Positions 1-64,000 of a DNA stretch of 64,000 bases are shown piece after piece. This stretch comes from Schmidtea nova (lineage: Eukaryota): positions 258,664,001 through 258,728,000 of the forward strand of contig CM097882.1 in assembly GCA_044892505.1 (NCBI GenBank), given 5' to 3'. Each line of letters starts with the position of its first letter. Positions within the stretch are counted from its first letter, which is position 1. The translations under genes and the position numbers were made by a program. A model generated the notes under the pieces. The model saw only the letters and a list, made by a program, of their open reading frames with translations. It was not told the origin of the DNA and made no database searches.

Positions 1-566
1 ATTCTATTTTAAAATATTTTGTTTTTTTTAAATAATTAAAAATTTTTATAATAACATTATGCATTTGTATTTGTTCCTTTATGCTTATAAAATAATGCAA
101 TTTTGTTCGTGAAATATAAACTAGAACAACGACTATCTTTTTTTTGGTTTTTATCACAAAAATTTATTTAAAAATTTTTTTTAAAAAAATATATATTGTT
201 ATAATTTATAATATCATCAATTCAGTTACTTTACTAAAGGTATAAAAAATTATCTCTGTAAACTGTTATCTAACTCAAAAGATTTATTTTTGTGACCCAT
301 AATTAAACCCATAATTTTCTGAGTTGAATGAATATCAAAAGTGAGTGTGACCATAGAAAATGACTCATGTTCGAGGATGAATCATTAATGAGTCACGTCT
401 TCATATTTACACCATTTCTATATTCAATCTGTTATAAGCAGATATTTTTGGTCACACTCACGTGACTTTTGTGAGTAAGATGGACATGTATGAATAGATA
501 CGGATGTATTTATTAGTATCCGTCTATCTAGCTATCTAGTTTATTTGACTGATTTATATATTTTCT

Positions 567-1860
567 TAAAAATCCATAAATTTCTTAAAAATCTATAACA
601 TTTCCTAAAATTCCATAAAACTTTTTAAAAATTCATAAAATTTCTTAAAAAACATAAAGTTCTTTAAAAATATCATCCAAAAATATATAGCTTAAAATAT
701 AACAGGAAATTAAGATTTAAAAAATATCTTTTTAAGTGATATATACTATATACAGTTTGTTACTGATAAGAAGGTGTATGGTGACCTAAGTTATTTTCTA
801 AAAGATAAATATAGCAACTTAGAAACTTCCAAGAAATTTATCAAAAAATTTTTAAAATTATATATGGAAGATAATCAAAATTGGTATGAATCATATGATG
901 TCTTCTCCCCTTCGTCCAATAATGGTATAGAAAGTTTTAATTTACTTATAAAGAAAAAATACATCTCTTGGACTAGAGTAGATTTTGATGAATTTATGAA
1001 GATGTCCTGTCTGATTTTAAATGATTTCTCCAAATTAGTAACTTGTTTGGATAAAACCGTTTACGATCGAAAATAAAAAAACATTTTCTCGTCACTTACG
1101 AAGAAGAAACTGTTAATATTGAGGATATAAAGCTAATTTTTCATTCAAACTTTGCGACTTTTCGAGAGTGTTCAGCATTTTTAAGTCTTTGATTTATATT
1201 ACAAGAAAAGCTATGATTAAAACTACTTATTGTTCATTGTTCGTGTGGTAAATTTGGTAAAGAATAGAAATGCAATTTATGGATTTTTAAGAAATTTATG
1301 TATTTTTAAGAAATTTATGGATTTTTAAAGAAATTTATGGATTTTTAAGAAATTTATTGATTTTTAAAGAAATTTATTGATTTTTAAAGAAATTTATGGA
1401 TTTTTAAGAAATTTATGGATTTTTAAGAAATTTATGGATTTTTAAGAAATTTATTGATTTTTAAAGAAATTTATTGATTTTTAAAGAAATTTATGGATTT
1501 TTAAGAAATTTATGGATTTTTAAGAAATTTATGGATTTTTAAGAAATTTATGGATTTTTAAGAAATTTAATGATTTTTAAAGAAATTTATGGATTTTTAA
1601 AGAAATTTATGGATTTTTAAGAAATTTATGTATTTTTAAGAAATTTATGGATTTTTAAGAAATTTATGGATTTTTAAGAAATTTATGGATTTTTAAGAAA
1701 TTTATGGATTTTTAAGAAATTTAATGATTTTTAAAGAAATTTATGGATTTTTAAAGAAATTTATGGATTTTTAAAGAAATTTATGGATTTTTAAGAAATT
1801 TATGTATTTTTAAGAAATTTATGGATTTTTAAGAAATTTATGGATTTTTAAGACGATTTA
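567..1860 (+). mobile_element. MULE/Mutator-like transposase remnant bracketed by inverted arrays of a 19-20 bp unit
   Basis: ORF 774-1076 has NWYESY...PSSNNGIESFNLLIK, resembling the C-terminal W...TNNxxESxN motif of MULE transposases. The array at 1275-1852 is mirrored by degenerate reverse-complement units at 567-680. Confidence 0.5.
1275..1852. repeat. Tandem array, 19-20 bp unit AAGAAATTTATGGATTTTT(A), about 30 copies
   Basis: Directly visible periodicity. Confidence 0.95.
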
Positions 1861-1926
1861 TGTAAAATAATACTTTAGCCATTTATACAATAAAATGAAA
1901 AATAAATTAATATTAATCAAATTTAG

Positions 1927-2636
1927 GTCCAGTCAGTAGTAGTTACAATCTCCTCCATGTCGGTTTAGGAATCATCATTACTATGCTTATACTTATTCTT
2001 TTAGTAGTCTATGTATTATACAAAGAACATCGAAAACAGCAAAATAAAACTCTAAGTGCATTTAGAGACGATTTACCCGATGGGAAGTTATTAGGCGACA
2101 ATAACGTTCTTTTAATGAGTCAAATCAATCCTCCCGTTATTCCAATATACCATCAAACATACAATACCCAACTATCTGATGTTATGCCATTTCCTCCCCA
2201 CTACAATTCCGGTTCGAGTTCCTCCAGGCCCACATCGAATCAGTCACAGACTTTATCCAATCATCATAATTATAATCGATATTCATCGCGTGAAAGTATG
2301 CAAAAAAACGCTTTGAGGCGAGCACATTCCACCAAGCAGTTGAGATATTCTCACCGGGAATCCAATAGCAACAACAACAACAACAACAACAACATTAACA
2401 ACAGCAGCAACACATACAGCCATAACAATAACAACAATATCAATAGTATTCCACCACTCAATAATCCGTACAGAAACGTTTCTGCAAAACTAGCCAAATC
2501 TCACAACTGTAATTTGAATGTCGACCACAAATCGGATCTGTTTAACCACGAGGATCCGAATTTCTATCCAATATCGACATTGGGCGACGGGGGGACATGG
2601 ACTAGAGAGAAAATGCAGAAAATATCCATGGTTTGA
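1927..2636 (+). CDS. Terminal exon of a single-pass membrane protein: TM helix, Asn/Ser-rich cytoplasmic tail, C-terminal -SMV
   Basis: Acceptor TTTAG at 1922-1926 (phase 1). The frame is open to TGA at 2634-2636. Hydrophobic run VGLGIIITMLILILLVVYVLY is followed by basic KEHRK. Upstream exons not identified. Confidence 0.75.
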
Positions 2637-5600
2637 TGGCAGGTCAAGCGCAGCCAATCCGATTAATGATTAACTAGCATTTATACAATTTGATTTATTA
2701 ATTTATTCATTAAACAACCTTTACTTGTTACAATAGCACATTAGCTTGTAATTCTTTTCTGGGTCTTCGATAAATCAGCAGCTATCTTCAATATTTAGAT
2801 ATGTTATTTCGAAATTCTAAGATTTTTTTATTCAATAAATTTCACATAATTTGATTAAGATCGGTGTCTGTGCAACTGCGAATGTCGTAATCCCATTGGT
2901 TGTGTAATAATATTGCGTTGCGGTGTTCCGGTCAGTTGTGCACTCGAGCGAAATTGTTGAGTAAACACTGCAATTAATTATTTTTTTCATAGATTCTACG
3001 AATATGGAATTAATTTAGAGAAAAAAATTTATCAAGCACAAAAAAGAATTTAAAATAGATTTTTTCATTAATTTTTTCAAATTTTTTTAGAGAAAATAAT
3101 GCTTTAATGAATAAGAAACGTAATTAATTATTAATAGACGTCGTTTTATATATAATGTGATTTATTAAAAAATTATTTTTGATAATTTCCAATTTGTTTG
3201 TCTAGATTCTAGATTTAAAAAGACGTTAAAGACAATTGTCAATTTGACGTTTAAATGTTGTGAAGAAATAATAAATATTAAGTTTTTTACTGGGTTAACT
3301 TCAATGATATTTAGCATTCTGGCAAGGGTGTTGCGATTATGCTGTCATGGTTGTCAATTAATACCCCACAAATTTTCACAGGGTGTCACTTGTGTAACTC
3401 AATACCCCTATCAAGTCACTTAACTGGATATATTTTTCTTTTCACTACTCTTTATTTTCAATACACTCTGCTTTCTGTGTTTCTTTGTTTTTAAATACGG
3501 AAGTCCATTTTATTCTTTTTCCTCGTCTGTTATGGTGTTTAAATATTACTTTGAGAAGCAATACGGCTAAGCTAGTTCAAAATTGAATCCGCGCGAATGG
3601 GGTCCAAGTTTTTTTTCCTATCTTTAACTTAAATTCTGTTATGTTTTTGTGAGACAAAGTGAAAGGATATGTTTGCTATAACTTGACACCTTTATACGTT
3701 CATCGTATGTGTAGAAATCCCTGCAATGATGCTAGCCTTCTGGTATCGCTGAGGAAAATTAAGGCTATTTTTCTCACATAGATAGTTGGTCACTTTGCAG
3801 CAACATTGCTGATTCTTCTCATTTTAAGGTCATAACTGATAATTTCTTTAGAATTTTTATCTCCAAGCTCTGGTACTCATCTTTACAGAATTACTCTAAA
3901 TATGACACCTGATCTACTAATGTATTTTATTGTTCATGAATAAACAAAGTCTTTTGGATACCTGGCTGATGTGAAGGACTAAAATAAGTTTGGCCAACAT
4001 CCGCCAGAGCAAGTCAAAGTAATAGAATCATTTGATACTAATAACCTAGGTTCAGCTGCCATCATCATCGTCTCAGATGTCTTATTAACAGTTCTTTCCT
4101 TGCGGCAAAATCAAGTGCATTTACAGAGCCTACTAAATGTTACAATTCTCCTAAATCTTCCCATGGTTACCATTGGTAATCAACTTAATTTAGCTCCCAT
4201 AAATGTCACCACCATCGTGAAAATGCTAATACTCTTTTATGTTTCATCTCTGCAAAAGCTAATAACAACCTGCTCATTTTCATGCCAAAGGATGCGTCAT
4301 TTGTAAAATAACGATTTTCGACATATAAAAAACAAGTAATACATTTTTAAAGTATGAACAGGAAGAAATGCATTCAATGACTCAAATGAAACTTTTGCGC
4401 CGTAAGAAAGGTATGCCTGTTACAGTTAAGCTTATAAACAACAGTAGAGGTCCCATGAAGCTATGCATTAGTTTGATACGCATTTTAGTGGTGTCCAGAC
4501 AATCTTTGAGAGTAGGTGATTACAGATGCAACTCAAATTGGATATTGCTTTTACAGGAAAAAGTAAACGATAGTCATGCATTAAAGTCCTAGTTGATCAA
4601 AAGAAACAAGAACAGTAGATTGAGACAAAACGAAATAATCAAGATTTTGACTCAATTTTGATAATAAAAGCTAGTGTATCCTTTAAAGCACGCGAATATA
4701 ATCTCAAAAATCGCCTCCAGTGCGACGAATACCGTCGGATTGATATAACTCATGATTATCATTCAATATTTTCCCACGAGCTTCCGTTGTATAACAGAGT
4801 TGTATAATTCGCCAGACTCATACACGACTACATTCGCCGTGACTATTTCTTATGTATTACAACGATTTCGCCTTAAATTGGAAAATTATGGAAACAAAAA
4901 ATCTAATGTGTGTTATATTTTGTACAATAATTATATCATAGCCTACAGAGATTTCTGGATAACTAAACCATGTTTCACTCAGTAGCATCATGTATATTCA
5001 ATAAGCATGTAGTTAAAAACTGCACATCTACCTGTACGTTATTCATTGCTGTTTTATTCAGTAAAAGCATTTATATGTCGTAGGAAAAGAAATTTAAAAA
5101 ATAAGCACACGCAAACACAAAACAAAATAAACTGTTTCAGTGGGTAAAAGCATCATATAAAATTTCATTGTCAACCGTTAATGTAGATGATTATAAATAA
5201 ATGTTTTATTTTGTATGGTAAATCTCTCAATTTCAACGGTTGTTTGCACCACCTTATCATTCAGTTACCCGATCTGAAAATTATGATGGGATACTTCTTG
5301 CTTCTATTTATAACTTTGTTTGGGGTTTCTGCCATGGAATATCATGCAAGGTACTAAATATTTATCTTTATGATTTATATTGCACTACATTTAACTTATA
5401 TTTTCAAAGATTTGATTTTTGTACTAATTTCTTTAGATGAATACTTAAATTTAATTGGCTGACTGGTTAGTATTGACAATTACGTAGGGTAAGTTATCAC
5501 AATTTAAAATCAACACAACAAAATCGAAAACAACTACAACAACAACAATTAATTTTTCCACAAATCAGATATTTATAAACACATTTCATAAAAAAGCTAT

Positions 5601-8352
5601 AATCTAGCAGTAATCGACCCAACAAAACCCCTCTAAATTGATATTTCACATTTAATGGTTATTTTCCACTGATTATTTCCCCTTTAAAAATATTATTTTT
5701 TTAAAATAACAACCCATTTTATTTGAATTTGCCCTCTGTGAAAGACTACATCTAAATAGACTTCCTCTTAAGATTCACCCATCTTATAGAAATTCATCTT
5801 TACAAAGGATTTCCATTTAAGTTTTTTCTCCATGAAGAATTATCCTTTTGATTAGCATTTCACCATGACAGTTCTTCCCTTTCAATGGGATTTCCTTATT
5901 TGAATCGGTTTAACCCTTTAGGAATTTTCCCCACCCGAATGGAATTTTCTATCCATAATTTTTTTTATTTGGGTTTCTTATTTTACTGTAATTTCCCACC
6001 GCAATTTACCTTCTTTTAGTGGACTTTTCCACCTGAATTTAACATTTTTAGTGGATTTCATCATTTTCATTGGATTTTTCCATTTTTAATTGAATACAAG
6101 CCTTTTTCAATGGATTTATACTGCATGCCCTTAAAATCAATAAAAATTGAGTTTCTACCATAATTTTCAATGATACCCAATCGAATGATAACGCTGAAAA
6201 TAAATGATTTTTTAAATAGATTAGATAAATTATAAATTTAAATTAAATGAGATTTTAAATTTAAATTACAACAAACCCACAGAGAAATTATTTTCTTTAA
6301 GAATAAACAAAATTTACATAAATAATTTTTCTTAAAAGATTTTAAATAACTAAATTACTCAAATAAATGGTAAATAGTTGCAGATGAACATTAAAGAGAA
6401 AAAAAATTATTTGAAGTAATAAAGTGAAATTTAATTATAAAAATTCTCATTGAAATAGTATGGGAAATTGTAAGTGAATTTATTGATGGAAATATATTAA
6501 AAAAACAATTAATAAAAATTTTTTAAGGATCAAAAGTATTCATGAAAATGAAACATTCAGAGAAAAAATTAATCAATTTATCGATCAATTCATTCAATTA
6601 CACAAACTTTAGATTTTTAGTAGGGGGTCGCTGTATGATTATAACATAATTTATAAAGTTTAGGGATAAATGTATTGCGCCAGAAACCTCAACTCCACAT
6701 ACTCAGTTGCATTTAAAGTCAAAAATCTTTCGATGCTAATAGAAATAAAACTTTTATTCCATTTATCAAATTTAAATAAATCATTTTTGAGGATGCAAGT
6801 CATATCCACATAAAATATGAAAAATTACAAGTTTTATAAATTTTATTTTTATTTACATTTGGAGTAAGTCACATCCGACCATTTACCCATGTAAACGTTG
6901 TGATCTTTAATGTGATTTTTAAAATATTTATTACACAAATAACAGATCGTAGGAGAACGTCAAGACCTTATTTGTGCAGAATAAAAAAATTCCATTTTCT
7001 TTTTGAAATTATTTATAAAATAAGACAAAATTATTTTTTCTCTAATATCATCGATATCGGTCAAAGATTCTTTTACAAGCTTAGACCATAAAAGCTTTTA
7101 TAAGATTTTTCGAGAGTAAAGTTACTTATCAGATATTAATCAGCGAAAATAGGAATTTTCAATATATTTATCATATTTAGGTAAAACCGCCTCAAAATCG
7201 GAATATGGCTAACAATCGGATGGCTAACAATCTTAAACCAACTCTTAAAAGATAAGTTCCTATATGAAGGTAAAGTGTACAAAGTTGTACTTAACTGATA
7301 TTTTGTGCATTTAATATTTGCATTTGATATTTCTTCTTTTAATATTTCTATTTTAGTTATTAGAGTAGGTTGCATTGGGAATGATGTTTCTACATGTTCC
7401 ATGATTTGGACGATATCGAGTATAATTGTTTTGACCGGAAAATGATACATTTTATGAATAAATGTGATGTTTGCCATTTTGTTACCTTTATCATAATGTT
7501 TTAACTTTGGTCTTCATATTAATGGCTTGTCTTCATTTATCATTAGAGTCATATTTACGTTTGTTCGATATTATTATAGGTCATACGCCAAAGCGCAATA
7601 ATATTGTATCTAATCTAACATTGAATAAATGAAATTCAATCACAAATTACTAAAAGATTTTTAATAAAAATTAATATTTTATTATAAAAACATTAAAGAA
7701 ATATCGTCATACTTACCAAAATCGCCATTGATAGGGTAAAATTAAATGTAACATGGCACTGTCCATACAAATTTTTATTTAATAGCGTGTTGAGCCGAGA
7801 AAGTCAACTAAAAAAAGAAAAACAATTGAATTAATTAAAACAAAATATTAAACCATAACGAAATTAACCCATAGAGACCCAATTGAAACTATAAAAAAGT
7901 GCAAATAGAATAAAATAAAAAGGAAAATAAATTACCAATAATGCATTAAAATCTGGAAAAATAAGAGGCCCGTTGAATAGGAAAATCTATAATAAAAACA
8001 TGGAATAATGAGAAATTAGAGAAATAAAAGTACATTTTATTATTTTATTAGTTGAATTTTAATCCAGAAGGCAGGATATTGCGATCTGTCGATCAAAATA
8101 TTTGAATAAATTAAATAAATTAAATAAAAATAAGAATTACTTTGAAGGGCAGAACGATCCTGATTGGTCCGTTAGACAGGCTCAATCAGTATAAATACTG
8201 AACCAAAAATCAAAAGAATCAGAATCATTAAATTTAAACTAGTTTATTGGTCGATTATACTGAGCGTAAACTAAAGTAAGAATTTTCTGAAAACTATTCG
8301 ATAACATCTTGAGGATCAAAAAGTAATCGTTCTTGTTATATGTGGTTTGTTA

Positions 8353-9643
8353 CTTGGTACGCCCAATAAGTCGTGAGACTAATATAGAAATAATAATAGT
8401 AAAAAAATTGATACAGACATATTTAAACTTCAACATATATAGGTAAAGAAAATGTATTTTGTTTTAATAATCCATTATTGTTTAAGTATACTTTTGCGAA
8501 CATTTGAAAAATGCCTCTGGAAACTATACAATACCGTAGAGTTATTCGCTTTCTCTTTCTGAAAGGAAAAATAGAGAAGAGGTTCTTTCTGAACTGAAAG
8601 CTGTTTACCAACAAGAATGCCCATCCACAGCAACAATTGATCGATGGTTCAATTACTTTCAGAGTGGTAGAACCTCCGTGGTGGACGAAGAAAGATCTGG
8701 AAGACCCTCAGAAATTGATGAAAAAATAACGCAAAAGCTGCAGACAATCGTGCAAAACGAGAGAAAAATAACGACGAGAGAGCTCACAACCCCTCTAAAT
8801 GCGAGCAAAGGCACTGTGCATACTCTCCTCACTGAAAGTGGTATTTGAAAACTATGTTCCCGTTTTGTGCCACGCTTCTTAACGGTGGAAATGCGACAAC
8901 GACGCTTGGAATGCTGCTTGGAGAATCTGCAGATGAGGACCAATGTTGGAGACCGTTTCATTGATAATATCATCACTGTGGATGAGACACCGTTGTCCCT
9001 TTATGATCCCGAATCTAAAAGAGAGTCTCAAGAATGGAAACTGCCAGGAGAAAGCAGCTAACTGAAAATGCGGTCCTCAACTTGCCACCGAAAGGCTCTC
9101 ATGCTGACGATGTTTTTGGACGCCAAGGGCATTATTCTGGCTGACTTTGCTGAATCCGGCGTGAAGATCAATAGTTCTTACTACTCCAACATCGTGCAAC
9201 AAGCAAGGAAGGCATGACGCAAGAGCAGAGTGTGTAATTTCTATTTTTTACACGATAATGCTCCCATCCACACCAGCAGCGTTTACATGGCCAAAATTGA
9301 GCGTTGCAGGATCAATTTGCTTCCCCATCCACCATACAGCCCCAATTTGGATCCCTCTGATTTTTTCCTGTTTAACCATCTTAAGAAGCATCTGCGGGGC
9401 CAGGTGTTTGCCAACAAATATGATTTGAGAGCAGCCGTAGAGAGTTTTCTGGGAGAAAAGCCTCCAGAATTCTTCAAAAACGCCTTCGAAAACCTCTTTA
9501 TTAGCTGGGAAAATTGTGTCAGTGCAGAAGAAAATTATTTTGAGAAATGATGCCTATTTACCATGCTTGTTCTAAATACAAAGTTTTGTGTTGATATCTT
9601 AAGTCTTTCTATTTTAGTCTCACGACTTATTGGGCGCACCACG
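8353..9643 (+). mobile_element. Full-length (1291 bp) mariner element, DD34D transposase inactivated by stops and frameshifts
   Basis: TIRs CTTGGTACGCCCAATAAGTCGTGAGACTAA / TTAGTCTCACGACTTATTGGGCGCACCACG with TA on both sides. Motifs TVDET, FLHDNAP, YSPNLDPSDF, with 34 residues between the last two Asp. Confidence 0.95.
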
Positions 9644-9739
9644 TATTATACTTAATTTCAATTAATATGATTTTCTTGATGCGTTTTATTTCTATAAAGT
9701 GTTTTAACTCTATTTATTTATGGAATGTTCTAAATAGAT

Positions 9740-11990
9740 GCGTCCTCTGTATCTCACGCCACGAGGGTGACTTCCATCTGCGTGGGGCTTCTTAGCTCCA
9801 CGAGATGGTGAGTATATTTTAGAAAAGTTTAAATGCAAACGTTTAAAAAATTAGATAACTAAAATGATTTTCACGGTATCGTGAGAAGGGTTGCACATAC
9901 GGGGTTCCAGTGAAAGGCTCATGTATAATTTTATCAGACTTCACGACGCTGGAATAAATTAAACATTATATGGACCCGAAAGCTTGTGGCTAAATGAGAA
10001 GTTTACAAGGAAGAGTATCGAGGCGGTCTAAATTCGTCCGTAACAAAAGGAGATTTGATATTGAAATGCAATTTATTTGGGTTTAATAGACATGGTGATT
10101 TTCATTTTATAGTGGGGTTGTGAATAGGGTGATTTAATATTTTTGGGAGCCCGAATAGTTACCGTTTACATAGATAATGGGACATTGGTGAGTGGATTGG
10201 AGGAGTTTGAGTTACCCTTTCCGGCAAGAGTGTCAAAGCGCTCGTGAGAGATGCCATAGTGAAATACCACAGTTCATGCGTAAGGGGTCCGATGAAATAA
10301 AGTCATAGTGATATTTGACGATGGGAGACATTGAGCGAGTCAATCCGAGTAGCGGATGTTAAGGATCATTTAATTTATATAGAATTTATAGAGATGCAGG
10401 AAGCCTGGTCAGAAATATAACAAATCGAAAATATGCGACGATATAAACAGCAAGAAAGATTCAAGACCCAACAGAAGAAAGTCCTTGGTTTGTTGAAGGA
10501 CTTACTCGCACCAATAATAAGGACAGTGGACGTACAGATGTGTAAGTGGGGCCGAGAGTTTAAATTGATCTGTCCCTTCTCGATTTGGAAGAGCACAAAG
10601 AATGAAATATGGTATCAGGGAGGCATTCATTGGCCCATTTTGATGGTATCCACATATTCTCCGCAATATACCAAATTACTGATCGTCATCATGGACGGAC
10701 AGCAGCGTCCCCGGCAGAATATTTATTGGGACTACATTCCATAGTCCGAGTTCCAGGCTCTTGGATTCTTACTACTTAGTCCGCCCCGGCTACTCAGAAG
10801 ATGCCAAAAAGAAAAATTAGAAAGATTCTCCAAAACCACTCTGAGACAGAGTTCCATCAGGCTGGGATTGCAAATTCAACGGGTGTTTGTTTGGAACTCC
10901 ACGTTATGCTTTGATTAAAAACTAATTATATTGAGGATGTCAAATATATGCATTTTCCTTTCGTGTAAAGTTGTCTGATTTATTGAATAAATTTAGGATG
11001 CGAATGTTCTAGACAATTGATCATCACTGAGTTAAATGTGTTTTGTAATTATACATGATTAAATGAAAGATTGCTTCACGTTTAGTAAATGTTGCCTATA
11101 TTCTTTCAGCATGTCTAAACCACCTGGAACACACGACACTATTACCAAGGCTCAAAATATATAGATGAATCTTGAACGGGAAGTTGAAATCTGGAAGGCT
11201 CAAGGAAACAGACCCGAGGACCAAAATTAATATCTGCGTCAGACTCTGTTCACGCCGGCCCAAATGAAAGATAAGATTAGGCGCACGGAGCGTGCCAAAC
11301 GAGCCGTTACCGAAACACAATTAGAGCCTGAGGCCAACTGAATAGAACTGAGAAAATGTCTTAACTCGGTCACCCGATCTTTTGTTGAAGTCGAGTTAAA
11401 GGTATGAATCCGGCCGATTACATTACAGCAATGGACCGAGCAATTGACAACGAGCTGCTTTGTAGGAACTGATATGAACTACCTGGTCGAAAATTCACTC
11501 AATATTCGAGACAAGTTGAAAGAAACTCTATCGAAGCGGACAGGGCCCAGAAAACGCAAAAGTATATGCGCAAAGCGTTGACCTCAGAAGAAACTGATGG
11601 CGCAGAGACTCAAAGGGCAGATTGACCTATTAGACGACTTGGCAGAGTTGGAACTGATCGCCAAAATTCTTCCCGTATGTGATTAAATATAAATCGAATT
11701 TTCTCGAAATAAATGTATAGAAATGTCTTAGTTGTAACATTTTGTAAAAGGGGGTTGATACGATTCACCAGGAATAAATAAAACAACGAAGGAAACAGGC
11801 AGCCAACGAGGAAATGCGTAAGACCTTCTATCGCCATCGAGGACGACCAATGATTAGTAGTCATGGAAACGGTGCCCACCTACTCATGGAGATTGCCGCC
11901 AATGTGCACAGTACTAACTTAGTTAACGGGGAACAACTACAGGTGCACGGTATTGGAGCATGTCATCTCTAAGAAGTCAACGGTCATGGT
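9740..11990. other. Copy 1 (more decayed) of an unclassified multi-ORF repeat family
   Basis: Translated similarity and collinearity with 18610-21270 (see findings). Boundaries approximate. Confidence 0.65.
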
Positions 11991-13621
11991 TACTATAAGT
12001 TTCCAAAACCAAACATAAGTATGAATTAATGTAAATCGAAATAGAGCAATTCAAATATTATTTGTTTGGTTTCTTAAATTAAGAACATCCATTATTTCTA
12101 AAAATAATATATTTTTAAACACAACACAAATTTCTAATATTATTCAAACAATTATTTTTTATCTCTGAGGATAATTTTGCAAGCATAATTAATTATTATG
12201 TTAATTTATAATTTTATTATAGTATTTAAATCCATTTAAAACTGAAAATTAAATACTATTTCTATTAAATTAATCTCACATTGAGGACTTACACAAACTT
12301 TTTTCAAAAGATTATTAGTTAAACAAATATATTTTTGAAAAATGACACTTGTAAAATTAAATAACAGTTTTAAAAGAACTCATTTAAAAAATTGACAAAG
12401 AAAAATCTTTTATCAGTTAATATTGAAATAAAAATCTCATGTTCTTGATTAATCGTCAAAGCCATGGCTTAATTTTTCGACCAGACGGTGTTCCGGTTCT
12501 TTTTTTTGTGTAAATAAAATTCTTTACATCACATTTACTTCTAGCATGTTTTGTTTTTTATTTTCTAATCGATGAAAAATGTAAAAAAAAATTTTATATT
12601 TAAAAAAATTATATTTTTCACATTGCAGGGTAACAAAATGTTAAAATTGAAATAAACTAATACTAGTCTTTAAAATAGCGATTCTGTATTAAAAATAGAC
12701 TATTAACTTTACTTTTACCGTGTTTTCGGGTACTTCTTTTTTCTCAAATTTGGTTAATTATGTAATTAAACATGGACAGATCTGGTATATTCCATATACT
12801 AATATATATTTTTAAATTTAGTAAGATGTAAATTTAAAATATCTCTCAGTTGACTTGATTATTAAAACAATAGAAATTAATTACAATTGAGATTAATTCT
12901 GAATTTTAATTAAAATTTTATAAATCCCAAAAATTAAGGTAGATTCATTATAACCCATAATTATGTGTTACTGGGGAATTATCCCTCTAAATTGATGCAA
13001 TAATTGTATTTTAAATAGATTTCATGTCATTATTTTAACAGAAATGTAAATTTTTATTTCTGGATTTGTTAATATTTTTGCTAAGTAATGGATTTAAGGA
13101 TGAACAAACTTGACAAAAAATAATTAGCATAAGTGAGTTAAGAGATGTGAGTCCTTTGAAATGACATAAACTAGCAAGTTTTCCCTCTGGCCCTGAAAAA
13201 ACTTTATACTTTTTTTTGACATTTTACATGACATAAATCTTTGATAACCAAAACTATTTTATAATTTTTTAAAATTTTAAAAATTTTCCTTTTGCTTTAA
13301 AATTTTTATAAAATGTGCAAAATATAATTATTTAGTAAATTACAATTTTTTAATTTGTAAAATTCATGGAAAAATTCAATCCATTAAATAAAATAATTTT
13401 CTAAATTCACTGCATAAATTATGTACTTAAATGATTGTCTCTTCCAGGAAAGCCATTGTGGCTCAGTGACATCCAGTACAAATTCGCAACTTCCCTCGTC
13501 AAAATAATTTGAACTGAGTAAATTATTTATTCGTATATAGGTAAATATACAGTTATTTGTTTTAATCAGTTATTACTTAATTAAGGAATTTTAGCATTTA
13601 TTTTAAAATATCCATAGAAAG

Positions 13622-14640
13622 CGTGCAATATCAGTGAAATTCATCTCCTCTTTATAAAAGACAAGATTAGAGAAGAAGTCAATGCAGAGATGAGTCCTGT
13701 TTATGGTGATGAGTGTCCTTTAAAAAGCAATAATTTACCATAGGTACAATTACTTTCAGAGTAGTATAACCTCAGTTTATGATGAGAAAAGGCCAGCAAG
13801 GCTCTGTGAAATCAAAGTAAAAGAAAACGAAAAACCTGAGGAAATTGGTTCAGAAGAAAAATTACAACCGGAGAGCTAATAATGCGACGAAACCTGATGA
13901 TTGGAAACTGTCTGGAGAAGTTTGTTCTAAGAATATGAGGTCATCAATAAGTCACCAAAAGGCGCTTATCTTGACAATGCTTTGAAATGTCATTGACATT
14001 ATTTTGGTTTATTTTGCAGAAAGCGGTGTTCGAATTAACCCTTTCCTATCCTGTGTCTATAAAAATATGACAAAAAAAATTAACCATTCTATCCTCTGTC
14101 TGTATATAAATGACATTATTTTTGAATTTTATTTCCAATGCACTGTCGATTATATTATGACCAACTGTTTATAGAGCGATTATGAAAAAAAAATTTTTTG
14201 AACTTTTTTTGAAATTTTATTAGGATTGGAACGGGCAAGACACATAAAATAAAGAAAATAGGAAAGGGTTAATAGCTCCTATTACTCTAGACTTCTACAA
14301 AAAACAAGGATTCTTCGAAGGAGAAGTAGGAGTGTGGTCTCTATTCTTACACGATAACGCTCCCATGCACACAAGTGCAGTTTCAATTGGCACAATTGAG
14401 AGTCGTGGACTTAACGTATTTTTCCTTCCTCTTTGTCGTTCTAATTTGGCTCTATGTGACTTTTACTTGTTTAATCATCTCAAATAATCCTTACGAGTCC
14501 TGCAAATTTCAATAAAAGACGAATTCAAAGATGTAGTGACGCATTTTAATGGCGAAAAGTCTCAGAATTTCTTTAAAATCGCATTACAAAACCTGCTTAC
14601 ACACGGCAGAAAATGTGTCGATGAAAAATAAACCATATAT
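13622..14640 (+). mobile_element. Decayed, internally deleted mariner of the same subfamily as 8353-9643
   Basis: SHQKALILTML..IILVYFAESGVRINSSYY matches CHRKALMLTMF..IILADFAESGVKINSSYY of the first mariner. FLHDNAPMHTS and DFYLFNHLK are present. Confidence 0.85.
14039..14268. mobile_element. 230-bp piggyBac-type MITE inserted in the mariner
   Basis: TTAA at 14035-14038 and 14269-14272; TIR CCCTTTCCTAT / ATAGGAAAGGG. Removing it restores GVR-INSSYY. Confidence 0.9.
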
Positions 14641-14714
14641 AACTTGGTTTTAGTAAATATGAAATATATTTGCGTTCATTTATTTATTTCTATACGAATC
14701 TCGCTACTTATGTA

Positions 14715-14850
14715 ACAAGATAAGCCTTTGCTGCAAAGTTTTATTGGGTGAACATTTTCAATTATCAAATAATCTTCATCAATCATCAATCAATTGTTTA
14801 TAATAAAAATCTTTTACCCATTAAAACTTTGCAGCAAAGGCTTATCATGT
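14715..14850. mobile_element. 136-bp TA-flanked MITE
   Basis: TIR ACAAGATAAGCCTTTGCTGCAAAGTTTTATTGGG / CCCATTAAAACTTTGCAGCAAAGGCTTATCATGT, with TA on both sides. Confidence 0.8.
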
Positions 14851-14852
14851 TA

Positions 14853-15681
14853 CGTGGTGCGGTCAAAAAGTTTCCGGCCAACCCTACTTAACAAATTGAT
14901 TTTTTAATGGAAATAGGTTTATTTCATTGGAAATTTATTGACAATTTCATGTTGACCTAATCCATTTACTTTATCTGTTGCAGATGGAAATGTCGTTGCA
15001 AGTGCATTCACTGGGAAAAATTGAGTATCGCAGTGTTATTCGCTTTTGTGTTCTTCTCGGCCAAACCAACCAGGAAATCATGGCAAATCTGAATCGAACC
15101 TATGGCGAAAAGTGTCCCTCTCAGTCTACCATCAAGTTTTGGATTGCTGAATTCAAACGGGGTCGGCAAAGTGTGTCAGATGAGGAACGAGAGGGTCGAC
15201 CAACGACTTTGAGAAATGAAGATGTGAAGGAAAAATTGGAGAAAATGGTACTGGAAAATTGCCGTATAACTACTAGGCAGCTGGAAGAATCCCTACAAAT
15301 ATTACACGGCACCGTAGTGCAATTATTGAAAGACCTTAACTTCAACAAGGTGGTGTCTCGCTTTGTGCCTCGCTTTTTGACAACTAAGATGTGCAATAAC
15401 CGAAAGAATGCGTGTCTCATGAACCTCGCCATTTACCGCAAGTATGGAGAAAGATTTATCCAAAACATCCTCACTGTTGATGAGACACCGTTGCCCTTAC
15501 ATCAGCCTGAATCAAAGCGAGAGTCTATGGAATGGAGAAAGCTGGAAGAAGGAAAAGTTTGGAAGTCTCGTTCCGGAATGTCGCACAGACGGGAACTCAT
15601 GTTGACTGTGTTTTGGAGTCATAAGGGAGTGATCCTCACCGACTTTCTTGAGATGGGACGGACAATCAGCGGAGAATATTA
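14853..15681 (+). mobile_element. 3'-truncated mariner (5' TIR, HTH and first catalytic Asp; ORF from 14978)
   Basis: TA-CGTGGTGCGGTCAAAAAG terminus. Protein has EYRSVIRF, WIAEFKRGR, SRFVPRFLT, TVDETP, MLTVFW. It stops at a MITE insertion. Confidence 0.9.
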
Positions 15682-16019
15682 CGGTAAAACGTATTTATTA
15701 ATTATTCAAAACAGGTATTAGTATTGATAATAAATTAATATCAAGTAGTTTTGATTTGTTTCAATACTCTAAAATAGAAAATATTAATTTATGTATAATT
15801 TGAATAAATTTTAGTAATTATTTAACGATTTCAAAAGTCAAGATGTAATTTATTCATTGGTGGGATCTGTCTATGAAATATTGAAGCTGATACAATTACT
15901 CAATTTTATTTAAATAATAACTTTAATGCTTGAACCTTTCAATAAACTCTCCTTTCACAATTACGTAACGAGGCGGTCTTGTTTTTCATTGTCGAATCCG
16001 TAAAGCAAATACGTTTCCG
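15682..16019. mobile_element. Probable TA-flanked MITE truncating the third mariner
   Basis: TA-CGGTAAAACGTATTT ... AAATACGTTTCCG-TA imperfect TIR. Confidence 0.55.
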
Positions 16020-16317
16020 TAAAAAATGCTGTTAAATAAACTTTTCTCAATTGAATTCATTGATTCGAATCGTGTTCCTTTAAGCACCGATGTCAATTAA
16101 AACGAAAATCATTGTTACAAGGGAAGAAGTCTGACGAATTCGATGGATGTTACAAGATATTGGTCTGTCAAGAACTGCTTCGGAGAAAGTATAGTATGAA
16201 AAGGAGAATTGTTATAAGAATGTGACGATATTTATTTTATGTTCTTTTATCGGATGTAAGTAGCAAAGGAATTTGTAGAGCCCAACAGAGTCTCCAGTAA
16301 AAAATATTGTTTCGGGA

Positions 16318-16370
16318 CTGCGTGCGTGCGTGCGTGCGTTCGTGCGTGCGTGCGTGCGTGCGTGCGTGCG
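16318..16370. repeat. (TGCG)n microsatellite
   Basis: Direct observation. Confidence 0.95.
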
Positions 16371-17259
16371 TATGTATTTATTAAATATTTACAATTAACA
16401 AATCACAAATTGTATTCAAAACGAACAAAAGTGAAAACCAGAACTCCCTAATTTAGTGTCGTAAAAGTTTCCTTTTTGAAAGTCTTTTATTTTTATTTTC
16501 TATTTTTTCTTCTATTTTAAGATCTTGTTGGTTTAATTAATTCTTGTTGGATTTATTATAATATGTTTTTTTATAATTTAGTTTATTATAATTTGGCTTC
16601 TTGTTATTTACCTTTCCAAATGCTCCACTTTTTAATTTATTCTTTTGGATTCTTTTTCCTTTGGATTTTTAGGGTAGCATTATTATTCAAATATTTTCCA
16701 TAGTTATTCCAATTTTAATTTTTAATTTTTAACTTTTATAGATTTTTTTATATTTATATTATCTTAATTATTATAATATGATAAAATTGGTAATTCAAAA
16801 TAATATAAAGGGGGAAAACATCACACACCCGATGAATAAAACAATTAACAAAATTAAAAAGCAAAATGCAAAATGCAAAAATTAAACCTTTACACAAGAT
16901 ATTGGTCTGTCAAGAACTGCTTCGGAGAAAGTATAGTATAAAAAGGAGAATTGTATTGATGAATAAAGAAACTTCTATCCGTTTTATTTTACTCTTTCTC
17001 TCAGCTTTGTCAACCCCTTTTTATAGTATTACCGATTCACTAATGTATCATCTAGATCTAATTATGCCATAAGAAAGCCATAAAAATCATAATGAGCATG
17101 GCCTTGAACATGGACTTGTTTTGACGGACTTTTTGGTCAATTCTGAATGTGTAAAATATTATAATTTTGGAGTTGTGTCTAGAGTTAATTTTGAATTTTC
17201 ATTTTAACAGCCTTGTAAAAATATTATGAACATTGTAATTATTGTAATTATTGTTAGAT

Positions 17260-17326
17260 ACACGATATCTCGGCACAGCCTTTATCAGGTGTGCAGTTGA
17301 TAAAGGCTGTGCCGAAATATCATGTA
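17260..17326. ncRNA. Inverted pair of Penelope-type minimal hammerhead motifs (one per strand), both degenerate
   Basis: Plus strand: TTGATAA-A-GGC TGT GCC-GAAA-TATC. Minus strand: CACAC-CTGATAA-A-GGC TGT GCC-GAGA-TATC-GTGT. Confidence 0.65.
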
Positions 17327-18009
17327 CGCATCAACCAAAAAAATTTAGATCTATAGTTCTACAATTATTAATATGAAAATTATTGAATTAAATAAATATA
17401 ACTTGTTTTAATTTATTAATCTTTAAATCTGATTGATTTATTTGTTTTACTGGTTCAGTTTTATTATTTAGAAATAGAAGTAATCATTTTACGCCAATGA
17501 GCTCTGGAGAATCGAGAAATGCTTTTGTTTAAACTTACAAAGATGATGAGGCACAGGTCCCGGTCCATAATTTATTTCTTATAAACGAATCATTTTTTGT
17601 TTGTCAGATTAAAAAAAATTTAATTATTTTTAAATTAAAAAAAAACAAAAATAATAAAAAAGATAACTATGTCGAACAATTCCCAGAAATATTTGTTGTC
17701 ATCGTAGTCAAACACCTACACAACCTGAATGCATATTCCATCTGGATTTGTGGCGGATTTACACATTGAATACGAATGGATTGTCAGATGACATTTTCAT
17801 CATTGAAAAAAATCCTCAACCTGAAATCAGTCATCAAGTTAGAAAGTATAAAATAGCAAGAGATTATTACAAAAATTTTCACTGTTGTAAACTATCGAAG
17901 AAAATTTCATGTTTTTTATCTTCAATCCGGTCTAAATTTACTTTGTCGGTGTAAAATGATGATTTATTATAATTATAATATATTAGTAATAATAATAAAA
18001 ATAATCATA

Positions 18010-18013
18010 ATAA

Positions 18014-18072
<59 letters not shown>
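18010..18072. repeat. (AAT)n microsatellite
   Basis: Direct observation. Confidence 0.95.
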
Positions 18073-18075
<3 letters not shown>

Positions 18076-18609
18076 TAATAATGTTGGGCCAGGCAAACCA
18101 TCGATAATCTGAAAGAAAAATAAAATCAATACAAATAAATAATATAAAAACAGTAACAAAATAAATAACCAAGCACCGACAATTCAGCAATGTGCAGTAG
18201 AATCTGAAAGTAATAAACCATGAATTAAAATAAGTAATGACAATAAAAACTCACCCATGCGAAATACCAATAACTTGAAACTCTGACAGGGCGTGGGCAG
18301 ATATCACCGATAATCTACAATGAAATAAATTATAACAAAAAGATTCACGGATGATTAAACAACAACTTACTGAATTAGGTACACAAAGAAAAACATTAAA
18401 AATGAAATGCACACAATATCTGCACGCACACTAAATTATGATTGGCTGGCCGGCAACAAAAATTAGTATATAAGCAGCAGTCAAATTCAGTGTAAGAGAG
18501 TCTTATGCCATTACACCTTGTGTATTGAAGATATACCTGTAAAGCAATTGAATCGAAATAAAAGGTATGTTTATGTGAATTTTGATTTCTATAAACCCTC
18601 ATGATTAAC

Positions 18610-21270
18610 ATTCATAAGTTGTCCCGAAGGTCATCCGATCTGACGGGATCTTGGGCCTCTCAGCGCAACACATTTTCATGTGAGGGCTGATGCGGCGAAT
18701 GAATATGTTTTCTAAAATGATTTTGGGAAGGGGTGCACATAGGCATTGTTGTTCCAATTCTATCGACACTAGGGTCTAGCTGCACAGGAATTTAGAGTTG
18801 ATGCAGTTGATACTTGAGCGAGGTAAGTTCAATGAAGGCACCACCAGAACCAAGTAACTCGTCATAGCGATCAAAGATAAAGGGTAGGTACATAGTAGTA
18901 TAATTAGCAAATCGCTCTAGGAAGTCGAGGCCCTAGCAGCAGATACATTGGCGTGTCGCACGTTAATTTCACAAAGTTGCAGCTACATATTAAAAGGATA
19001 GGGTCCATCAGCGCACGTCGTGTGCAACAATCCAGACAACCTACAACAATAGTAATGAGCGCGAACACCCGAGTTTGTGCGTGAGATCAACATACTAACA
19101 ATGTACAAATAGAACTAAAACCCATCCCATCCAGAAATGTCGTTGTCCTGAGAGAGTCGCCAACATGAAAATTGTTTTACATTGAAAAAATAAAGTATGG
19201 TGATCTAGTCAATGCCTTTTGCTGAGTGAATGATGGTTTGAACAAGTTCATGCATTGTACGTTGAACCATAATAATCAATAGATCAACCAGGGATAGGCG
19301 TAGTAGAATAGATGAAATTCACCGTAAGCCAGCACGAGTACAACCAATATACTCTCATAAAATACTATGATGTGATCATTAATTTAGAATCCAGAATCCG
19401 ACTAAACTGAATGACTTACAGGTAAAAGTAAAGTTTTGTTTGAATAATAGTTTGAGAATGTCTGTATGAGGCGAATGATAATTAAATGCGTGATTGATGA
19501 TCCAGAAATTAGTCGAAAAGAAAATCACGCCAACAACGAGATCAGCCCCCGAAGCAGACATTCATTGACACAAATTCGACTCCAGAACGGATTAGGAGGT
19601 CTGCCGAACGCCATCTTCGGGCGTGGAAGCGTCACCATGTGGACGTCGAGGTGCGAGTAATGGCGTTTACCTTCAAGCTTCGAATCCGATGGGAAGGAGA
19701 CCCATCGTGGCCGGTGTCTCCGGACACTATGACGGAAACACAGGAAAAATGGTTCCTTCAATTCGAGGACGAGCAGGCCGTGCCCCGTTGGATCCTTCCG
19801 TTCAGCCCCATATCCGGCCAGGAGCTTAGACGGCTAGGCTACATACTGCTAGATCGGACAAGGTGCATCCGCACCGGAAAACTTCAACCCTACACCAATG
19901 CCCCCGGAAATCGGGATATAGATCAAAATGAGTGGAGCTGCGGAGTTCAGCTCTGGGAGGTATTTACCTTCCAGGATGAGTTGTGTTGGAATCCATGCCC
20001 AAAAATCTACCAGAAAGATGGAAAAGGACTAGCCGAGCGAGGATACGATCAAGATTTGGTCGACTTTCTATAAATATCCGACAATTGACAAAGCGATTTA
20101 CATGTGTTTCATCTTTAATAAATGAATGTCTTGTTAATCGTTTTATTTTCTGAATGTTTGCGGTGAAAATGTTTGGGGCATATATGGACTGAATAGCGAC
20201 CAGGAAGCAATGTGTTGTTTTGAGACAATTGACAATGATGATGATGTATGGGAGGGAAATAAGCGAGATCGGCGGAACCTATTATGTAGAGAATATACTA
20301 ACCAACCCACTTTTCCTTTAAGATGGATGTAGCAAAAGATCACCAATACAAGGAAGAGGCGAAACTGTCCCGAAAGCGAGTAAAAGCCCTCGAGAGTCAC
20401 CTGAAACAGCTAGACACCGAGATGTCCCGAATAAAAACAACTTGGTTCCATCCAGAACGGGTTAAAACCATCCAACAATCTAGATATCGAGCGGAACGAG
20501 CATTAGAAGAGCAGGCGTGCGAAACCGCAGCAGTCAAGCTAGAGCTCAGTAACTATCTATGCGCCTCTACAAAAGAATTTATTGAGCAGCAGCTGAAGCC
20601 TCTCATTCGTACGAGCACATTCAATCGTTGGGTTAAGTCGACTAGAGTCGAAATAGGAGTGCAAACCGATGTAGGTCCAACCCCAAGTCCAGAAAGCTCG
20701 GAGAAAGTTCGTCAGCCGGAGGGATCGAAACGCACCAAGAGAAGGAACCGCCTAGGCGCTAAGAGGCGTCGAGAAAGACGAGCATACGCGGAAAGAATTG
20801 GAATCGAGGTGGATCTCTTGAGTGGGTTGACTGAAAGGCAATTGTTGGCCGTAATCAATTCTGCTGTATTACTGGATAAAATAAATGTATTATCGTTAAA
20901 GGGTAGCCTTATAAATGAATGTGGAATGAATGATAATTTAAATAAACGAATGATTAAGTATATCTAAATCATTGATGCCAAGGGACATGAGGAATGTAAA
21001 TCAACCCCAGACGCAATGAGTTTAAATAAATGAGAGGGGACCGGAAGAAAACCACACAGACCTTCTATCGGTAATGGTGGACCCGTGAATAAATAAGGGA
21101 ATTGTAGCCGCAAGGTTGCTCACCTGCCTTATCATTTCACAACGTTGATACAGTTCCAACATGATGAGTAGTTAGGGATAAATCATGGGTATCAGCGGGG
21201 AAAGCGTTTTATGTTGGCGAGATTACCCTAACCAACCATATCAATATAATCTCCGTCGCAAAATCCGACC
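18610..21270. other. Copy 2 of the unclassified multi-ORF family; ORF-A about 19570-20073 (+), ORF-B 20323-20967 (+), decayed ORF on minus at about 18620-18930
   Basis: GC-richer than its flanks, with ORFs of 144 and 214 aa; homologous to 9740-11990. Boundaries approximate. Confidence 0.7.
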
Positions 21271-21279
21271 AACAAACCA

Positions 21280-21378
21280 GCAATAATAATAATAATAATA
21301 ATAATATTATCAATAATTCTCATAATGATGACTATAGATCAAAATTTTTTTATAAACAATAACACAATATTTCGGCAC
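21280..21378 (-). mobile_element. Penelope-like pseudo-LTR 3' end with partial hammerhead, next to (AAT)n; cut by a gap
   Basis: Reverse complement GTGCCGAAATATTGTGTTATTGTTTATAAAAAAATTTTGATCTATAGTCAT is nearly identical to the copies at 34.4 and 58.2 kb. Confidence 0.8.
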
Positions 21379-23532
21379 NNNNNNNNNNNNNNNNNNNNNN
21401 NNNNNNNNNNNNNNNNNNNNNNNNNNNNNNNNNNNNNNNNNNNNNNNNNNNNNNNNNNNNNNNNNNNNNNNNNNNNNNNNNNNNNNNNNNNNNNNNNNNN
21501 NNNNNNNNNNNNNNNNNNNNNNNNNNNNNNNNNNNNNNNNNNGATTTAATAAATAAAAATTACTACTCAGATAGACAAAAATTGATGTTTGATTTTAAAA
21601 TCTTCTAAAAAATTCTTATAGTCATTATGAACGCGTCATATGTGAAGCGTTGTTGGTAAGAACTTTGAATCTAAAGATTATTGTACAGAATGCAGTGAAA
21701 ACGTGCATTTTAAATGTTTTTAAATAGTTTGGATAATATCCCCGGTGTGTTGCTGTATTAATTAGAGTGGATTAAAAAATGAGTTTTATAATTAAATAAA
21801 TAATTTTTAAAAATTCATTAATAAATTAAAATTTTTAAATCATTTAAAAAAATATTTTTTAAATTAATTTTTAATGAATAAAATTAGACGTTTATTAAAA
21901 TAATATTTAAAATTCATGTAATTTTATTAAATTTGTTTAAGATATTGAATCATACATAGTTTTTTTTCTGGATGTCTATTGCCTGAAGATGATAACAAGT
22001 CTTTCAAAATATATAGTTAAGAGTTTATATGAATGGCGTTTTCAATAAAAATACTAANNNNNNNNNNNNNNNNNNNNNNNNNNNNNNNNNNNNNNNNNNN
22101 NNNNNNNNNNNNNNNNNNNNNNNNNNNNNNNNNNNNNNNNNNNNNNNNNNNNNNNNNNNNNNNNNNNNNNNNNNNNNNNNNNNNNNNNNNNNNNNNNNNN
22201 NNNNNNNNNNNNNNNNNNNNNNNNNNNNNNNNNNNNNNNNNNNNNNNNNNNNNNNNNNNNNNNNNNNNNNNNNNNNNNNNNNNNNNNNNNNNNNNNNNNN
22301 NNNNNNNNNNNNNNNNNNNNNNNNNNNNNNNNNNNNNNNNNNAAGTGAAAAACTCAGAAATCTCTATAGCAAGTATTGGTAATAAAGCGAGAATGAATTC
22401 CTGAAGTATCTGAAAACCAGTTTACAATGAAATATTTCATTTCAATAATGAAACGCAAACTGCATCTACACTCGATATCGTGTTCCCATCAACGAATGTG
22501 ACCCCTACCCCATCTCGCTTACTGATAAACTATGGAACGATAATTGATCTACAACGGAATACTGATTCTGTCAGCCATCTGCACAGATGCTATCTTAAGT
22601 ATATCAAATCGAATATCTAGTAACTTGAAACTAGTGGAGGACCTGATATTGATTATTCTACCCGCACAGATTCTAGTAGAGAATTCATCAAAGAAATAAT
22701 GATAGACTAATTTAGTATTCAACGATATAGAAGAGTGGCATTTGAGGAGAGAAGTAGAAAGCCTCGATAGGCATGAGAATGAATTATTGAAATCACAAAA
22801 AATAAAAATTAAGTTCCATATTGTTTTTGATGATAAAATTTTAATTCCGAGTAAATTTAGCATTCGGAAATAATTAATTATCATAACTGTTCTGTCTATT
22901 AGTTCTTATATTGATAACTATTATTATTATTCAAATATCTCTCCAATAGTCTTGGAGTAATAAATGGAATGGTTCCACCTGTTGCCATAGATTTCAGGGA
23001 ACATTATAAGTTTTATTTATGGTTCATGATAAGGATAATTTATGATTACCATATTATTTACACTATAAATTTACATCCTCTTCTACGGTAAATGTATATT
23101 TTTAAATAGAAAAATAAAATTAATTAGAAAATAAGATAAGTTTGTTTTTTAAAAAAGAATATGTAGCGTTATCTAGATTTCAATTTGGGAATATATTCTC
23201 AAAAATATTGAATTAACTACTTTCTGCATGACTTTTTTATTTCTGAAAATTAAAAATAAAAAAGAATTATTTTCAAAAATTTTATGTTTTAATAGTAAAA
23301 ATTCAAAATATTATTTTTGTTCAAACATGAAATTCTTGGCAGTAAGTTGTAATATTTACATGTAATCGCATTTGTTATATTTTTGTGAAATTACAGAAAA
23401 CAATTTCTGTTTTAATCGAGTTACAAATTAACCTCAAACTTTCAGCTCAAGACTTTAAGACCTACCAGAAGTCTATGGATAATTGCACATCAGACATACT
23501 TTTCCTTATATCAGTTAATTTTCAATACTATC

Positions 23533-24039
23533 TTTAGTAGCTGCAAAAACAATTATTAAGACGAAAAAAAATACATTCAATAAAACAAATTGTTCTTTCT
23601 TAGCTGCAGATATATCATCAGCTTTCACCGTTGAATTAATCTTCTTATGCTTCATGAAATAACTGTCTTTAATGCGCTCTGGAATATCAATGGTAGAAAT
23701 ATCTATCTTTGTGCTTGTAGTAATAACTGGGGTGATTGATTGTCTCATTCGCCTATTGTGCTCACTGAATTCTTTCGTACGATTTGAGTTCTTTTTAATT
23801 GCAACATTCGATTGGTAACTTTGTGGTTTGCGTTGGGTTTTAATTTGTGCAGCTTCCATTTTTTGTAAATTGCTTCTTGCTTGTTGTTTTTTGAAAAAGG
23901 CATAAAGTGCCATTTTTTTGTGATTTAAAACAAATTGATTTTTTTTATATAAATAAATTGATAATTGATTTTAATATATAAATAATATGACATTTAATTA
24001 AATAATATAATAACATATAATTATAACGGAGGCACTAAA
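23533..24039 (-). repeat. 3' LTR
   Basis: Direct repeat of 29340-29846; I saw about 3 substitutions. G-rich PPT (GGCGGGGG on minus) at about 24044-24051. Confidence 0.95.
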
Positions 24040-24090
24040 ATAGCCCCCGCCGAAGTACGCGGAGCGTATGGGAAAGGAAAAAACACGAAT

Positions 24091-25895
24091 TCAAGGATCT
24101 GAGTGGAAATGGAGATGGTAGTCTGAGAGATACTGTGGAGGACGGCGGATGCGATTGTGTGACAATGGGTTGCGAAATGTTTCGGTCTGCGGAATTGGAA
24201 AGGGTTGGTGAGCCTGTGGGTCTGGGTCAAATGTGGGGTCTTCGGTTAGATCTTCATCTGACTGGTGGTGTAGTGGAAGTTCGTTGTCCTGATCCGCTAA
24301 TATAAGAGCCGGTTTTAGGCGGTTCAGGTTTATGATGTGTGTTGTACCATCTATGTATAGTTCGGCCGTGTTTTTGTGTATTTTGATAATCGGGTATGGT
24401 CCTTTATACCGGGGCTTCAAACTGGATGAGTCAATGCATTTTAACCAGGCGTGTGAGGCTGAGGTAAGAGTATGCGGCATGTAGGGTTTGTAAGAGGTAG
24501 AGTATGTGAAGGACGGATTTGAGTCTAGAGCTAGGAAGTGGCTGCGGGCCTGGTTTATTTGTTGGAGAGACGATTCGGAGTCTGTTTCTATAAGTTCTGA
24601 TGGCATGCGTGTGTTAGCGCCGAACAGTAATTGTGCCGGGGAGACTCCACTTGAGCGATTGGGTGTGTTGTGCCATCCAAGTAGAACGAACGGCAGAGAC
24701 TTTGTCCATCCGGAGGAGGATGCGAGAATACGAAGTGAGGTCTTGATAGTGCGGTGGGCACGTTCGACAAGACCGTTGGTCTGTGGGTGATAGGCAGAGG
24801 TGCGTATGTGTTTAATGCTTAGCGCGTTTGTCAGGTAATTAAATAAGTCCGATTCGAATTGGCGCCCTTGGTCTGTAATGATGGTTGTAGGGATACCGTA
24901 ACGGGAAAGCCAGGTAGACACTAAGAAGTCTGCAACAGTGGGTGCTGTGATATTGGGTATGGGTACTGCTTCGAACCAGCGCGTCTTACGATCTATCATT
25001 GTAAGGATGAAGGAGAATCCGTTGTCCGCCGGAAGTGGTCCCACGAGATCAATGTGCAAAATATCGAAGCGGGAGCCTGTGGGGAAAGGGGTGAGCGGTA
25101 GTTTGACATGTTTGTGAACTTTATGCTGCTGGCACCCTTGACACTCACTTACCCATCGTTTGACGTCTTTGAATAGGGCGTACCAGGTGACTTTCTGGCG
25201 TAGTAGTGCGTATGTCGATTTGATGCCGGGATGGTGTAGGTTGTGAACTGCGAAAAACGCTTCTTTGCGAAGTGACTCGTGTAGAATGGGGCGTAGCGTA
25301 TTGTTGAAAGATGTGTCGTAATGCACACCGTCGATGAGTTTGTGGGAGTCTTTGAACCTGGAAATATCTTTCTCAGAAGGAGGCGTGGATGAAAGGATAT
25401 CTAGCGAGAAGATAGGAGAAAAAGATATTGAGGTTATGATCGCGCGCGAAAGGCAGTCTGCAATGACGTTGTCTCCACCTGCTATGTGTTTGATCACGAA
25501 ATCAAACGATGATAGAAATGCTAGTTGACGAAATACCCTATTCGATGGATCTTTCATGGTGAGGCAGTGTAGGAGAGGTTTGTGGTCGGTGAATATTGTG
25601 AAATGTCTACCCTCTAGGAAGTGTCGGAAATGTTTCACGGCCAGCACGATGGCTAGTAGCTCTCTGTCGAAGGCACTGTACCTTGTTTCTGCTAATGAGA
25701 ATTTACGGGAAGAGAATTTGATGGGACGGGAAACGTTGTCTTTAATCTGATGGAGAACAGCCCCAGCTGCTATGTCCGAGGCGTCGGTGGTTAGAGTGAA
25801 TGGCAGGTCGTTATGTGGGTAATACAGCTTTGAGATATTAGTCAATGCGTTTTTTACGTTGATGAAGGCCTGATCCGTTTCGTCGGACCATTTTA
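24091..25895 (-). CDS. pol: Pol C-terminal part: RT connection, RNase H, integrase
   Basis: [20 protein letters not shown] (HNLHHPG...CQGC), [29 protein letters not shown]. Separated from the RT frame by a 1-nt deletion near 25905 (GPKKAIIKW restored by one extra A). Confidence 0.95.
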
Positions 25896-27629
25896 TTATA
25901 GCCTTTTGGGGCCGTGATTGAGTGCTGACAGTGGTGCGGTAATGCGGGACGAGTTTGGGATAAATCTGTGGCAGAAGTTTACAGTTACGAGAAAGCTGCG
26001 AAGCTCTGTGACCGTGGACGGTTTGGGAAATGACCGGATAATGTCTAGCCTTTCTGGGAATGGTTCACATCCGTCTGCAGACAGTATGTGTCCTAGAAAA
26101 CGGACGCGCGACTTGAAGAATTGACATTTTTCAACGCTAATCTGAAGGTTATTTTTGTCGAGGACTTCAAAAACCTGTATTAAGTCTCTTGCGTGTGAGG
26201 ATTCGTCAGTAGAAGCGACAATGATATCGTCTAGATAGACGAAGGTGTGGTTGAGATGTCTGAAAGTGATGTCCATGAAGCGTTGGAGTGTTTGTGCGGC
26301 ATTCCTAAGGCCGAATGGCATGAACAAGTATTCGAAATTGCCGAAAGGGGTAGTTACAGCTGTTTTTGGAACGTCATCTGGATTTACAGGGAACTGGTGA
26401 AATGCTTTGGCGAGGTCGATCGTTGAAAAGACTGTATTCCCCGAAAAACGTGAAAATAGGTCCTTAATGAGAGGCATAGGGTAGGCGTCATGAATCGTTA
26501 CGCTGTTCAACGCTCGAAAATCACCACAAGGGCGGAAGGAGCCATCTTTTTTCGTGACTACATGGATAGGGGAAGCCCATGGGGAGGACGTGCGTCGAAT
26601 GATGCCTTTGTCTTCGAGTTCGGAAAATTCTAGTTCGACGGCCTGTCGTCTATTAATAGCCAGAGGCCTGGAACGAGCGCTTTGTGGTGTGCATGGAACA
26701 GTGGTGATGAAATGGACGGATTCTTTGCTGGGTACGTGTGTGGTAGACTTGGTGAGGAGGTTCGGGAAATTTGTGGCGATGACTGATTCTACGTTGTCTG
26801 TTGTTAAAGTGATTGTTGTTTTTGGCGACACTATCGCGGAAACTGGATGAGGGAGTTGATACAGTTTTCTATTTTTACAGTCGATGTTCACTTCTTCGGT
26901 AGTTAAGAAATCGAGACCTAGAATCGGGAATGTTGTGTCGGCAATGTAAAATGAGTGCGAGAAACGTTTAGAAAGGCCGGGAAGGCGAAATTCGATTGTT
27001 TTCGTACCGGAGAGCATTATGTGCGTACCGTTTGCGGCTATGGCGGAGGATGAGCAGGGTGTGTCTGCAGTGAAGGTGGTGGGTAGAATTGAATATGACG
27101 AACCTGTGTCTATAAGGACTGTTATTGTGCGTTGTTTGGGTTGTCCGTGTGCTTCTAACAGTTCGGCGGTGATGGTGAAATTTCCGGGAGTTCTGGTTAA
27201 AATTGATGTGGCCAGGGTTGCTCTGTTAATGGTGGAGGTGGTGGTCGGTAACGGTGGTGGTAGGATGCTCGTGTTGTCTGTGGGAATTTCGTAGTGAGGA
27301 GGGGTGAGTGGTGTTTGTGGCATTGATAGTGGCGCTTTTAGTGGTTTTATGCACGTTGATGTTGGTAATGATGCAGGCGGTTCTGAGAATGGTGTTTTTG
27401 TTGTAGGTGGCGTTTGTGTTTGTGTTGTGCGGGTTGTGCTGAGTGGTGTAGTGAGTTGAGCTGTGCGAAGAAATTGTCGTGCGTGGTGAGTAGTGGTCAT
27501 GCCTGAAATGGTGTTTGCTGGAGGAGTTGATATTGTGTACGCTGGACGTGGTTTGCTGTGAGGAAGAGTGTTCACTGGCAGGAAGTCATCGGAGCGTCCA
27601 GGAATATCCGATGACTCAGTTAGTTTTTT
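25896..27629 (-). CDS. pol: Pol N-terminal part: Thr/Pro-rich linker, aspartic protease, reverse transcriptase
   Basis: [36 protein letters not shown]. Confidence 0.95.
27575..27629 (-). promoter_or_regulatory. -1 programmed ribosomal frameshift signal between gag and pol
   Basis: A AAA AAC heptamer (27629-27623) immediately before the gag TAA. A 10-bp stem AGTCATCGGA/TCCGATGACT starts 6 nt downstream. A -1 shift enters the pol frame (KKLTES). Confidence 0.85.
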
Positions 27630-28510
27630 GCATGATGGTAACTGGTCGTGTGCCAAGTGCATCCATCTATGCACGATTTGGCTTCGTTCTTGAATAGATG
27701 GTGGTAGATACAGATTGGAATGACTGGGTTATGAGAATTGTGGAATTCGGAAGCGCAACCAATGCAGCATTTCTGTGCATGTTTTTTGAATCGGCTGTGG
27801 AAAAAACAAATTAGTGGTGCGCTGCTACTGGGTTGTACGTTCTGTGTGCGTGTAACAGGTGGATGATTATGGCGTTGTGCTTGCTGTAATGGAGGTGTAT
27901 AGTTGGAATACTTTGTGACGTTGCAGGTGTAGTGGTTTTCGGGTGAATGTGTTGCGTTGACAATGGAGGGTGGCGGTGGTGGTGTGTAATTATCAGCGCG
28001 CGGTTTATGGGGTTGGAGTGCATAAATGCGATCAGCTATTTTAGCAAGATGGTACGGGTCTTCAGAGTCTACCAATGCGAGGGAGGTTTGTAGATTATAT
28101 GGAAGAGCGGAGAGAAATTGGTGTTTTAAGAGTTGAATGTTTTTGGACAGATCTGGAATGGCGATGTCGTTGGAGCGGGCAATCTGTGCTAGGAACAGGC
28201 TTGGTTGTTGTCCTGCGTAATTTTGTGGTGCCAAAAGCTTTGTGAGAGCTTGGGTTTGTGATGAGGTGTATTTTGACACTATCAGGGATTTGAGATCATC
28301 ATACGGGTTGTCTGCGTAAAGCGCGTCGGCTATTTTCGGGGCAAGCTCGGCTATCAATTCAGATAGTAGGCTGTCGAGTAGGTAATCGGCGCGTGATTTC
28401 GGAAAGGAAGACGTGCGCGATTCGAAAATGCGGAACCACGACGAGGGTGTGCCGTCGGGATCCAAAAAGAACAAAATTGGGCGTGAAGTGGTTGAATATA
28501 AGCGGTTCTA
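27620..28510 (-). CDS. gag: Gag (P..WF / PY..LK / PS..L type) with duplicated Cys/His motif
   Basis: TPSSWFRIFES, NPYDDLKSLIV, QQPSLFL; CFFH-x9-C-x3-C and CIYH-x9-C-x3-C. No ATG in this frame at the 5' end. Confidence 0.9.
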
Positions 28511-29720
28511 TAGTGGGTCGGACGCCTCCTAAAACGCGGAAATGAATTTCAATGATAACATTAGGTGGAATGTCGGTGAGTGACGAAACTGGGAAACCAT
28601 TGCACGTCATGTAAAATTCTTTCCTATTAATCAGATGAGAGGTGGCGATATCAGTGCGCAAATCCGTGAAAATGGGGATTTGGCGTGTTTTGTGGTTGAA
28701 ACGCGTTAGGACATATGTTGGGGAAGTGGCGAAGGAATCTTTGTTGGACATGGTGGGTTGAGAGGGGTTATTAGCATAGATTTTATTGGGAGAGTAAAGA
28801 AATTGTGCGGCATAAAAGTTTATAATTATAATAGGTATTATATATAATGTTAAGCAATTTAAGATGAATGTATATAATAATAAATAATTAATCAATAGTA
28901 TAAATTTAAAATACGACTCGCCGTGTGGATGTTGCAATTTGATTACTGCTGTTTCTGTGATCACATTTATCATGGAATAATTGTTATTGTTTGCAATTGT
29001 GCTGCTCATTAATTGACACGCGCTTGATGAGGAATTGTTCTCGTTGTTCTCATTATTATCACCGCATTTCATAGCATTTTCACTGCTGTTATTATTGTTA
29101 TTGAATTCATTCGTAGTTTCACTGCAACTGCTCTGTTGATTCACTGCTACTGCCGCTTGATATAGAGATTTAGTTGTTGTCTCAATTATAATTTTCATAG
29201 AATTGTTGGAATCGCAACCAGCATTCAATACAACATTGATTGTTGGACTGGTTGATGAAGACGTCATTCGAGATTCTAATAGTTGCTGTTTTGTAACTAG
29301 TCCTGTTTGACTGTTATCAGGAGGATTTCTGACACCATTTTTAGTAGCTGCAAAAACAATTAATAAGACGAAAAAAAATACATTCAATAAAACAAATTGT
29401 TCTTTCTTAGCTGCAGATATATCATCAGCTTTCACCGTTGAATTAATCTTCTTATGCTTCATGAAATAACTGTCTTTAATGCGCTCTGGAATATCAATGG
29501 TAGAAATATCTATCTTTGTGCTTGTAGTAATAACTGGGGTGATTGATTGTCTCATTCGCCTCTTGTGCTCACTGAATTCTTTCGTACGATTTGAGTTCTT
29601 TTTAATTGCAACATTCGATTGGTAACTTTGTGGTTTGCGTTGGGTTTTAATTTGTGCAGCTTCCATTTTTTGTAAATTGCTTCTTGCTTGTTGTTTTTTG
29701 AAAAAGGCATAAAGTGCCAT
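28359..29720 (-). CDS. 453-codon ORF1 starting in the 5' LTR: basic region, TM1, Asn/Ser-rich loop, TM2, ubiquitin-like domain; probably continuous with Gag in the intact family
   Basis: Open across the LTR, PBS and the whole leader in AT-rich DNA; AAAATGG start context; TATA-like TATATAAAA about 40 nt upstream. Confidence 0.7.
   Translation of the reverse strand: MALYAFFKKQQARSNLQKMEAAQIKTQRKPQSYQSNVAIKKNSNRTKEFSEHKRRMRQSITPVITTSTKIDISTIDIPERIKDSYFMKHKKINSTVKADDISAAKKEQFVLLNVFFFVLLIVFAATKNGVRNPPDNSQTGLVTKQQLLESRMTSSSTSPTINVVLNAGCDSNNSMKIIIETTTKSLYQAAVAVNQQSSCSETTNEFNNNNNSSENAMKCGDNNENNENNSSSSACQLMSSTIANNNNYSMINVITETAVIKLQHPHGESYFKFILLINYLLLYTFILNCLTLYIIPIIIINFYAAQFLYSPNKIYANNPSQPTMSNKDSFATSPTYVLTRFNHKTRQIPIFTDLRTDIATSHLINRKEFYMTCNGFPVSSLTDIPPNVIIEIHFRVLGGVRPTIEPLIFNHFTPNFVLFGSRRHTLVVVPHFRIAHVFLSEITRRLPTRQPTI
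28524..28751 (-). CDS. 76-aa ubiquitin-like domain ending RVLGG
   Basis: MSNKD...EFYMTCNGFPVSSLTDIPPNVIIEIHFRVLGG; exactly 76 residues from Met to GG. Confidence 0.7.
29327..29337 (-). promoter_or_regulatory. Primer-binding site TGGTGTCAGAA, complementary to a tRNA-Leu-type 3' end
   Basis: Lies 2 nt after the 5' LTR. The tRNA identity is from recall of the tRNA-Leu acceptor end (...UUCUGACACCA). Confidence 0.8.
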
Positions 29721-29846
29721 TTTTTTGTGATTTAAAACAAATTGATTTTTTTTATATAAATAAATTGATAATTGATTTTAATATATAAATAATATGACAT
29801 TTAATTAAATAATATAATAACATATAATTATAACGGAGGCACTACA
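29340..29846 (-). repeat. 5' LTR (TGTAGT...ACTAAA)
   Basis: Direct repeat of 23533-24039, adjacent to the TSD and PBS. Confidence 0.95.
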
Positions 29847-29907
29847 CTATCCTGTTAAGCTATTTATATTTTGTGTCCTTGTTGTATCCTTCACAATGAC
29901 TTAGTTT

Positions 29908-29909
<2 letters not shown>

Positions 29910-29981
<72 letters not shown>
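29910..29981. repeat. (TA)n microsatellite
   Basis: Direct observation. Confidence 0.95.
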
Positions 29982-29984
<3 letters not shown>

Positions 29985-30204
29985 TTTATTTATATTTTAA
30001 ATAATTTTAGATGTATAACTTATATANNNNNNNNNNNNNNNNNNNNNNNNNNNNNNNNNNNNNNNNNNNNNNNNNNNNNNNNNNNNNNNNNNNNNNNNNN
30101 NNNNNNNNNNNNNNNNNNNNNNNNNNNNNNNNNNNNNNNNNNNNNNNNNNNNNNNNNNNNNNNNNNNNNTATAAACAGTTATTTGAATAATGGAAAAAAA
30201 TGGC

Positions 30205-31140
30205 AGAAGATGGATTTAGATAAATCCAAGCAGCACCAAGTATATAATCAGAAGATGAATTTAGATAAATCCAAGCAGCACCAAGTATATAATCAGAAGA
30301 TAATTTAGATATATCCAAGCAGCACCAAGTATATAATCAGAAGATAATTTAGATAAATCTAAGCAGCACCAAGTATATAATCAGAAGATGAATTTAGATA
30401 AATCCAAGCAGCACCAAGTATATAATCAGAAGATAATTTAGATATATCCAAGCAGCACCAAGTATATAATCAGAAGATAATTTAGATAAATCTAAGCAGC
30501 ACCAAGTATATAATCAGAAGATGAATTTAGATAAATCCAAGCAGCACCAAGTATATAATCAGAAGATAATTTAGATATATCCAAGCAGCACCAAGTATAT
30601 AATCAGAAGATAAATTTAGATAAATCCAAGCAGCACCAAGTATATAAACAGAAGATAAATTTAGATAAATCCAAGCAGCACCAAGTATATAAACAGAAGA
30701 TAAATTTAGATAAATCCAAGCAGCACCAAGTATATAATCAGAAGATGAATTTAGATAAATCCAAGCAGCACCAAGTATATAATCAGAAGATAATTTAGAT
30801 ATATCCAAGCAGCACCAAGTATATAATCAGAAGATAATTTAGATAAATCCAAGCAGCACCAAGTATATAATCAGAAGATGAATTTAGATAAATCCAAGCA
30901 GCACCAAGTATATAATCAGAAGATAATTTAGATATATCCAAGCAGCACCAAGTATATAATCAGAAGATAAATTTAGATAAATCCAAGCAGCACCAAGTAT
31001 ATAAACAGAAGATAAATTTAGATAAATCCAAGCAGCACCAAGTATATAAACAGAAGATGAATTTAGATAAATCCAAGCAGCACCAAATATATAAACAGAA
31101 GATAAATTTAGATAAATGCAAGCAGCACCAAGTATATAAA
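30205..31140. repeat. Satellite, 44/45-bp unit AATCAGAAGATGAATTTAGATAAATCCAAGCAGCACCAAGTATAT, about 21 copies
   Basis: Direct periodicity with recurring variant order. Confidence 0.95.
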
Positions 31141-31749
31141 AAGATCTCGCAAGAGAAGATGGAGCTCAAAAATGTTAATAAAATGCAGCCTCCAGCAACA
31201 ACCCTTTATATTTTTAATAAAAATCTTTGGCTGTTTATGTTTATTTATTCAGTCACGATAATGGTTTCCCTATTTCATTACTTCTGCTCTGAAATTTAAT
31301 TCATTCCTTACTTTTTCACTTTGCTAACCGGCACAGAACTAATTTATGTAGATATCATACCACAAACCTGACCTTACGTCAAAAGCATTTTGGTTTGGGA
31401 TCTTTCTGCTATTAGTTCCTTTTTCCAACCATATGTTGTTAAGGTAAATTGTAACAAAAATTACGTAGGATATAGAAAAATTTATGCATGTCAAGGTTGT
31501 CCAAGTAAAATTTATGTAAATCAAATTAAATATTTTCAAAAAAGTAGACTATATGTTGTCATGGTAAAGTTTATGTAAGTCAAAAATTTTTTATATGAAA
31601 TAAAGTAGGTCATATTTTAAAAATTAAATAGTTTACTTTACGGTCATCTTACGGTCAAATAAGTAGGTCATTTATTTAAACAAAAAAGGTTACATATAGA
31701 TCAAATAAATAATTAATAAGGTTAATTACATTAAAAACAAACGCCAATA

Positions 31750-32472
31750 GTCAATATATTTCGAGAACTTAATTCTCTTCATCAGGTGCTACACAATCTT
31801 ACATTCAAATATAAATCAAATAAATAGATTATTCAAACTAATTAGTATTAATTTTTAAAATAAAATATATATTTTAAATTCTATATTATAGTCAAAAAAA
31901 TTAAATCGATTAAAATTTTTTAATTTAAAAATATTTTTCTTAAAAATATAATATTCTTTTATTTGTATACAAAAAAATATTTTTTTAAAGAATATATTAT
32001 AAATATTTCCATATTTATAAACAACTGAATGATTGAAAACAAAATCCATAATCCCCAATTGAAAATGCTCTAAAACTTGAGTACAGAAGTCCAAAGTATG
32101 TGGCATTACGCCCATGACATTTGAAAAATTAAACGAGTATAGAACACAAATCAGAAGAAGAAAATAAACATCATAAACAACCACATCAGTTAATTTACTT
32201 AAACGACAAAAAATGAGGCAAACACATCGACTCAAAAGTCTCACACTCACATATTCACAAACATCGATATGACTGAAAACAACGCTAAATCCCATTAATT
32301 GACTCACCTCTGAAACTCGAATACAGAGAAGACAGGCAGTCTTTTCCAATGTATGTGGCATGTATGTGTATGTGTTTCCAATTTTAATCGATTTAAATTT
32401 TTTGACTATAATATAGAATTTAAAATATATATTTTATACAGGGTTATTCCAAAATATATATAATTTATTCCG

Positions 32473-32514
<42 letters not shown>

Positions 32515-34050
32515 TTCCAAAACATATATAAATTATTCCAGAATATATATACGAAATACGTTTTTAGTGAATATACAATACCCGTCCTCCGCTATCGTAT
32601 AAATCAGTTATTGTTAATTTATATATCAATTTATATTTTAAATTTCTTAAACCATATGGAAAAGCAACAGAATCTTAATACTCGTGAAAGGCGTGAAGAT
32701 ACAGTACCAACAGGTCCCGTGCGGAAGAAAAGAATCAACGTCTCAGTTGATATGATTAAATATTTTAAAAATATGGTCACAAAAGCTACACCAATCAAAG
32801 AAATTGCATCAACACTTGGAATTTCAATACAGTGCGTTTACAAAATGATGAGAAAGCACAAAGAATGCGTTGAAGAAAATATTCCAATGAAAGAAACAAT
32901 TAAGAAATGTGGACGTAAAAGAAAAGACGAATTGAGTGTTATCGAATCTAAAGTCCTTGAAATCATACAAAATGACTATAGTCTTACACAGAGAGGAGTG
33001 GTAGATAAATTAAGACAAATTAATATCAAATGCAGTTAATCGAATGTAAGTAAGATTTTTAAACGAACGAATATAACGAGGAAGCGACTTAAACGAAAAT
33101 CTTTAAAAACTGTAAGTGCTGAAGTTATCAACGCAAGAAAAATTTATGCCAGAGAAATGAAAATGATTAATAATTCGAGATTATTGTTTTTGGATGAAAG
33201 TGGATTTAATCTCCATACTACCAACAACTATGGATATTCGCCGAAGAACATTGATGCAATCAAGCTCGTACCAACAAACAGAGGCAGAAACATTTCACTT
33301 ATTTCAATTGTGTCATATAGTGGAATCTTAAAATACAAATCGTTGGATTGTGCTTTTAACAGTGTTGAGTTGATCGCATTCCTTGCCGAAGCAAAAACTC
33401 AAGAGTGTTTTTCCCAATTGTGTATTAGTATTGGACAATGTCAAATTTCATTATTCCCCTGGCGTAATACAATGGCTGAATGAGAACGAGGTTGATTACA
33501 AGTTTCTTCCCCCTTATAGTCCCGAACTCAATCCTATAGAGGAGGTATTTTCTGTAATTAAGGCGAGATATCATACTCTGAGGCCCCTACCTCGTAATTC
33601 CAACGACGTGAAATTTAATATTGCGAATGTTATTGAAAATATAAACGGTGATAATACTTTGATCTTTGAACACTTTTATGAAGATATGCGCAGATATCTT
33701 GACTTGTCATTACGTGGAGAGCAGTTTTGAAGCAATATTATGGAAATAAACCCATATTGAAAATAAGTTATATGTAGTAGTTCGAATTTTTGGTTAGTGT
33801 AAAATTCTATATATATTCTGGAATTTTTATATATATTCTGGAATATTTTATATATATTTTGGAATAAATTATATATGTTTTATAAATTATATAAATTATA
33901 TAAATTATAAATTATATAAATTATATATATTTCGGAATAATTTATATATATTTTGGAATAACCCTGTATTAAAAATTAATACTAATTTGTTTGAATAATC
34001 GATTTATATTTGAATGTAAGATTGGGTAGCACCTGATGAAGAGAATTAAG
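31750..34050. mobile_element. Penelope-like relic: inverted ~170-bp arms with a CTGATGA hammerhead core flanking GIY-YIG remnants; right arm split by the IS630-like element
   Basis: 31770-31915 is the reverse complement of 32380-32438 joined to 33967-34050. Minus strand 32060-32365 gives ATYIGK...RVSE...VFSHIDVC (frameshifted). Confidence 0.65.
32439..33966 (+). mobile_element. IS630-like/Tc1-superfamily DD34E transposon (1528 bp), transposase disrupted
   Basis: TA-CAGGGTTATTCCAAAATATAT ... ATATTTTGGAATAACCCTG-TA. ORF pieces 32611-33730 have an HTH, FLDESGFNL, VLVLDNVKFH, FLPPYSPELNPIEE. Confidence 0.9.
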
Positions 34051-34129
34051 TGGATTTGCGTTTTTTTTAAATTATTTTATTCCCATGCTTGTTGTGTTAT
34101 GTATTAAAGAAAAATAATAATCCGTCAGT

Positions 34130-34446
34130 TGTTCCGGTATTCTTTGAAAGTTTGTCTAGAAAAAAGTTTGTATTTAATTTTTATAGTTCTAAATGTATAG
34201 AGTTTTATATTGTCAAATTAGTATTTCGATTTAATGATGAGGTTTACACTCGTGCTGATTCCTTCTCTTATTCTATTGTTTATGAAATAATTGATGTGAT
34301 TGTTGGCGATTCTAAGTTTTCTGTATTGTTCTTTGCTCTGTTCTCGTTTATATTTTCGAACGTCATGGGTGAAATGCACACTTGATAAAGGCTGTGCTGA
34401 AATATTGTGTTATTGTTTATAAAAAAATTTTAATCTATAGTCATCA
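34130..34446. mobile_element. Penelope-like pseudo-LTR fragment with hammerhead (core 34382-34406, plus strand)
   Basis: CACAC-TTGATAA-A-GGC TGT GCT-GAAA-TATT-GTGT; same tail as 58220-58290. Confidence 0.75.
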
Positions 34447-35028
34447 NNNNNNNNNNNNNNNNNNNNNNNNNNNNNNNNNNNNNNNNNNNNNNNNNNNNNN
34501 NNNNNNNNNNNNNNNNNNNNNNNNNNNNNNNNNNNNNNNNNNNNNNNNNNNNNNNNNNNNNNNNNNNNNNNNNNNNNNNNNNNNNNNNNNNNNNNNNNNN
34601 NNNNNNNNNNNNNNNNNNNNNNNNNNNNNNNNNNNNNNNNNNNNNNNNNNNNNNNNNNNNNNNNNNNNNNNNNNNNNTTGTTTGCAAACTTTGGCTATTT
34701 CTTTGTGCGAGTCTGTGTGCGCATATTTTCTTCCATTGCGATATCGTAATCGCGTTCTGTGGAATTGGTGGTATTATTAAATTGATGGATTTTTGTGGAC
34801 TTAAAATCGGTTTGTGGATTATTTTCGGATTGTTTTAATAATCCGATTGAATTGGACTTTATGGGGGAATTTTAAATTGAATTTAATTTTGATTTCCTGA
34901 GTTTGGACATATTTGAATTTATTAGGAATTGATGTTTTTAGAAATTAATTAGGTACCATAATAAGCAAATGGAAAGTGATTTATTGAAATTTAAAAATTG
35001 CAAAGTATTCGAGTTTGAGAATTAAAAA

Positions 35029-35620
35029 ATGTCGATGTTGTCAAAATATTCCAAATTGATTTCCAAAGAGTCGTTTCTACTATTCTGTTTGATGATAAGA
35101 ACATCTTTGAGCATTTACGAAACAGGTTTAGATGGTAGGATTGTCCGATCTATTGTTCAAAGAGATGTTCAAAAGGTTATGATTCAATTACTGAAATTTC
35201 TATTGATTGCTCGTCCTGCTACGTTTGTCAATAGTTTTATTAGATTTCTAAAAAAGAGATCATCGATATGCTTCAGAACTAGGCTTGTGGAATATTCTTA
35301 TGAACTTTATTTCAAGCATCAAACCTATTATCGCGTGGAAAACATTGATTATCGAATTAAAAGGGTTGACCAAAGTCTCACAGAAGATATCTCGGTATTT
35401 TCATCATCATTAGCTCATTTATATTCTCAATTAACGAAACCATTTCTGGATCTATGCTTATTGTCATTTTCATTGTATGAACTTGCTCGAAATCGTGGAA
35501 CTAGTAGAAGAATTCGGTGTATTGTTGCTTCTGGAGTTGTTATCTCAACTGGAGAATTACTGCGATTTGACGATTGTCCCGGAATCCTCTCGAAAGTCCA
35601 TTTGAATGTTGTTTATTTAG
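35029..35620 (+). pseudogene. ABCD: Intronless, internally deleted ABCD1/2-like peroxisomal ABC transporter fragment
   Basis: RTSLSIY..GLDGRIVRSIV, PATFVNS.IRFL, FRTRLV, QTYYRV, DQSLTEDI..FS.SLAHLYS.LTKP.LD. After the TM region it jumps to ILSKVHL, which looks like a late NBD segment. Confidence 0.85.
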
Positions 35621-36144
35621 TTACGGAAATGAATAAAAATTATTATTTNNNNNNNNNNNNNNNNNNNNNNNNNNNNNNNNNNNNNNNNNNNNNNNNNNNN
35701 NNNNNNNNNNNNNNNNNNNNNNNNNNNNNNNNNNNNNNNNNNNNNNNNNNNNNNNNNNNNNNNNNNNNNNNNNNNNNNNNNNNNNNNNNNNNNNNNNNNN
35801 NNNNNNNNNNNNNNNNNNNNNTGATGAGCCATGTGTGCGCAATAATATCATTTTTTACTCGCGTCCGTGTGCGCATGATTTGTCTTTTGTAGCGTCTGTG
35901 TGCGCACTCGATGCTTTTTCTAGCTTACGTCTGTGTGCGCAGTTCAGCAGGATTTAATTGTTTTTTAACAATGGAATTTCTGAATTTTCAGAGTTATATA
36001 TTGTTTGATAGTATGAATTTGGATTTTTGTTGTTTTGATTTGGTGAGAATTTTTGAACATTTTGCTTTTTTCACATTAAGATTTTGAATTTAAATAAACG
36101 TTTGAAGAATTGAATTGTTTTTTCGCTCTTCCGTGTACAATAAA

Positions 36145-36382
36145 ATGATTGAAGACAATTTAGCTTCAAAATTGATGACTTCAGAATTTATCTTATTACA
36201 TTTCAATGATGTCTACAACGTCGAAGGTTATCCTAATGAACCGAAAACCAGTGTGGCTCGGTTTTCTATTGCTCTTCGAGAATCTCAAAAGAATTGTGAA
36301 TCATTAACGCTGTTCAATGGTGATTTTTAAAACCCGTCCATAATTAGTACAATGATTCATGGAGATCATGTGCAAGAAAGTT
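36145..36382 (+). pseudogene. 5'-nucleotidase/metallophosphoesterase pseudogene, left part
   Basis: ILLHFNDVYNVE, ARF, LFNGDF*NPSIIST..HGDHV; in-frame TAA at 36328-36330. Confidence 0.85.
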
Positions 36383-36929
36383 AGTAGAGTAGGGGGAGCG
36401 CCCAAGAACAGGAACAGACCCCCCTCCCCCCTAATTTTTTTTACCCCCCCCCCAAAAAATTTTTTTTTAATTTTTAATTTTGTTTGAATGAAGTGAATTT
36501 TTAAATTTTAATTTTTTGTTTAAATGAAGTCAATTTAATTTTATTATTTTNNNNNNNNNNNNNNNNNNNNNNNNNNNNNNNNNNNNNNNNNNNNNNNNNN
36601 NNNNNNNNNNNNNNNNNNNNNNNNNNNNNNNNNNNNNNNNNNNNNNNNNNNNNNNNNNNNNNNNNNNNNNNNNNNNNNNNNNNNNNNNNNNNNNNNNNNN
36701 NNNNNNNNNNNNNNNNNNNNNNNNNNNNNNNNNNNNNNNNNNNNNNNNNNNNNNNNNNNNNNNNNNNNNNNNNNNNNNNNNNNNNNNNNNNNNNNNNNNN
36801 NNNNNNNNNNNNNNNNNNNNNNNNNNNNNNNNNNNNNNNNNNNNNNNNNNNNNNNNNNNNNNNNNNNATTTATATTAATTATTAATTTTAATTTATTTAT
36901 TTTTAATTTATCATTTTTTGTAAAGGATT

Positions 36930-37800
36930 TTTACTCTGGCTGTTTTGAATAGGAATTTCTACTCCGAGATTTTCTAGAGCAAAAATGGACTCTGGGGTTT
37001 TTGTACAAGAATTTTTGATCTGGATTTTTGAATACAATATATTTGTATAAGATTTTTAGTCCTATTATTTTGTATAGGATTTTCAACTCCGAGATTTTCT
37101 CGGGCAAAAAGGGACTCTGAGTTTTTTGTACATGGAATTTTTATACATGAATTTTTGGTCTGGTATTTTTTGTATAGGATTTTTAGTCCTATTATTTTGA
37201 ATAGGATTTTCAACTCCCATATTTTTCTCAGGCAAAAAGGGACTCTGATAATTTTGAACTGAAATTTTAATGGTAAATAATAAACACGTGTAAATTTTTT
37301 TTTTTAACAAGTAAATTATCATTAAAGTATTTTGTATAGGATTTTCTACTCCGAGATTTTTCTCGGGCAAAAATAGACTCTGGTAATTTTGAACTGAAAT
37401 TTTAATGGTAAATAAAAAACACGTGTAAATTTTTTAAATAAGTAAATTATCATTAAAGTATTTTGTATATGATTTTCTACTCCCAGATATTTTCTAGGGC
37501 AAAAAATAGACTCTGGTAATTTTGAACTGAAATTTTATTGGTAAATAAAAAACACGTGTAAATTTTAAAACTAGTAAAATAGTTAGAAATTATTTTGAAT
37601 AGGATTTTCAACTCCGAGATTTTTATCGGGCAAAAAGGGACTCTGGGTTTTTTGAACATGAATTTTTGATCTAGATTTTTGAATACAATATTTTGATCTG
37701 ATATTTTGTAGTGTTTTTAGTCTGGTTATTTTGTATATGATTTTCTACTCCGAGATTTTTCTCAGGCAAAAAGGGACTCTGGTAATTTTGAATATGATTT
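36930..37800. repeat. Modular CAGAGTCCCTTTTTGCC-type repeat block, mirrored and longer at 47400-48730
   Basis: Recurring GGGACTCTG / CTCCGAGATTTT motifs. Confidence 0.85.
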
Positions 37801-37854
37801 TTGATCTTGATTTTGATTTTGAAATAATATTTTGGTCGGAGAAAATTAAAAAGT

Positions 37855-38215
37855 GGTCAGAATCAAATAATTTTTATACCAATCTACTGAGAATCGAATG
37901 GCGAACAAAAAAGGTTCAAAAAGTATAAACATGAAAATTTTGACTTTTCCGACCCAAATTTTACACGTAAAAATGGTCAACTCGGGGAAATTACAAAAAT
38001 CAAAAATGCTCAGAATCAAATAATTTTTATACCAATCTACTGAGAATCGAATGGCGAACAAAAAAGGTTCAAAAAGTAAAAACATGAAAATTTTGACTTT
38101 TCCGACCCAATTTTTACACGTAAAAAGGGTCAACTCGGGGAAATTCCAAAAATCAAAAATGCACAGAATCAAATAATTTTTATACCAATCTACTGAGAAT
38201 TGAAAGGCAAACAAT
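37855..38215. repeat. 153-bp tandem unit; core motif occurs 3 times here and 4 times at 46860-47370
   Basis: GAATCAAATAATTTTTATACCAATCTACTGAGAAT at 37860, 38013, 38166. Confidence 0.9.
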
Positions 38216-39419
38216 AATGGTCAAAAAATTAAAATCATGAAAAAATCAAAATTTTATACGTAAAATTACAGTCTCAGTAAAAAAGGGTAAAATACATAAA
38301 AACGTGGAAATATTTAAAATAAAAATTTTTAAACTAAATAATTAAATCTAAATAAATTTATGATAATTAAATAAAAAAGTAAATAAATTCTATACGAATT
38401 TCAAAACTCAATAAATAATTCACTCATTATTTTGTATTTAATTTATCAAGTAAAATGGTACATTAAATAAAAAAGTAAATAAATTCTATACAAATTTCAA
38501 AACTCAGTAAATAATTCACTCATTATTTTGTATTGAATTTATCAAGTAAAATGATACATTAAATAAAAGCATGGAAATAATAAGTAAATTAAACTTAGAA
38601 TTTAAAAATAATTTGTACTGGATTTATGAAAAATATCAAAGTAAATAAATTAAAGATAGAATTTTAAAAATAATTATGAATTTAATGATAAATAGAAATA
38701 TAAGTAAATTAAGAATAAAAAAGTAAATTAAGAAAGACGTGAGTTTTAATGTCATAATTTAAAAAAGAATTGCTTTTAAAGGAACTTTTTAAGGTAATAT
38801 TTGAAAAATGTGAGAATAATTAATTATTTTTGAAATTTTTTAAAGTAAAATTTATTAACAATAAGGTCAATGTAGAATTTTTTAGCAATAAAATCAATGA
38901 AAATTTTTTAATTAATATTTTTCATAAGTAAAATTTTTTAACTAATAAATACAAATCTAATTGTTTTTTCAATATGATGTTTTTTAAGGAAATGATCAAA
39001 TGTAGTAAATAAAACACATGTAAATATTGAATTTATTTAGAACAAAAAATAGTTATTAAACAAGAGTTTTTACAATTTTGTATACTAAGTTAAAAAATAT
39101 CAATTAATGACATAAATTTTTAAAAATAAACGTAATAATTNNNNNNNNNNNNNNNNNNNNNNNNNNNNNNNNNNNNNNNNNNNNNNNNNNNNNNNNNNNN
39201 NNNNNNNNNNNNNNNNNNNNNNNNNNNNNNNNNNNNNNNNNNNNNNNNNNNNNNNNNNNNNNNNNNNNNNNNNNNNNNNNNNNNNNNNNNNNNNNNNNNN
39301 NNNNNNNNNNNNNNNNNNNNNNNNNNNNNNNNNNNNNNNNNNNNNNNNNNNNNNNNNNNNNNNNNNNNNNCTAAGTACCAGCAATAAACCGATCAAATAA
39401 CTAATAATCTCATTACACA

Positions 39420-40270
39420 CACAAATCAACCACTGACTAGTAACTGATCAAATGCCAACTGAATCTATCCACAAATCAACAATCGACTAGTTACTTACAA
39501 GTTACCAACTGACTCTATATATTAACCAACTAGGAAATTGTTCCATGTGTCAATCACTTCCTATTGCCTATATATCAAATAATCCAATCCCCTTAGTTAA
39601 CAAATAGTACAATTCCTTACTTACTAACTTTATCTATACTAACCAACTAACTATACATACTAACCAGCAACCAATACCTTACTAACCAACTAGTTTTATA
39701 CATTAACCAACTAACTTTATTCACAAATCACCAACCAACTAACTAACTAACTAACCAGCAATCAATTCCTTACTAACCAACTAGTTCTATACATCAATCA
39801 ACTAACTCTTCACATTAACCAAGTAACTAACTAACTATACATACTAACCAGCAACCACTTCCTTACTAACCAACTAGTTATATACATCAACCAACTAACT
39901 CTTCACATTAACCAAGTAACTAACTAACTATACATACTAACCAGCAACCACTTCCTTACTAACCAACTAGTTCTATACATCAATCAACTAACTCTTCACA
40001 ATAACCAAGTAACTAACTAACTAACTAACCAGCAATCAATTCCTTACTAACCAACTAGTTCTATACATTAACCAACTAACTTTATCTATACTAACCAACC
40101 AACTACACTAACCAACTAACTAGCTATACATACTAATCTCTTACTAACCAACTAGTTCTATTCATTATTCTTGTACCAACCAACCAACTACATTAACCAA
40201 CTAACTAACTAACTAACCAATTCCTTACTTCCCAACTAACTCTTCTCATTAACCAACTAACTATTCATAA
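39420..40270. repeat. ACTA/ACCA-rich low-complexity satellite, mirrored at about 44950-45720
   Basis: Recurrent ACTAACCAACTAGTT with strong C/A strand skew. Confidence 0.9.
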
Positions 40271-43200
40271 ATCAACAACAGACTAGTTAATTATTAAATA
40301 TCAATTGATTCTATCCACAATCTACTAGTTAAAACAACTAATCGGATACCAACTGACTCTATATATTAAACAAATAAATCTTCACTCTAAGGAAATTGTT
40401 CCACGTATCAATTAACTCTTCGCATTAACTAGATATGATATTTAAAACTATCTGATTCTAAATATCGTGTCATAAAATTAAATTTATTACTTTGAATAAT
40501 TTAATTAATCTTTAGTTGATTATCAGTTTTCAAAAAGGTATACTAATATCTACATAGTTAAAATGAAATTTTTTATTAATTAAAGTTATTAAAATTTTGA
40601 ATATATTTAAAATGCAAATGACTTTTAATACAAAGCTCTATTGAAATCATTGTTCATCTATTTTTTCACTTGATAACTAACATGTATAATTAATTTAAAA
40701 ATCATTATAAAAACTCTGTTAACTAGGTAAACATATTAAAATGATAAGTAAGCAACTAATGAAATATTTTTTGATACTTCTTATTACATGTCCAATTAAA
40801 TTCTTCACTCCGATAATTTAAAAGAATAAATAAATAAATATTCAAATAATTCTAAAAATTAATAAAAATTAATTCAAAATTTCAATACAAATATTTATTT
40901 ATTAAACATGCTAAACAGTACTACCAAATGTTTTTGTTATTGGATTCTAGTATCAGATTCTATTATTTCCAATTCACATCAACATTGACGATATGATTTT
41001 CATCAATAGCAATGGATAATAAAATCCAATTGGTTCAAACATGTGTATTTTATCAGGTTTCACATAAACTGCAATCATGAAAATATAATTTGAATCTTTT
41101 ACAGGTAAAAACCATCACAAAAGAGGTTCTGTTACCAAAGGTTCTGCTAGAAAGGTTCTGCTACGTGATAAATTTAATGAAAATGTATCAATAATAGTAT
41201 ATAAGTGAATATACAATATGAATCTTTTTACAGGTAAAAACCATCACAAAAGAGGTTCTGTTACTAAAGGTTCTGCTAGAAAGGTTCTGCTACGTGATAA
41301 ATTTAATGAAAATGTAACAATAATAGTATATAAGTGAATATACAATATGAATCTTTTACAGGTAAAAACCATCACAAAAGAGGTTCTGCTACCAAAGGTT
41401 CTGCTAGAAAGGTTCTGATACTGAATATAATTGTTAATAATGAATTTTACCAAAATATTTATTAATTTTTCATTTTAAATATTTTTAGTGAATTATTAAT
41501 ATTAATATTTTTATTATTAACACGTAATAATTTTGCAACATTAAATCTGTTTCGAATGTTCATTATGAAATTTATAAAAGTTGATATAATAAGAAAAAAT
41601 AATCAATTTATTCACAAAGGGCAAATTATGTTAAACGAAATCTGATTGGTCAATTTAAATTATGAAAACATATATATATAAATTGATTAAAAATTACAGA
41701 TTTCATTAAAAATGTATCAACTTAAAAGTAAGTTTAATTAATTTTGAATGATTATTTTTTAATATTTTTCTCTTGAATCTTCGAACAAAAAGATGTTTAA
41801 ACAAAAAGTAATGAAAATTATTCTTAATGATGTTGTCAAACCTGTTTTGAAAAATTATAGAAACAAATATATGTGAATAAAATTTATTTATCAAATCTTA
41901 TCTTTTCATTTCATTTTATTTTATTTTATTTTATTTTATTTTATTTTTTGTTTTGGTTAATTTAAATTTTTAATAATAATTATTTTTTGTGTTAAATTTA
42001 TTACCAAATATTTAAAATCGATTAGTTTTTTATTAAAATAAAAATAATTAATTTTTTATTTTATTTTATTTTTTGTTTTGGTTAATTTTAATTTTTAATA
42101 ACAATTATTTTTTGTGTTAAATTTATTACCAAATATTTAAAATCGATTAGTTTTTTATTAAAATAAAAATAATTAATTTTATTATCATAATTATTCTAAA
42201 TTGATTTTGTTTTAATAATTGATTATACGTTTAAAATTAAAATTCAAAATAATTTTCTTTAATATTTTCCCGGCAACAATAATTAATTCGGAATTTGATA
42301 TATATTCGAATATATATCAAATTCCGAATTAATTATTGTTGCCGGGAAAATATTAAAGAAAATTATTTTGAATTTTAATTTTAAACGTATAATCAATTAA
42401 TAAAACAAAATCAATTTAGAATAATTATGATAATAAAATTAATTATTTTTATTTTAATAAAAAACTAATCGATTTTAAATATTTGGTAATAAATTTAACA
42501 CAAAAAATAATTGTTATTAAAAATTTAAATTAACCAAAACAAAAAATTAAATAAAATAAAAAATTAATTATTTTTATTTAATAAAAAAAAACTAATCAAT
42601 TTTAAATAATTGGTAATAAATTTAACACAAAAAATAATTGTTATTAAAAATTAAAATTAACCAAAACAAAAAATAAAATAAAATAAAAAATTAATTATTT
42701 TTATTTTAATAAAAATCTAATCGATTTTAAATATTTGGTAATAAATTTAACACAAAAAAATAATTGTTATTAAAAATTAAAATTAACCAAAACAAAAAAT
42801 AAAATAAAATAAAAAATTAATTATTTTTATTTTAATAAAAAACTAATCGATTTTAAATATTTGGTAATAAATTTAACACAAAAAATAATTATTATTAAAA
42901 ATTTAAATTAACCAAAACAAAAAATAAAATAAAATAAAATAAAATGAAATGAAAAGATAAGATTTGATAAATAAATTTTATTCACATATATTTGTTTCTA
43001 TAATTTTTCAAAACAGGTTTGACAACATCATTAAGAATAATTTTCATTACTTCTTGTTTAAACATCTTTTTGTTCGAAGATTCAAGAGAAAAATATTAAA
43101 AAATAATCATTCAAAATTAATTAAACTTACTTTTAAGTTGATACATTTTTAATGAAATCTGTAATTTTTAATCAATTTATATATATATGATTTCATAATT

Positions 43201-43439
43201 TAAATTTGACCAATCAGATTTCGTTTAACATAATTTGCCCTTTGTTAATAAATTGATTATTTTTTCTTATTATATCAACTTTTATAAATTTCATAATGAA
43301 CATTCGAAACAGATTTAATGTTGCAAAATTATTACGTGTTAATAATAAAAATATTAATATTAATAATTCACTGAAAATATTTAAAATGAAAAATTAATAA
43401 ATATTTTGGTAAAATTCATTATTAACAATTATATTCAGT

Positions 43440-44150
43440 ATCAGAACCTTTCTAGCAGAACCTTTGGTAGCAGAACCTCTTTTGTGATGGTTTTTACCTG
43501 TAAAAGATTTATATTGTATATTCACTTATATACTATTATTGTTACATTTTCATTAAATTTATCACGTAGCAGAACCTTTCTAGCAGAACCTTTGGTAGCA
43601 GAACCTCTTTTGTGATGGTTTTTACCTGTAAAAGATTCATATTGTATATTCACTTATATACTATTATTGTTACATTTTCATTAAATTTATCACGTAGCAG
43701 AACTTTTCTAGCAGAACCTTTGGTAGCAGAACCTCTTTTGTGATGGTTTTTACCTGTAAAAGATTTATATTGTATATTCACTTATATACTATTATTGTTA
43801 CATTTTCATTAAATTTATCACGTAGCAGAACCTTTCTAGCAGAACCTTTGGTAGCAGAACCTCTTTTGTGATGGTTTTTACCTGTAAAAGATTCATATTG
43901 TATATTCACTTATATACTATTATTGTTACATTTTCATTAAATTTATCACGTAGCAGAACTTTTCTAGCAGAACCTTTGGTAGCAGAACCTCTTTTGTGAT
44001 GGTTTTTACCTGTAAAAGATTCATATTGTATATTCACTTATATACTATTATTGATACATTTTCATTAAATTTATCACGTAGCAGAAACTTTCTAGCAGAA
44101 CCTTTGGTAACAGAACCTCTTTTGTGATGGTTTTTACCTGTAAAAGATTC
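43440..44150. repeat. 128-bp tandem unit, about 5.5 copies (about 2.5 copies at 41095-41420)
   Basis: GCAGAACCTT..TAGCAGAACCTTTGG recurs at 128-bp spacing. Confidence 0.9.
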
Positions 44151-47100
44151 AAATTATATTTTCATGATTGCAGTTTATGTGAAACCTGATAAAATACACA
44201 TGTTTGAACCAATTGGATTTTATTATCCATTGCTATTGATGAAAATCATATCGTCAATGTTGATGTGAATTGGAAATAATAGAATCTGATACTAGAATCC
44301 AATAACAAAAACATTTGGTAGTACTGTTTAGCATGTTTAATAAATAAATATTTGTATTGAAATTTTGAATTAATTTTTATTAATTTTTAGAATTATTTGA
44401 ATATTTATTTATTTATTCTTTTAAATTATCGGAGTGAAGAATTTAATTGGACATGTAATAAGAAGTATCAAAAAATATTTCATTAGTTGCTTACTTATCA
44501 TTTTAATATGTTTACCTAGTTAACAGAGTTTTTATAATGATTTTTAAATTAATTATACATGTTAGTTATCAAGTGAAAAAATAGATGAACAATGATTTCA
44601 ATAGAGCTTTGTATTAAAAGTCATTTGCATTTTAAATATATTCAAAATTTTAATAACTTTAATTAATAAAAAATTTCATTTTAACTATGTAGATATTAGT
44701 ATACCTTTTTGAAAACTGATAATCAACTAAAGATTAATTAAATTATTCAAAGTAATAAATTTAATTTTATGACACGATATTTAGAATCAGATAGTTTTAA
44801 ATATCATATCTAGTTAATGCGAAGAGTTAATTGATACGTGGAACAATTTCCTTAGAGTGAAGATTTATTTGTTTAATATATAGAGTCAGTTGGTATCCGA
44901 TTAGTTGATTTAACTAGTAGATTGTGGATAGAATCAATTGATATTTAATAATTAACTAGTCTGTTGTTGATTTATGAATAGTTAGTTGGTTAATGAGAAG
45001 AGTTAGTTGGGAAGTAAGGAATTGGTTAGTTAGTTAGTTAGTTGGTTAATGTAGTTGGTTGGTTGGTACAAGAATAATGAATAGAACTAGTTGGTTAGTA
45101 AGAGATTAGTATGTATAGCTAGTTAGTTGGTTAGTGTAGTTGGTTGGTTAGTATAGATAAAGTTAGTTGGTTAATGTATAGAACTAGTTGGTTAGTAAGG
45201 AATTGATTGCTGGTTAGTTAGTTAGTTAGTTACTTGGTTAATGTGAAGAGTTAGTTGGTTGATGTATATAACTAGTTGGTTAGTAAGGAAGTGGTTGCTG
45301 GTTAGTATGTATAGTTAGTTAGTTACTTGGTTAATGTGAAGAGTTAGTTGATTGATGTATAGAACTAGTTGGTTAGTAAGGAATTGATTGCTGGTTAGTT
45401 AGTTAGTTAGTTGGTTGGTGATTTGTGAATAAAGTTAGTTGGTTAATGTATAAAACTAGTTGGTTAGTAAGGTATTGGTTGCTGGTTAGTATGTATAGTT
45501 AGTTGGTTAGTATAGATAAAGTTAGGAAGTAAGGAATTGTACTATTTGTTAATTAAGGGGATTGGATTATTTGATATATAGGCAATAGGAAGTGATTGAC
45601 ACATGGAACAATTTCCTAGTTGGTTAATATATAGAGTCAGTTGGTAACTTGTAAGTAACTAGTCGATTGTTGATTTGTGGATAGAGTCAGTTGGCATTTG
45701 ATCAGATACTAGTCAGTGGTTGATTTGTGTGTGTAATGAGATTATTAGTTATTTGATCGGTTTATTGCTGGTACTTAGNNNNNNNNNNNNNNNNNNNNNN
45801 NNNNNNNNNNNNNNNNNNNNNNNNNNNNNNNNNNNNNNNNNNNNNNNNNNNNNNNNNNNNNNNNNNNNNNNNNNNNNNNNNNNNNNNNNNNNNNNNNNNN
45901 NNNNNNNNNNNNNNNNNNNNNNNNNNNNNNAATTATTACGTTTATTTTTAAAAATTTATGTCATTAATTGATATTTTTTAACTTAGTATACAAAATTGTA
46001 AAAACTCTTGTTTAATAACTATTTTTTGTTCTAAATAAATTCAATATTTACATGTGTTTTATTTACTACATTTGATCATTTCCTTAAAAAACATCATATT
46101 GAAAAAACAATTAGATTTGTATTTATTAGTTAAAAAATTTTACTTATGAAAAATATTAATTAAAAAATTTTCATTGATTTTATTGCTAAAAAATTCTACA
46201 TTGACCTTATTGTTAATAAATTTTACTTTAAAAAATTTCAAAAATAATTAATTATTCTCACATTTTTCAAATATTACCTTAAAAAGTTCCTTTAAAAGCA
46301 ATTCTTTTTTAAATTATGACATTAAAACTCACGTCTTTCTTAATTTACTTTTTTATTCTTAATTTACTTATATTTCTATTTATCATTAAATTCATAATTA
46401 TTTTTAAAATTCTATCTTTAATTTATTTACTTTGATATTTTTCATAAATCCAGTACAAATTATTTTTAAATTCTAAGTTTAATTTACTTATTATTTCCAT
46501 GCTTTTATTTAATGTATCATTTTACTTGATAAATTCAATACAAAATAATGAGTGAATTATTTACTGAGTTTTGAAATTCGTATAGAATTTATTTACTTTT
46601 TTATTTAATGTACCATTTTACTTGATAAATTAAATACAAAATAATGAGTGAATTATTTATTGAGTTTTGAAATTCGTATAGAATTTATTTACTTTTTTAT
46701 TTAATTATCATAAATTTATTTAGATTTAATTATTTAGTTTAAAAATTTTTATTTTAAATATTTCCACGTTTTTATGTATTTTACCCTTTTTTACTGAGAC
46801 TGTAATTTTTCGTATAAAATTTTGATTTTTTCATGATTTTAATTTTTTGACCATTATTGTTTGCCTTTCAATTCTCAGTAGATTGGTATAAAAATTATTG
46901 AATTCTGACAACTTTTTAATTTTTGGAAATTCCCCGAGTTGACCCTTTTTACGTGTAAAAATTGGGTCGGAAAAGTCAAAATTTTCATGTTTTTACTTTT
47001 TGACCCTTTTTTGTTCGCCATTTAATTCTCAGTAGATTGGTATAAAAATTATTTGATTCTGAGCATTTTTGATTTTTGGAATTTCCCCGAGTTGACCATT

Positions 47101-49328
47101 TTTACATGTAAAAATTGGGTCGGAAAAGTCAAAATTTTCATGTTTATACTTTTTGAACCTTTTTTTTCGCCATTCGATTCTCAGTAGATTGGTATAAAAA
47201 TTATTTGATTCTGAGCATTTTTGATTTTTGGAATTTCCCCGAGTTGACCATTTTTACGTGTAAAAATTGGGTAGGAAAAGTCAAAATTTTCATGTTTTTA
47301 CTTTTTGAACCTTTTTTGTTCGCCATTCGATTCTCAGTAGATTGGTATAAAAATTATTTGATTCTGACCACTTTTTAATTTTCTCTGACCAAAATATTAT
47401 TTCAAAATCAAAATCAAGATCAAAAATCATATTCAAAATTACCAGAGTCCCTTTTTGCCTGAGAAAAATCTCGGAGTAGAAAATCATATACAAAATAACC
47501 AGACTAAAAACACTACAAAATATCAGATCAAAATATTGTATTCAAAAATCTAGATCAAAAATTCATGTACAAAAAACCCAGAGTCCCTTTTTGCCCGATA
47601 AAAATCTCGGAGTTGAAAATCCTATTCAAAATAATTTCTAACTATTTTACTAGTTTTAAAATTTACACGTGTTTTTTATTTACCAATAAAATTTCAGTTC
47701 AAAATTACCAGAGTCTATTTTTTGCCCGAGAAAATATCTGGGAGTAGAAAATCATATACAAAATACTTTAATGATAATTTACTTATTTAAAAAATTTACA
47801 CGTGTTTTTTATTTACCATTAAAATTTCAGTTCAAAATTATCAGAGTCCCTTTTTGCCTGAGAAAAATATGGGAGTTGAAAATCCTATTCAAAATAATAG
47901 GACTAAAAATCCTATACAAAAAATACCAGACCAAAAATTCATGTATAAAAATTCCATGTACAAAAAACCCAGAGTCCCTTTTTGCCCTAGAAAATTACGG
48001 AGTAGAAAATCCTATACAAAATAACCAGACTAAAAACACTACAAAATATCAGACCAAAATATTGTATTCAAAAAATCCAGATCAAAAATACTATTCAAAA
48101 ATTCCCTGTACAAAAACCCAGAGTCTCTTTTTGCCCTAGAAAATTGTGGGAATTGAAAATCATATTGAAAATAATTTCAATGTATTTTACTAGTTTAAAA
48201 AATTTACACGTGTTTTTTATTTACCAATAAAATTTCAGTTCAAAATTACCAGAGTCTATTTTTGCCCGAGAAAAATCTCGGAGTAGAAAATCCTATACAA
48301 AATACTTTAATGATAATTTACTTGTTAAAAAAAAAAATTTACACGTGTTTATTATTTACCATTAAAATTTCAGTTCAAAATTATCAGAGTCCCTTTTTGC
48401 CTGAGAAAAATATGGGAGTTGAAAATCCTATTCAAAATAATAGGACTAAAAATCCTATACAAAAAATACCAGACCAAATATTCATGTATAAAAATTCCAT
48501 GTACAAAAAATCCAGAGTCCCTTTTTGCCCGAGAAAATCTCGGAGTTGAAAATCCTATACAAAATAATAGGACTAAAAATCTTATACAAAAATATTGTAT
48601 TCAAAAATCCAGATCAAAAATTCTTGTACAAAAACCCCAGAGTCCCTTTTTGCTCTAGAAAATCTCGGAGTAGAAATTCCTATTCAAAACAGCCAGAGTA
48701 AAAATCCTATACAAAATAACCAGAGTAAAAATCCTTTACAAAAATAAATTAATTAAAAATAAATAAATTAAAATTAATAAAAATAAATAAATTAATAAAA
48801 ATTAATAAAAATAAATTAATAAAAATAAATTATTAAAAATAAATTATTAAAAATAAATTATTAAAAATAAATTAAAATAAATTAAAATAAATAAATTAAT
48901 AATTAATATAAATTAATATAAATTAATAAAAATTAATAAAAATAAATTAATAAAAATAAATTATTAAAAATAAATTATTAAAAATAAATTATTANNNNNN
49001 NNNNNNNNNNNNNNNNNNNNNNNNNNNNNNNNNNNNNNNNNNNNNNNNNNNNNNNNNNNNNNNNNNNNNNNNNNNNNNNNNNNNNNNNNNNNNNNNNNNN
49101 NNNNNNNNNNNNNNNNNNNNNNNNNNNNNNNNNNNNNNNNNNNNNNNNNNNNNNNNAAAATAATAAAATTAAATTGACTTCATTTAAACAAAAAATTTAA
49201 ATTTAAAAATTCACTTCATTGAAACAAAATTAAAAATTAAAAAAAAAATTTTTTGGGGGGTGGGTAAAAAAAAATTTTTAGGGGGGAGGGGGTCTGTTCC
49301 TGTTCTTGGGCGCTCCCCCTACTCTACT

Positions 49329-49483
49329 AAAGTTTGAATGAACTCGATATTGATGTGGCCGTGTCATGTGGCAATCATGATTTTGCCTTCGTAGTTGTCA
49401 AGTTAATGCAATGTGTGGACAAAATAAGTTTCCAATGGTTGAATAGTGATATCTTTAATATCTTAGCTCGATTAAAACAATAA
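49329..49483 (+). pseudogene. 5'-nucleotidase/metallophosphoesterase pseudogene, right part
   Basis: The joined empty site reads HVQESLNELDIDVAVSCGNHDFAF...QWLNSDI, including the GNHD motif. Confidence 0.85.
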
Positions 49484-50608
49484 CAATAATATTAATAATA
49501 ATAAAACTCAAAAAAGTATCAAAAGTTAGAAATAAAGTTATCATGACTCAAAAATAATAAAACACAATTCAGAAAAAAATTGAACAAATCAAAAATAAAC
49601 TTTTAAATTAACACATACGAAAACAAATCATTGTACTAAATAAACATTTATCATAAACACATATATAACACAATTCTAAGCTGTTGATTTTTGGAATATG
49701 TGACATGACATTTTTGAGATCAATTTTGTATCCTTGGATTATTATATGAATAGACCAATTTTCATTATCCATAAATTCAACGGATTGAAATGCATCATGA
49801 AAATAGGTTTTACGATTGTGGATAAATATTGTTTCATTGCATGATAAATTTTCATCAACATTTTATTGATTGCAACAAAATCGCAAAATTGCAACACTAA
49901 AAAGCTAATCGACAAATGTTTTGAAATTTATCATACAAAAATAAACTTTTGAATAAAACACTTTTATTTTTTTAAAAACTTTCTTTTAAAAAATCCCGTC
50001 CTTAAAGGGTTAATAGTAATTTAGATATATCGTGCTTGTCTCTTCCTTGTCCTCGTAAGTTATTTGGTAGCTAAGTCACTGGTCACCAATAGTATTTAAC
50101 TATTAATTGAAAAATCATTGCCGAAAATTCTTTTCGAAAAAAAAATTTTTGATCTATTTTCTATAAAAAAATGAAAAAACGAACGTAATTAAATATTTCC
50201 GGACTCAAAAAGTTTAGTTAAAACAGCAAATGAAATAATTTCCAATTATTAAACAATTAAAATATTTTATTAATTTTAAATTCTCTTTCATCATTGCAGA
50301 AAAATAAAAGATTTTTCTATCTGGAAAACTATATATTATCGAGGCAAACAATTGAAATTTGAAACATTTTTTATCAAATTTTCTTTCTCAATAACTATTT
50401 AATATTTTTAATATTATTATAATATTATAAATGTACTACTTGTATTTTGTAAGTAGTGTAAAACATTGAAAAGAATATATAAATACAAAATGATTTTTAT
50501 TCAGAAATAATGGAAATCTCAATGAAGACTGGACTAAACAAAACCATTTACAAAGCAAAATGAGCTCTAGCAAACTATAAATCGTACAAATTATACACAA
50601 GTCACAAT

Positions 50609-50881
50609 TCAACGAATGTTTTCATCCCTTTCTTCTTCTATTGAAGAATGCGTATTTACGGACATGGATTTGATTTTGAATAATTTCGGTTTTTGTTTTA
50701 ATGATGTGTTCGATTTCGATATGTCACTCGATTGTTCTTGATTTTTTTTCAACATTGACAGCTGAAATTGGTACCATTCTTTGTTTGACTCTAGTGTCTC
50801 GAGCATTTCTTGAGCATTAGGGTACACCAGTTCGGCCCAGGTTGACCACAAAGGTCGCACAATAAAATCAATAAAACTAAC
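50609..50881 (-). CDS. PDE4: PDE4 last coding exon
   Basis: [37 protein letters not shown]; acceptor AG at 50882-50883; stop at 50609. Confidence 0.95.
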
Positions 50882-50932
50882 CTAAAGTAGAGGCAATATT
50901 AAAAAAGTTTGCTTTACATTTGTATTTTTTAC

Positions 50933-51238
50933 TTGAGATTTTTCAATCGAAGCAGTTGCTCTGTCACACATCGGACTGATCTCAACTTTTGAGTCTCTTT
51001 CTTTGTCGCCTTGCCGAAAGAATTCTTCCATAATTCTTTGAGTCCACTCTTGATACAATGACAACGGTTTCGTTGGGTTGCTGAGATCAGCACAGTGAAC
51101 CATATTTTGTAAAATTAGCAATCGATCGGAATAGCCTTCGAAATTCAATACTCCTGATCCGGATAATTTTTTCCCTTCTACCATTTGTTTAAGTTCAGAC
51201 AACAATGACATGTGCTTTGACATATCAGTGGCAAGCAC
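50933..51238 (-). CDS. PDE4: PDE4 exon
   Basis: [40 protein letters not shown]; GT-AG intron 50882-50932 (51 nt). Confidence 0.97.
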
Positions 51239-52639
51239 CTGTGTATAACATATTGTATAGTTTTATGAATTGAAAACCAATTAATTGAGACTACTGACTA
51301 ATATTTTCAAAAAGTGTCGTCCAGATCTCGTGGAACAGACAAAAATGCAAAGATTAATAATAAAAAGCGACACTCAAATAACCGTTTTGCTACGCATTTC
51401 TAAAGGTGCAATGTCATCATCAGGTAGAAAATAAAAATAAAATTGTTTTATATATTTTTAAAGCCCGTTATATATTAAATTATTTTAATAATTCAAAAAA
51501 AATTTTAATTTTATTTGTTTCACTATTTCCGAAAAATATTAAAAATTTTAATAATTTAACAATAAAATTTAAAATTTTTAAAATTAATTAATTTTCGGAT
51601 CAAATGATCTTAGTAGCAACACAAATCTTCCCAATAATTATCAGAAAATTTTTGATAAAATTTTGTTTGAGTTATACAAAATTAAAAAGAAACAAAAAAT
51701 GTGCAAAATTAATTAATAATTAATTAAATTTTCAAAAACGGTAAAAATCAATATTTTTCTTGGGGAAAGTGGCAATCGACGGCAAATTAAAAGTTAAAAC
51801 GAATAAAATAATTTTAAAATAATTTGGAGTTCCTATGAAGTGCTAGGACAAAAAAACAAATTAATTAGTTGATTTCATTAATCATCAGAACGATCTTATC
51901 AATCATTGTGGAGAAAAAGACAAATGTTCAGACTAGACAAGCCGGAAAATTGTTTGTCAAAGTCAGAGGGGGGGGGTAGCTAGTAGCAAATGGAAAATAA
52001 GCATGTCAAAAGTAGATAATTTTCCGGGGTTTCTTCTTTTCCCACATTGACTGATTTGATTAAGCTTAGCATATAAACAAATACATTTTAGTTTAATTTG
52101 CCAGTTTGTCAAACAAGTGAAATTTAGTGCCAATCAGATTTTATGGGTGATATCCTTACGATTATCTACCCAAAGAGAAAATAATATTTTTTAAAACTGA
52201 CTATATAAATAACTTTGAGATTNNNNNNNNNNNNNNNNNNNNNNNNNNNNNNNNNNNNNNNNNNNNNNNNNNNNNNNNNNNNNNNNNNNNNNNNNNNNNN
52301 NNNNNNNNNNNNNNNNNNNNNNNNNNNNNNNNNNNNNNNNNNNNNNNNNNCTATTATTAATAAAAACACGAAATTGCCAAACAATAGAAATATATTTCAA
52401 GGACATAGTCCTCATCATCAGTCTGCCATCATAATCTAAATCAAATGCTATATACGGAAACAGTAATGACGTAATGGCTATGATTTAATGAGTTATTAAA
52501 TAATCTCAATAAATTCGTTGCTGATTGAATATTAATTGTAGGGGATTGTGATTTAATCACCAACGCCTCACATAAAATTCTTTCCTATTTATTGTTAAAG
52601 TTTTTTAACATAATTTTAAAATCTTTTAAATCAGTTTCT

Positions 52640-53290
52640 CCTTTACACATTTTTCTATGCTCAATAATATTACTCACACCTTTCAATCGGCTATGTTCCT
52701 GAACCGTGTGCGGAGATGACGGGAAGTCTCTCCAATGTATGTGGCATTGCACCCATTACATGACAACCTTTACACTAGATCAGACACTAAACCTATTGGG
52801 GTTTGAGATTTATTACTGAACATATTTACTGATTTTAAAGACTTTGAAACTATGTTAAATATGTTAGAATTTCCTAAGGATTTCATTACAGAACACTTAT
52901 AGTTTTTAAATAGATTCTGTATGGGACTGATTTGAGGTTTTTTTCGGTACCACAAGAAATTCCGTCTCAAGTCGCCAGTTGGCATGCTTGATTTATATAA
53001 ATTTTTATTTTTTTGATCGTTGAAAAGGTTTTTTTGTTAAACACTGGATTTGACAACATATTCATGTTTATAAAGCATCCAAAAATACATAACTGTCGGA
53101 TGCACATTTTATGGTGACAAAGTTGATCAGCGGTAAGTCTACGATTGAATGTAGATCTTGAATATCAGTGGAATAAATAGTTATTGAAATAGGCTAAGAT
53201 AAATGCGGTGTGAAAAATTTACAGAATAAATCTAAAAATGTCTACAAATTCATAAATGAAATGTATCGACCTGCTGAACAAGTTGCGGTG
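52640..53290 (-). mobile_element. Decayed Penelope-like RT/GIY-YIG remnant in a PDE4 intron
   Basis: SQTPIGLVSDLV*...CNGCNATYIGETSRHLRTR; eroded VDTF and FLD RT motifs upstream. Confidence 0.75.
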
Positions 53291-54246
53291 ATAATCAATA
53301 ATTATCTGCCGTTCACATATCAAATGGAACTCAAATTTTAGGGAAAACATTTTTCGTCTGCTTTTATTTATATTCTTAGAAAATTCTTTTGTACATTATA
53401 TTTAATGATAATTATTTGCTACTCATATTTCTCCTAAGACTAGCATGGATATATTTTATTGCCTTCCCCTGTGTTAGGTATAAATGTATAGTTTATTTTA
53501 TTTTATATTTTATTGTGTATTTCACTCTACTGGTCTACGGTAGAGGTCGGCAAAAATTATATAAATTCATACTTTTCATTTCATTCTTTAAGGTCTTTTA
53601 TATTTTTGGTAAAATTAAAATGACCCTTGTTAAAAGGGTCGCTGATCCCTGATTTTCAAGGTGAAAAATGTCAATGATTTTCTGGAAGGAAGTTTTGATA
53701 ACTAGTGATATTTCAATCATAGTGCCACACAAACTGAACTACATGCTTTAACATTTCAATTTCCCCTGGCCAGATCTTGTTACTGTCAGTGAGCAACATT
53801 GGTATATGTATAATGTAATAATAGGAGTTAACGTAGCGACCTAATGTACAGTTCTCAATTTGTTATGGACTTTACGCAAAGCTATGCTTATCAACCATAT
53901 CTTTGGTGGTCGGTAATGTTTTGTTTGATTTTGCGTTTTGCTCAATTTAAATACTGCCAATTTCTTAAGCACATATTTACTGAAATTTCAACCGTTCAAA
54001 AATTGAATTGACTACTTTGAAATACAATAAAGTCTAGTCAACTCCCTTTCTGTGCATGATGCTCTTTGATCAAATAATCTTCTGAACTATAAAAAGAATC
54101 CAAAATTGAATAAATAAATTCTTACTTAACATATTGTTGTCGGAAAACGAAAAATTACGTTTTTCATGTGTCATATGTTGCAATGTAATATACGTAAATA
54201 AGCGTATTATTCATAATGTTCGTTGATTGCAGAATTTGTATAAATA

Positions 54247-55283
54247 CCCCGGCCTACCAAACGTCTCCAATCAAGCAGTTATTTACATATTGCAGTTTAT
54301 AATAAACATCTGCGGTGCAAATATTAACAACAATGGGAACAAAGATCACCAACACCTTCAACATGCTGCATGCGCACATGTACACACACGCGCACACACA
54401 GACACAAACAGAATATGACTACTCACGCCAGACACACAGCAGTGATAACAGTGAGACATTTTAATGAAGGATTGTCACTTTATTAGGATATAACTGCTCA
54501 CACCAGACACACGACAGTGATAATTCGTCGTCGTCGCTTGAAGTGGTGTCGGGAGAGAAGGAGTTGGACAGCAGAACAATGGCGCTCAGTCATTTGGAGT
54601 GATGAATCACATTTCACTCTTTTCAAATCTGATGGACAGCAATTCTGCTGGCGTCGTGTAGGAGAACGGTTTCACCCTGACAGCATTCAGCACACTGTGA
54701 AATATGAAGGAGGCTCCATCATGTTTTGGAGTCTTTTTTCAGCTCGTGGATTTGGTCCTCTAGTGAAGTGCAGCAATCACATGACGTCAGTGGAATACCG
54801 TGCCATTCTGGAAAACGAGCTTGTTCCCTTTCTCCCAGAAATCGAGGGGCTCATTTTCCAACAGGATAATGCACCAATCAATACTTAGCACATTATAAAA
54901 GAATTCTTTCTGAAGCACAAGATCAACTTTTTGGATTAGTTTCCACGAAGTCCTGATCTGAATTTTATTGAGTTTCTGTGAAACATCCTTGGTAGACAAG
55001 TTCGCAAAAGGTTTCCCATTGCCCGTAATGCCTTCGAACTAGAAACTCATCTGCCTGAGAAATGGTCACACATCTCCCCTGATTTCCTGGCAAGTGGTCG
55101 ATACAATGCCTAAACGAGTGCGCCTTGTTATCCAGATGAAAGGTAATATAACGAAGTACTAACTCTCTCAGCACTACAGAGATTCAGTATTCGTGTGTGT
55201 TTGTAACATTTGTTCCCATTTCTGTTCATTATAAACTGCATTATGTATATAACTGCCTGACTGGAGACTTTTGGTAGGTTTTC
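54247..55283 (+). mobile_element. Internally deleted Tc1 (DD34E) element
   Basis: Imperfect ~90-bp TIRs (CCTACCAAA.GTCTCCA.TCA.GCAGTTA). Motifs WSDESHF, GGSIMFW, FQQDNAP, SPDLNFIE. Confidence 0.85.
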
Positions 55284-56793
55284 TATATTGCCGAAATATC
55301 AGATGACAACATCATGAGCCATGCTACCTTGTTGGGGTATTTAGCTGGTCAGTCTGACAACCGAGTATTTTTAATAAACACGTGTTATTGCATTATTATT
55401 ATTGAAATATATTTTATTATGACAACTTTTTACACGGCCCTGACTCTTACGATATATTTTTATCGAAGGAAAGGTTCATCGCGAGAAACCGAAAACAAAT
55501 CATATAAAAATTCACAATACATTAGAAATTACAGTGATTTTTTAAAACCGCTTTTCGCCCATTTCCCCTTGAATGATACCGACTACGTTGCGGCAAGCAA
55601 ACTGAATGTCATTAACAAAAATTGTTTATGAAAACTCTTATCATTCTTTATGTGAATGGTTCTTTACATTTAGAGTCACGGTCCACCTTATGACCAATAA
55701 TGTCTTAGCTGTTACCTATTCTTCATTATTTATGCATATTTAAAAAATATCAATTATCATTTTATTATTAAAACAAATTTTTAATACACAAATTTATTTA
55801 TTTATAAAATTAACAAAACATATTCCATAATATGCATAAATGTAAATAAATTTAAAATAAAAAAATTCATTTAATTATTTGGAAATCCTAAAAAATTTAT
55901 TTTTATATCAAAAGATGTCTTTGACGCTAAAAGCTTTTCCTAAATAAAGAATTTTGTTGGATTGGTTATATATGATTCTTAACCTAACTTGGCAGACCAC
56001 TCAATGTTTTCATTGTTACTTATCGCAATATTTTATAGCTATTGCCGAATAACTATAAAATTCAAAAACAAATTAAATGAAAATATGAGCGAACTTTTAC
56101 AATGAAAAATGAAATATAAAGAATAATCAAATTAAATTCCTAAATTTTGATTGATGATAAGAATAGATCATCAGAATTTACCAAGTATGATCTGCAATGG
56201 AGAATGGATCAACTGGATCATCTGTAACACGGTTGACATGATCGGAAGTGATTGATGAAAAAATAAATCAACTATAAACCAAATTTTACGTTATAAACAG
56301 AAATGTTTACTAAATTATTTATAGAATCAAAAATATAATTAAAAACATTTTAGATTATTTCTATGACAAGCTGCAATCCATCAATTGATAAAACGTAGCA
56401 GTCTTTACACAGTATTTCAAGGACTATAAAATTCGCATCTCTCCTCACTTTATATTGCTATTATTATAGGAGAGAAATGATAAATGATATTTTATAAACT
56501 CTTCTGTCTCAATTGACTGTTAATTATGCTAGNNNNNNNNNNNNNNNNNNNNNNNNNNNNNNNNNNNNNNNNNNNNNNNNNNNNNNNNNNNNNNNNNNNN
56601 NNNNNNNNNNNNNNNNNNNNNNNNNNNNNNNNNNNNNNNNNNNNNNNNNNNNNNNNNNNNNNNNNNNNNNNNNNNNNNNNNNNNNNNNNNNNNNNNNNNN
56701 NNNNNNNNNNNNNNNNNNNNNNNNNNNNNNNNNNNNNNNNNNNNNNNNNNNNNNNNNNNNNNNNNNNNNNNNNNNNNNNNNNNNNNNNNNNNN

Positions 56794-57190
56794 CGTTAGC
56801 AGAGTTTATTAAAATATAATAATAAGGTAACAATAGTAAGCCTTCTCCGCAATGTTTATTTAAATGAAATATTTCGATCTTTAAAAGATCCTGATCACTC
56901 AATGCGAAATTCTTTCCAATTGATATTCCACTTCTTTCTGGATATTTTCCTTCTCCTGAATTCTGATTTAATGTTAATTATTTAAACAAATTAAGATTTA
57001 TTTATGAGATATATTAAATAAAATTTTTAATTTAAAATAAAATTTAAAAATATTTTATTTAATTATTTTCATTAATTAGAGCATCCTTTTTTTAAAAAAA
57101 ATTTTTAAAAATCATATAGAGAGTCAAAGTCCTTTAATTAATAAAATGTTATTTTTTTAAATAAAAACATTTTAAAAAATCAAAAGAAAA
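56794..57190. repeat. ~400-bp dispersed repeat; deleted direct copy at 57363-57500, inverted copy at 63235-63630
   Basis: CGTTAGCAGAGTTTATTAAAATATAATAATAAGG... shared by all three. Confidence 0.9.
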
Positions 57191-57504
57191 TCACTTCCCT
57201 ATACAAAATTAGAATAATTCTTTCATAAAAATCCTCTTTTAATGAATTCTCAAGAATAAATCTCACTTTGAAATTTTAATTTTTTATTAAAATCTTGTCT
57301 TTAGCTATTTCGAAGACGACGTTAATCTGGCTCAGATTGAAAGTATAAATACAAAATTGGTTTGTCGTTAGCAGAGTTTATTAAAATATAATAATAAGGT
57401 AACAATAGTAAGCCTTCTCCGCAATGTTTATTTAAATGAAATATTTCGATCTTTAAAAGATTTTGTATTTTTAAATAAAAACATTTTAAAAAATCAAAAG
57501 AAAA

Positions 57505-58300
57505 TTGATTGAAAGAGCCATAAGAAACTGTTCAGACGCAAACAAAATACAAGAAACATTAGAAAACTTCAAAATACAATTCCTCCAAAATGGATACCCT
57601 GAAGACTTTGTAAAGAAACACTTCCTTAACGAACCATACCACAATAAACGCAACAATAGGAAACGCCAGAAACACAATAACAATAACAAACACACAACAT
57701 ATCTAAGATTACCTTTCCTAAATGACACTACAGCCAACAAAATCACCAACATTTTTAATCAAACAGATTTGCCTATCCACATCCGTCCAACGTTCATAAC
57801 CTCCGCACCGTTAAAATCACAACTCCGAAAGCCACCAATTTCCAACATCTCCAAACATAAATCTCTTTGCCGTTCCACAACCCGATGCTTTTGCTTTTCC
57901 AAAAATATAGTATATAAACCTTCTTGTCAAAAATATGACCAGTAATTATTACGAACACTGGGAGAAAGTACATAAAACAACTCCATCTATAGAAGAAACA
58001 AAATGCCAGATTCTACAAGAGGGATTCAAAAATTCATTACAAAGATTAGCTTCCGAGACTTTTTACATAAAAAAATACAAACCGTCCATCAACATTCAAT
58101 TCGCACAAAAAAATTAAAATAAATTTTTTTTTTCATCCAATAAAATCATTATAAAATATTAAAAAAATAATTAAGGCTACTATTTAGGATTAAGTAAATA
58201 TAACGATAGAAATACACACTTGATAAAGGCTGTGCTGAAATATTGTGTTATTGTTTATAAAAAAAATTTGATCTATAGTCATTATGAGAATTATTGATAA
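57505..58300 (+). mobile_element. 5'-truncated Penelope-like element: RT C-terminus, deleted GIY-YIG, pseudo-LTR with hammerhead (core 58220-58244), (AAT)n downstream
   Basis: RAIRNCSD, LQNGYPEDFV, YLRLPF, SETFYIKKYKPSINIQ, then CACAC-TTGATAA-A-GGCTGTGCT-GAAA-TATT-GTGT. Confidence 0.9.
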
Positions 58301-58815
58301 TAATCAAAAAAGATCAAAGGTGTAAAAAGATAATTATGATAATAATAATAATAATAATAATAATGTTGGGTTATTATACTTTTGATGGGGAACTAATTTT
58401 AATTTTGACTGCTCATGTCTTCATAATAACAAAGAATCAACAAATTACAACTTTATTTGAAAATAAAATTCGAAACAAATATATTCTTTTCTTTTTGGGC
58501 AGATAATCCTAAGGATATAACCCGTAAAATCTTATTGATTAAATCTTATTTCACTAAGTTTCACTTCTTCGACCAACTGGCAAATGCTACTGAAATGAGT
58601 TAGTTTAAATACTAAACTCAATCCCATCAGTCTATGTGGGAAAAGAAGGAAAGCCGGCCAATCATATTAATTCATAAACGATATTTCTCATAGATAAAAT
58701 TGTAGAATCATAGAACTAAAGGAATTTGATAATTATAATAATAAATAAATTGTAAAAAATAAAATAAATATTCATTTAAATTTATAGTGCATTTTTTACA
58801 AAAAAATAATCTTAC

Positions 58816-58970
58816 TAAATCTATAACGATTTTCCTTAATGAATATCTTTGAGTTTTATTCAAAGAAGCGAAAATATTGCATCCGGGCTTTTGAAGAAAT
58901 CTGAACGCTACTGCCAAATGATGATTTTCAAGAACGGAAGTATCATTGTACATTATAGCTAATTCATGAC
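58816..58970 (-). CDS. PDE4: PDE4 exon
   Basis: [22 protein letters not shown]...LRKIVIDL; AG acceptor 58971-58972, GTAAG donor. Confidence 0.95.
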
Positions 58971-59999
58971 CTANNNNNNNNNNNNNNNNNNNNNNNNNNN
59001 NNNNNNNNNNNNNNNNNNNNNNNNNNNNNNNNNNNNNNNNNNNNNNNNNNNNNNNNNNNNNNNNNNNNNNNNNNNNNNNNNNNNNNNNNNNNNNNNNNNN
59101 NNNNNNNNNNNNNNNNNNNNNNNNNNNNNNNNNNNNNNNNNNNNNNNNNNNNNNNNNNNNNNNNNNNNNNNNNNNNNNNNNNNNNNNNNNNNNNNNNNNN
59201 NNNNNNNNNNNNNNNNNNNNNNNNNNNNNNNNNNNNNNNNNNNNNNNNNNNNNNNNNNNNNNNNNNNNNNNNNNNNNNNNAAATCAACTGACTAAATTTC
59301 AATAATGTAGAATTTAAATTATAAATTACACAGTAAGAGGCCGAATTTCCATAGCGGTTTAATTAATAAACGACATTTCTACAATATTAGTAAAGAGCTC
59401 ATAATTAAATGTAAATAAAATAATTGACTTTTCTACACTATAATATTAATATTTGCACACTATTTTGCATATTAAAATATTACACTACATTATTTTTATT
59501 TTTTCCAATCTTTGTTAATCTTTGTCTTGATTTGAGTTTTCAAACTTATTCATTTTTATTTTTTGAAGTGCAGTAGTTTGATCATTTTAGCAACAGCGCT
59601 TCTTTTGTTTATTGAATCCTTAATATGATACGAATAATTTCAAATAAAACTCATTATATATTCTAAAAATAATAATTAATGAATAAGTTAGGAAAACAAC
59701 ATAAAATATTTCGCAAAAATTAAGTATAGTTTACTAAAATATTATAATGAAACATATTAGCGGCAACGATATCGAGTTCATTTTCAGTATCCATTAAATC
59801 TACAAAATTTATTATATTCAAAACTACGCTTTTTCTCGTAATATTTAAACAAAAACTTGAAGGCCATTCTTCTTTAATTCTGATGTTGATTTAAATGCTG
59901 GCTAATTTTTAAATATGTAATAACATGTATTTTAAACTTAATTTAATTTATTAATTTAAAATATTTATATAAAAATTTATGAAATTTGATAAATACAAT

Positions 60000-61450
60000 T
60001 TAAATGTTTGCAATTAATTACATTAATTCGTGCTTCTGTGTCTAACAGACAATAGTGTTAGACTTGGTTTACCTTGCATTTTACAATAAGTCATACGAGG
60101 TCTTTTCCATTCGTCTTTAGTAAATGTATTTTGTTTCACTTTGTTCTTTATATTATCGGAGATTTCATTAATCCACATAATCTTATCTTCATTCATATCA
60201 AATGTGTTTTTTAGGAAACTATATACTTTTTCTCCTGTTCTTTCATCGCTACACGTTATTTTTCTGTTTTCATTTTTATGATTTTTACTGCCACTTTTAT
60301 AAACATTAAAATTAGTTTTATTATCAATATTATTACATAAATCTTTACTAACAAAATTAAAATTATTTACAATTTTCAAATTATTTACATTATTATAACC
60401 AGCATTTTCATCAAAATCAAAATTACCTAATAAATGGCTCCGATCACTGCCTCCTGTGATGGAGCTTCCTCGTTTGGGTATTGCATTTCTTCGTATTTCT
60501 CTTCGGCTTCACTTGAATAATTTACTTGATAGTTTGTATCTTAATTTCCAATTGCTACTCCTCTCTTCTGCTATAATGATTGTTTTGTTGAAATCAGTCA
60601 CCTTTATTTTGATATGCTGCATTATTTCTTCCGTGTTGGCTCATTTTCGGCTTAAATCTCTCTAGGTTTGTATAGCATTCAGTTTCTTTGTGACCTTGTA
60701 GATGACATCTTCTACACTGGATGTTTGGACATTCTCGGCGTACGTGTCCATATAATCCATATCCAAAACACTGAATCTTCCTCTTCATAGTATATTCCCG
60801 ACTTATATGGTCTGGTTTTTGGCATATCGAGCATACGACGTTTTTGGTCACTTCCAATGGTTTTGACACTGGCATTAAATTTGTTTGTACAGGTCTTTCA
60901 ACCGCATCTGTAGCTTTTGACAGGTTTCAGATATGTTATAGGTCGAATGGTGCTAACATGGCTTATAGCTTTATTCACTTTCTCAATTTTTCTAATGGTT
61001 CTTTTAATTTCTTCTGACGTCTTTAGTTCTTGAATTTCTATTTCTTTTTTAACTTTTTTCTCTCGAGTCCAATTCATGAGTAGGCATTTATCAATTTCTT
61101 TTTCGTTCCACTCATGTCATAATAGCCTTTTGGTTAATTTCTCTACTGTTTCGATAAAGTGGTCTGCTGAATCGGATCATTGTTCATAATTTAGAACTTT
61201 TTTTAAGTCTTCGAATAATGATTTTGGCCTTGAAAATGCTGCTCTCAGATTTTCCTCGTATGTTTTTCCTTCTACTTTTTAATATTCATCATATAATGAT
61301 TTATCCAACAGTGTGCTAACCAGAATCATCTGCATCTTGACAGATATTTTCGTAATATTAAAATACTTTTGACATTCTTTAATGAATTCTTCCAGGTTAT
61401 CATCTTTGTGGAATCTTTTTTTAGATAAAGTTTGCAAATAATATTATAGT
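60000..61450 (-). mobile_element. Old gypsy-like gag-protease remnant in a PDE4 intron
   Basis: Gag-like helical region with stops; three CCHC-type knuckles (60594-60875); frameshifted protease LDTEARINV near 60020-60050. Confidence 0.75.
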
Positions 61451-61684
61451 TCACAGATATTAGTGTAGAAAAACATAAAAATAGTTTGCAGAAACTTTTG
61501 TGTATATACTAATTTATAAAAATTTAATCTCCATTCTATGTTCTGTAATACAATTGTTTGTTTTTCTTTTGAATATTTCTTATATTGTCACTAATATTTT
61601 CTTCACTTAACTGTCTCTGTTACCTTAATACATACACAACACGTACATGCAATTGCTTTATAAAGTCAAAATACTTTTAAATAC

Positions 61685-62478
61685 TGTTGGGGTTATTTTA
61701 AATTGTCACAAGTAAAATTTAATTGGCTAACTCCGCGCGTCCATGAGATCAAACTACTAGAACATAACAAATAACAATGTTTATTTCGTCTAAATATCAA
61801 TCACAACAAATCTTTAATGATAATTAATGAATATGGGTGAGTTTACTTAAGGTGAACTACTCGACGATGCTTTAGGAAAAACAATTACTTTTTTTTATAA
61901 TTATTACTTAAAAATACTTCTTGACTTCTTATCGCTTTCTTATCTTTATTCTTTTTGATTGAGCTCTACCTGTTTTCTCGAATTCTAAATTTTTCCGAAC
62001 TCAAATTTTTCTTCTGGTCCTTGTTGTGTTTGGTCTCTATTCGTTTATAGTGTTTTACACCGTACCTAATTATTGAGTAAATCCAGAATAAATTGAGTTT
62101 TATTGTTTGTCCGCAGTGGGATCCGAGAACTGCAATTATTGAACCAAAGGGCTAAAGATATTCTAATTATCTTTAAATTGGTAGACCGCCATTATGCCAT
62201 TACAATCGACAATCCCATTAATTTAATGGATTATTGTTGATTTTTTTGCATAATTAATGAGATATTTACCTTTGCCTGGGGATCCGCCATCAAACTTTTA
62301 ATTTTATATTCATCTTTAGCTTTTCATTTTCTACCGGCTTTTACCTTTTTTCCCCGTAAAATATTGATTTTTAATTTTAAATAATTTTTAATTAGTTGTT
62401 TTAATTAAAATTTTTAAGTTTTTATGCTTTGCATTAAATTTTGCACTTTTATTTCTGCATCTTTGTGTAACCCCAACA
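61685..62478. mobile_element. 794-bp TG...CA-bounded unit (solo LTR, or the LTR of the adjacent gag remnant)
   Basis: 11-bp terminal inverted repeat TGTTGGGGTTA / TAACCCCAACA; flanks ATAC / AAAC are a possible mismatched 4-bp TSD. Confidence 0.45.
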
Positions 62479-62585
62479 AAACTAACTTATGAAGAAATAT
62501 TTAGATATACTAATTTTCTGAAGTATCTGGAATTTGGGAAAATTAAATTAAGATTAGTAGTTTGCATTTTCAAAGGTTTTCTAAC

Positions 62586-62685
62586 CTATATTAATAAGAT
62601 ATTGGTTTGTCACTCCTGGATGTTGCACGTCATGGATCGCGCACGCGAATATAACGGCGAGAATTTCTAATTCTGTAAAGATATC
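62586..62685 (-). CDS. PDE4: PDE4 exon (100 nt; not in the ORF track)
   Basis: [33 protein letters not shown]; 55-nt GT-AG intron upstream; phase matches the next exon. Confidence 0.95.
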
Positions 62686-62740
62686 CTTAAAGATATCATA
62701 AAAATTAAAATGTTCTATAAAATAATAGTAGTAAGCACAC

Positions 62741-62905
62741 TTCTAGAGCGTCATTGGCCAGCAGAACGTGTACTGATTGCGTAACATCGGCAGCGTGAAC
62801 GGCATTGTGATAAGGAATAGATCTATCGTAATTCATTTCAATTTGCAGGAAGTATTTGATAACTGCTATGGGATCGATGGAGAAGATGCTCATCAATTGG
62901 CGTTT
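62741..62905 (-). CDS. PDE4: PDE4 exon (165 nt); more 5' exons lie in the gap or outside the window
   Basis: KRQLMSIF...[23 protein letters not shown]; TTTAG acceptor, GTGTG donor. Confidence 0.95.
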
Positions 62906-63234
62906 CTAAACAAGATAATATTTATAAACAATAATTATNNNNNNNNNNNNNNNNNNNNNNNNNNNNNNNNNNNNNNNNNNNNNNNNNNNNNNNNNNNNNN
63001 NNNNNNNNNNNNNNNNNNNNNNNNNNNNNNNNNNNNNNNNNNNNNNNNNNNNNNNNNNNNNNNNNNNNNNNNNNNNNNNNNNNNNNNNNNNNNNNNNNNN
63101 NNNNNNNNNNNNNNNNNNNNNNNNNNNNNNNNNNNNNNNNNNNNNNNNNNNNNNNNNNNNNNNNNNNNNNNNNNNNNNNNNNNNNNNNNNNNNNNNNNNN
63201 TAAGAATTAATAATAATAATTAGAATAAAAGTAA

Positions 63235-63630
63235 TAATTTTTTTTTTGATTTTTTAAAATGTTTTTATTTAAAAATGAGCATTTTATTAATTAAAAACTT
63301 TGACTCTGTGATTTTTTAAAATTCTTTTTAAAAAAGGATGCTTTAATTACTGAAAATTATTAAATAAACATAATTTTAAAATTAATTTAAAATTAAAATT
63401 TTATTTAATATATCTGAAGAATAAATCTTAATTTTTTTTAATAACCAACATTTAATCATAATTCAAGAAAATTAAAATATCCAGAAAGAAGTGAAAAGTC
63501 AATTGGAATGAATTTCGCATTGAGTGATCAGGATCATTTTAAGATCGAAATATTTTATTTAAATAAACATTGCTGAGAAGGCTTAACATTGTTGCCTTAT
63601 TATTATATTTTAATAAACTCTGCTAACGAC
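63235..63630. repeat. Inverted copy of the ~400-bp repeat at 56794-57190
   Basis: Reverse-complement alignment by eye, roughly 85% identical. Confidence 0.9.
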
Positions 63631-64000
63631 AAAACAATTTTTATTTAAAATTAATAATTATAATAATTAATAATTATCATATAATACTAAAAAAATCAAA
63701 AATTTTCACATCAATTTTTCTACGACTATAAATCATATTATTTTGGTTGTTAGTTACACCATATGTTGACAAAACCTTTATCAAATGTATATTTTAAATA
63801 CACACTTAATAAAGCCTTTTCCGAAAAGTCGTGTAACAAACAACTAAAACAATTTTTAGTTTAATTTACTAAAATTAATATGAAAATTATTGAATAAAAA
63901 AGAGATCAAAGGTGAAACCACAAGACAATTATGATAAAAAAATAATATTAATAATATATAATAATATAATTTACATTATAATCCTTTTCTACAATGCTTA

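Follow-up and report, generated by a model that had tools for sequence, protein, structure and literature searches.

Two related units lie in the window, the 64,000-nucleotide stretch of Schmidtea nova DNA analysed as a whole, and both are solo long terminal repeats (LTRs) from two old lineages of one ~30-kb Burro-like Ty3/gypsy retroelement. All features of the window described here are on the plus strand. Copy 2 spans 18082 to 21282 (3,201 bp, TGTTGGG...CCAGCA), and its 4-bp target site duplication (TSD), ATAA, lies in an (AAT)n tract. Copy 1 begins with TGTTGAG at 7788 and ends near 12021, where decay leaves the 3′ end defined to ±6 nt. Its TSD is unreadable, and it is split by a 1.3-kb Tc1/mariner insertion (8353 to 9643) that is foreign to the LTR, with TIRs, a TA TSD, and DDE_3 (E 4.9e-6) and HTH matches under the curated cut-offs. 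Minus the mariner, copy 1 measures ~2.94 kb, and its relatives L032/L112 and L034/L113 are units of 2.93–2.95 kb with exact 4-bp TSDs. Both window copies are old, decayed members of the family. These limits replace those of a sequence-only reading (9740–11990 and 18610–21270), which had also reported no LTR, when each unit is itself one.

That reading described the two regions as collinear and similar mainly at the protein level, and this is borne out. The ORF-B copies align with a score of 158 and the ORF-A copies with a score of 83 (0/1000 shuffles in each case, with maxima of 59 and 52), and profile–profile comparison between lineages gives probabilities of 99.6% for ORF-B and 97.0% for ORF-A, whereas the whole-region DNA score of 37 is not above its shuffles (mean 34, max 43).

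Parent element and solo state of the window copies

Young intact relatives define the parent element. In all four elements fetched, LTR pairs of 3.1–3.2 kb that are 99.4–100% identical lie 26.6–27.2 kb apart, and a 4-bp TSD is present. The 5′ LTR is followed by TAAATT and then by the primer binding site (PBS), an 18-nt complement of host tRNA-Pro(TGG) plus CCA that starts 6 nt past the LTR; 406 such LTR–PBS junctions were counted. The young elements are 29.7–30.3 kb long, with a 24-kb interior that carries gag-env-pol. The polyprotein frame is 5,666–5,687 aa in three of the four and is split by one stop in the fourth; the 5,685-aa frame reads Gag-Env-PR-RT-RH-IN, with PR-RT-RH-IN in the Ty3/gypsy order, and its domains are CCHC, a fusion-protein Env (Monjiviricetes_fusion, E 3e-70, between CCHC and PR), PR, RT, RH, IN and Ank. 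RING and TRAF-MATH are found on separate ORFs, the latter 3′ of the polyprotein. The stretch before the 3′ LTR, where a polypurine tract was sought, is G/C-rich and not a clean purine run. Among 30 PBS loci, ORF-B lies in the LTR at 11, all 11 of which have the RING ORF, as against 0 of the other 19.

The published account of Burro/GYPSM1, as far as its available text goes, describes giant planarian Ty3/gypsy elements of ~30 kb, present in thousands of copies, with one ~5,000-aa frame containing Gag CCHC knuckles, an in-frame Env between Gag and PR, PR-RT-RH-IN and ankyrin, together with RING and MATH/TRAF modules (PMC6431247). The parent shares the ~30-kb size, the single large frame, the position of Env, the ankyrin, RING and MATH/TRAF modules and the copy number in the thousands, and differs in its frame of 5,685 aa and in having TRAF-MATH on a separate ORF. 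BIR, BCL2-like, dUTPase-like and Smc motifs gave no Pfam match in element E1, the published Burro calls having been made partly by HHpred; BIR was found in a different, 21-kb family that shares the PBS. The parent is Burro-like by size, layout and domains, in a comparison with Burro1–4/GYPSM1 made by description and not by sequence.

No PBS was found after either window copy, and in searches beside them the polyprotein and internal ORFs matched only an unrelated gypsy element at 24.6–26.6 kb. A member of copy 2's lineage at G000:C3:97591490(-) is a 5′ LTR joined to the PBS, RING ORF and polyprotein. Copy 1's own lineage yielded no PBS-linked member, and it is the ends, TSDs and homology that mark copy 1 as a probable LTR. 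In 18 distinct solo units (22 rows minus 2 duplicates and 2 5′ LTRs), the TSD is exact in 13 and has at most one mismatch in 17. Two other arrangements were rejected: the copies as two ends of one element, since they belong to different lineages and have no interior, and a non-LTR, (AAT)n-tailed element, since the 29 other loci have diverse flanks, most of them not AAT tracts. LTR–LTR recombination would have left the solo copies, which would then have decayed neutrally; recombination between an element's two LTRs is an established route to a solo LTR.

The majority of the copies fetched are free-standing and have TSDs of their own, and first-look candidates number up to ~9,000, as might be expected of a stand-alone endogenous virus or a non-autonomous mini-element with its own nucleocapsid. 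The 63 exact 3′-end matches contain no LTR pairs. The LTR unit, however, occurs in near-identical direct repeats on either side of the 24-kb gag-env-pol interiors, together with a PBS, which refutes a stand-alone origin, and solo LTRs explain the free copies; we regard a stand-alone element as extremely improbable. From the earlier proposal of a virus-like mobile family, the mobility, the virus-like character and the real coding frames survive, while the compact, stand-alone, unrecognised and divergently organised element gives way to a gypsy LTR. The same reading had set its proposal against a mapping of the ORFs to a known TE accessory region, and that is largely where they lie, in the LTR of a Burro-like gypsy element.

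Two coding frames within the LTR

Both LTRs contain the whole of ORF-A (159 aa) and ORF-B (~198 aa), and the two frames are intact in the young elements. In copy 1, ORF-A (10394 to 10915) has in-frame stops at 10418 and 10742 and an acceptor-like TTTATAG 2 nt before the ATG, and ORF-B (11111 to 11686) has five in-frame stops and an acceptor-like TTTTCAG 1 nt before the ATG; they match the intact young frames at 35% (E 2e-21) and 44% (E 2e-40), respectively. In copy 2, ORF-A (19513 to 20073) has 186 open codons, its start not being defined in this copy, and ORF-B (20323 to 20967) is open for 214 codons, with the acceptor-like CCTTTAAG directly before its ATG and an AATAAA near 20878; ORF-B of many members of this lineage stops near codon 185–187.

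For variants present in at least 3 copies, dN/dS is 0.03–0.17 in all six ORF-lineage sets, the copies having been selected for matches free of frameshifts and aligned in frame 0. Singleton variants give 0.59–1.5 and four other frames 0.93–18; the antisense shadow frame is also low (0.19–0.36) and has more shared stops per set (2–13 versus 0–3). The pattern of variants indicates that ORF-A and ORF-B are kept under purifying selection in three lineages. This contradicts the view of the frames as passively carried relics of internal sequence that was captured and serves no purpose in the LTR, as do the intact frames of young elements and a protein homology that outlasts DNA similarity. An ORF-B fragment 3′ of the PBS at one locus (L227/T3) and the persistence of several LTR families without ORF-A and ORF-B would fit relics, which we nevertheless consider very unlikely.

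The ORF-B model is helical, with long helices, an Arg/Lys-rich patch and a short hydrophobic C-terminal helix (pTM 0.37). At least 8 K/R fall within 15 residues in 44 of 45 members, the median pI is 9.9, and a loose Leu-rich pattern resembling a nuclear export signal (NES) occurs in 37 of 45, modestly above shuffles (mean 26, max 35). Pfam returned nothing over cut-off for either ORF; the weak matches in ORF-B include bZIP_1 (8 of 45 members, E 1e-4) and the poorer REV (4 of 45, best E 0.0038); where one member was examined in detail, both fall on its basic patch. Protein database searches with the window ORF-B and alignments A1 and A2, which covered near lengths only, found no relative, and a PDB sequence search gave no match for A2 and only matches at E ≥0.25 for A1. 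The ORF-A model (pLDDT 68) had no Foldseek match in PDB or BFVD at E ≤0.001, its best VIA hits (Z 3.3, GNAT-like rows) are not trusted, and the ESM Atlas gave only 0.85 leads. These blank fold searches do not establish a new fold. The suggestion that ORF-B is nucleocapsid-like is not upheld, as Gag with CCHC knuckles is already encoded by the parent itself and the ORF-B model has no BFVD match at E ≤0.001.

Putative signals and RNA structure of the LTR

Both ORFs are downstream of a conserved CCAAT/TATA and a donor-like GT. The putative promoter block of copy 1 (8163 to 8330) comprises ATTGG (reverse CCAAT) at 8163, TATAAATA at 8190, an Inr-like AATCA and a donor-like GTAAT at 8323; that of copy 2 (18441 to 18570) comprises ATTGG at 18441, TATATAAG at 18467, an Inr-like TCAGT and a donor-like AAG|GTATG at 18565. 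The spacing is conserved in 17 of 19 LTR rows from three lineages. Of the 89 copies that have the ORF-B ATG (98 examined), 68 have an AG no more than 7 nt from it, and AATAAA follows the ORF-B stop in 16 of 17; these are counts of motifs in AT-rich DNA, given without a background rate. In E1, an AG is positioned 0–3 nt before the ATG of 5 of 7 long ORFs, the two without being the polyprotein at its first Met and one 3′ ORF. ORF-A of copy 2's lineage has an acceptor in only 8 of 30, with no clear acceptor and a poorly defined start. Contigs of unspecified type from four sequence runs gave no GT..AG joint among the alignments listed, a result that carries no information about expression.

After the donor comes a conserved non-coding block, at 9740 to 9897 in copy 1, ending in GGTTGCACA, and at 18618 to 18739 in copy 2, ending in GGGTGCACA. 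These ends had been read as a minus-strand ORF relic (MCNPSH versus MCTPSQ). The frame beyond MCxPS is just 15 codons long in copy 1; in copy 2 it reaches 26 (by eye), and the 45 listed of 51 matches, some of which come from the RING ORF and not the LTR, range over 4–53 codons; the site is a conserved GG(G/T)TGCACA DNA motif. A second conserved block, part of a terminal ~270 nt shared by many LTR families, contains covarying RNA helices (11813 to 11960 in copy 1, where it is decayed, and 21050 to 21210 in copy 2), with two-sided changes at 22 of 28 pairs. The 13-mer noted earlier at 11821 and 21058 is confirmed and marks the start of this block, just 5′ of the covarying structure. No Rfam family matched the LTR. 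An HDV/twister-like ribozyme, weighed by eye, was likewise set aside, and a pseudoknot between columns 32–35 and 91–94 is unsupported, pairing in 93.8% of cells with no two-sided change.

The pol-less relative T1 has 1,737-bp LTRs, 100% identical, without ORF-A or ORF-B. Its LTR retains TATA/Inr and both cis blocks, with the young-lineage version of the post-donor block kept at 81% over 101 nt; the ATTGG box is absent at the expected spacing, as is AATAAA at the post-ORF-B position. Because T1 keeps the cis blocks and not the ORFs, the ORFs likely act in trans. Because T1 is without the post-ORF-B AATAAA, and the hexamer of the terminal block varies and sits in a stem, neither signal clearly marks where genomic RNA would end.

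Proposed expression and its meaning

From these motifs, transcription would start ~410 nt into the LTR, a short first exon would be spliced from one donor (~+520) to the acceptor before ORF-A or ORF-B, and the RNA would end at the AATAAA after ORF-B, a scheme that we find quite likely as a whole. Each solo LTR would, on this scheme, carry two genes as a self-contained cassette, and the ORFs would fall in the transcribed R/U5 and not in U3. Retroviral genes that overlap the LTR are typically placed within or partly across U3, with expression from the 3′ end; in the present element both ORFs are complete, follow a TATA that belongs to the LTR itself, and occur in each LTR of a pair as well as in solo LTRs. 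A placement in a long U3 has models in MMTV sag and the foamy virus internal promoter: the CCAAT/TATA at +390 would be an accessory-gene promoter, and genomic RNA would start near the LTR 3′ end. It would spare the element an R of >2 kb, which we infer would need very long strong-stop DNA and read-through of the 5′-LTR poly(A) signal, and it could accommodate the wide conservation of the terminal block. It is at odds with the ORF-less T1 LTR, which keeps TATA/Inr with no accessory ORFs to express; no conserved TATA was seen by eye ahead of the terminal block, and that block is likely transcribed because it covaries as RNA. We judge the U3 placement unlikely.

With the ORFs in R/U5, full-length RNA would retain the 2-kb intron and would need an export or processing factor. 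ORF-B may be such a factor, Rev/Rex-like, whose target would be a structured element, for instance the covarying terminal block, with ORF-A a second regulator; taken jointly, these steps are proposed tentatively. Small spliced accessory ORFs, some in or overlapping the LTR, are familiar from MMTV sag, HIV nef, foamy bel/tas and Rev/Rex/Rec, and include basic RNA-binding export factors. The role proposed for ORF-B has a precedent, described in the available part of the source, in the Ty3/gypsy element Cer1 CERV of C. elegans, whose accessory protein, made from a spliced mRNA, is needed to export unspliced genomic RNA from the nucleus (PMC10309623). ORF-A and ORF-B may also be likened to the conserved extra ORFs, of unknown function, that a partial view of the source describes in the large gypsy elements Ogre, Tat and Retand of plants (PMC7264820).

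It is also possible, though somewhat doubtful, that ORF-B is a bZIP-like or Tat/Tas-like activator, or that ORF-A and ORF-B counter piRNA/PIWI silencing, and that neither concerns RNA export. The basic patch and long helices of ORF-B suit an activator, and bZIP_1 is jointly the most frequent and the lowest-E weak Pfam match; yet in ORF-B the long helices come before the basic patch, in the opposite order to a bZIP, and no structural match was found. Counter-silencing would fit the repression of planarian Burro elements by SMEDWI-2 (PMC8532177, as far as its available text goes) and the parent's RING, TRAF-MATH and Ank modules, if these are aimed at host pathways.

Solo LTRs are usually regarded as non-coding promoter relics, and the interior of an LTR is an unusual place for genes; the two whole ORFs are the unusual part here. 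No account of ORFs within a Burro or gypsy LTR turned up in the literature searched, although Grohme 2018 or Repbase may already show them, and the available text of PMC6431247 does not mention them in the Burro LTR. We consider it reasonably probable that the window holds Burro-like solo LTRs with two selected frames that are likely spliced accessory regulators acting in trans. That they form a complex-retrovirus-style module in the transcribed part of a gypsy LTR whose R exceeds 2 kb, comprising a Rev/Rex-like export factor, a second regulator without a matched fold and a structured RNA response element, each intact solo LTR being an autonomous cassette, is a speculative extension that we doubt more than we favour. 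If it is true, intact solo LTRs would supply trans factors to full-length and pol-less relatives genome-wide, and the R of >2 kb, if real, would be a reverse-transcription puzzle. With two selected genes behind its putative promoter, the LTR turns thousands of solo copies into potential protein cassettes, which a knockdown aimed at the element interior would miss. The two small proteins, both unclassified, and the covarying RNA element make the control of Burro-type elements testable, whether it acts through export, activation or counter-silencing.

Solo LTRs in the window

Both multi-ORF copies in the window are solo LTRs of Ty3/gypsy elements, each containing ORF-A and ORF-B. The unit is present in many copies in the AT-rich, 1.25-Gb genome (G000): two copy searches gave first-look totals of 9,260 and 8,709 candidates, with 150 scored in each. 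The ends that the sequence-only reading had left to be defined could be placed, as could the target-site duplication (TSD) of copy 2. Copy 2 begins with TGTTGGG at 18082 in the alignment of loci and has a 4-bp TSD, ATAA; all 30 examined loci align to 21282 or nearby, and the 29 shown have 3′ ends of ...CCA(A/G)CA followed by varied flanks. The TSD is exact in 13/18 units and has at most one mismatch in 17/18, the 18 being 22 two-ended rows less two duplicates and two 5′ LTRs. Copy 1 extends from 7788 to near 12021, where its 3′ end is decayed, and is interrupted by a mariner (8353–9643). The closest relatives found are only ∼86% (copy 2) and ∼81% (copy 1) identical in DNA, and both insertions are therefore old. 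No parent-element interior lies close to either copy, and they are therefore two independent solo LTRs.

A second, decayed mariner (14248–15721) separates the copies. Elsewhere in the window are an ordinary-size Ty3/gypsy element on the minus strand (23527–29852; 519-bp LTRs 98.7% identical, gag/pol frames), extensive tandem and inverted repeat arrays (30204–31144 and 36868–48994), and exon-like frames (35026–35892 and 58708–59283) resembling an ABCD-type transporter and a cyclic-nucleotide phosphodiesterase, which we take to be putative host genes.

The parent element and its relatives

With copy 1 ORF-B as query, stop-free relatives were found in same-strand pairs spaced ∼26.6 kb apart, and all four fetched pairs are full elements of 29.7–30.3 kb with LTRs 99.4–100% identical and 4-bp TSDs. 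The 5′ LTR is followed by TAAATT and a primer-binding site (PBS), an 18-nt complement of host tRNA-Pro(TGG) plus CCA; the 6-nt spacer is seen at positions 6272–6277 of fetched stretch L144. The tRNA-Pro(TGG) pattern has 1,105 matches genome-wide, and the genes form a long tandem array of 308-bp period from C1:459609705 onward (L254–L257). The interior encodes a RING ORF, a 5,685-aa frame with CCHC, fusion-type Env, PR, RT, RH, IN and ankyrin domains, a TRAF-MATH ORF, and two further ORFs. Ahead of the 3′ LTR of one such element, E1, is a G/C-rich palindromic stretch instead of a clean polypurine tract. Compared by description rather than sequence, this architecture matches that published for Burro elements (PMC6431247), and from this type of element the host is probably a planarian.

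The copy 2 lineage is also found as a 5′ LTR with PBS, RING ORF, and a broken polyprotein 46–91% identical to the young one. For the lineage of copy 1, no LTR–PBS–interior junction was found in the G000 searches; this lineage is nearer the young family (44% identity in ORF-B), and the tree agrees.

A very young multi-ORF family of ∼21 kb (1,295 first-look candidates), one of whose ORFs (399 aa) carries a BIR domain, was observed at C1:131908001–131958000 (L094–L098), C1:554205001–554242000 (L104–L107) and C1:245524001–245562000 (L108–L111). It is frequently duplicated at 21–22-kb spacing with >99.3% identity. The family shares the tRNA-Pro PBS, encodes a homolog of the RING ORF, and includes a 1,045-aa ORF that matches polyprotein sequence on either side of pol; it is likely a Burro derivative that has lost pol and lacks ORF-A/B. 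Nested within it in L096–L097 (R1 27485–37595) is a Polinton-like insert with integrase-like and 1,426-aa ORFs, recognized by eye.

Homology and selection of ORF-A and ORF-B

The proposal that the two regions are collinear homologues at the protein level is borne out. ORF-B aligns over ∼145 residues between copies (score 158) and ORF-A more weakly (score 83), neither score being reached in 1000 shuffles, and a six-frame scan of ORF-B (149 vs a shuffle maximum of 55) is consistent with the pairwise result. The shuffled controls uphold the protein alignments and not the DNA alignment, whole-region similarity being no more than chance. Profile–profile comparison of lineages gives probabilities of 99.6% (ORF-B) and 97.0% (ORF-A), with cross-ORF controls <0.3%.

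ORF-A and ORF-B are real genes of the LTR. Both frames, of 159 aa (ORF-A) and ∼198 aa (ORF-B), are intact in each LTR of young elements. The dN/dS comparison suggested earlier was made among lineage copies: across six ORF-lineage sets (14–45 copies each, <90% alike, ≥72% cover), variants common to at least three copies have dN/dS of 0.03–0.17 and so indicate purifying selection on both ORFs, with some bias toward frame 0 from the choice of frameshift-free copies. Singleton variants are near neutral (0.59–1.5), a pattern of selection while replicating, then decay once inserted. Four other frames give 0.93–18, and the antisense shadow frame 0.19–0.36 with shared stops more numerous than in the ORFs.

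Predicted expression and function

In 17/19 LTR rows from three lineages, an ATTGG box and a TATA element (LTR +328–403) precede an Inr-like motif and then a donor-like GT at an aligned position. An AG lies within 7 nt of the ORF-B ATG in 68/89 ATG-bearing copies, and AATAAA directly follows the ORF-B stop in 16/17 (both raw counts, uncorrected for background). In E1, five of seven long ORFs have an AG 0–3 nt ahead of the ATG, the exceptions being the polyprotein and one 3′ ORF. The acceptor-like AG of ORF-A is clear in young and copy 1 examples, and is found in just 8/30 in the copy 2 lineage. These motifs suggest that ORF-A and ORF-B would be expressed from the LTR promoter via the donor-like GT to the AG before each ORF.

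As a natural deletion test, 30 of 406 PBS loci were examined: in 11, the LTR carries ORF-B and is followed by the RING ORF; in 18, neither ORF-B nor a RING ORF is present inside 1.5 kb; and in one, a fragment of ORF-B lies 3′ of the PBS. That fragment (L227/L242:6602–6976), with an ORF-less LTR ahead, may reflect capture or nested insertion. T1 (C1:5564964–5579204; L234–L235) is a non-autonomous, gag-only relative of 14.2 kb whose identical 1,737-bp LTRs lack ORF-A/B but retain TATA/Inr along with both the post-donor and the terminal block. The LTR promoter is therefore likely the genomic promoter, with the ORFs in the transcribed part and dispensable in cis; counting against this reading, T1 has neither the ATTGG box nor the post-ORF-B AATAAA. 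Sequence-run contigs pile up far above ORF level on both conserved blocks (18596–18711 and 21032–21263), hinting at many ORF-less relatives with these blocks only, though depth is not copy number.

The 13-mer noted at 11821 and 21058 is real and shared, as the invariant 5′ edge of a ∼150-nt covarying RNA block close to the LTR end. Two-sided changes occur in 22/28 predicted pairs (20 sequences), and in a version with 30 pairs, pairing holds in 93% of cells vs 32–41% with slid partners, the structure being derived from the same alignment of related sequences. No Rfam family matched the block. The supposed minus-strand ORF relic (MCxPS) is instead a conserved DNA motif, and the short frames behind it vary.

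The ORF-B model (pLDDT 82, pTM 0.37) begins at the N terminus with two long helices and a WF kink, after which a disordered linker leads to a basic helix and a short helix at the C terminus; a K/R patch is conserved in 44/45, and the NES-like signal is weak. ORF-A is modeled as a small basic α/β domain (pLDDT 68). No relatives of either protein were detected. The nucleocapsid-like role first suggested for ORF-B is unlikely, because the parent Gag has its own CCHC knuckles. We tentatively favor a Rev/Rex-like role, since full-length RNA would keep a 2-kb intron; that ORF-B is a transactivator or anti-silencing factor is a close rival, only slightly less likely. Cer1 CERV offers a gypsy precedent for a Rev/Rex-like role (PMC10309623).

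No description of ORFs within the LTRs of Burro or gypsy elements appeared in the literature searched; Grohme 2018 and Repbase, outside it, may show them. The element is of a known kind, and two selected genes inside its LTR apparently constitute an architecture not yet described, for which retroviral sag, nef, bel, and Rev/Rex are parallels.

Follow-up and report, generated by a model that had tools for sequence, protein, structure and literature searches.

Introduction

Autonomous Polintons, or Mavericks, are described in the relevant sections of PMC10748475, PMC8097293 and PMC6431247 as having 5'-AG...CT-3' ends with short repeats, target-site duplications (TSDs) of 6 bp and a length similar to that of the element reported here. 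Their terminal inverted repeats (TIRs) are given as 100–1,500 bp in the section of PMC10748475 that treats them, and according to the same paper no Polinton virions have been observed. For vertebrate Polintons, (AG)3 or (AGT)2 end motifs are given in the corresponding section of PMC8097293, while non-autonomous Polintons are known by name, such as the zebrafish Polinton-1N1_DR mentioned in a passage of PMC9341505. Both Polinton replication and virion formation have been deduced from gene content; palindromes such as those described below are a genomic record able to test both.

Kapitonov and Jurka reportedly described non-autonomous Polintons such as Polinton-1N1_DR in 2006. Two further kinds of element are close in architecture. 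Foldback transposons (FB, Galileo) are built with modular inverted repeats of great length, at which adjoining DNA is broken and rearranged; those of the FB/MuDR and Galileo/P type have TSDs of 7–9 bp and a cut-and-paste transposase partner. In snap-back or copy-back defective viral genomes, which are helper-dependent, one end and the adjacent sequence are copied back on themselves. Undersized helper-dependent adenovirus vectors are, in the portions of PMC4189039 and PMC12111873 that concern them, protein-primed linear replicons needing only their ends and a helper; below about 75% of wild-type length, their genomes rearrange upward.

The element studied here is related to autonomous Polintons by direct descent, as shown by a protease remnant and a common terminus, but it lacks the pPolB, integrase, ATPase and capsid genes. 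Its inverted repeat is not confined to the ends but is the whole element, with arms of 5.9 and 7.0 kb, and its ends are not letter-for-letter identical to the vertebrate motifs. As in a non-autonomous Polinton derivative, the termini are common with a helper, the copies form a dispersed family with the helper's TSD, and there is internal homology; it is gene-less with Polinton ends like Polinton-1N1_DR, a comparison made by name rather than by structure. Whereas adenovirus vectors are laboratory, non-integrating molecules in the sources above, the present dimer is natural and germline-integrated. With snap-back genomes it shares an end region copied back and arms that would be identical at birth, the timing being deduced for this family; in contrast to them, it is fixed in the host genome, where hundreds of copies bear the footprint of an integrase. 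It differs from foldback transposons in TSD length, ends and enzyme, the coding partners examined being Polintons.

A search of the Polinton/Maverick literature, with repeat databases and the 2006 founding description outside its scope, found no whole-element palindromes, no arm re-copying and no several independent palindrome families per genome. Repbase or Dfam entries or supplements may already include such elements.

Structure of the element and its insertion site

The window is the whole 64,000-nucleotide stretch of Schmidtea nova DNA that was analysed, and the positions below refer to it.

36145–36382, + strand: left piece of the interrupted host frame; stop at 36328–36330
36377–36382: left target-site duplication, AAAGTT
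36383–36424, + strand: left terminus, 42 bases identical to the 15-kb family-1 Polinton end by sequence comparison; likely origin and integrase site
36383–42307, + strand: left arm, 5,925 bp
36913–37792 (mirror 47578–48734): subterminal 125/135-bp tandem arrays
37842–38243, 2.6 copies (mirror 46828–47382, 3.6 copies): 153-bp array, 81–89% like the family-2 Polinton subterminal repeat
39640–40165, 5.7 copies (mirror 45075–45509, 4.7 copies): 93-bp array
40920–41075, − strand: 52-codon remnant of a Polinton adenain-type protease gene, left arm (tblastn, 60–69% identity, E 2e-15 to 2e-18)
41078–41421, 2.7 copies (mirror 43438–44164, 5.7 copies): 128/129-bp array
41628–41825, − strand: remnant of the Polinton region directly preceding the pPolB gene (75–77% identical)
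41929–42185, 2 copies (mirror 42430–42939, 4 copies): 125/126-bp array
42216–42399: perfect spacer-free palindromic centre, axis 42307/42308, around a (TA)n-TTCGAA-(TA)n hairpin
42308–49328, − strand: right arm (7,021 bp), which repeats the left arm in inverted form
44167–44322, + strand: protease remnant, right arm (tblastn, 60–69% identity, E 2e-15 to 2e-18)
49288–49328, − strand: right terminus; its 41 bases equal those at the end of the family-1 Polinton
49329–49334: right target-site duplication, AAAGTT
49335–49438, + strand: right piece of the interrupted host frame; it is in phase and includes GNHD

An earlier note on this DNA had described the element as a single inverted repeat, and self-comparison, which gave one nested inverted repeat, confirmed that the repeat is the entire element, 36383–49328 (12,946 bp, 21.5% GC). 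An inverted partner was found inside the element for 93% of its bases, the two uncovered stretches being N runs, of which the element holds four (861 bases in total) and not three as had been reported. Direct reading also bore out the proposed boundaries: AGTAGAGTAG at 36383 and CTACTCTACT at 49328 are the ends, with AAAGTT on both sides, and they show the 5'-AG...CT-3' pattern and short terminal repeats. At the centre, 184 bp form a perfect palindrome that lacks a spacer, and its 106-base core has a folding z of −15.7, with none of 200 shuffles equally stable. Since the copy numbers of the tandem arrays (93–153-bp units) differ, the two arms are unequal in length; outside the arrays they show 19 differences in 3,551 filtered sites (0.54%).

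The longest stop-free frame in the element has 149 codons. No match was obtained in Pfam for its two longest frames or in Rfam for the element. When 35 helper frames were searched against it, pPolB, integrase, ATPase and capsid genes were absent from the readable sequence (the N runs being unreadable), and the only coding trace was the 52-codon protease piece of each arm. Two N-free copies of the same family likewise had no long frames. The claim that the element is non-coding thus held as regards long frames and Pfam matches, and failed for the protease remnants.

The host frame had been expected to be restored by excision. The right piece does continue in phase with the left, but a stop lies 17 codons before the insertion, so the interrupted frame is a dead gene fragment. 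From its motifs it may derive from a metallophosphoesterase; Pfam and NCBIfam searches with the fragments gave no match. The empty-site join (36382 to the bases after the right TSD) was present in contigs of two of four short-read runs, all from one study, which may include the assembled sample. Since that flank is itself repeated, the join may come from an allele or from a paralogue. In the same runs, summed contig depth was far higher at the terminus than at the flank, a figure that gives no copy number.

Helper Polintons with the same terminus

In the 1.25-Gb genome, 2,771 + 2,811 = 5,582 exact sites were found for a 23-mer taken from the terminus, and 0 for the control. Among the first 100 listed matches, facing pairs were mostly near 15 kb, 13 kb or 0.5 kb apart. 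Three of the 15-kb pairs were examined and had 6-bp TSDs and one common set of frames. The terminus of this 15-kb Polinton (family 1) equals the first 41–42 bases of the window's element, and identity is 84% over about 170 bases. An autonomous partner sharing the terminus, whose genome-wide search had been proposed with the earlier reading, is present and encodes pPolB, integrase, ATPase, protease and capsid.

The frames of the 15-kb helper include an ATPase (PF04665, A32-type), an integrase (PF00665, rve) with a chromodomain, a TBP-like protein, a pX/mu-like core protein and a pPolB of 1,398 aa with an EndoVII-like insert, a domain scoring below the Pfam cut-off (20.6 vs 23.6 bits). Since a PDB sequence search with pPolB gave no match, its identity rests on motifs and on homologues bearing PF03175. 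A 409-aa protein has a predicted double jelly-roll capsid fold (pLDDT 93), and Foldseek matched this predicted fold to the capsids of SGIV (E 8e-17), mavirus (6e-13) and PBCV-1. Two paralogues of 348 and 338 aa would be minor capsid proteins; the Atlas search returned only unnamed relatives for them. The integrase was at one point thought to be broken, an idea dropped because the stop sits in a 42-base GT...AG stretch, likely an intron. The helper was also thought to lack a protease until its frame was found after the capsid gene.

The 15-kb family is young and large: 84 of the 102 capsid copies scored were at the query's top score, and a 24-mer from the capsid gene matches exactly at 1,564 sites. 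The genome also contains a second Polinton family, whose ends are AGTAGGGG; its genes follow the order of family 1 with 81–86% DNA identity, and its protease frame matches PF00770.

Descent of the element

Judged by its sequence, the element is a decayed Polinton folded back on itself, since each arm keeps the 52-codon remnant of a Polinton protease. Its DNA is nearer to family 2 (81% in the protease region, 81–89% in the subterminal repeats) than to family 1 (74%), so the body comes from a family-2-like Polinton, and most copies examined of the window's family carry family-1 ends. One copy (L144) combines the window's body with family-2 termini at both ends; it has a TSD, and its arms are 99.1% alike. 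Such a copy would be expected if one end had been changed and then re-copied to the other arm.

The identification as a gene-less, non-autonomous Polinton-type element was upheld by the termini, the 6-bp TSD and the internal homology common with the helper. Polinton descent, the re-copying of arms in each copy and two other Polinton-derived palindrome families go beyond that earlier reading.

Copies in the genome

The central 46-mer of the element has 483 exact sites in the genome, and an arm marker has 796 + 834. By hand count, 64 of the first 100 listed marker sites formed 32 facing pairs 3–8 kb apart. By extrapolation from these numbers, the family would occupy about 1,000 loci, with two arms present in about 500 copies.

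The copies examined all lie in the first 59 Mb of contig C1 and were cut out with margins of fixed size, several of them without one or both ends. Taking all families together, ends separated by more than 3 kb could be paired in 46 cases; 38 had an exact 6-bp TSD, 5 had one mismatch and 3 had inverted flanks. An exact duplication of 4, 5, 7, 8 or 9 bp was found in 0 of the 46, so the 6-bp TSD predicted for other copies was recovered and the alternative lengths (4 or 9 bp) never were exact. The mismatches fell at positions 1, 6, 2, 2 and 6, and a bias towards the base adjoining the element was discarded as not clean.

The centre was inspected by eye in 37 hairpin copies. The hairpin was the axis in 8 of them, it was followed by an AT-rich centre in 15, and in the remaining 14 the junction lay at most about 35 bases from the hairpin tip. 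These 14 fit breakage at a cruciform, of which they are the expected remnant. Single-arm copies of 4–9 kb were considered as parents of the palindrome and dropped; because junctions cluster at the hairpin, most of them are read as probable deletion products. The palindromes are in this sense fragile sites, many copies being broken at the centre and some having host DNA duplicated in inverted orientation.

Divergence between the arms of a copy

In a tree of 55 arms (1,125 columns), which left out arms in which any of seven segments was missing, both arms of a copy were sisters in 17 of 18 two-armed copies. Among substitutions private to one copy, 81 were on both arms and 144 on one arm, while shared minor alleles were on both arms in 331 cases vs 78 on one arm. 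The 300 pairs formed by 25 copies gave 9,014 copy-fixed columns vs 20 shared arm asymmetries, with at most two per pair. Even close relatives followed this pattern: L049 and L063 had 3 fixed, 15 one-arm and 0 shared differences, and L043 and the window's element had 7, 17 and 0. Faithful copying around the centre would preserve arm differences, and these are not inherited here.

Arm divergence ranges from 0.02 to 2.1% across copies, as between the two LTRs of retroelements of different age. Arms identical at birth would point to a hairpin intermediate and would provide an LTR-like clock for dating insertions. Two copies, L075 and L093, contain an inverted copy of one arm plus 1.9–2.4 kb of host flank within the original TSD pair, so fold-back occurs also in the chromosome. 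A copy of 38.6 kb has three tandem units per arm, a TSD and a variant pattern that does not appear mirrored.

Palindromes carrying pPolB and timing of re-copying

The end pairs 0.5 kb apart turned out to be the centres of a second palindrome family, in which a mini family-1 element is the point around which family-2 Polinton arms (6.6–7.0 kb, each with pPolB) fold back. For the junction of this family, 725 + 714 sites were counted. Both ends lay within the span in 9 of 11 copies, which measured 13.8–14.4 kb and had TSDs; in 7 of these 9 complete copies the arms were 99.3–99.9% alike to the last base, while copies differed from each other by about 2%. In a third family, pPolB arms fold back about a mini family-2 element, and the junction occurs at 145 + 133 sites; the two copies read were of 13,791 and 14,291 bp, with arms 99.6 and 99.9% alike. 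Because the inner flanks are inverted and not duplicated in both families, fold-back was likely seeded by the inverted ends that the small element itself carries.

The presence of a coding gene in both arms allowed selection to be measured, using normalised non-synonymous/synonymous ratios on 11 copies (22 arms). For pPolB variants common to at least two copies, the ratio was 0.08. Those private to one copy and on both arms comprised 49 non-synonymous or stop vs 88 synonymous changes (0.14), and one-arm variants 51 vs 20 (0.66), a significant difference between both-arm and one-arm variants (Fisher p = 1e-6). Both-arm variants are thus under purifying selection and one-arm variants are near neutral. 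If the arms had been equalised after insertion, neutral both-arm variants would be expected, since chromosomal mutations would be converted onto the second arm. As the both-arm variants are mostly non-neutral, the arms were mainly equalised in the replicating lineage, before insertion. By simple mixing arithmetic, up to about a quarter of the both-arm variants could be neutral and chromosome-converted. The pPolB of the palindromes has been under selection, in place or through exchange with helpers. By extension, the same timing would apply to the non-coding family of the window.

Proposed mechanism and alternatives

Taken together, the element is probably a gene-less palindromic Polinton derivative with the ends and footprint of its helper, likely served in trans by the helper's pPolB and integrase, and likely with one arm re-copied before insertion. 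Mobilisation in trans by helper proteins would follow from the ends and the TSD. The starting point is a descendant of a Polinton, as seen in the protease remnant and the family-2-like subterminal repeats, that carries helper termini. Helper pPolB would start protein-primed strand-displacement synthesis at an end, and the new strand would fold back at the central hairpin, or the molecule would be cut there and sealed, to give a half-length hairpin. A next round of copying would turn this hairpin into a 13-kb duplex with identical arms, much as happens in snap-back defective virus genomes, and the helper integrase would insert this duplex. These enzymatic steps are deduced from what is generally known of protein-primed replicons, and the fold-back and cut-and-seal routes would be indistinguishable from these sequences. 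The outcome appears in the family itself, inserted hundreds of times with 6-bp TSDs, and the pattern among copies shows what follows insertion: arm drift (0.02–2.1%), change of array length, breakage at the centre and deletion of one side.

Re-copying in the chromosome occurs as well, in L075 and L093, and this fold-back duplication speaks for an alternative in which the 13-kb element is copied faithfully and its arms are kept alike later by gene conversion and repair at a cruciform-prone centre. Long palindromes of sex chromosomes are kept alike by arm-to-arm conversion, the junction within about 35 bases of the hairpin centre in 14 of the 37 copies inspected by eye would fit repair there, and the 38.6-kb copy looks rearranged in place. 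Against this, both-arm pPolB variants show purifying selection whereas one-arm variants are near neutral, the closest pairs of copies share 0 arm differences though each copy has several, and arm identity in the second family reaches the terminal bases. We consider chromosomal conversion unlikely as the main cause of arm similarity, and re-copying before insertion is preferred.

The palindrome could also be an artefact, a 6.5-kb element folded back on itself by long reads or by the assembler. Palindromic reads are a known long-read artefact, and no contig from the four short-read runs spans the element. Nevertheless, the element has distinct flanks, a direct TSD and an in-phase host frame, its arms are distinguished by the number of array units and by 0.5% substitutions, and selection has left different traces in variants on one arm and on both. 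The same centre recurs at 483 sites, and a one-off artefact is excluded by the hundreds of copies, each with its own TSD, so that this explanation is very improbable. The element would hardly be a foldback DNA transposon from some other superfamily (FB/MuDR, Galileo/P) with a mere resemblance to Polintons at its ends: very long modular inverted repeats made of tandem arrays do recall foldback elements, but the TSD is 6 bp and never 7–9, the ends are identical to those of a Polinton, and a Polinton protease remnant lies inside.

Element length and possible packaging

Symmetric complete copies measured 12.4–13.4 kb (9 copies), 14.0–14.4 kb (8) and 13.8–14.3 kb (2) in the three palindrome families, that is, 82–94% of the helper length (five helpers, mean 15.2 kb). 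The lists of lengths were author-selected, asymmetric or insertion-bearing copies being left out, and complete copies longer than about 15.4 kb would have exceeded the spans examined. Copies of 4–11 kb flanked by TSDs exist, as does the one of 38.6 kb, and the convergence in length rests on three families, two of which have a common arm source.

In the adenovirus work reported in part of PMC4189039, rearrangement affects genomes that fall short of 75% or go beyond 105% of the wild-type length, and a vector of 15 kb was packaged as direct and inverted dimers. By analogy, the near-helper length of all three palindrome families may reflect packaging into a capsid. A wider proposal, which we hold only tentatively and regard as somewhat doubtful, is that the Polintons of this genome make particles, the palindromes being natural inverted dimers selected to fill the capsid and replicating via the central hairpin, and the two pPolB families being satellites that retain a selected pPolB and copy themselves with it, but depend on others for capsid and integrase. 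Under this capsid-filling proposal, the hairpin would possibly be cut by the polymerase's own EndoVII-like domain, and three independently formed families would each have doubled a half-length arm into the 75–105% window of adenovirus. If true, the genome would record a virus–satellite system and offer indirect evidence for Polinton virions. A packaging limit becomes testable through the fact that three families have converged on a length near that of the helper.

Helper and palindrome families make up a large share of the mobile DNA of this genome, with the 1,564 capsid sites on one side and hundreds of copies per palindrome family on the other.

Alternative termini and further palindrome families

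The non-coding body of the window element was also found carrying the termini of family 2, the second Polinton family (L144-L145; L077). At L144 these termini occupy both ends and are flanked by the TSD TGTTGG, and a window-type body with family-2 termini suggests a helper switch. Another copy spans 38.6 kb (L111-L115, G000:C1 about 43.053-43.092 Mb) with TSD TTGGCG, and each arm contains three tandem 5.8-kb units.

A second family of palindromes, each about 14 kb long, was observed (L116-L135, L103-L106; for example G000:C1:5102647-5116712). Both of its arms derive from a family-2 Polinton and carry pPolB, which is under purifying selection, and the fold centre is a 0.5-kb mini element of family 1, the family of the helper; junction sites numbered 725 and 714. 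In a third palindrome family (L136-L139; 13.8 and 14.3 kb), with 145 and 133 junction sites, the fold centre is a mini family-2 element.

Target sites and flanks

Across end pairs more than 3 kb apart, from all families in the fetched copies, the hexamers at the target sites show a bias towards the symmetric pattern N-W-Y-R-W-N, with T or C at position 3 in 35 of 43 TSDs and A or G at position 4 in 34 of 43. The imperfect TSD AATAAT/ACTAAT is common to L132 and L134.

At some copies 1.7-3 kb of flank is duplicated in inverted form with the element at the centre (L075 with L097-L098; L093 with L101-L102), and less clearly so at L091, L084 and L094. Since the inverted duplications at L075 and L093 lie inside the original TSD pair, the element rearranges the surrounding host DNA in situ, unless the assembly is wrong at these loci. 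A perfect palindrome with arms of about 90-98 bp was seen in an unrelated repeat adjoining two copies (L031-L032, near position 16,040 in the joined sequence; L067-L068).

Helper Polinton genes and relatives

Features of the helper (L021):
1559-2083, minus strand, TBP-like protein (PF00352, E 7e-17)
3784-3825, 42-base GT...AG stretch in the integrase gene
8264-8617, protease frame without a start of its own

Because of the GT...AG stretch and the startless frame, respectively, the integrase and protease genes appear to be spliced. A more distant third Polinton family, about 70% identical to family 1 (L099, L108, L156-L159), has frames for a protease and a 407-aa capsid.

Neighbours in the window

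about 8400-9550, 14940-15720, 32460-33730 and 54490-54890, Tc1/mariner-like remnants
23515-29852, minus strand, LTR retrotransposon with gag and pol frames
35026-35646, plus strand, intron-less ABC transporter membrane fragment (PF06472)
50700-62850, minus strand, cyclic-nucleotide phosphodiesterase exons (PF00233), all of one gene

The direct repeats of the retrotransposon (519 bp, 23527-24045 and 29334-29852) are 98.7% alike. The transporter fragment adjoins the dead GNHD-type fragment (36145-36382, plus strand), of which contig depth and loose ends in short-read contigs indicate further copies elsewhere; the two are possibly captured gene pieces. About 1.4 kb separates the last phosphodiesterase exon found from the right end of the window element.

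Follow-up and report, generated by a model that had tools for sequence, protein, structure and literature searches.

A 12.9-kb gene-less palindrome with a spacer-less apex, a 6-bp target duplication, and Polinton-like ends

Features of the window

The window analysed here—that is, the whole 64-kb stretch of DNA—contains a 12,946-bp palindrome (36383–49328, 23% G+C), the parts of which are listed in Table 1. Elsewhere in the window, the minus strand carries a Gypsy-type LTR retrotransposon (23527–29852) with 519-bp LTRs that are 98.7% alike and with gag (DUF7041), RT, RNase H, and integrase distributed across three frames. A mariner transposase fragment (14978–15721), a 45-bp tandem array of 21 copies (30204–31139), and a split HTH + DDE_3 transposase (32611–33483) are also present, as are the exons of a PDE4-type phosphodiesterase (about 50700–59100, minus strand), which share 70–74% identity with named animal proteins and 89% with one further protein. 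On the same strand, a CTGATGA...GAAA motif (52421–52395), which we take to resemble a minimal hammerhead core, follows decayed sequence similar to a Penelope-type 3' end; at the gathering threshold, Rfam returned no match for this motif or for any other part of the window. A second pair of inverted repeats (56794–57190 and 63239–63628), about 400 bp long and 88% identical, is separated by 6 kb.

Table 1. Coordinates of the palindrome, its termini and arrays, and the gene that it interrupts.
Feature	Positions	Strand	Remarks
Target gene, 5' part of 5'-nucleotidase-like pseudogene	36175..36378	+	P0121 residues 1-68, 71% identity, one stop
Left target duplication, AAAGTT (6 bp)	36377..36382	+	directly outside left end
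Left terminus, AGTAGAGTAG	36383..36392	+	(AGTAG)x2
Left arm, 5,925 bp	36383..42307	+	includes two N runs; modular, array units about 125, 135, 153, 96, 50, 93, 129, and 125 bp
153-bp array	37842..38243	+	2.6 copies; mirror 46828-47382, 3.6 copies
93-bp array	39640..40165	+	5.7 copies; mirror 45075-45509, 4.7 copies
128/129-bp array	41078..41421	+	2.7 copies; mirror 43438-44164, 5.7 copies
Inner 125-bp array	41929..42185	+	2.0 copies; mirror 42430-42939, 4.0 copies
Perfect palindromic core, 2 x 92 bp	42216..42399	.	axis 42307/42308, no spacer; recurs in other runs
Right arm, 7,021 bp	42308..49328	-	includes two N runs; reverse complement of left arm with other array copy numbers
Right terminus, CTACTCTACT on + strand	49319..49328	-	
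Right target duplication (6 bp)	49329..49334	+	directly outside right end
Target gene, rest of 5'-nucleotidase-like pseudogene	49334..49468	+	P0121 residues 70-113, 62% identity

Apex and arms of the palindrome

A sequence-only reading of the window had described an apex without any loop between 42307 and 42308 and near-perfect symmetry for more than 100 bp, and both descriptions hold. The letters that it quoted lie where it placed them, the 92 bp on either side of the axis are fully complementary, and the arms first disagree at offset 93 (42215/42400), with the next mismatch at offset 219; the repeat finder likewise reported an ungapped arm pair at the axis of 282 nt and 98% identity, with 0 nt between the arms. 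This core is the longest perfect zero-spacer palindrome of the window, the runner-up being a 36-bp (AT)n run, and, given the local composition, 92 complementary positions in a row would arise by chance at a site with a probability of about 10^-37. When single-stranded, the apex region folds into a hairpin with a forced 4-nt loop. Long perfect palindromes are usually regarded as unstable, and central deletions or spacers tend to arise in them.

The unit of about 6 kb proposed in the same reading corresponds to arms of 5,925 bp (left) and 7,021 bp (right), N runs included (Table 1). The arms are near-mirror images rather than identical ones, their alignment comprising 5,237 matched columns, 14 gaps, and, within the element, 51 substitutions. 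Judged by size and position, five of the six largest N-free gaps (93–408 bp) are whole-unit differences in array copy number. Across the five non-array blocks, the arms differ at 9 of 2,333 positions, and these differences are spread unevenly (0/571, 3/250, 1/908, 4/482, and 1/122). Among the arrays, the left and right arms have the same outer mirror units in the 93-bp array (L0=R0, L1=R1) and the inner 125-bp array (L0=R0), the remaining unit pairs of these two arrays being 2–21 letters apart; no identical mirror units were found in the 128-bp and 153-bp arrays. In the right-arm copy of the 128-bp array (43502–44141), unit 1 is identical to unit 3 and unit 2 to unit 4, a pattern of recent 256-bp dimer duplication that is present in the right arm only and is either real or a product of assembly. 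The four N runs of the element, amounting to 861 bases of unread content (547 and 314), occupy mirror positions with unequal lengths (39141–39370/45779–45930 and 36551–36867/48995–49156).

Ends, insertion site, and coding content

Both ends of the palindrome, when read inward, begin with AGTAGAGTAG, and AAAGTT abuts each of them. The 14-base end has exactly two occurrences in the window, compared with an expectation of 0.03, and no further copy of the element end was found elsewhere in the 64 kb. According to the available part of one source, vertebrate Mavericks have 6-bp duplications as a hallmark and ends of the form (AGT)2//(ACT)2 or (AG)3//(CT)3, and these end repeats are thought to serve jumping-back during protein-primed initiation (PMC8097293). 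The AGTAGA of the present terminus matches the first five of the six letters of (AGT)2; the end itself is a 5-bp repeat and is an exact match to neither of the two published vertebrate motifs. Scans for the terminal motif gave two matches in viral contigs and one in metagenome contigs, all three without similarity beyond the motif, and the apex 36-mer had no match in viral contigs.

The flanks of the element belong to a 5'-nucleotidase-like pseudogene that is split between residues 68 and 70 of its homolog P0121, the missing residue corresponding to a codon inside the left duplication. Neither half was recognised by Pfam or PDB searches, and the homolog recognised both. Because P0121 continues from residue 68 to residue 70 across the element, both flanks belong to one interrupted gene, the duplication measures exactly 6 bp, and the insertion is real; this length, fixed by the continuity of the target gene, was obtained at the one insertion site observed. 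The two gene halves also rule out a simple fold-back chimera, since a chimera would have mirrored the flank as well.

Two further observations concern this site. A reading of the ends as a TA duplication of the Tc1/mariner kind was rejected, as the target gene would then retain six additional bases, a stop among them. In addition, an intron-less ABC_membrane_2 transporter fragment adjoins the decayed 5'-nucleotidase piece (35029–36378 and 49334–49468, plus strand) among short TGTGTGCGCA-containing repeats, and both fragments may have been brought here as parts of genes by another mobile element.

No Pfam family was matched by any of 30 reading frames from the N-free sequence of the element (29 left-arm frames of at least 40 aa and the longest right-arm frame), and pPolB, integrase, ATPase, protease, and capsid were thus without a match among them. 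The longest frame, of 149 aa, is located inside a tandem array. With no match to the Polinton gene set among these frames, the element is not an autonomous Polinton.

Recurrence of the apex in other copies

Five public sequencing runs contain part of 39371–42340: four from organism A, which belong to one study, and one soil metagenome (X1) from another. Four of the five were aligned, as assembled contigs throughout, to the 916 bp of 41430–42345, the fifth (X5) sharing its sample with X4; bins 41895–42080 have no cover because repeats were skipped. The soil run holds 0.19 of the query words and was used for its contig alone. The runs may stem from individuals or populations other than those of the assembly, and one of them could be related to the assembly source.

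In a simulated 31-mer graph, a contig that crosses the axis of a spacer-less palindrome must stop 15 bases beyond it, at 42322. Record 7 of the soil run, which is 161 nt long (42161–42322) and carries two substitutions and one gap relative to the assembly copy, ends at precisely this point, so that the same axis is present in another copy or individual, sampled by a second study. In the organism-A runs, the share of depth that crosses the axis was 0.88 (X2), 0.82 (X3), and 0.70 (X4), values roughly estimated from depth at 42298 and over the final two bins, given that depth is flat per contig, that a mirror contig may be assigned to either side of the axis, and that depth is not copy number. 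Record 24 of X3 bridges the axis with 48 and 31 letters. The three organism-A runs yielded 3,453, 576, and 509 variant contigs on the 916 bp, and these variants point to a multi-copy family of which the element is a member.

Some pieces follow the arm and then leave it close to the centre. Four of the 32 pieces listed (there are 4,570 further ones) depart at 42293–42324 with 253–758 unaligned letters and at low depth (10–44): records 15 and 16 of X2 and records 31 and 32 of X4, the last of which departs at 42306. They may come from copies that are decayed or truncated, or that carry a spacer or other sequence at the centre. The expectation that other copies would have the same apex is supported by the variant soil copy and, apparently, by most of the organism-A contig depth, and it is qualified by these four departures; on the contigs available, the apex appears to be common to most copies of the family.

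Symmetry of the arms across the family

Fifteen family-polymorphic sites are listed in the organism-A contigs, and at 14 of them the two arms of the present element carry the same letter. The letter that the arms have in common is the minority letter in at least two of the three runs at 7 of these 14 symmetric sites, and at site 41770 it accounts for about 0.1% or less of the pool. A probability of 10^-7 to 10^-10 for independent draws at the polymorphic sites is illustrative and not a p-value, as the sites are linked. The arms disagree at the remaining site, where 99–100% of the pool has the right-arm letter. Five further arm differences within the covered sequence fall outside the list, which has a 5% threshold, and none of the six is near 50% in the pool; a seventh, at 42089, falls in the skipped repeat zone.

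If the arms had been inherited as separate lineages, their differences would be found at about 50%; none is. Variation across the family is symmetric and arm differences are private, and the letters common to both arms at 14 of 15 sites, often rare ones, indicate that arms are homogenised faster than copies diverge. The identical outer mirror units of the 93-bp and inner 125-bp arrays agree with this, and the 128-bp and 153-bp arrays, which have none, speak against it. This pattern fits a single arm as the hereditary unit, regenerated through a hairpin, and chromosomal conversion would give the same pattern.

Origin of the palindrome

Whatever its mechanism of origin, the palindrome is a genuine insertion flanked by a 6-bp duplication; it has AGTAG ends, lacks recognisable genes, and shows a recurring apex and arms with polymorphisms in common. 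Its ends and duplication suggest that it was probably mobilised by Polinton/Maverick machinery. Beyond this, the reading that we favour, and to which we give slightly less than an even chance, is a family of gene-less palindromes moved by Polintons, with a zero-spacer apex throughout the family and with arms that are reset through hairpin or snap-back copying. A Polinton integrase would make the 6-bp duplication, and an excised or displaced single strand would fold into a complete hairpin—that is, a Polinton 'racket' whose loop has disappeared entirely—although a cruciform might instead be cut into hairpin-capped halves. A complete hairpin is what the intermediate of the standard annealed-TIR model would become if the whole element were a palindrome. 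Protein-primed synthesis, starting at the open end and turning at the apex to return, would yield a head-to-head duplex with two free Polinton ends. The two arms would become identical again around the time of transposition if one of them were lost during copying of the hairpin or if the stem were repaired, after which the inserted arms would diverge through private substitutions and slippage of the tandem arrays; faithful copying of a folded strand would be expected to keep arm differences unless the stem were repaired or one arm discarded.

The same ends, duplication, common apex, and common polymorphisms are accounted for equally well if a palindrome with a single origin, by deletion of a centre or extension of TIRs, was moved by Polintons and copied whole, its arms being kept alike in the chromosome by arm-to-arm conversion or cruciform repair, with no hairpin monomer. 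TIR extension and conversion through repair have been proposed for Galileo in the part of the literature available (PMC3573991), and the uneven arm differences across the non-array blocks could come from patchy conversion. We nevertheless consider this account rather unlikely. Private arm differences persist along the arm, even at 93 bp from the axis, which is where conversion should act most strongly; with the 14 other polymorphic sites all symmetric, this seems closer to resetting followed by drift than to continuous conversion. Considering the instability of palindromes, a spacer-less centre in most copies would also be hard to explain if it had no use.

More doubtful still is an origin unrelated to Polintons, in which the element would be a foldback-type cut-and-paste transposon (FB/Galileo/Tetris) served by a DDE transposase from a superfamily that makes 6-bp duplications. 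Long modular TIRs built of variable-copy tandem arrays, without coding capacity, are the very definition of foldbacks in the accessible portions of two sources (PMC4079207, PMC3169594), the first of which also states that this structure arises independently in different TE lineages. As far as those portions extend, however, the duplications are 7 bp for Galileo, 8–10 bp for Tetris, and mostly 9 bp for Tm1, against 6 bp here; Tetris has a middle domain and TIRs of up to 1.7 kb, whereas the palindrome has AGT-starting repeated ends, no middle domain, and arms of 6–7 kb. Moreover, no G/C-containing 9-mer of the terminal 168 bp is found in the arrays, unlike reiterated transposase sites. An artefact of assembly or amplification (a fold-back chimera, or the collapse of a spacer or of internal sequence) is largely refuted and highly improbable: the flanks are two gene halves with an exact 6-bp duplication and not mirror images, the arms bear private differences, and the axis recurs in a variant copy sampled by a second study. 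What can be said for it is that the axis is seen in assembled contigs, that the library types of X2–X5 are not on record and amplification is possible for the organism-A runs, and that the unequal array copy numbers, mostly lower on the left, could come from assembly.

Resetting of the arms through hairpin copying, which we prefer, can be extended to a heritable snap-back satellite of Polintons, a tentative proposal that we place clearly below an even chance. A one-armed, gene-less replicon of about 6 kb would be copied by a helper pPolB round its covalently closed apex, giving an integrated dimer of about 13 kb that is perhaps packaged at close to the helper's length. The sequence-only reading had similarly proposed an integrated snap-back or dimer form of a one-ended unit, a defective-interfering-like parasite of a Polinton, which is a term that implies competition with a helper; the recurring apex, the letters common to both arms, and the Polinton-like ends and duplication speak for it, and homogenisation by itself, as Galileo illustrates, is no proof. 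Polinton replication is, to our knowledge, a model that has never been observed. If the satellite proposal is true, such elements would preserve in the genome a trace of the Polinton hairpin intermediate, which is not known to have been observed, and would form a class of defective-interfering-like parasites that have become established as families of transposons.

The wider interest would lie in an animal genome with many 13-kb near-perfect palindromes and a conserved loopless centre. This locus contributes a loopless centre common to copies, together with a site-by-site test of arm symmetry. A comparison of arm divergence with insertion age, combined with a search for hairpin or half-length DNA, would separate replication-linked resetting from chromosomal conversion. 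Should the connection to Polintons not hold, the locus would still represent a foldback element of unusual size with a 6-bp duplication.

Comparison with known systems

Repbase is said to list non-autonomous Polintons. In the literature searched, with most subscription papers, supplements, and Repbase outside its scope, we found no description of whole-element palindromic Polinton derivatives. Polintons/Mavericks are 13–25 kb long with TIRs of 100–1,500 bp in the available parts of two sources (PMC8097293; 10.1101/2023.08.22.554363), and in the standard model, as given in the accessible part of a third, the TIRs anneal and the element is excised, copied by pPolB, and reinserted with a new duplication (10.64898/2026.07.28.741278). 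The palindrome resembles them in its 6-bp duplication, its inverted ends, its AG(T)-starting and internally repeated end motif, and its length of 12.9 kb, at the low end of the range given there. It differs from them in having no match to pPolB, integrase, ATPase, protease, or capsid; in its end motif, (AGTAG)2 as opposed to the (AGT)2 or (AG)3 reported in those excerpts; and in its inverted repeat, which takes up the whole palindrome at 6–7 kb per arm.

With foldbacks (FB, two-TIR copies of Galileo, Tetris, and Tm1), as these are portrayed in the available parts of the literature, the palindrome has in common its lack of genes, its long modular inverted arms, its variable-copy internal tandem arrays, and a high identity between the arms of one copy (PMC3573991, PMC4079207, PMC3169594). 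In the same excerpts, foldbacks have duplications of 7–10 bp, P or Mutator transposases, and lengths of a few kb, in contrast to 6 bp, a zero spacer, and 13 kb here. Galileo, a cut-and-paste element, has TIR identities of 98–100% within a copy and 92–97% between copies of a subfamily in the accessible portion of its description (PMC3573991), and this excess of within-copy identity means that homogenisation alone does not prove snap-back replication.

Like a snap-back genome, the palindrome is self-complementary with a fixed, spacer-less turn point, as judged from contigs alone and with some decayed copies departing from it. The snapback subgenomes of AAV are, in the available part of their description, one-ended self-complementary pieces of a linear genome that form head-to-head dimer duplexes and depend on a helper (PMC8235507), and the palindrome would be similar in these respects. 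Those subgenomes are packaged and extrachromosomal, contain partial genes, and arise anew, whereas the palindrome, known here as integrated DNA alone, is gene-less and inherited as a family. By analogy, the AAV snapback subgenomes may be regarded as the closest mechanistic counterpart of this element.
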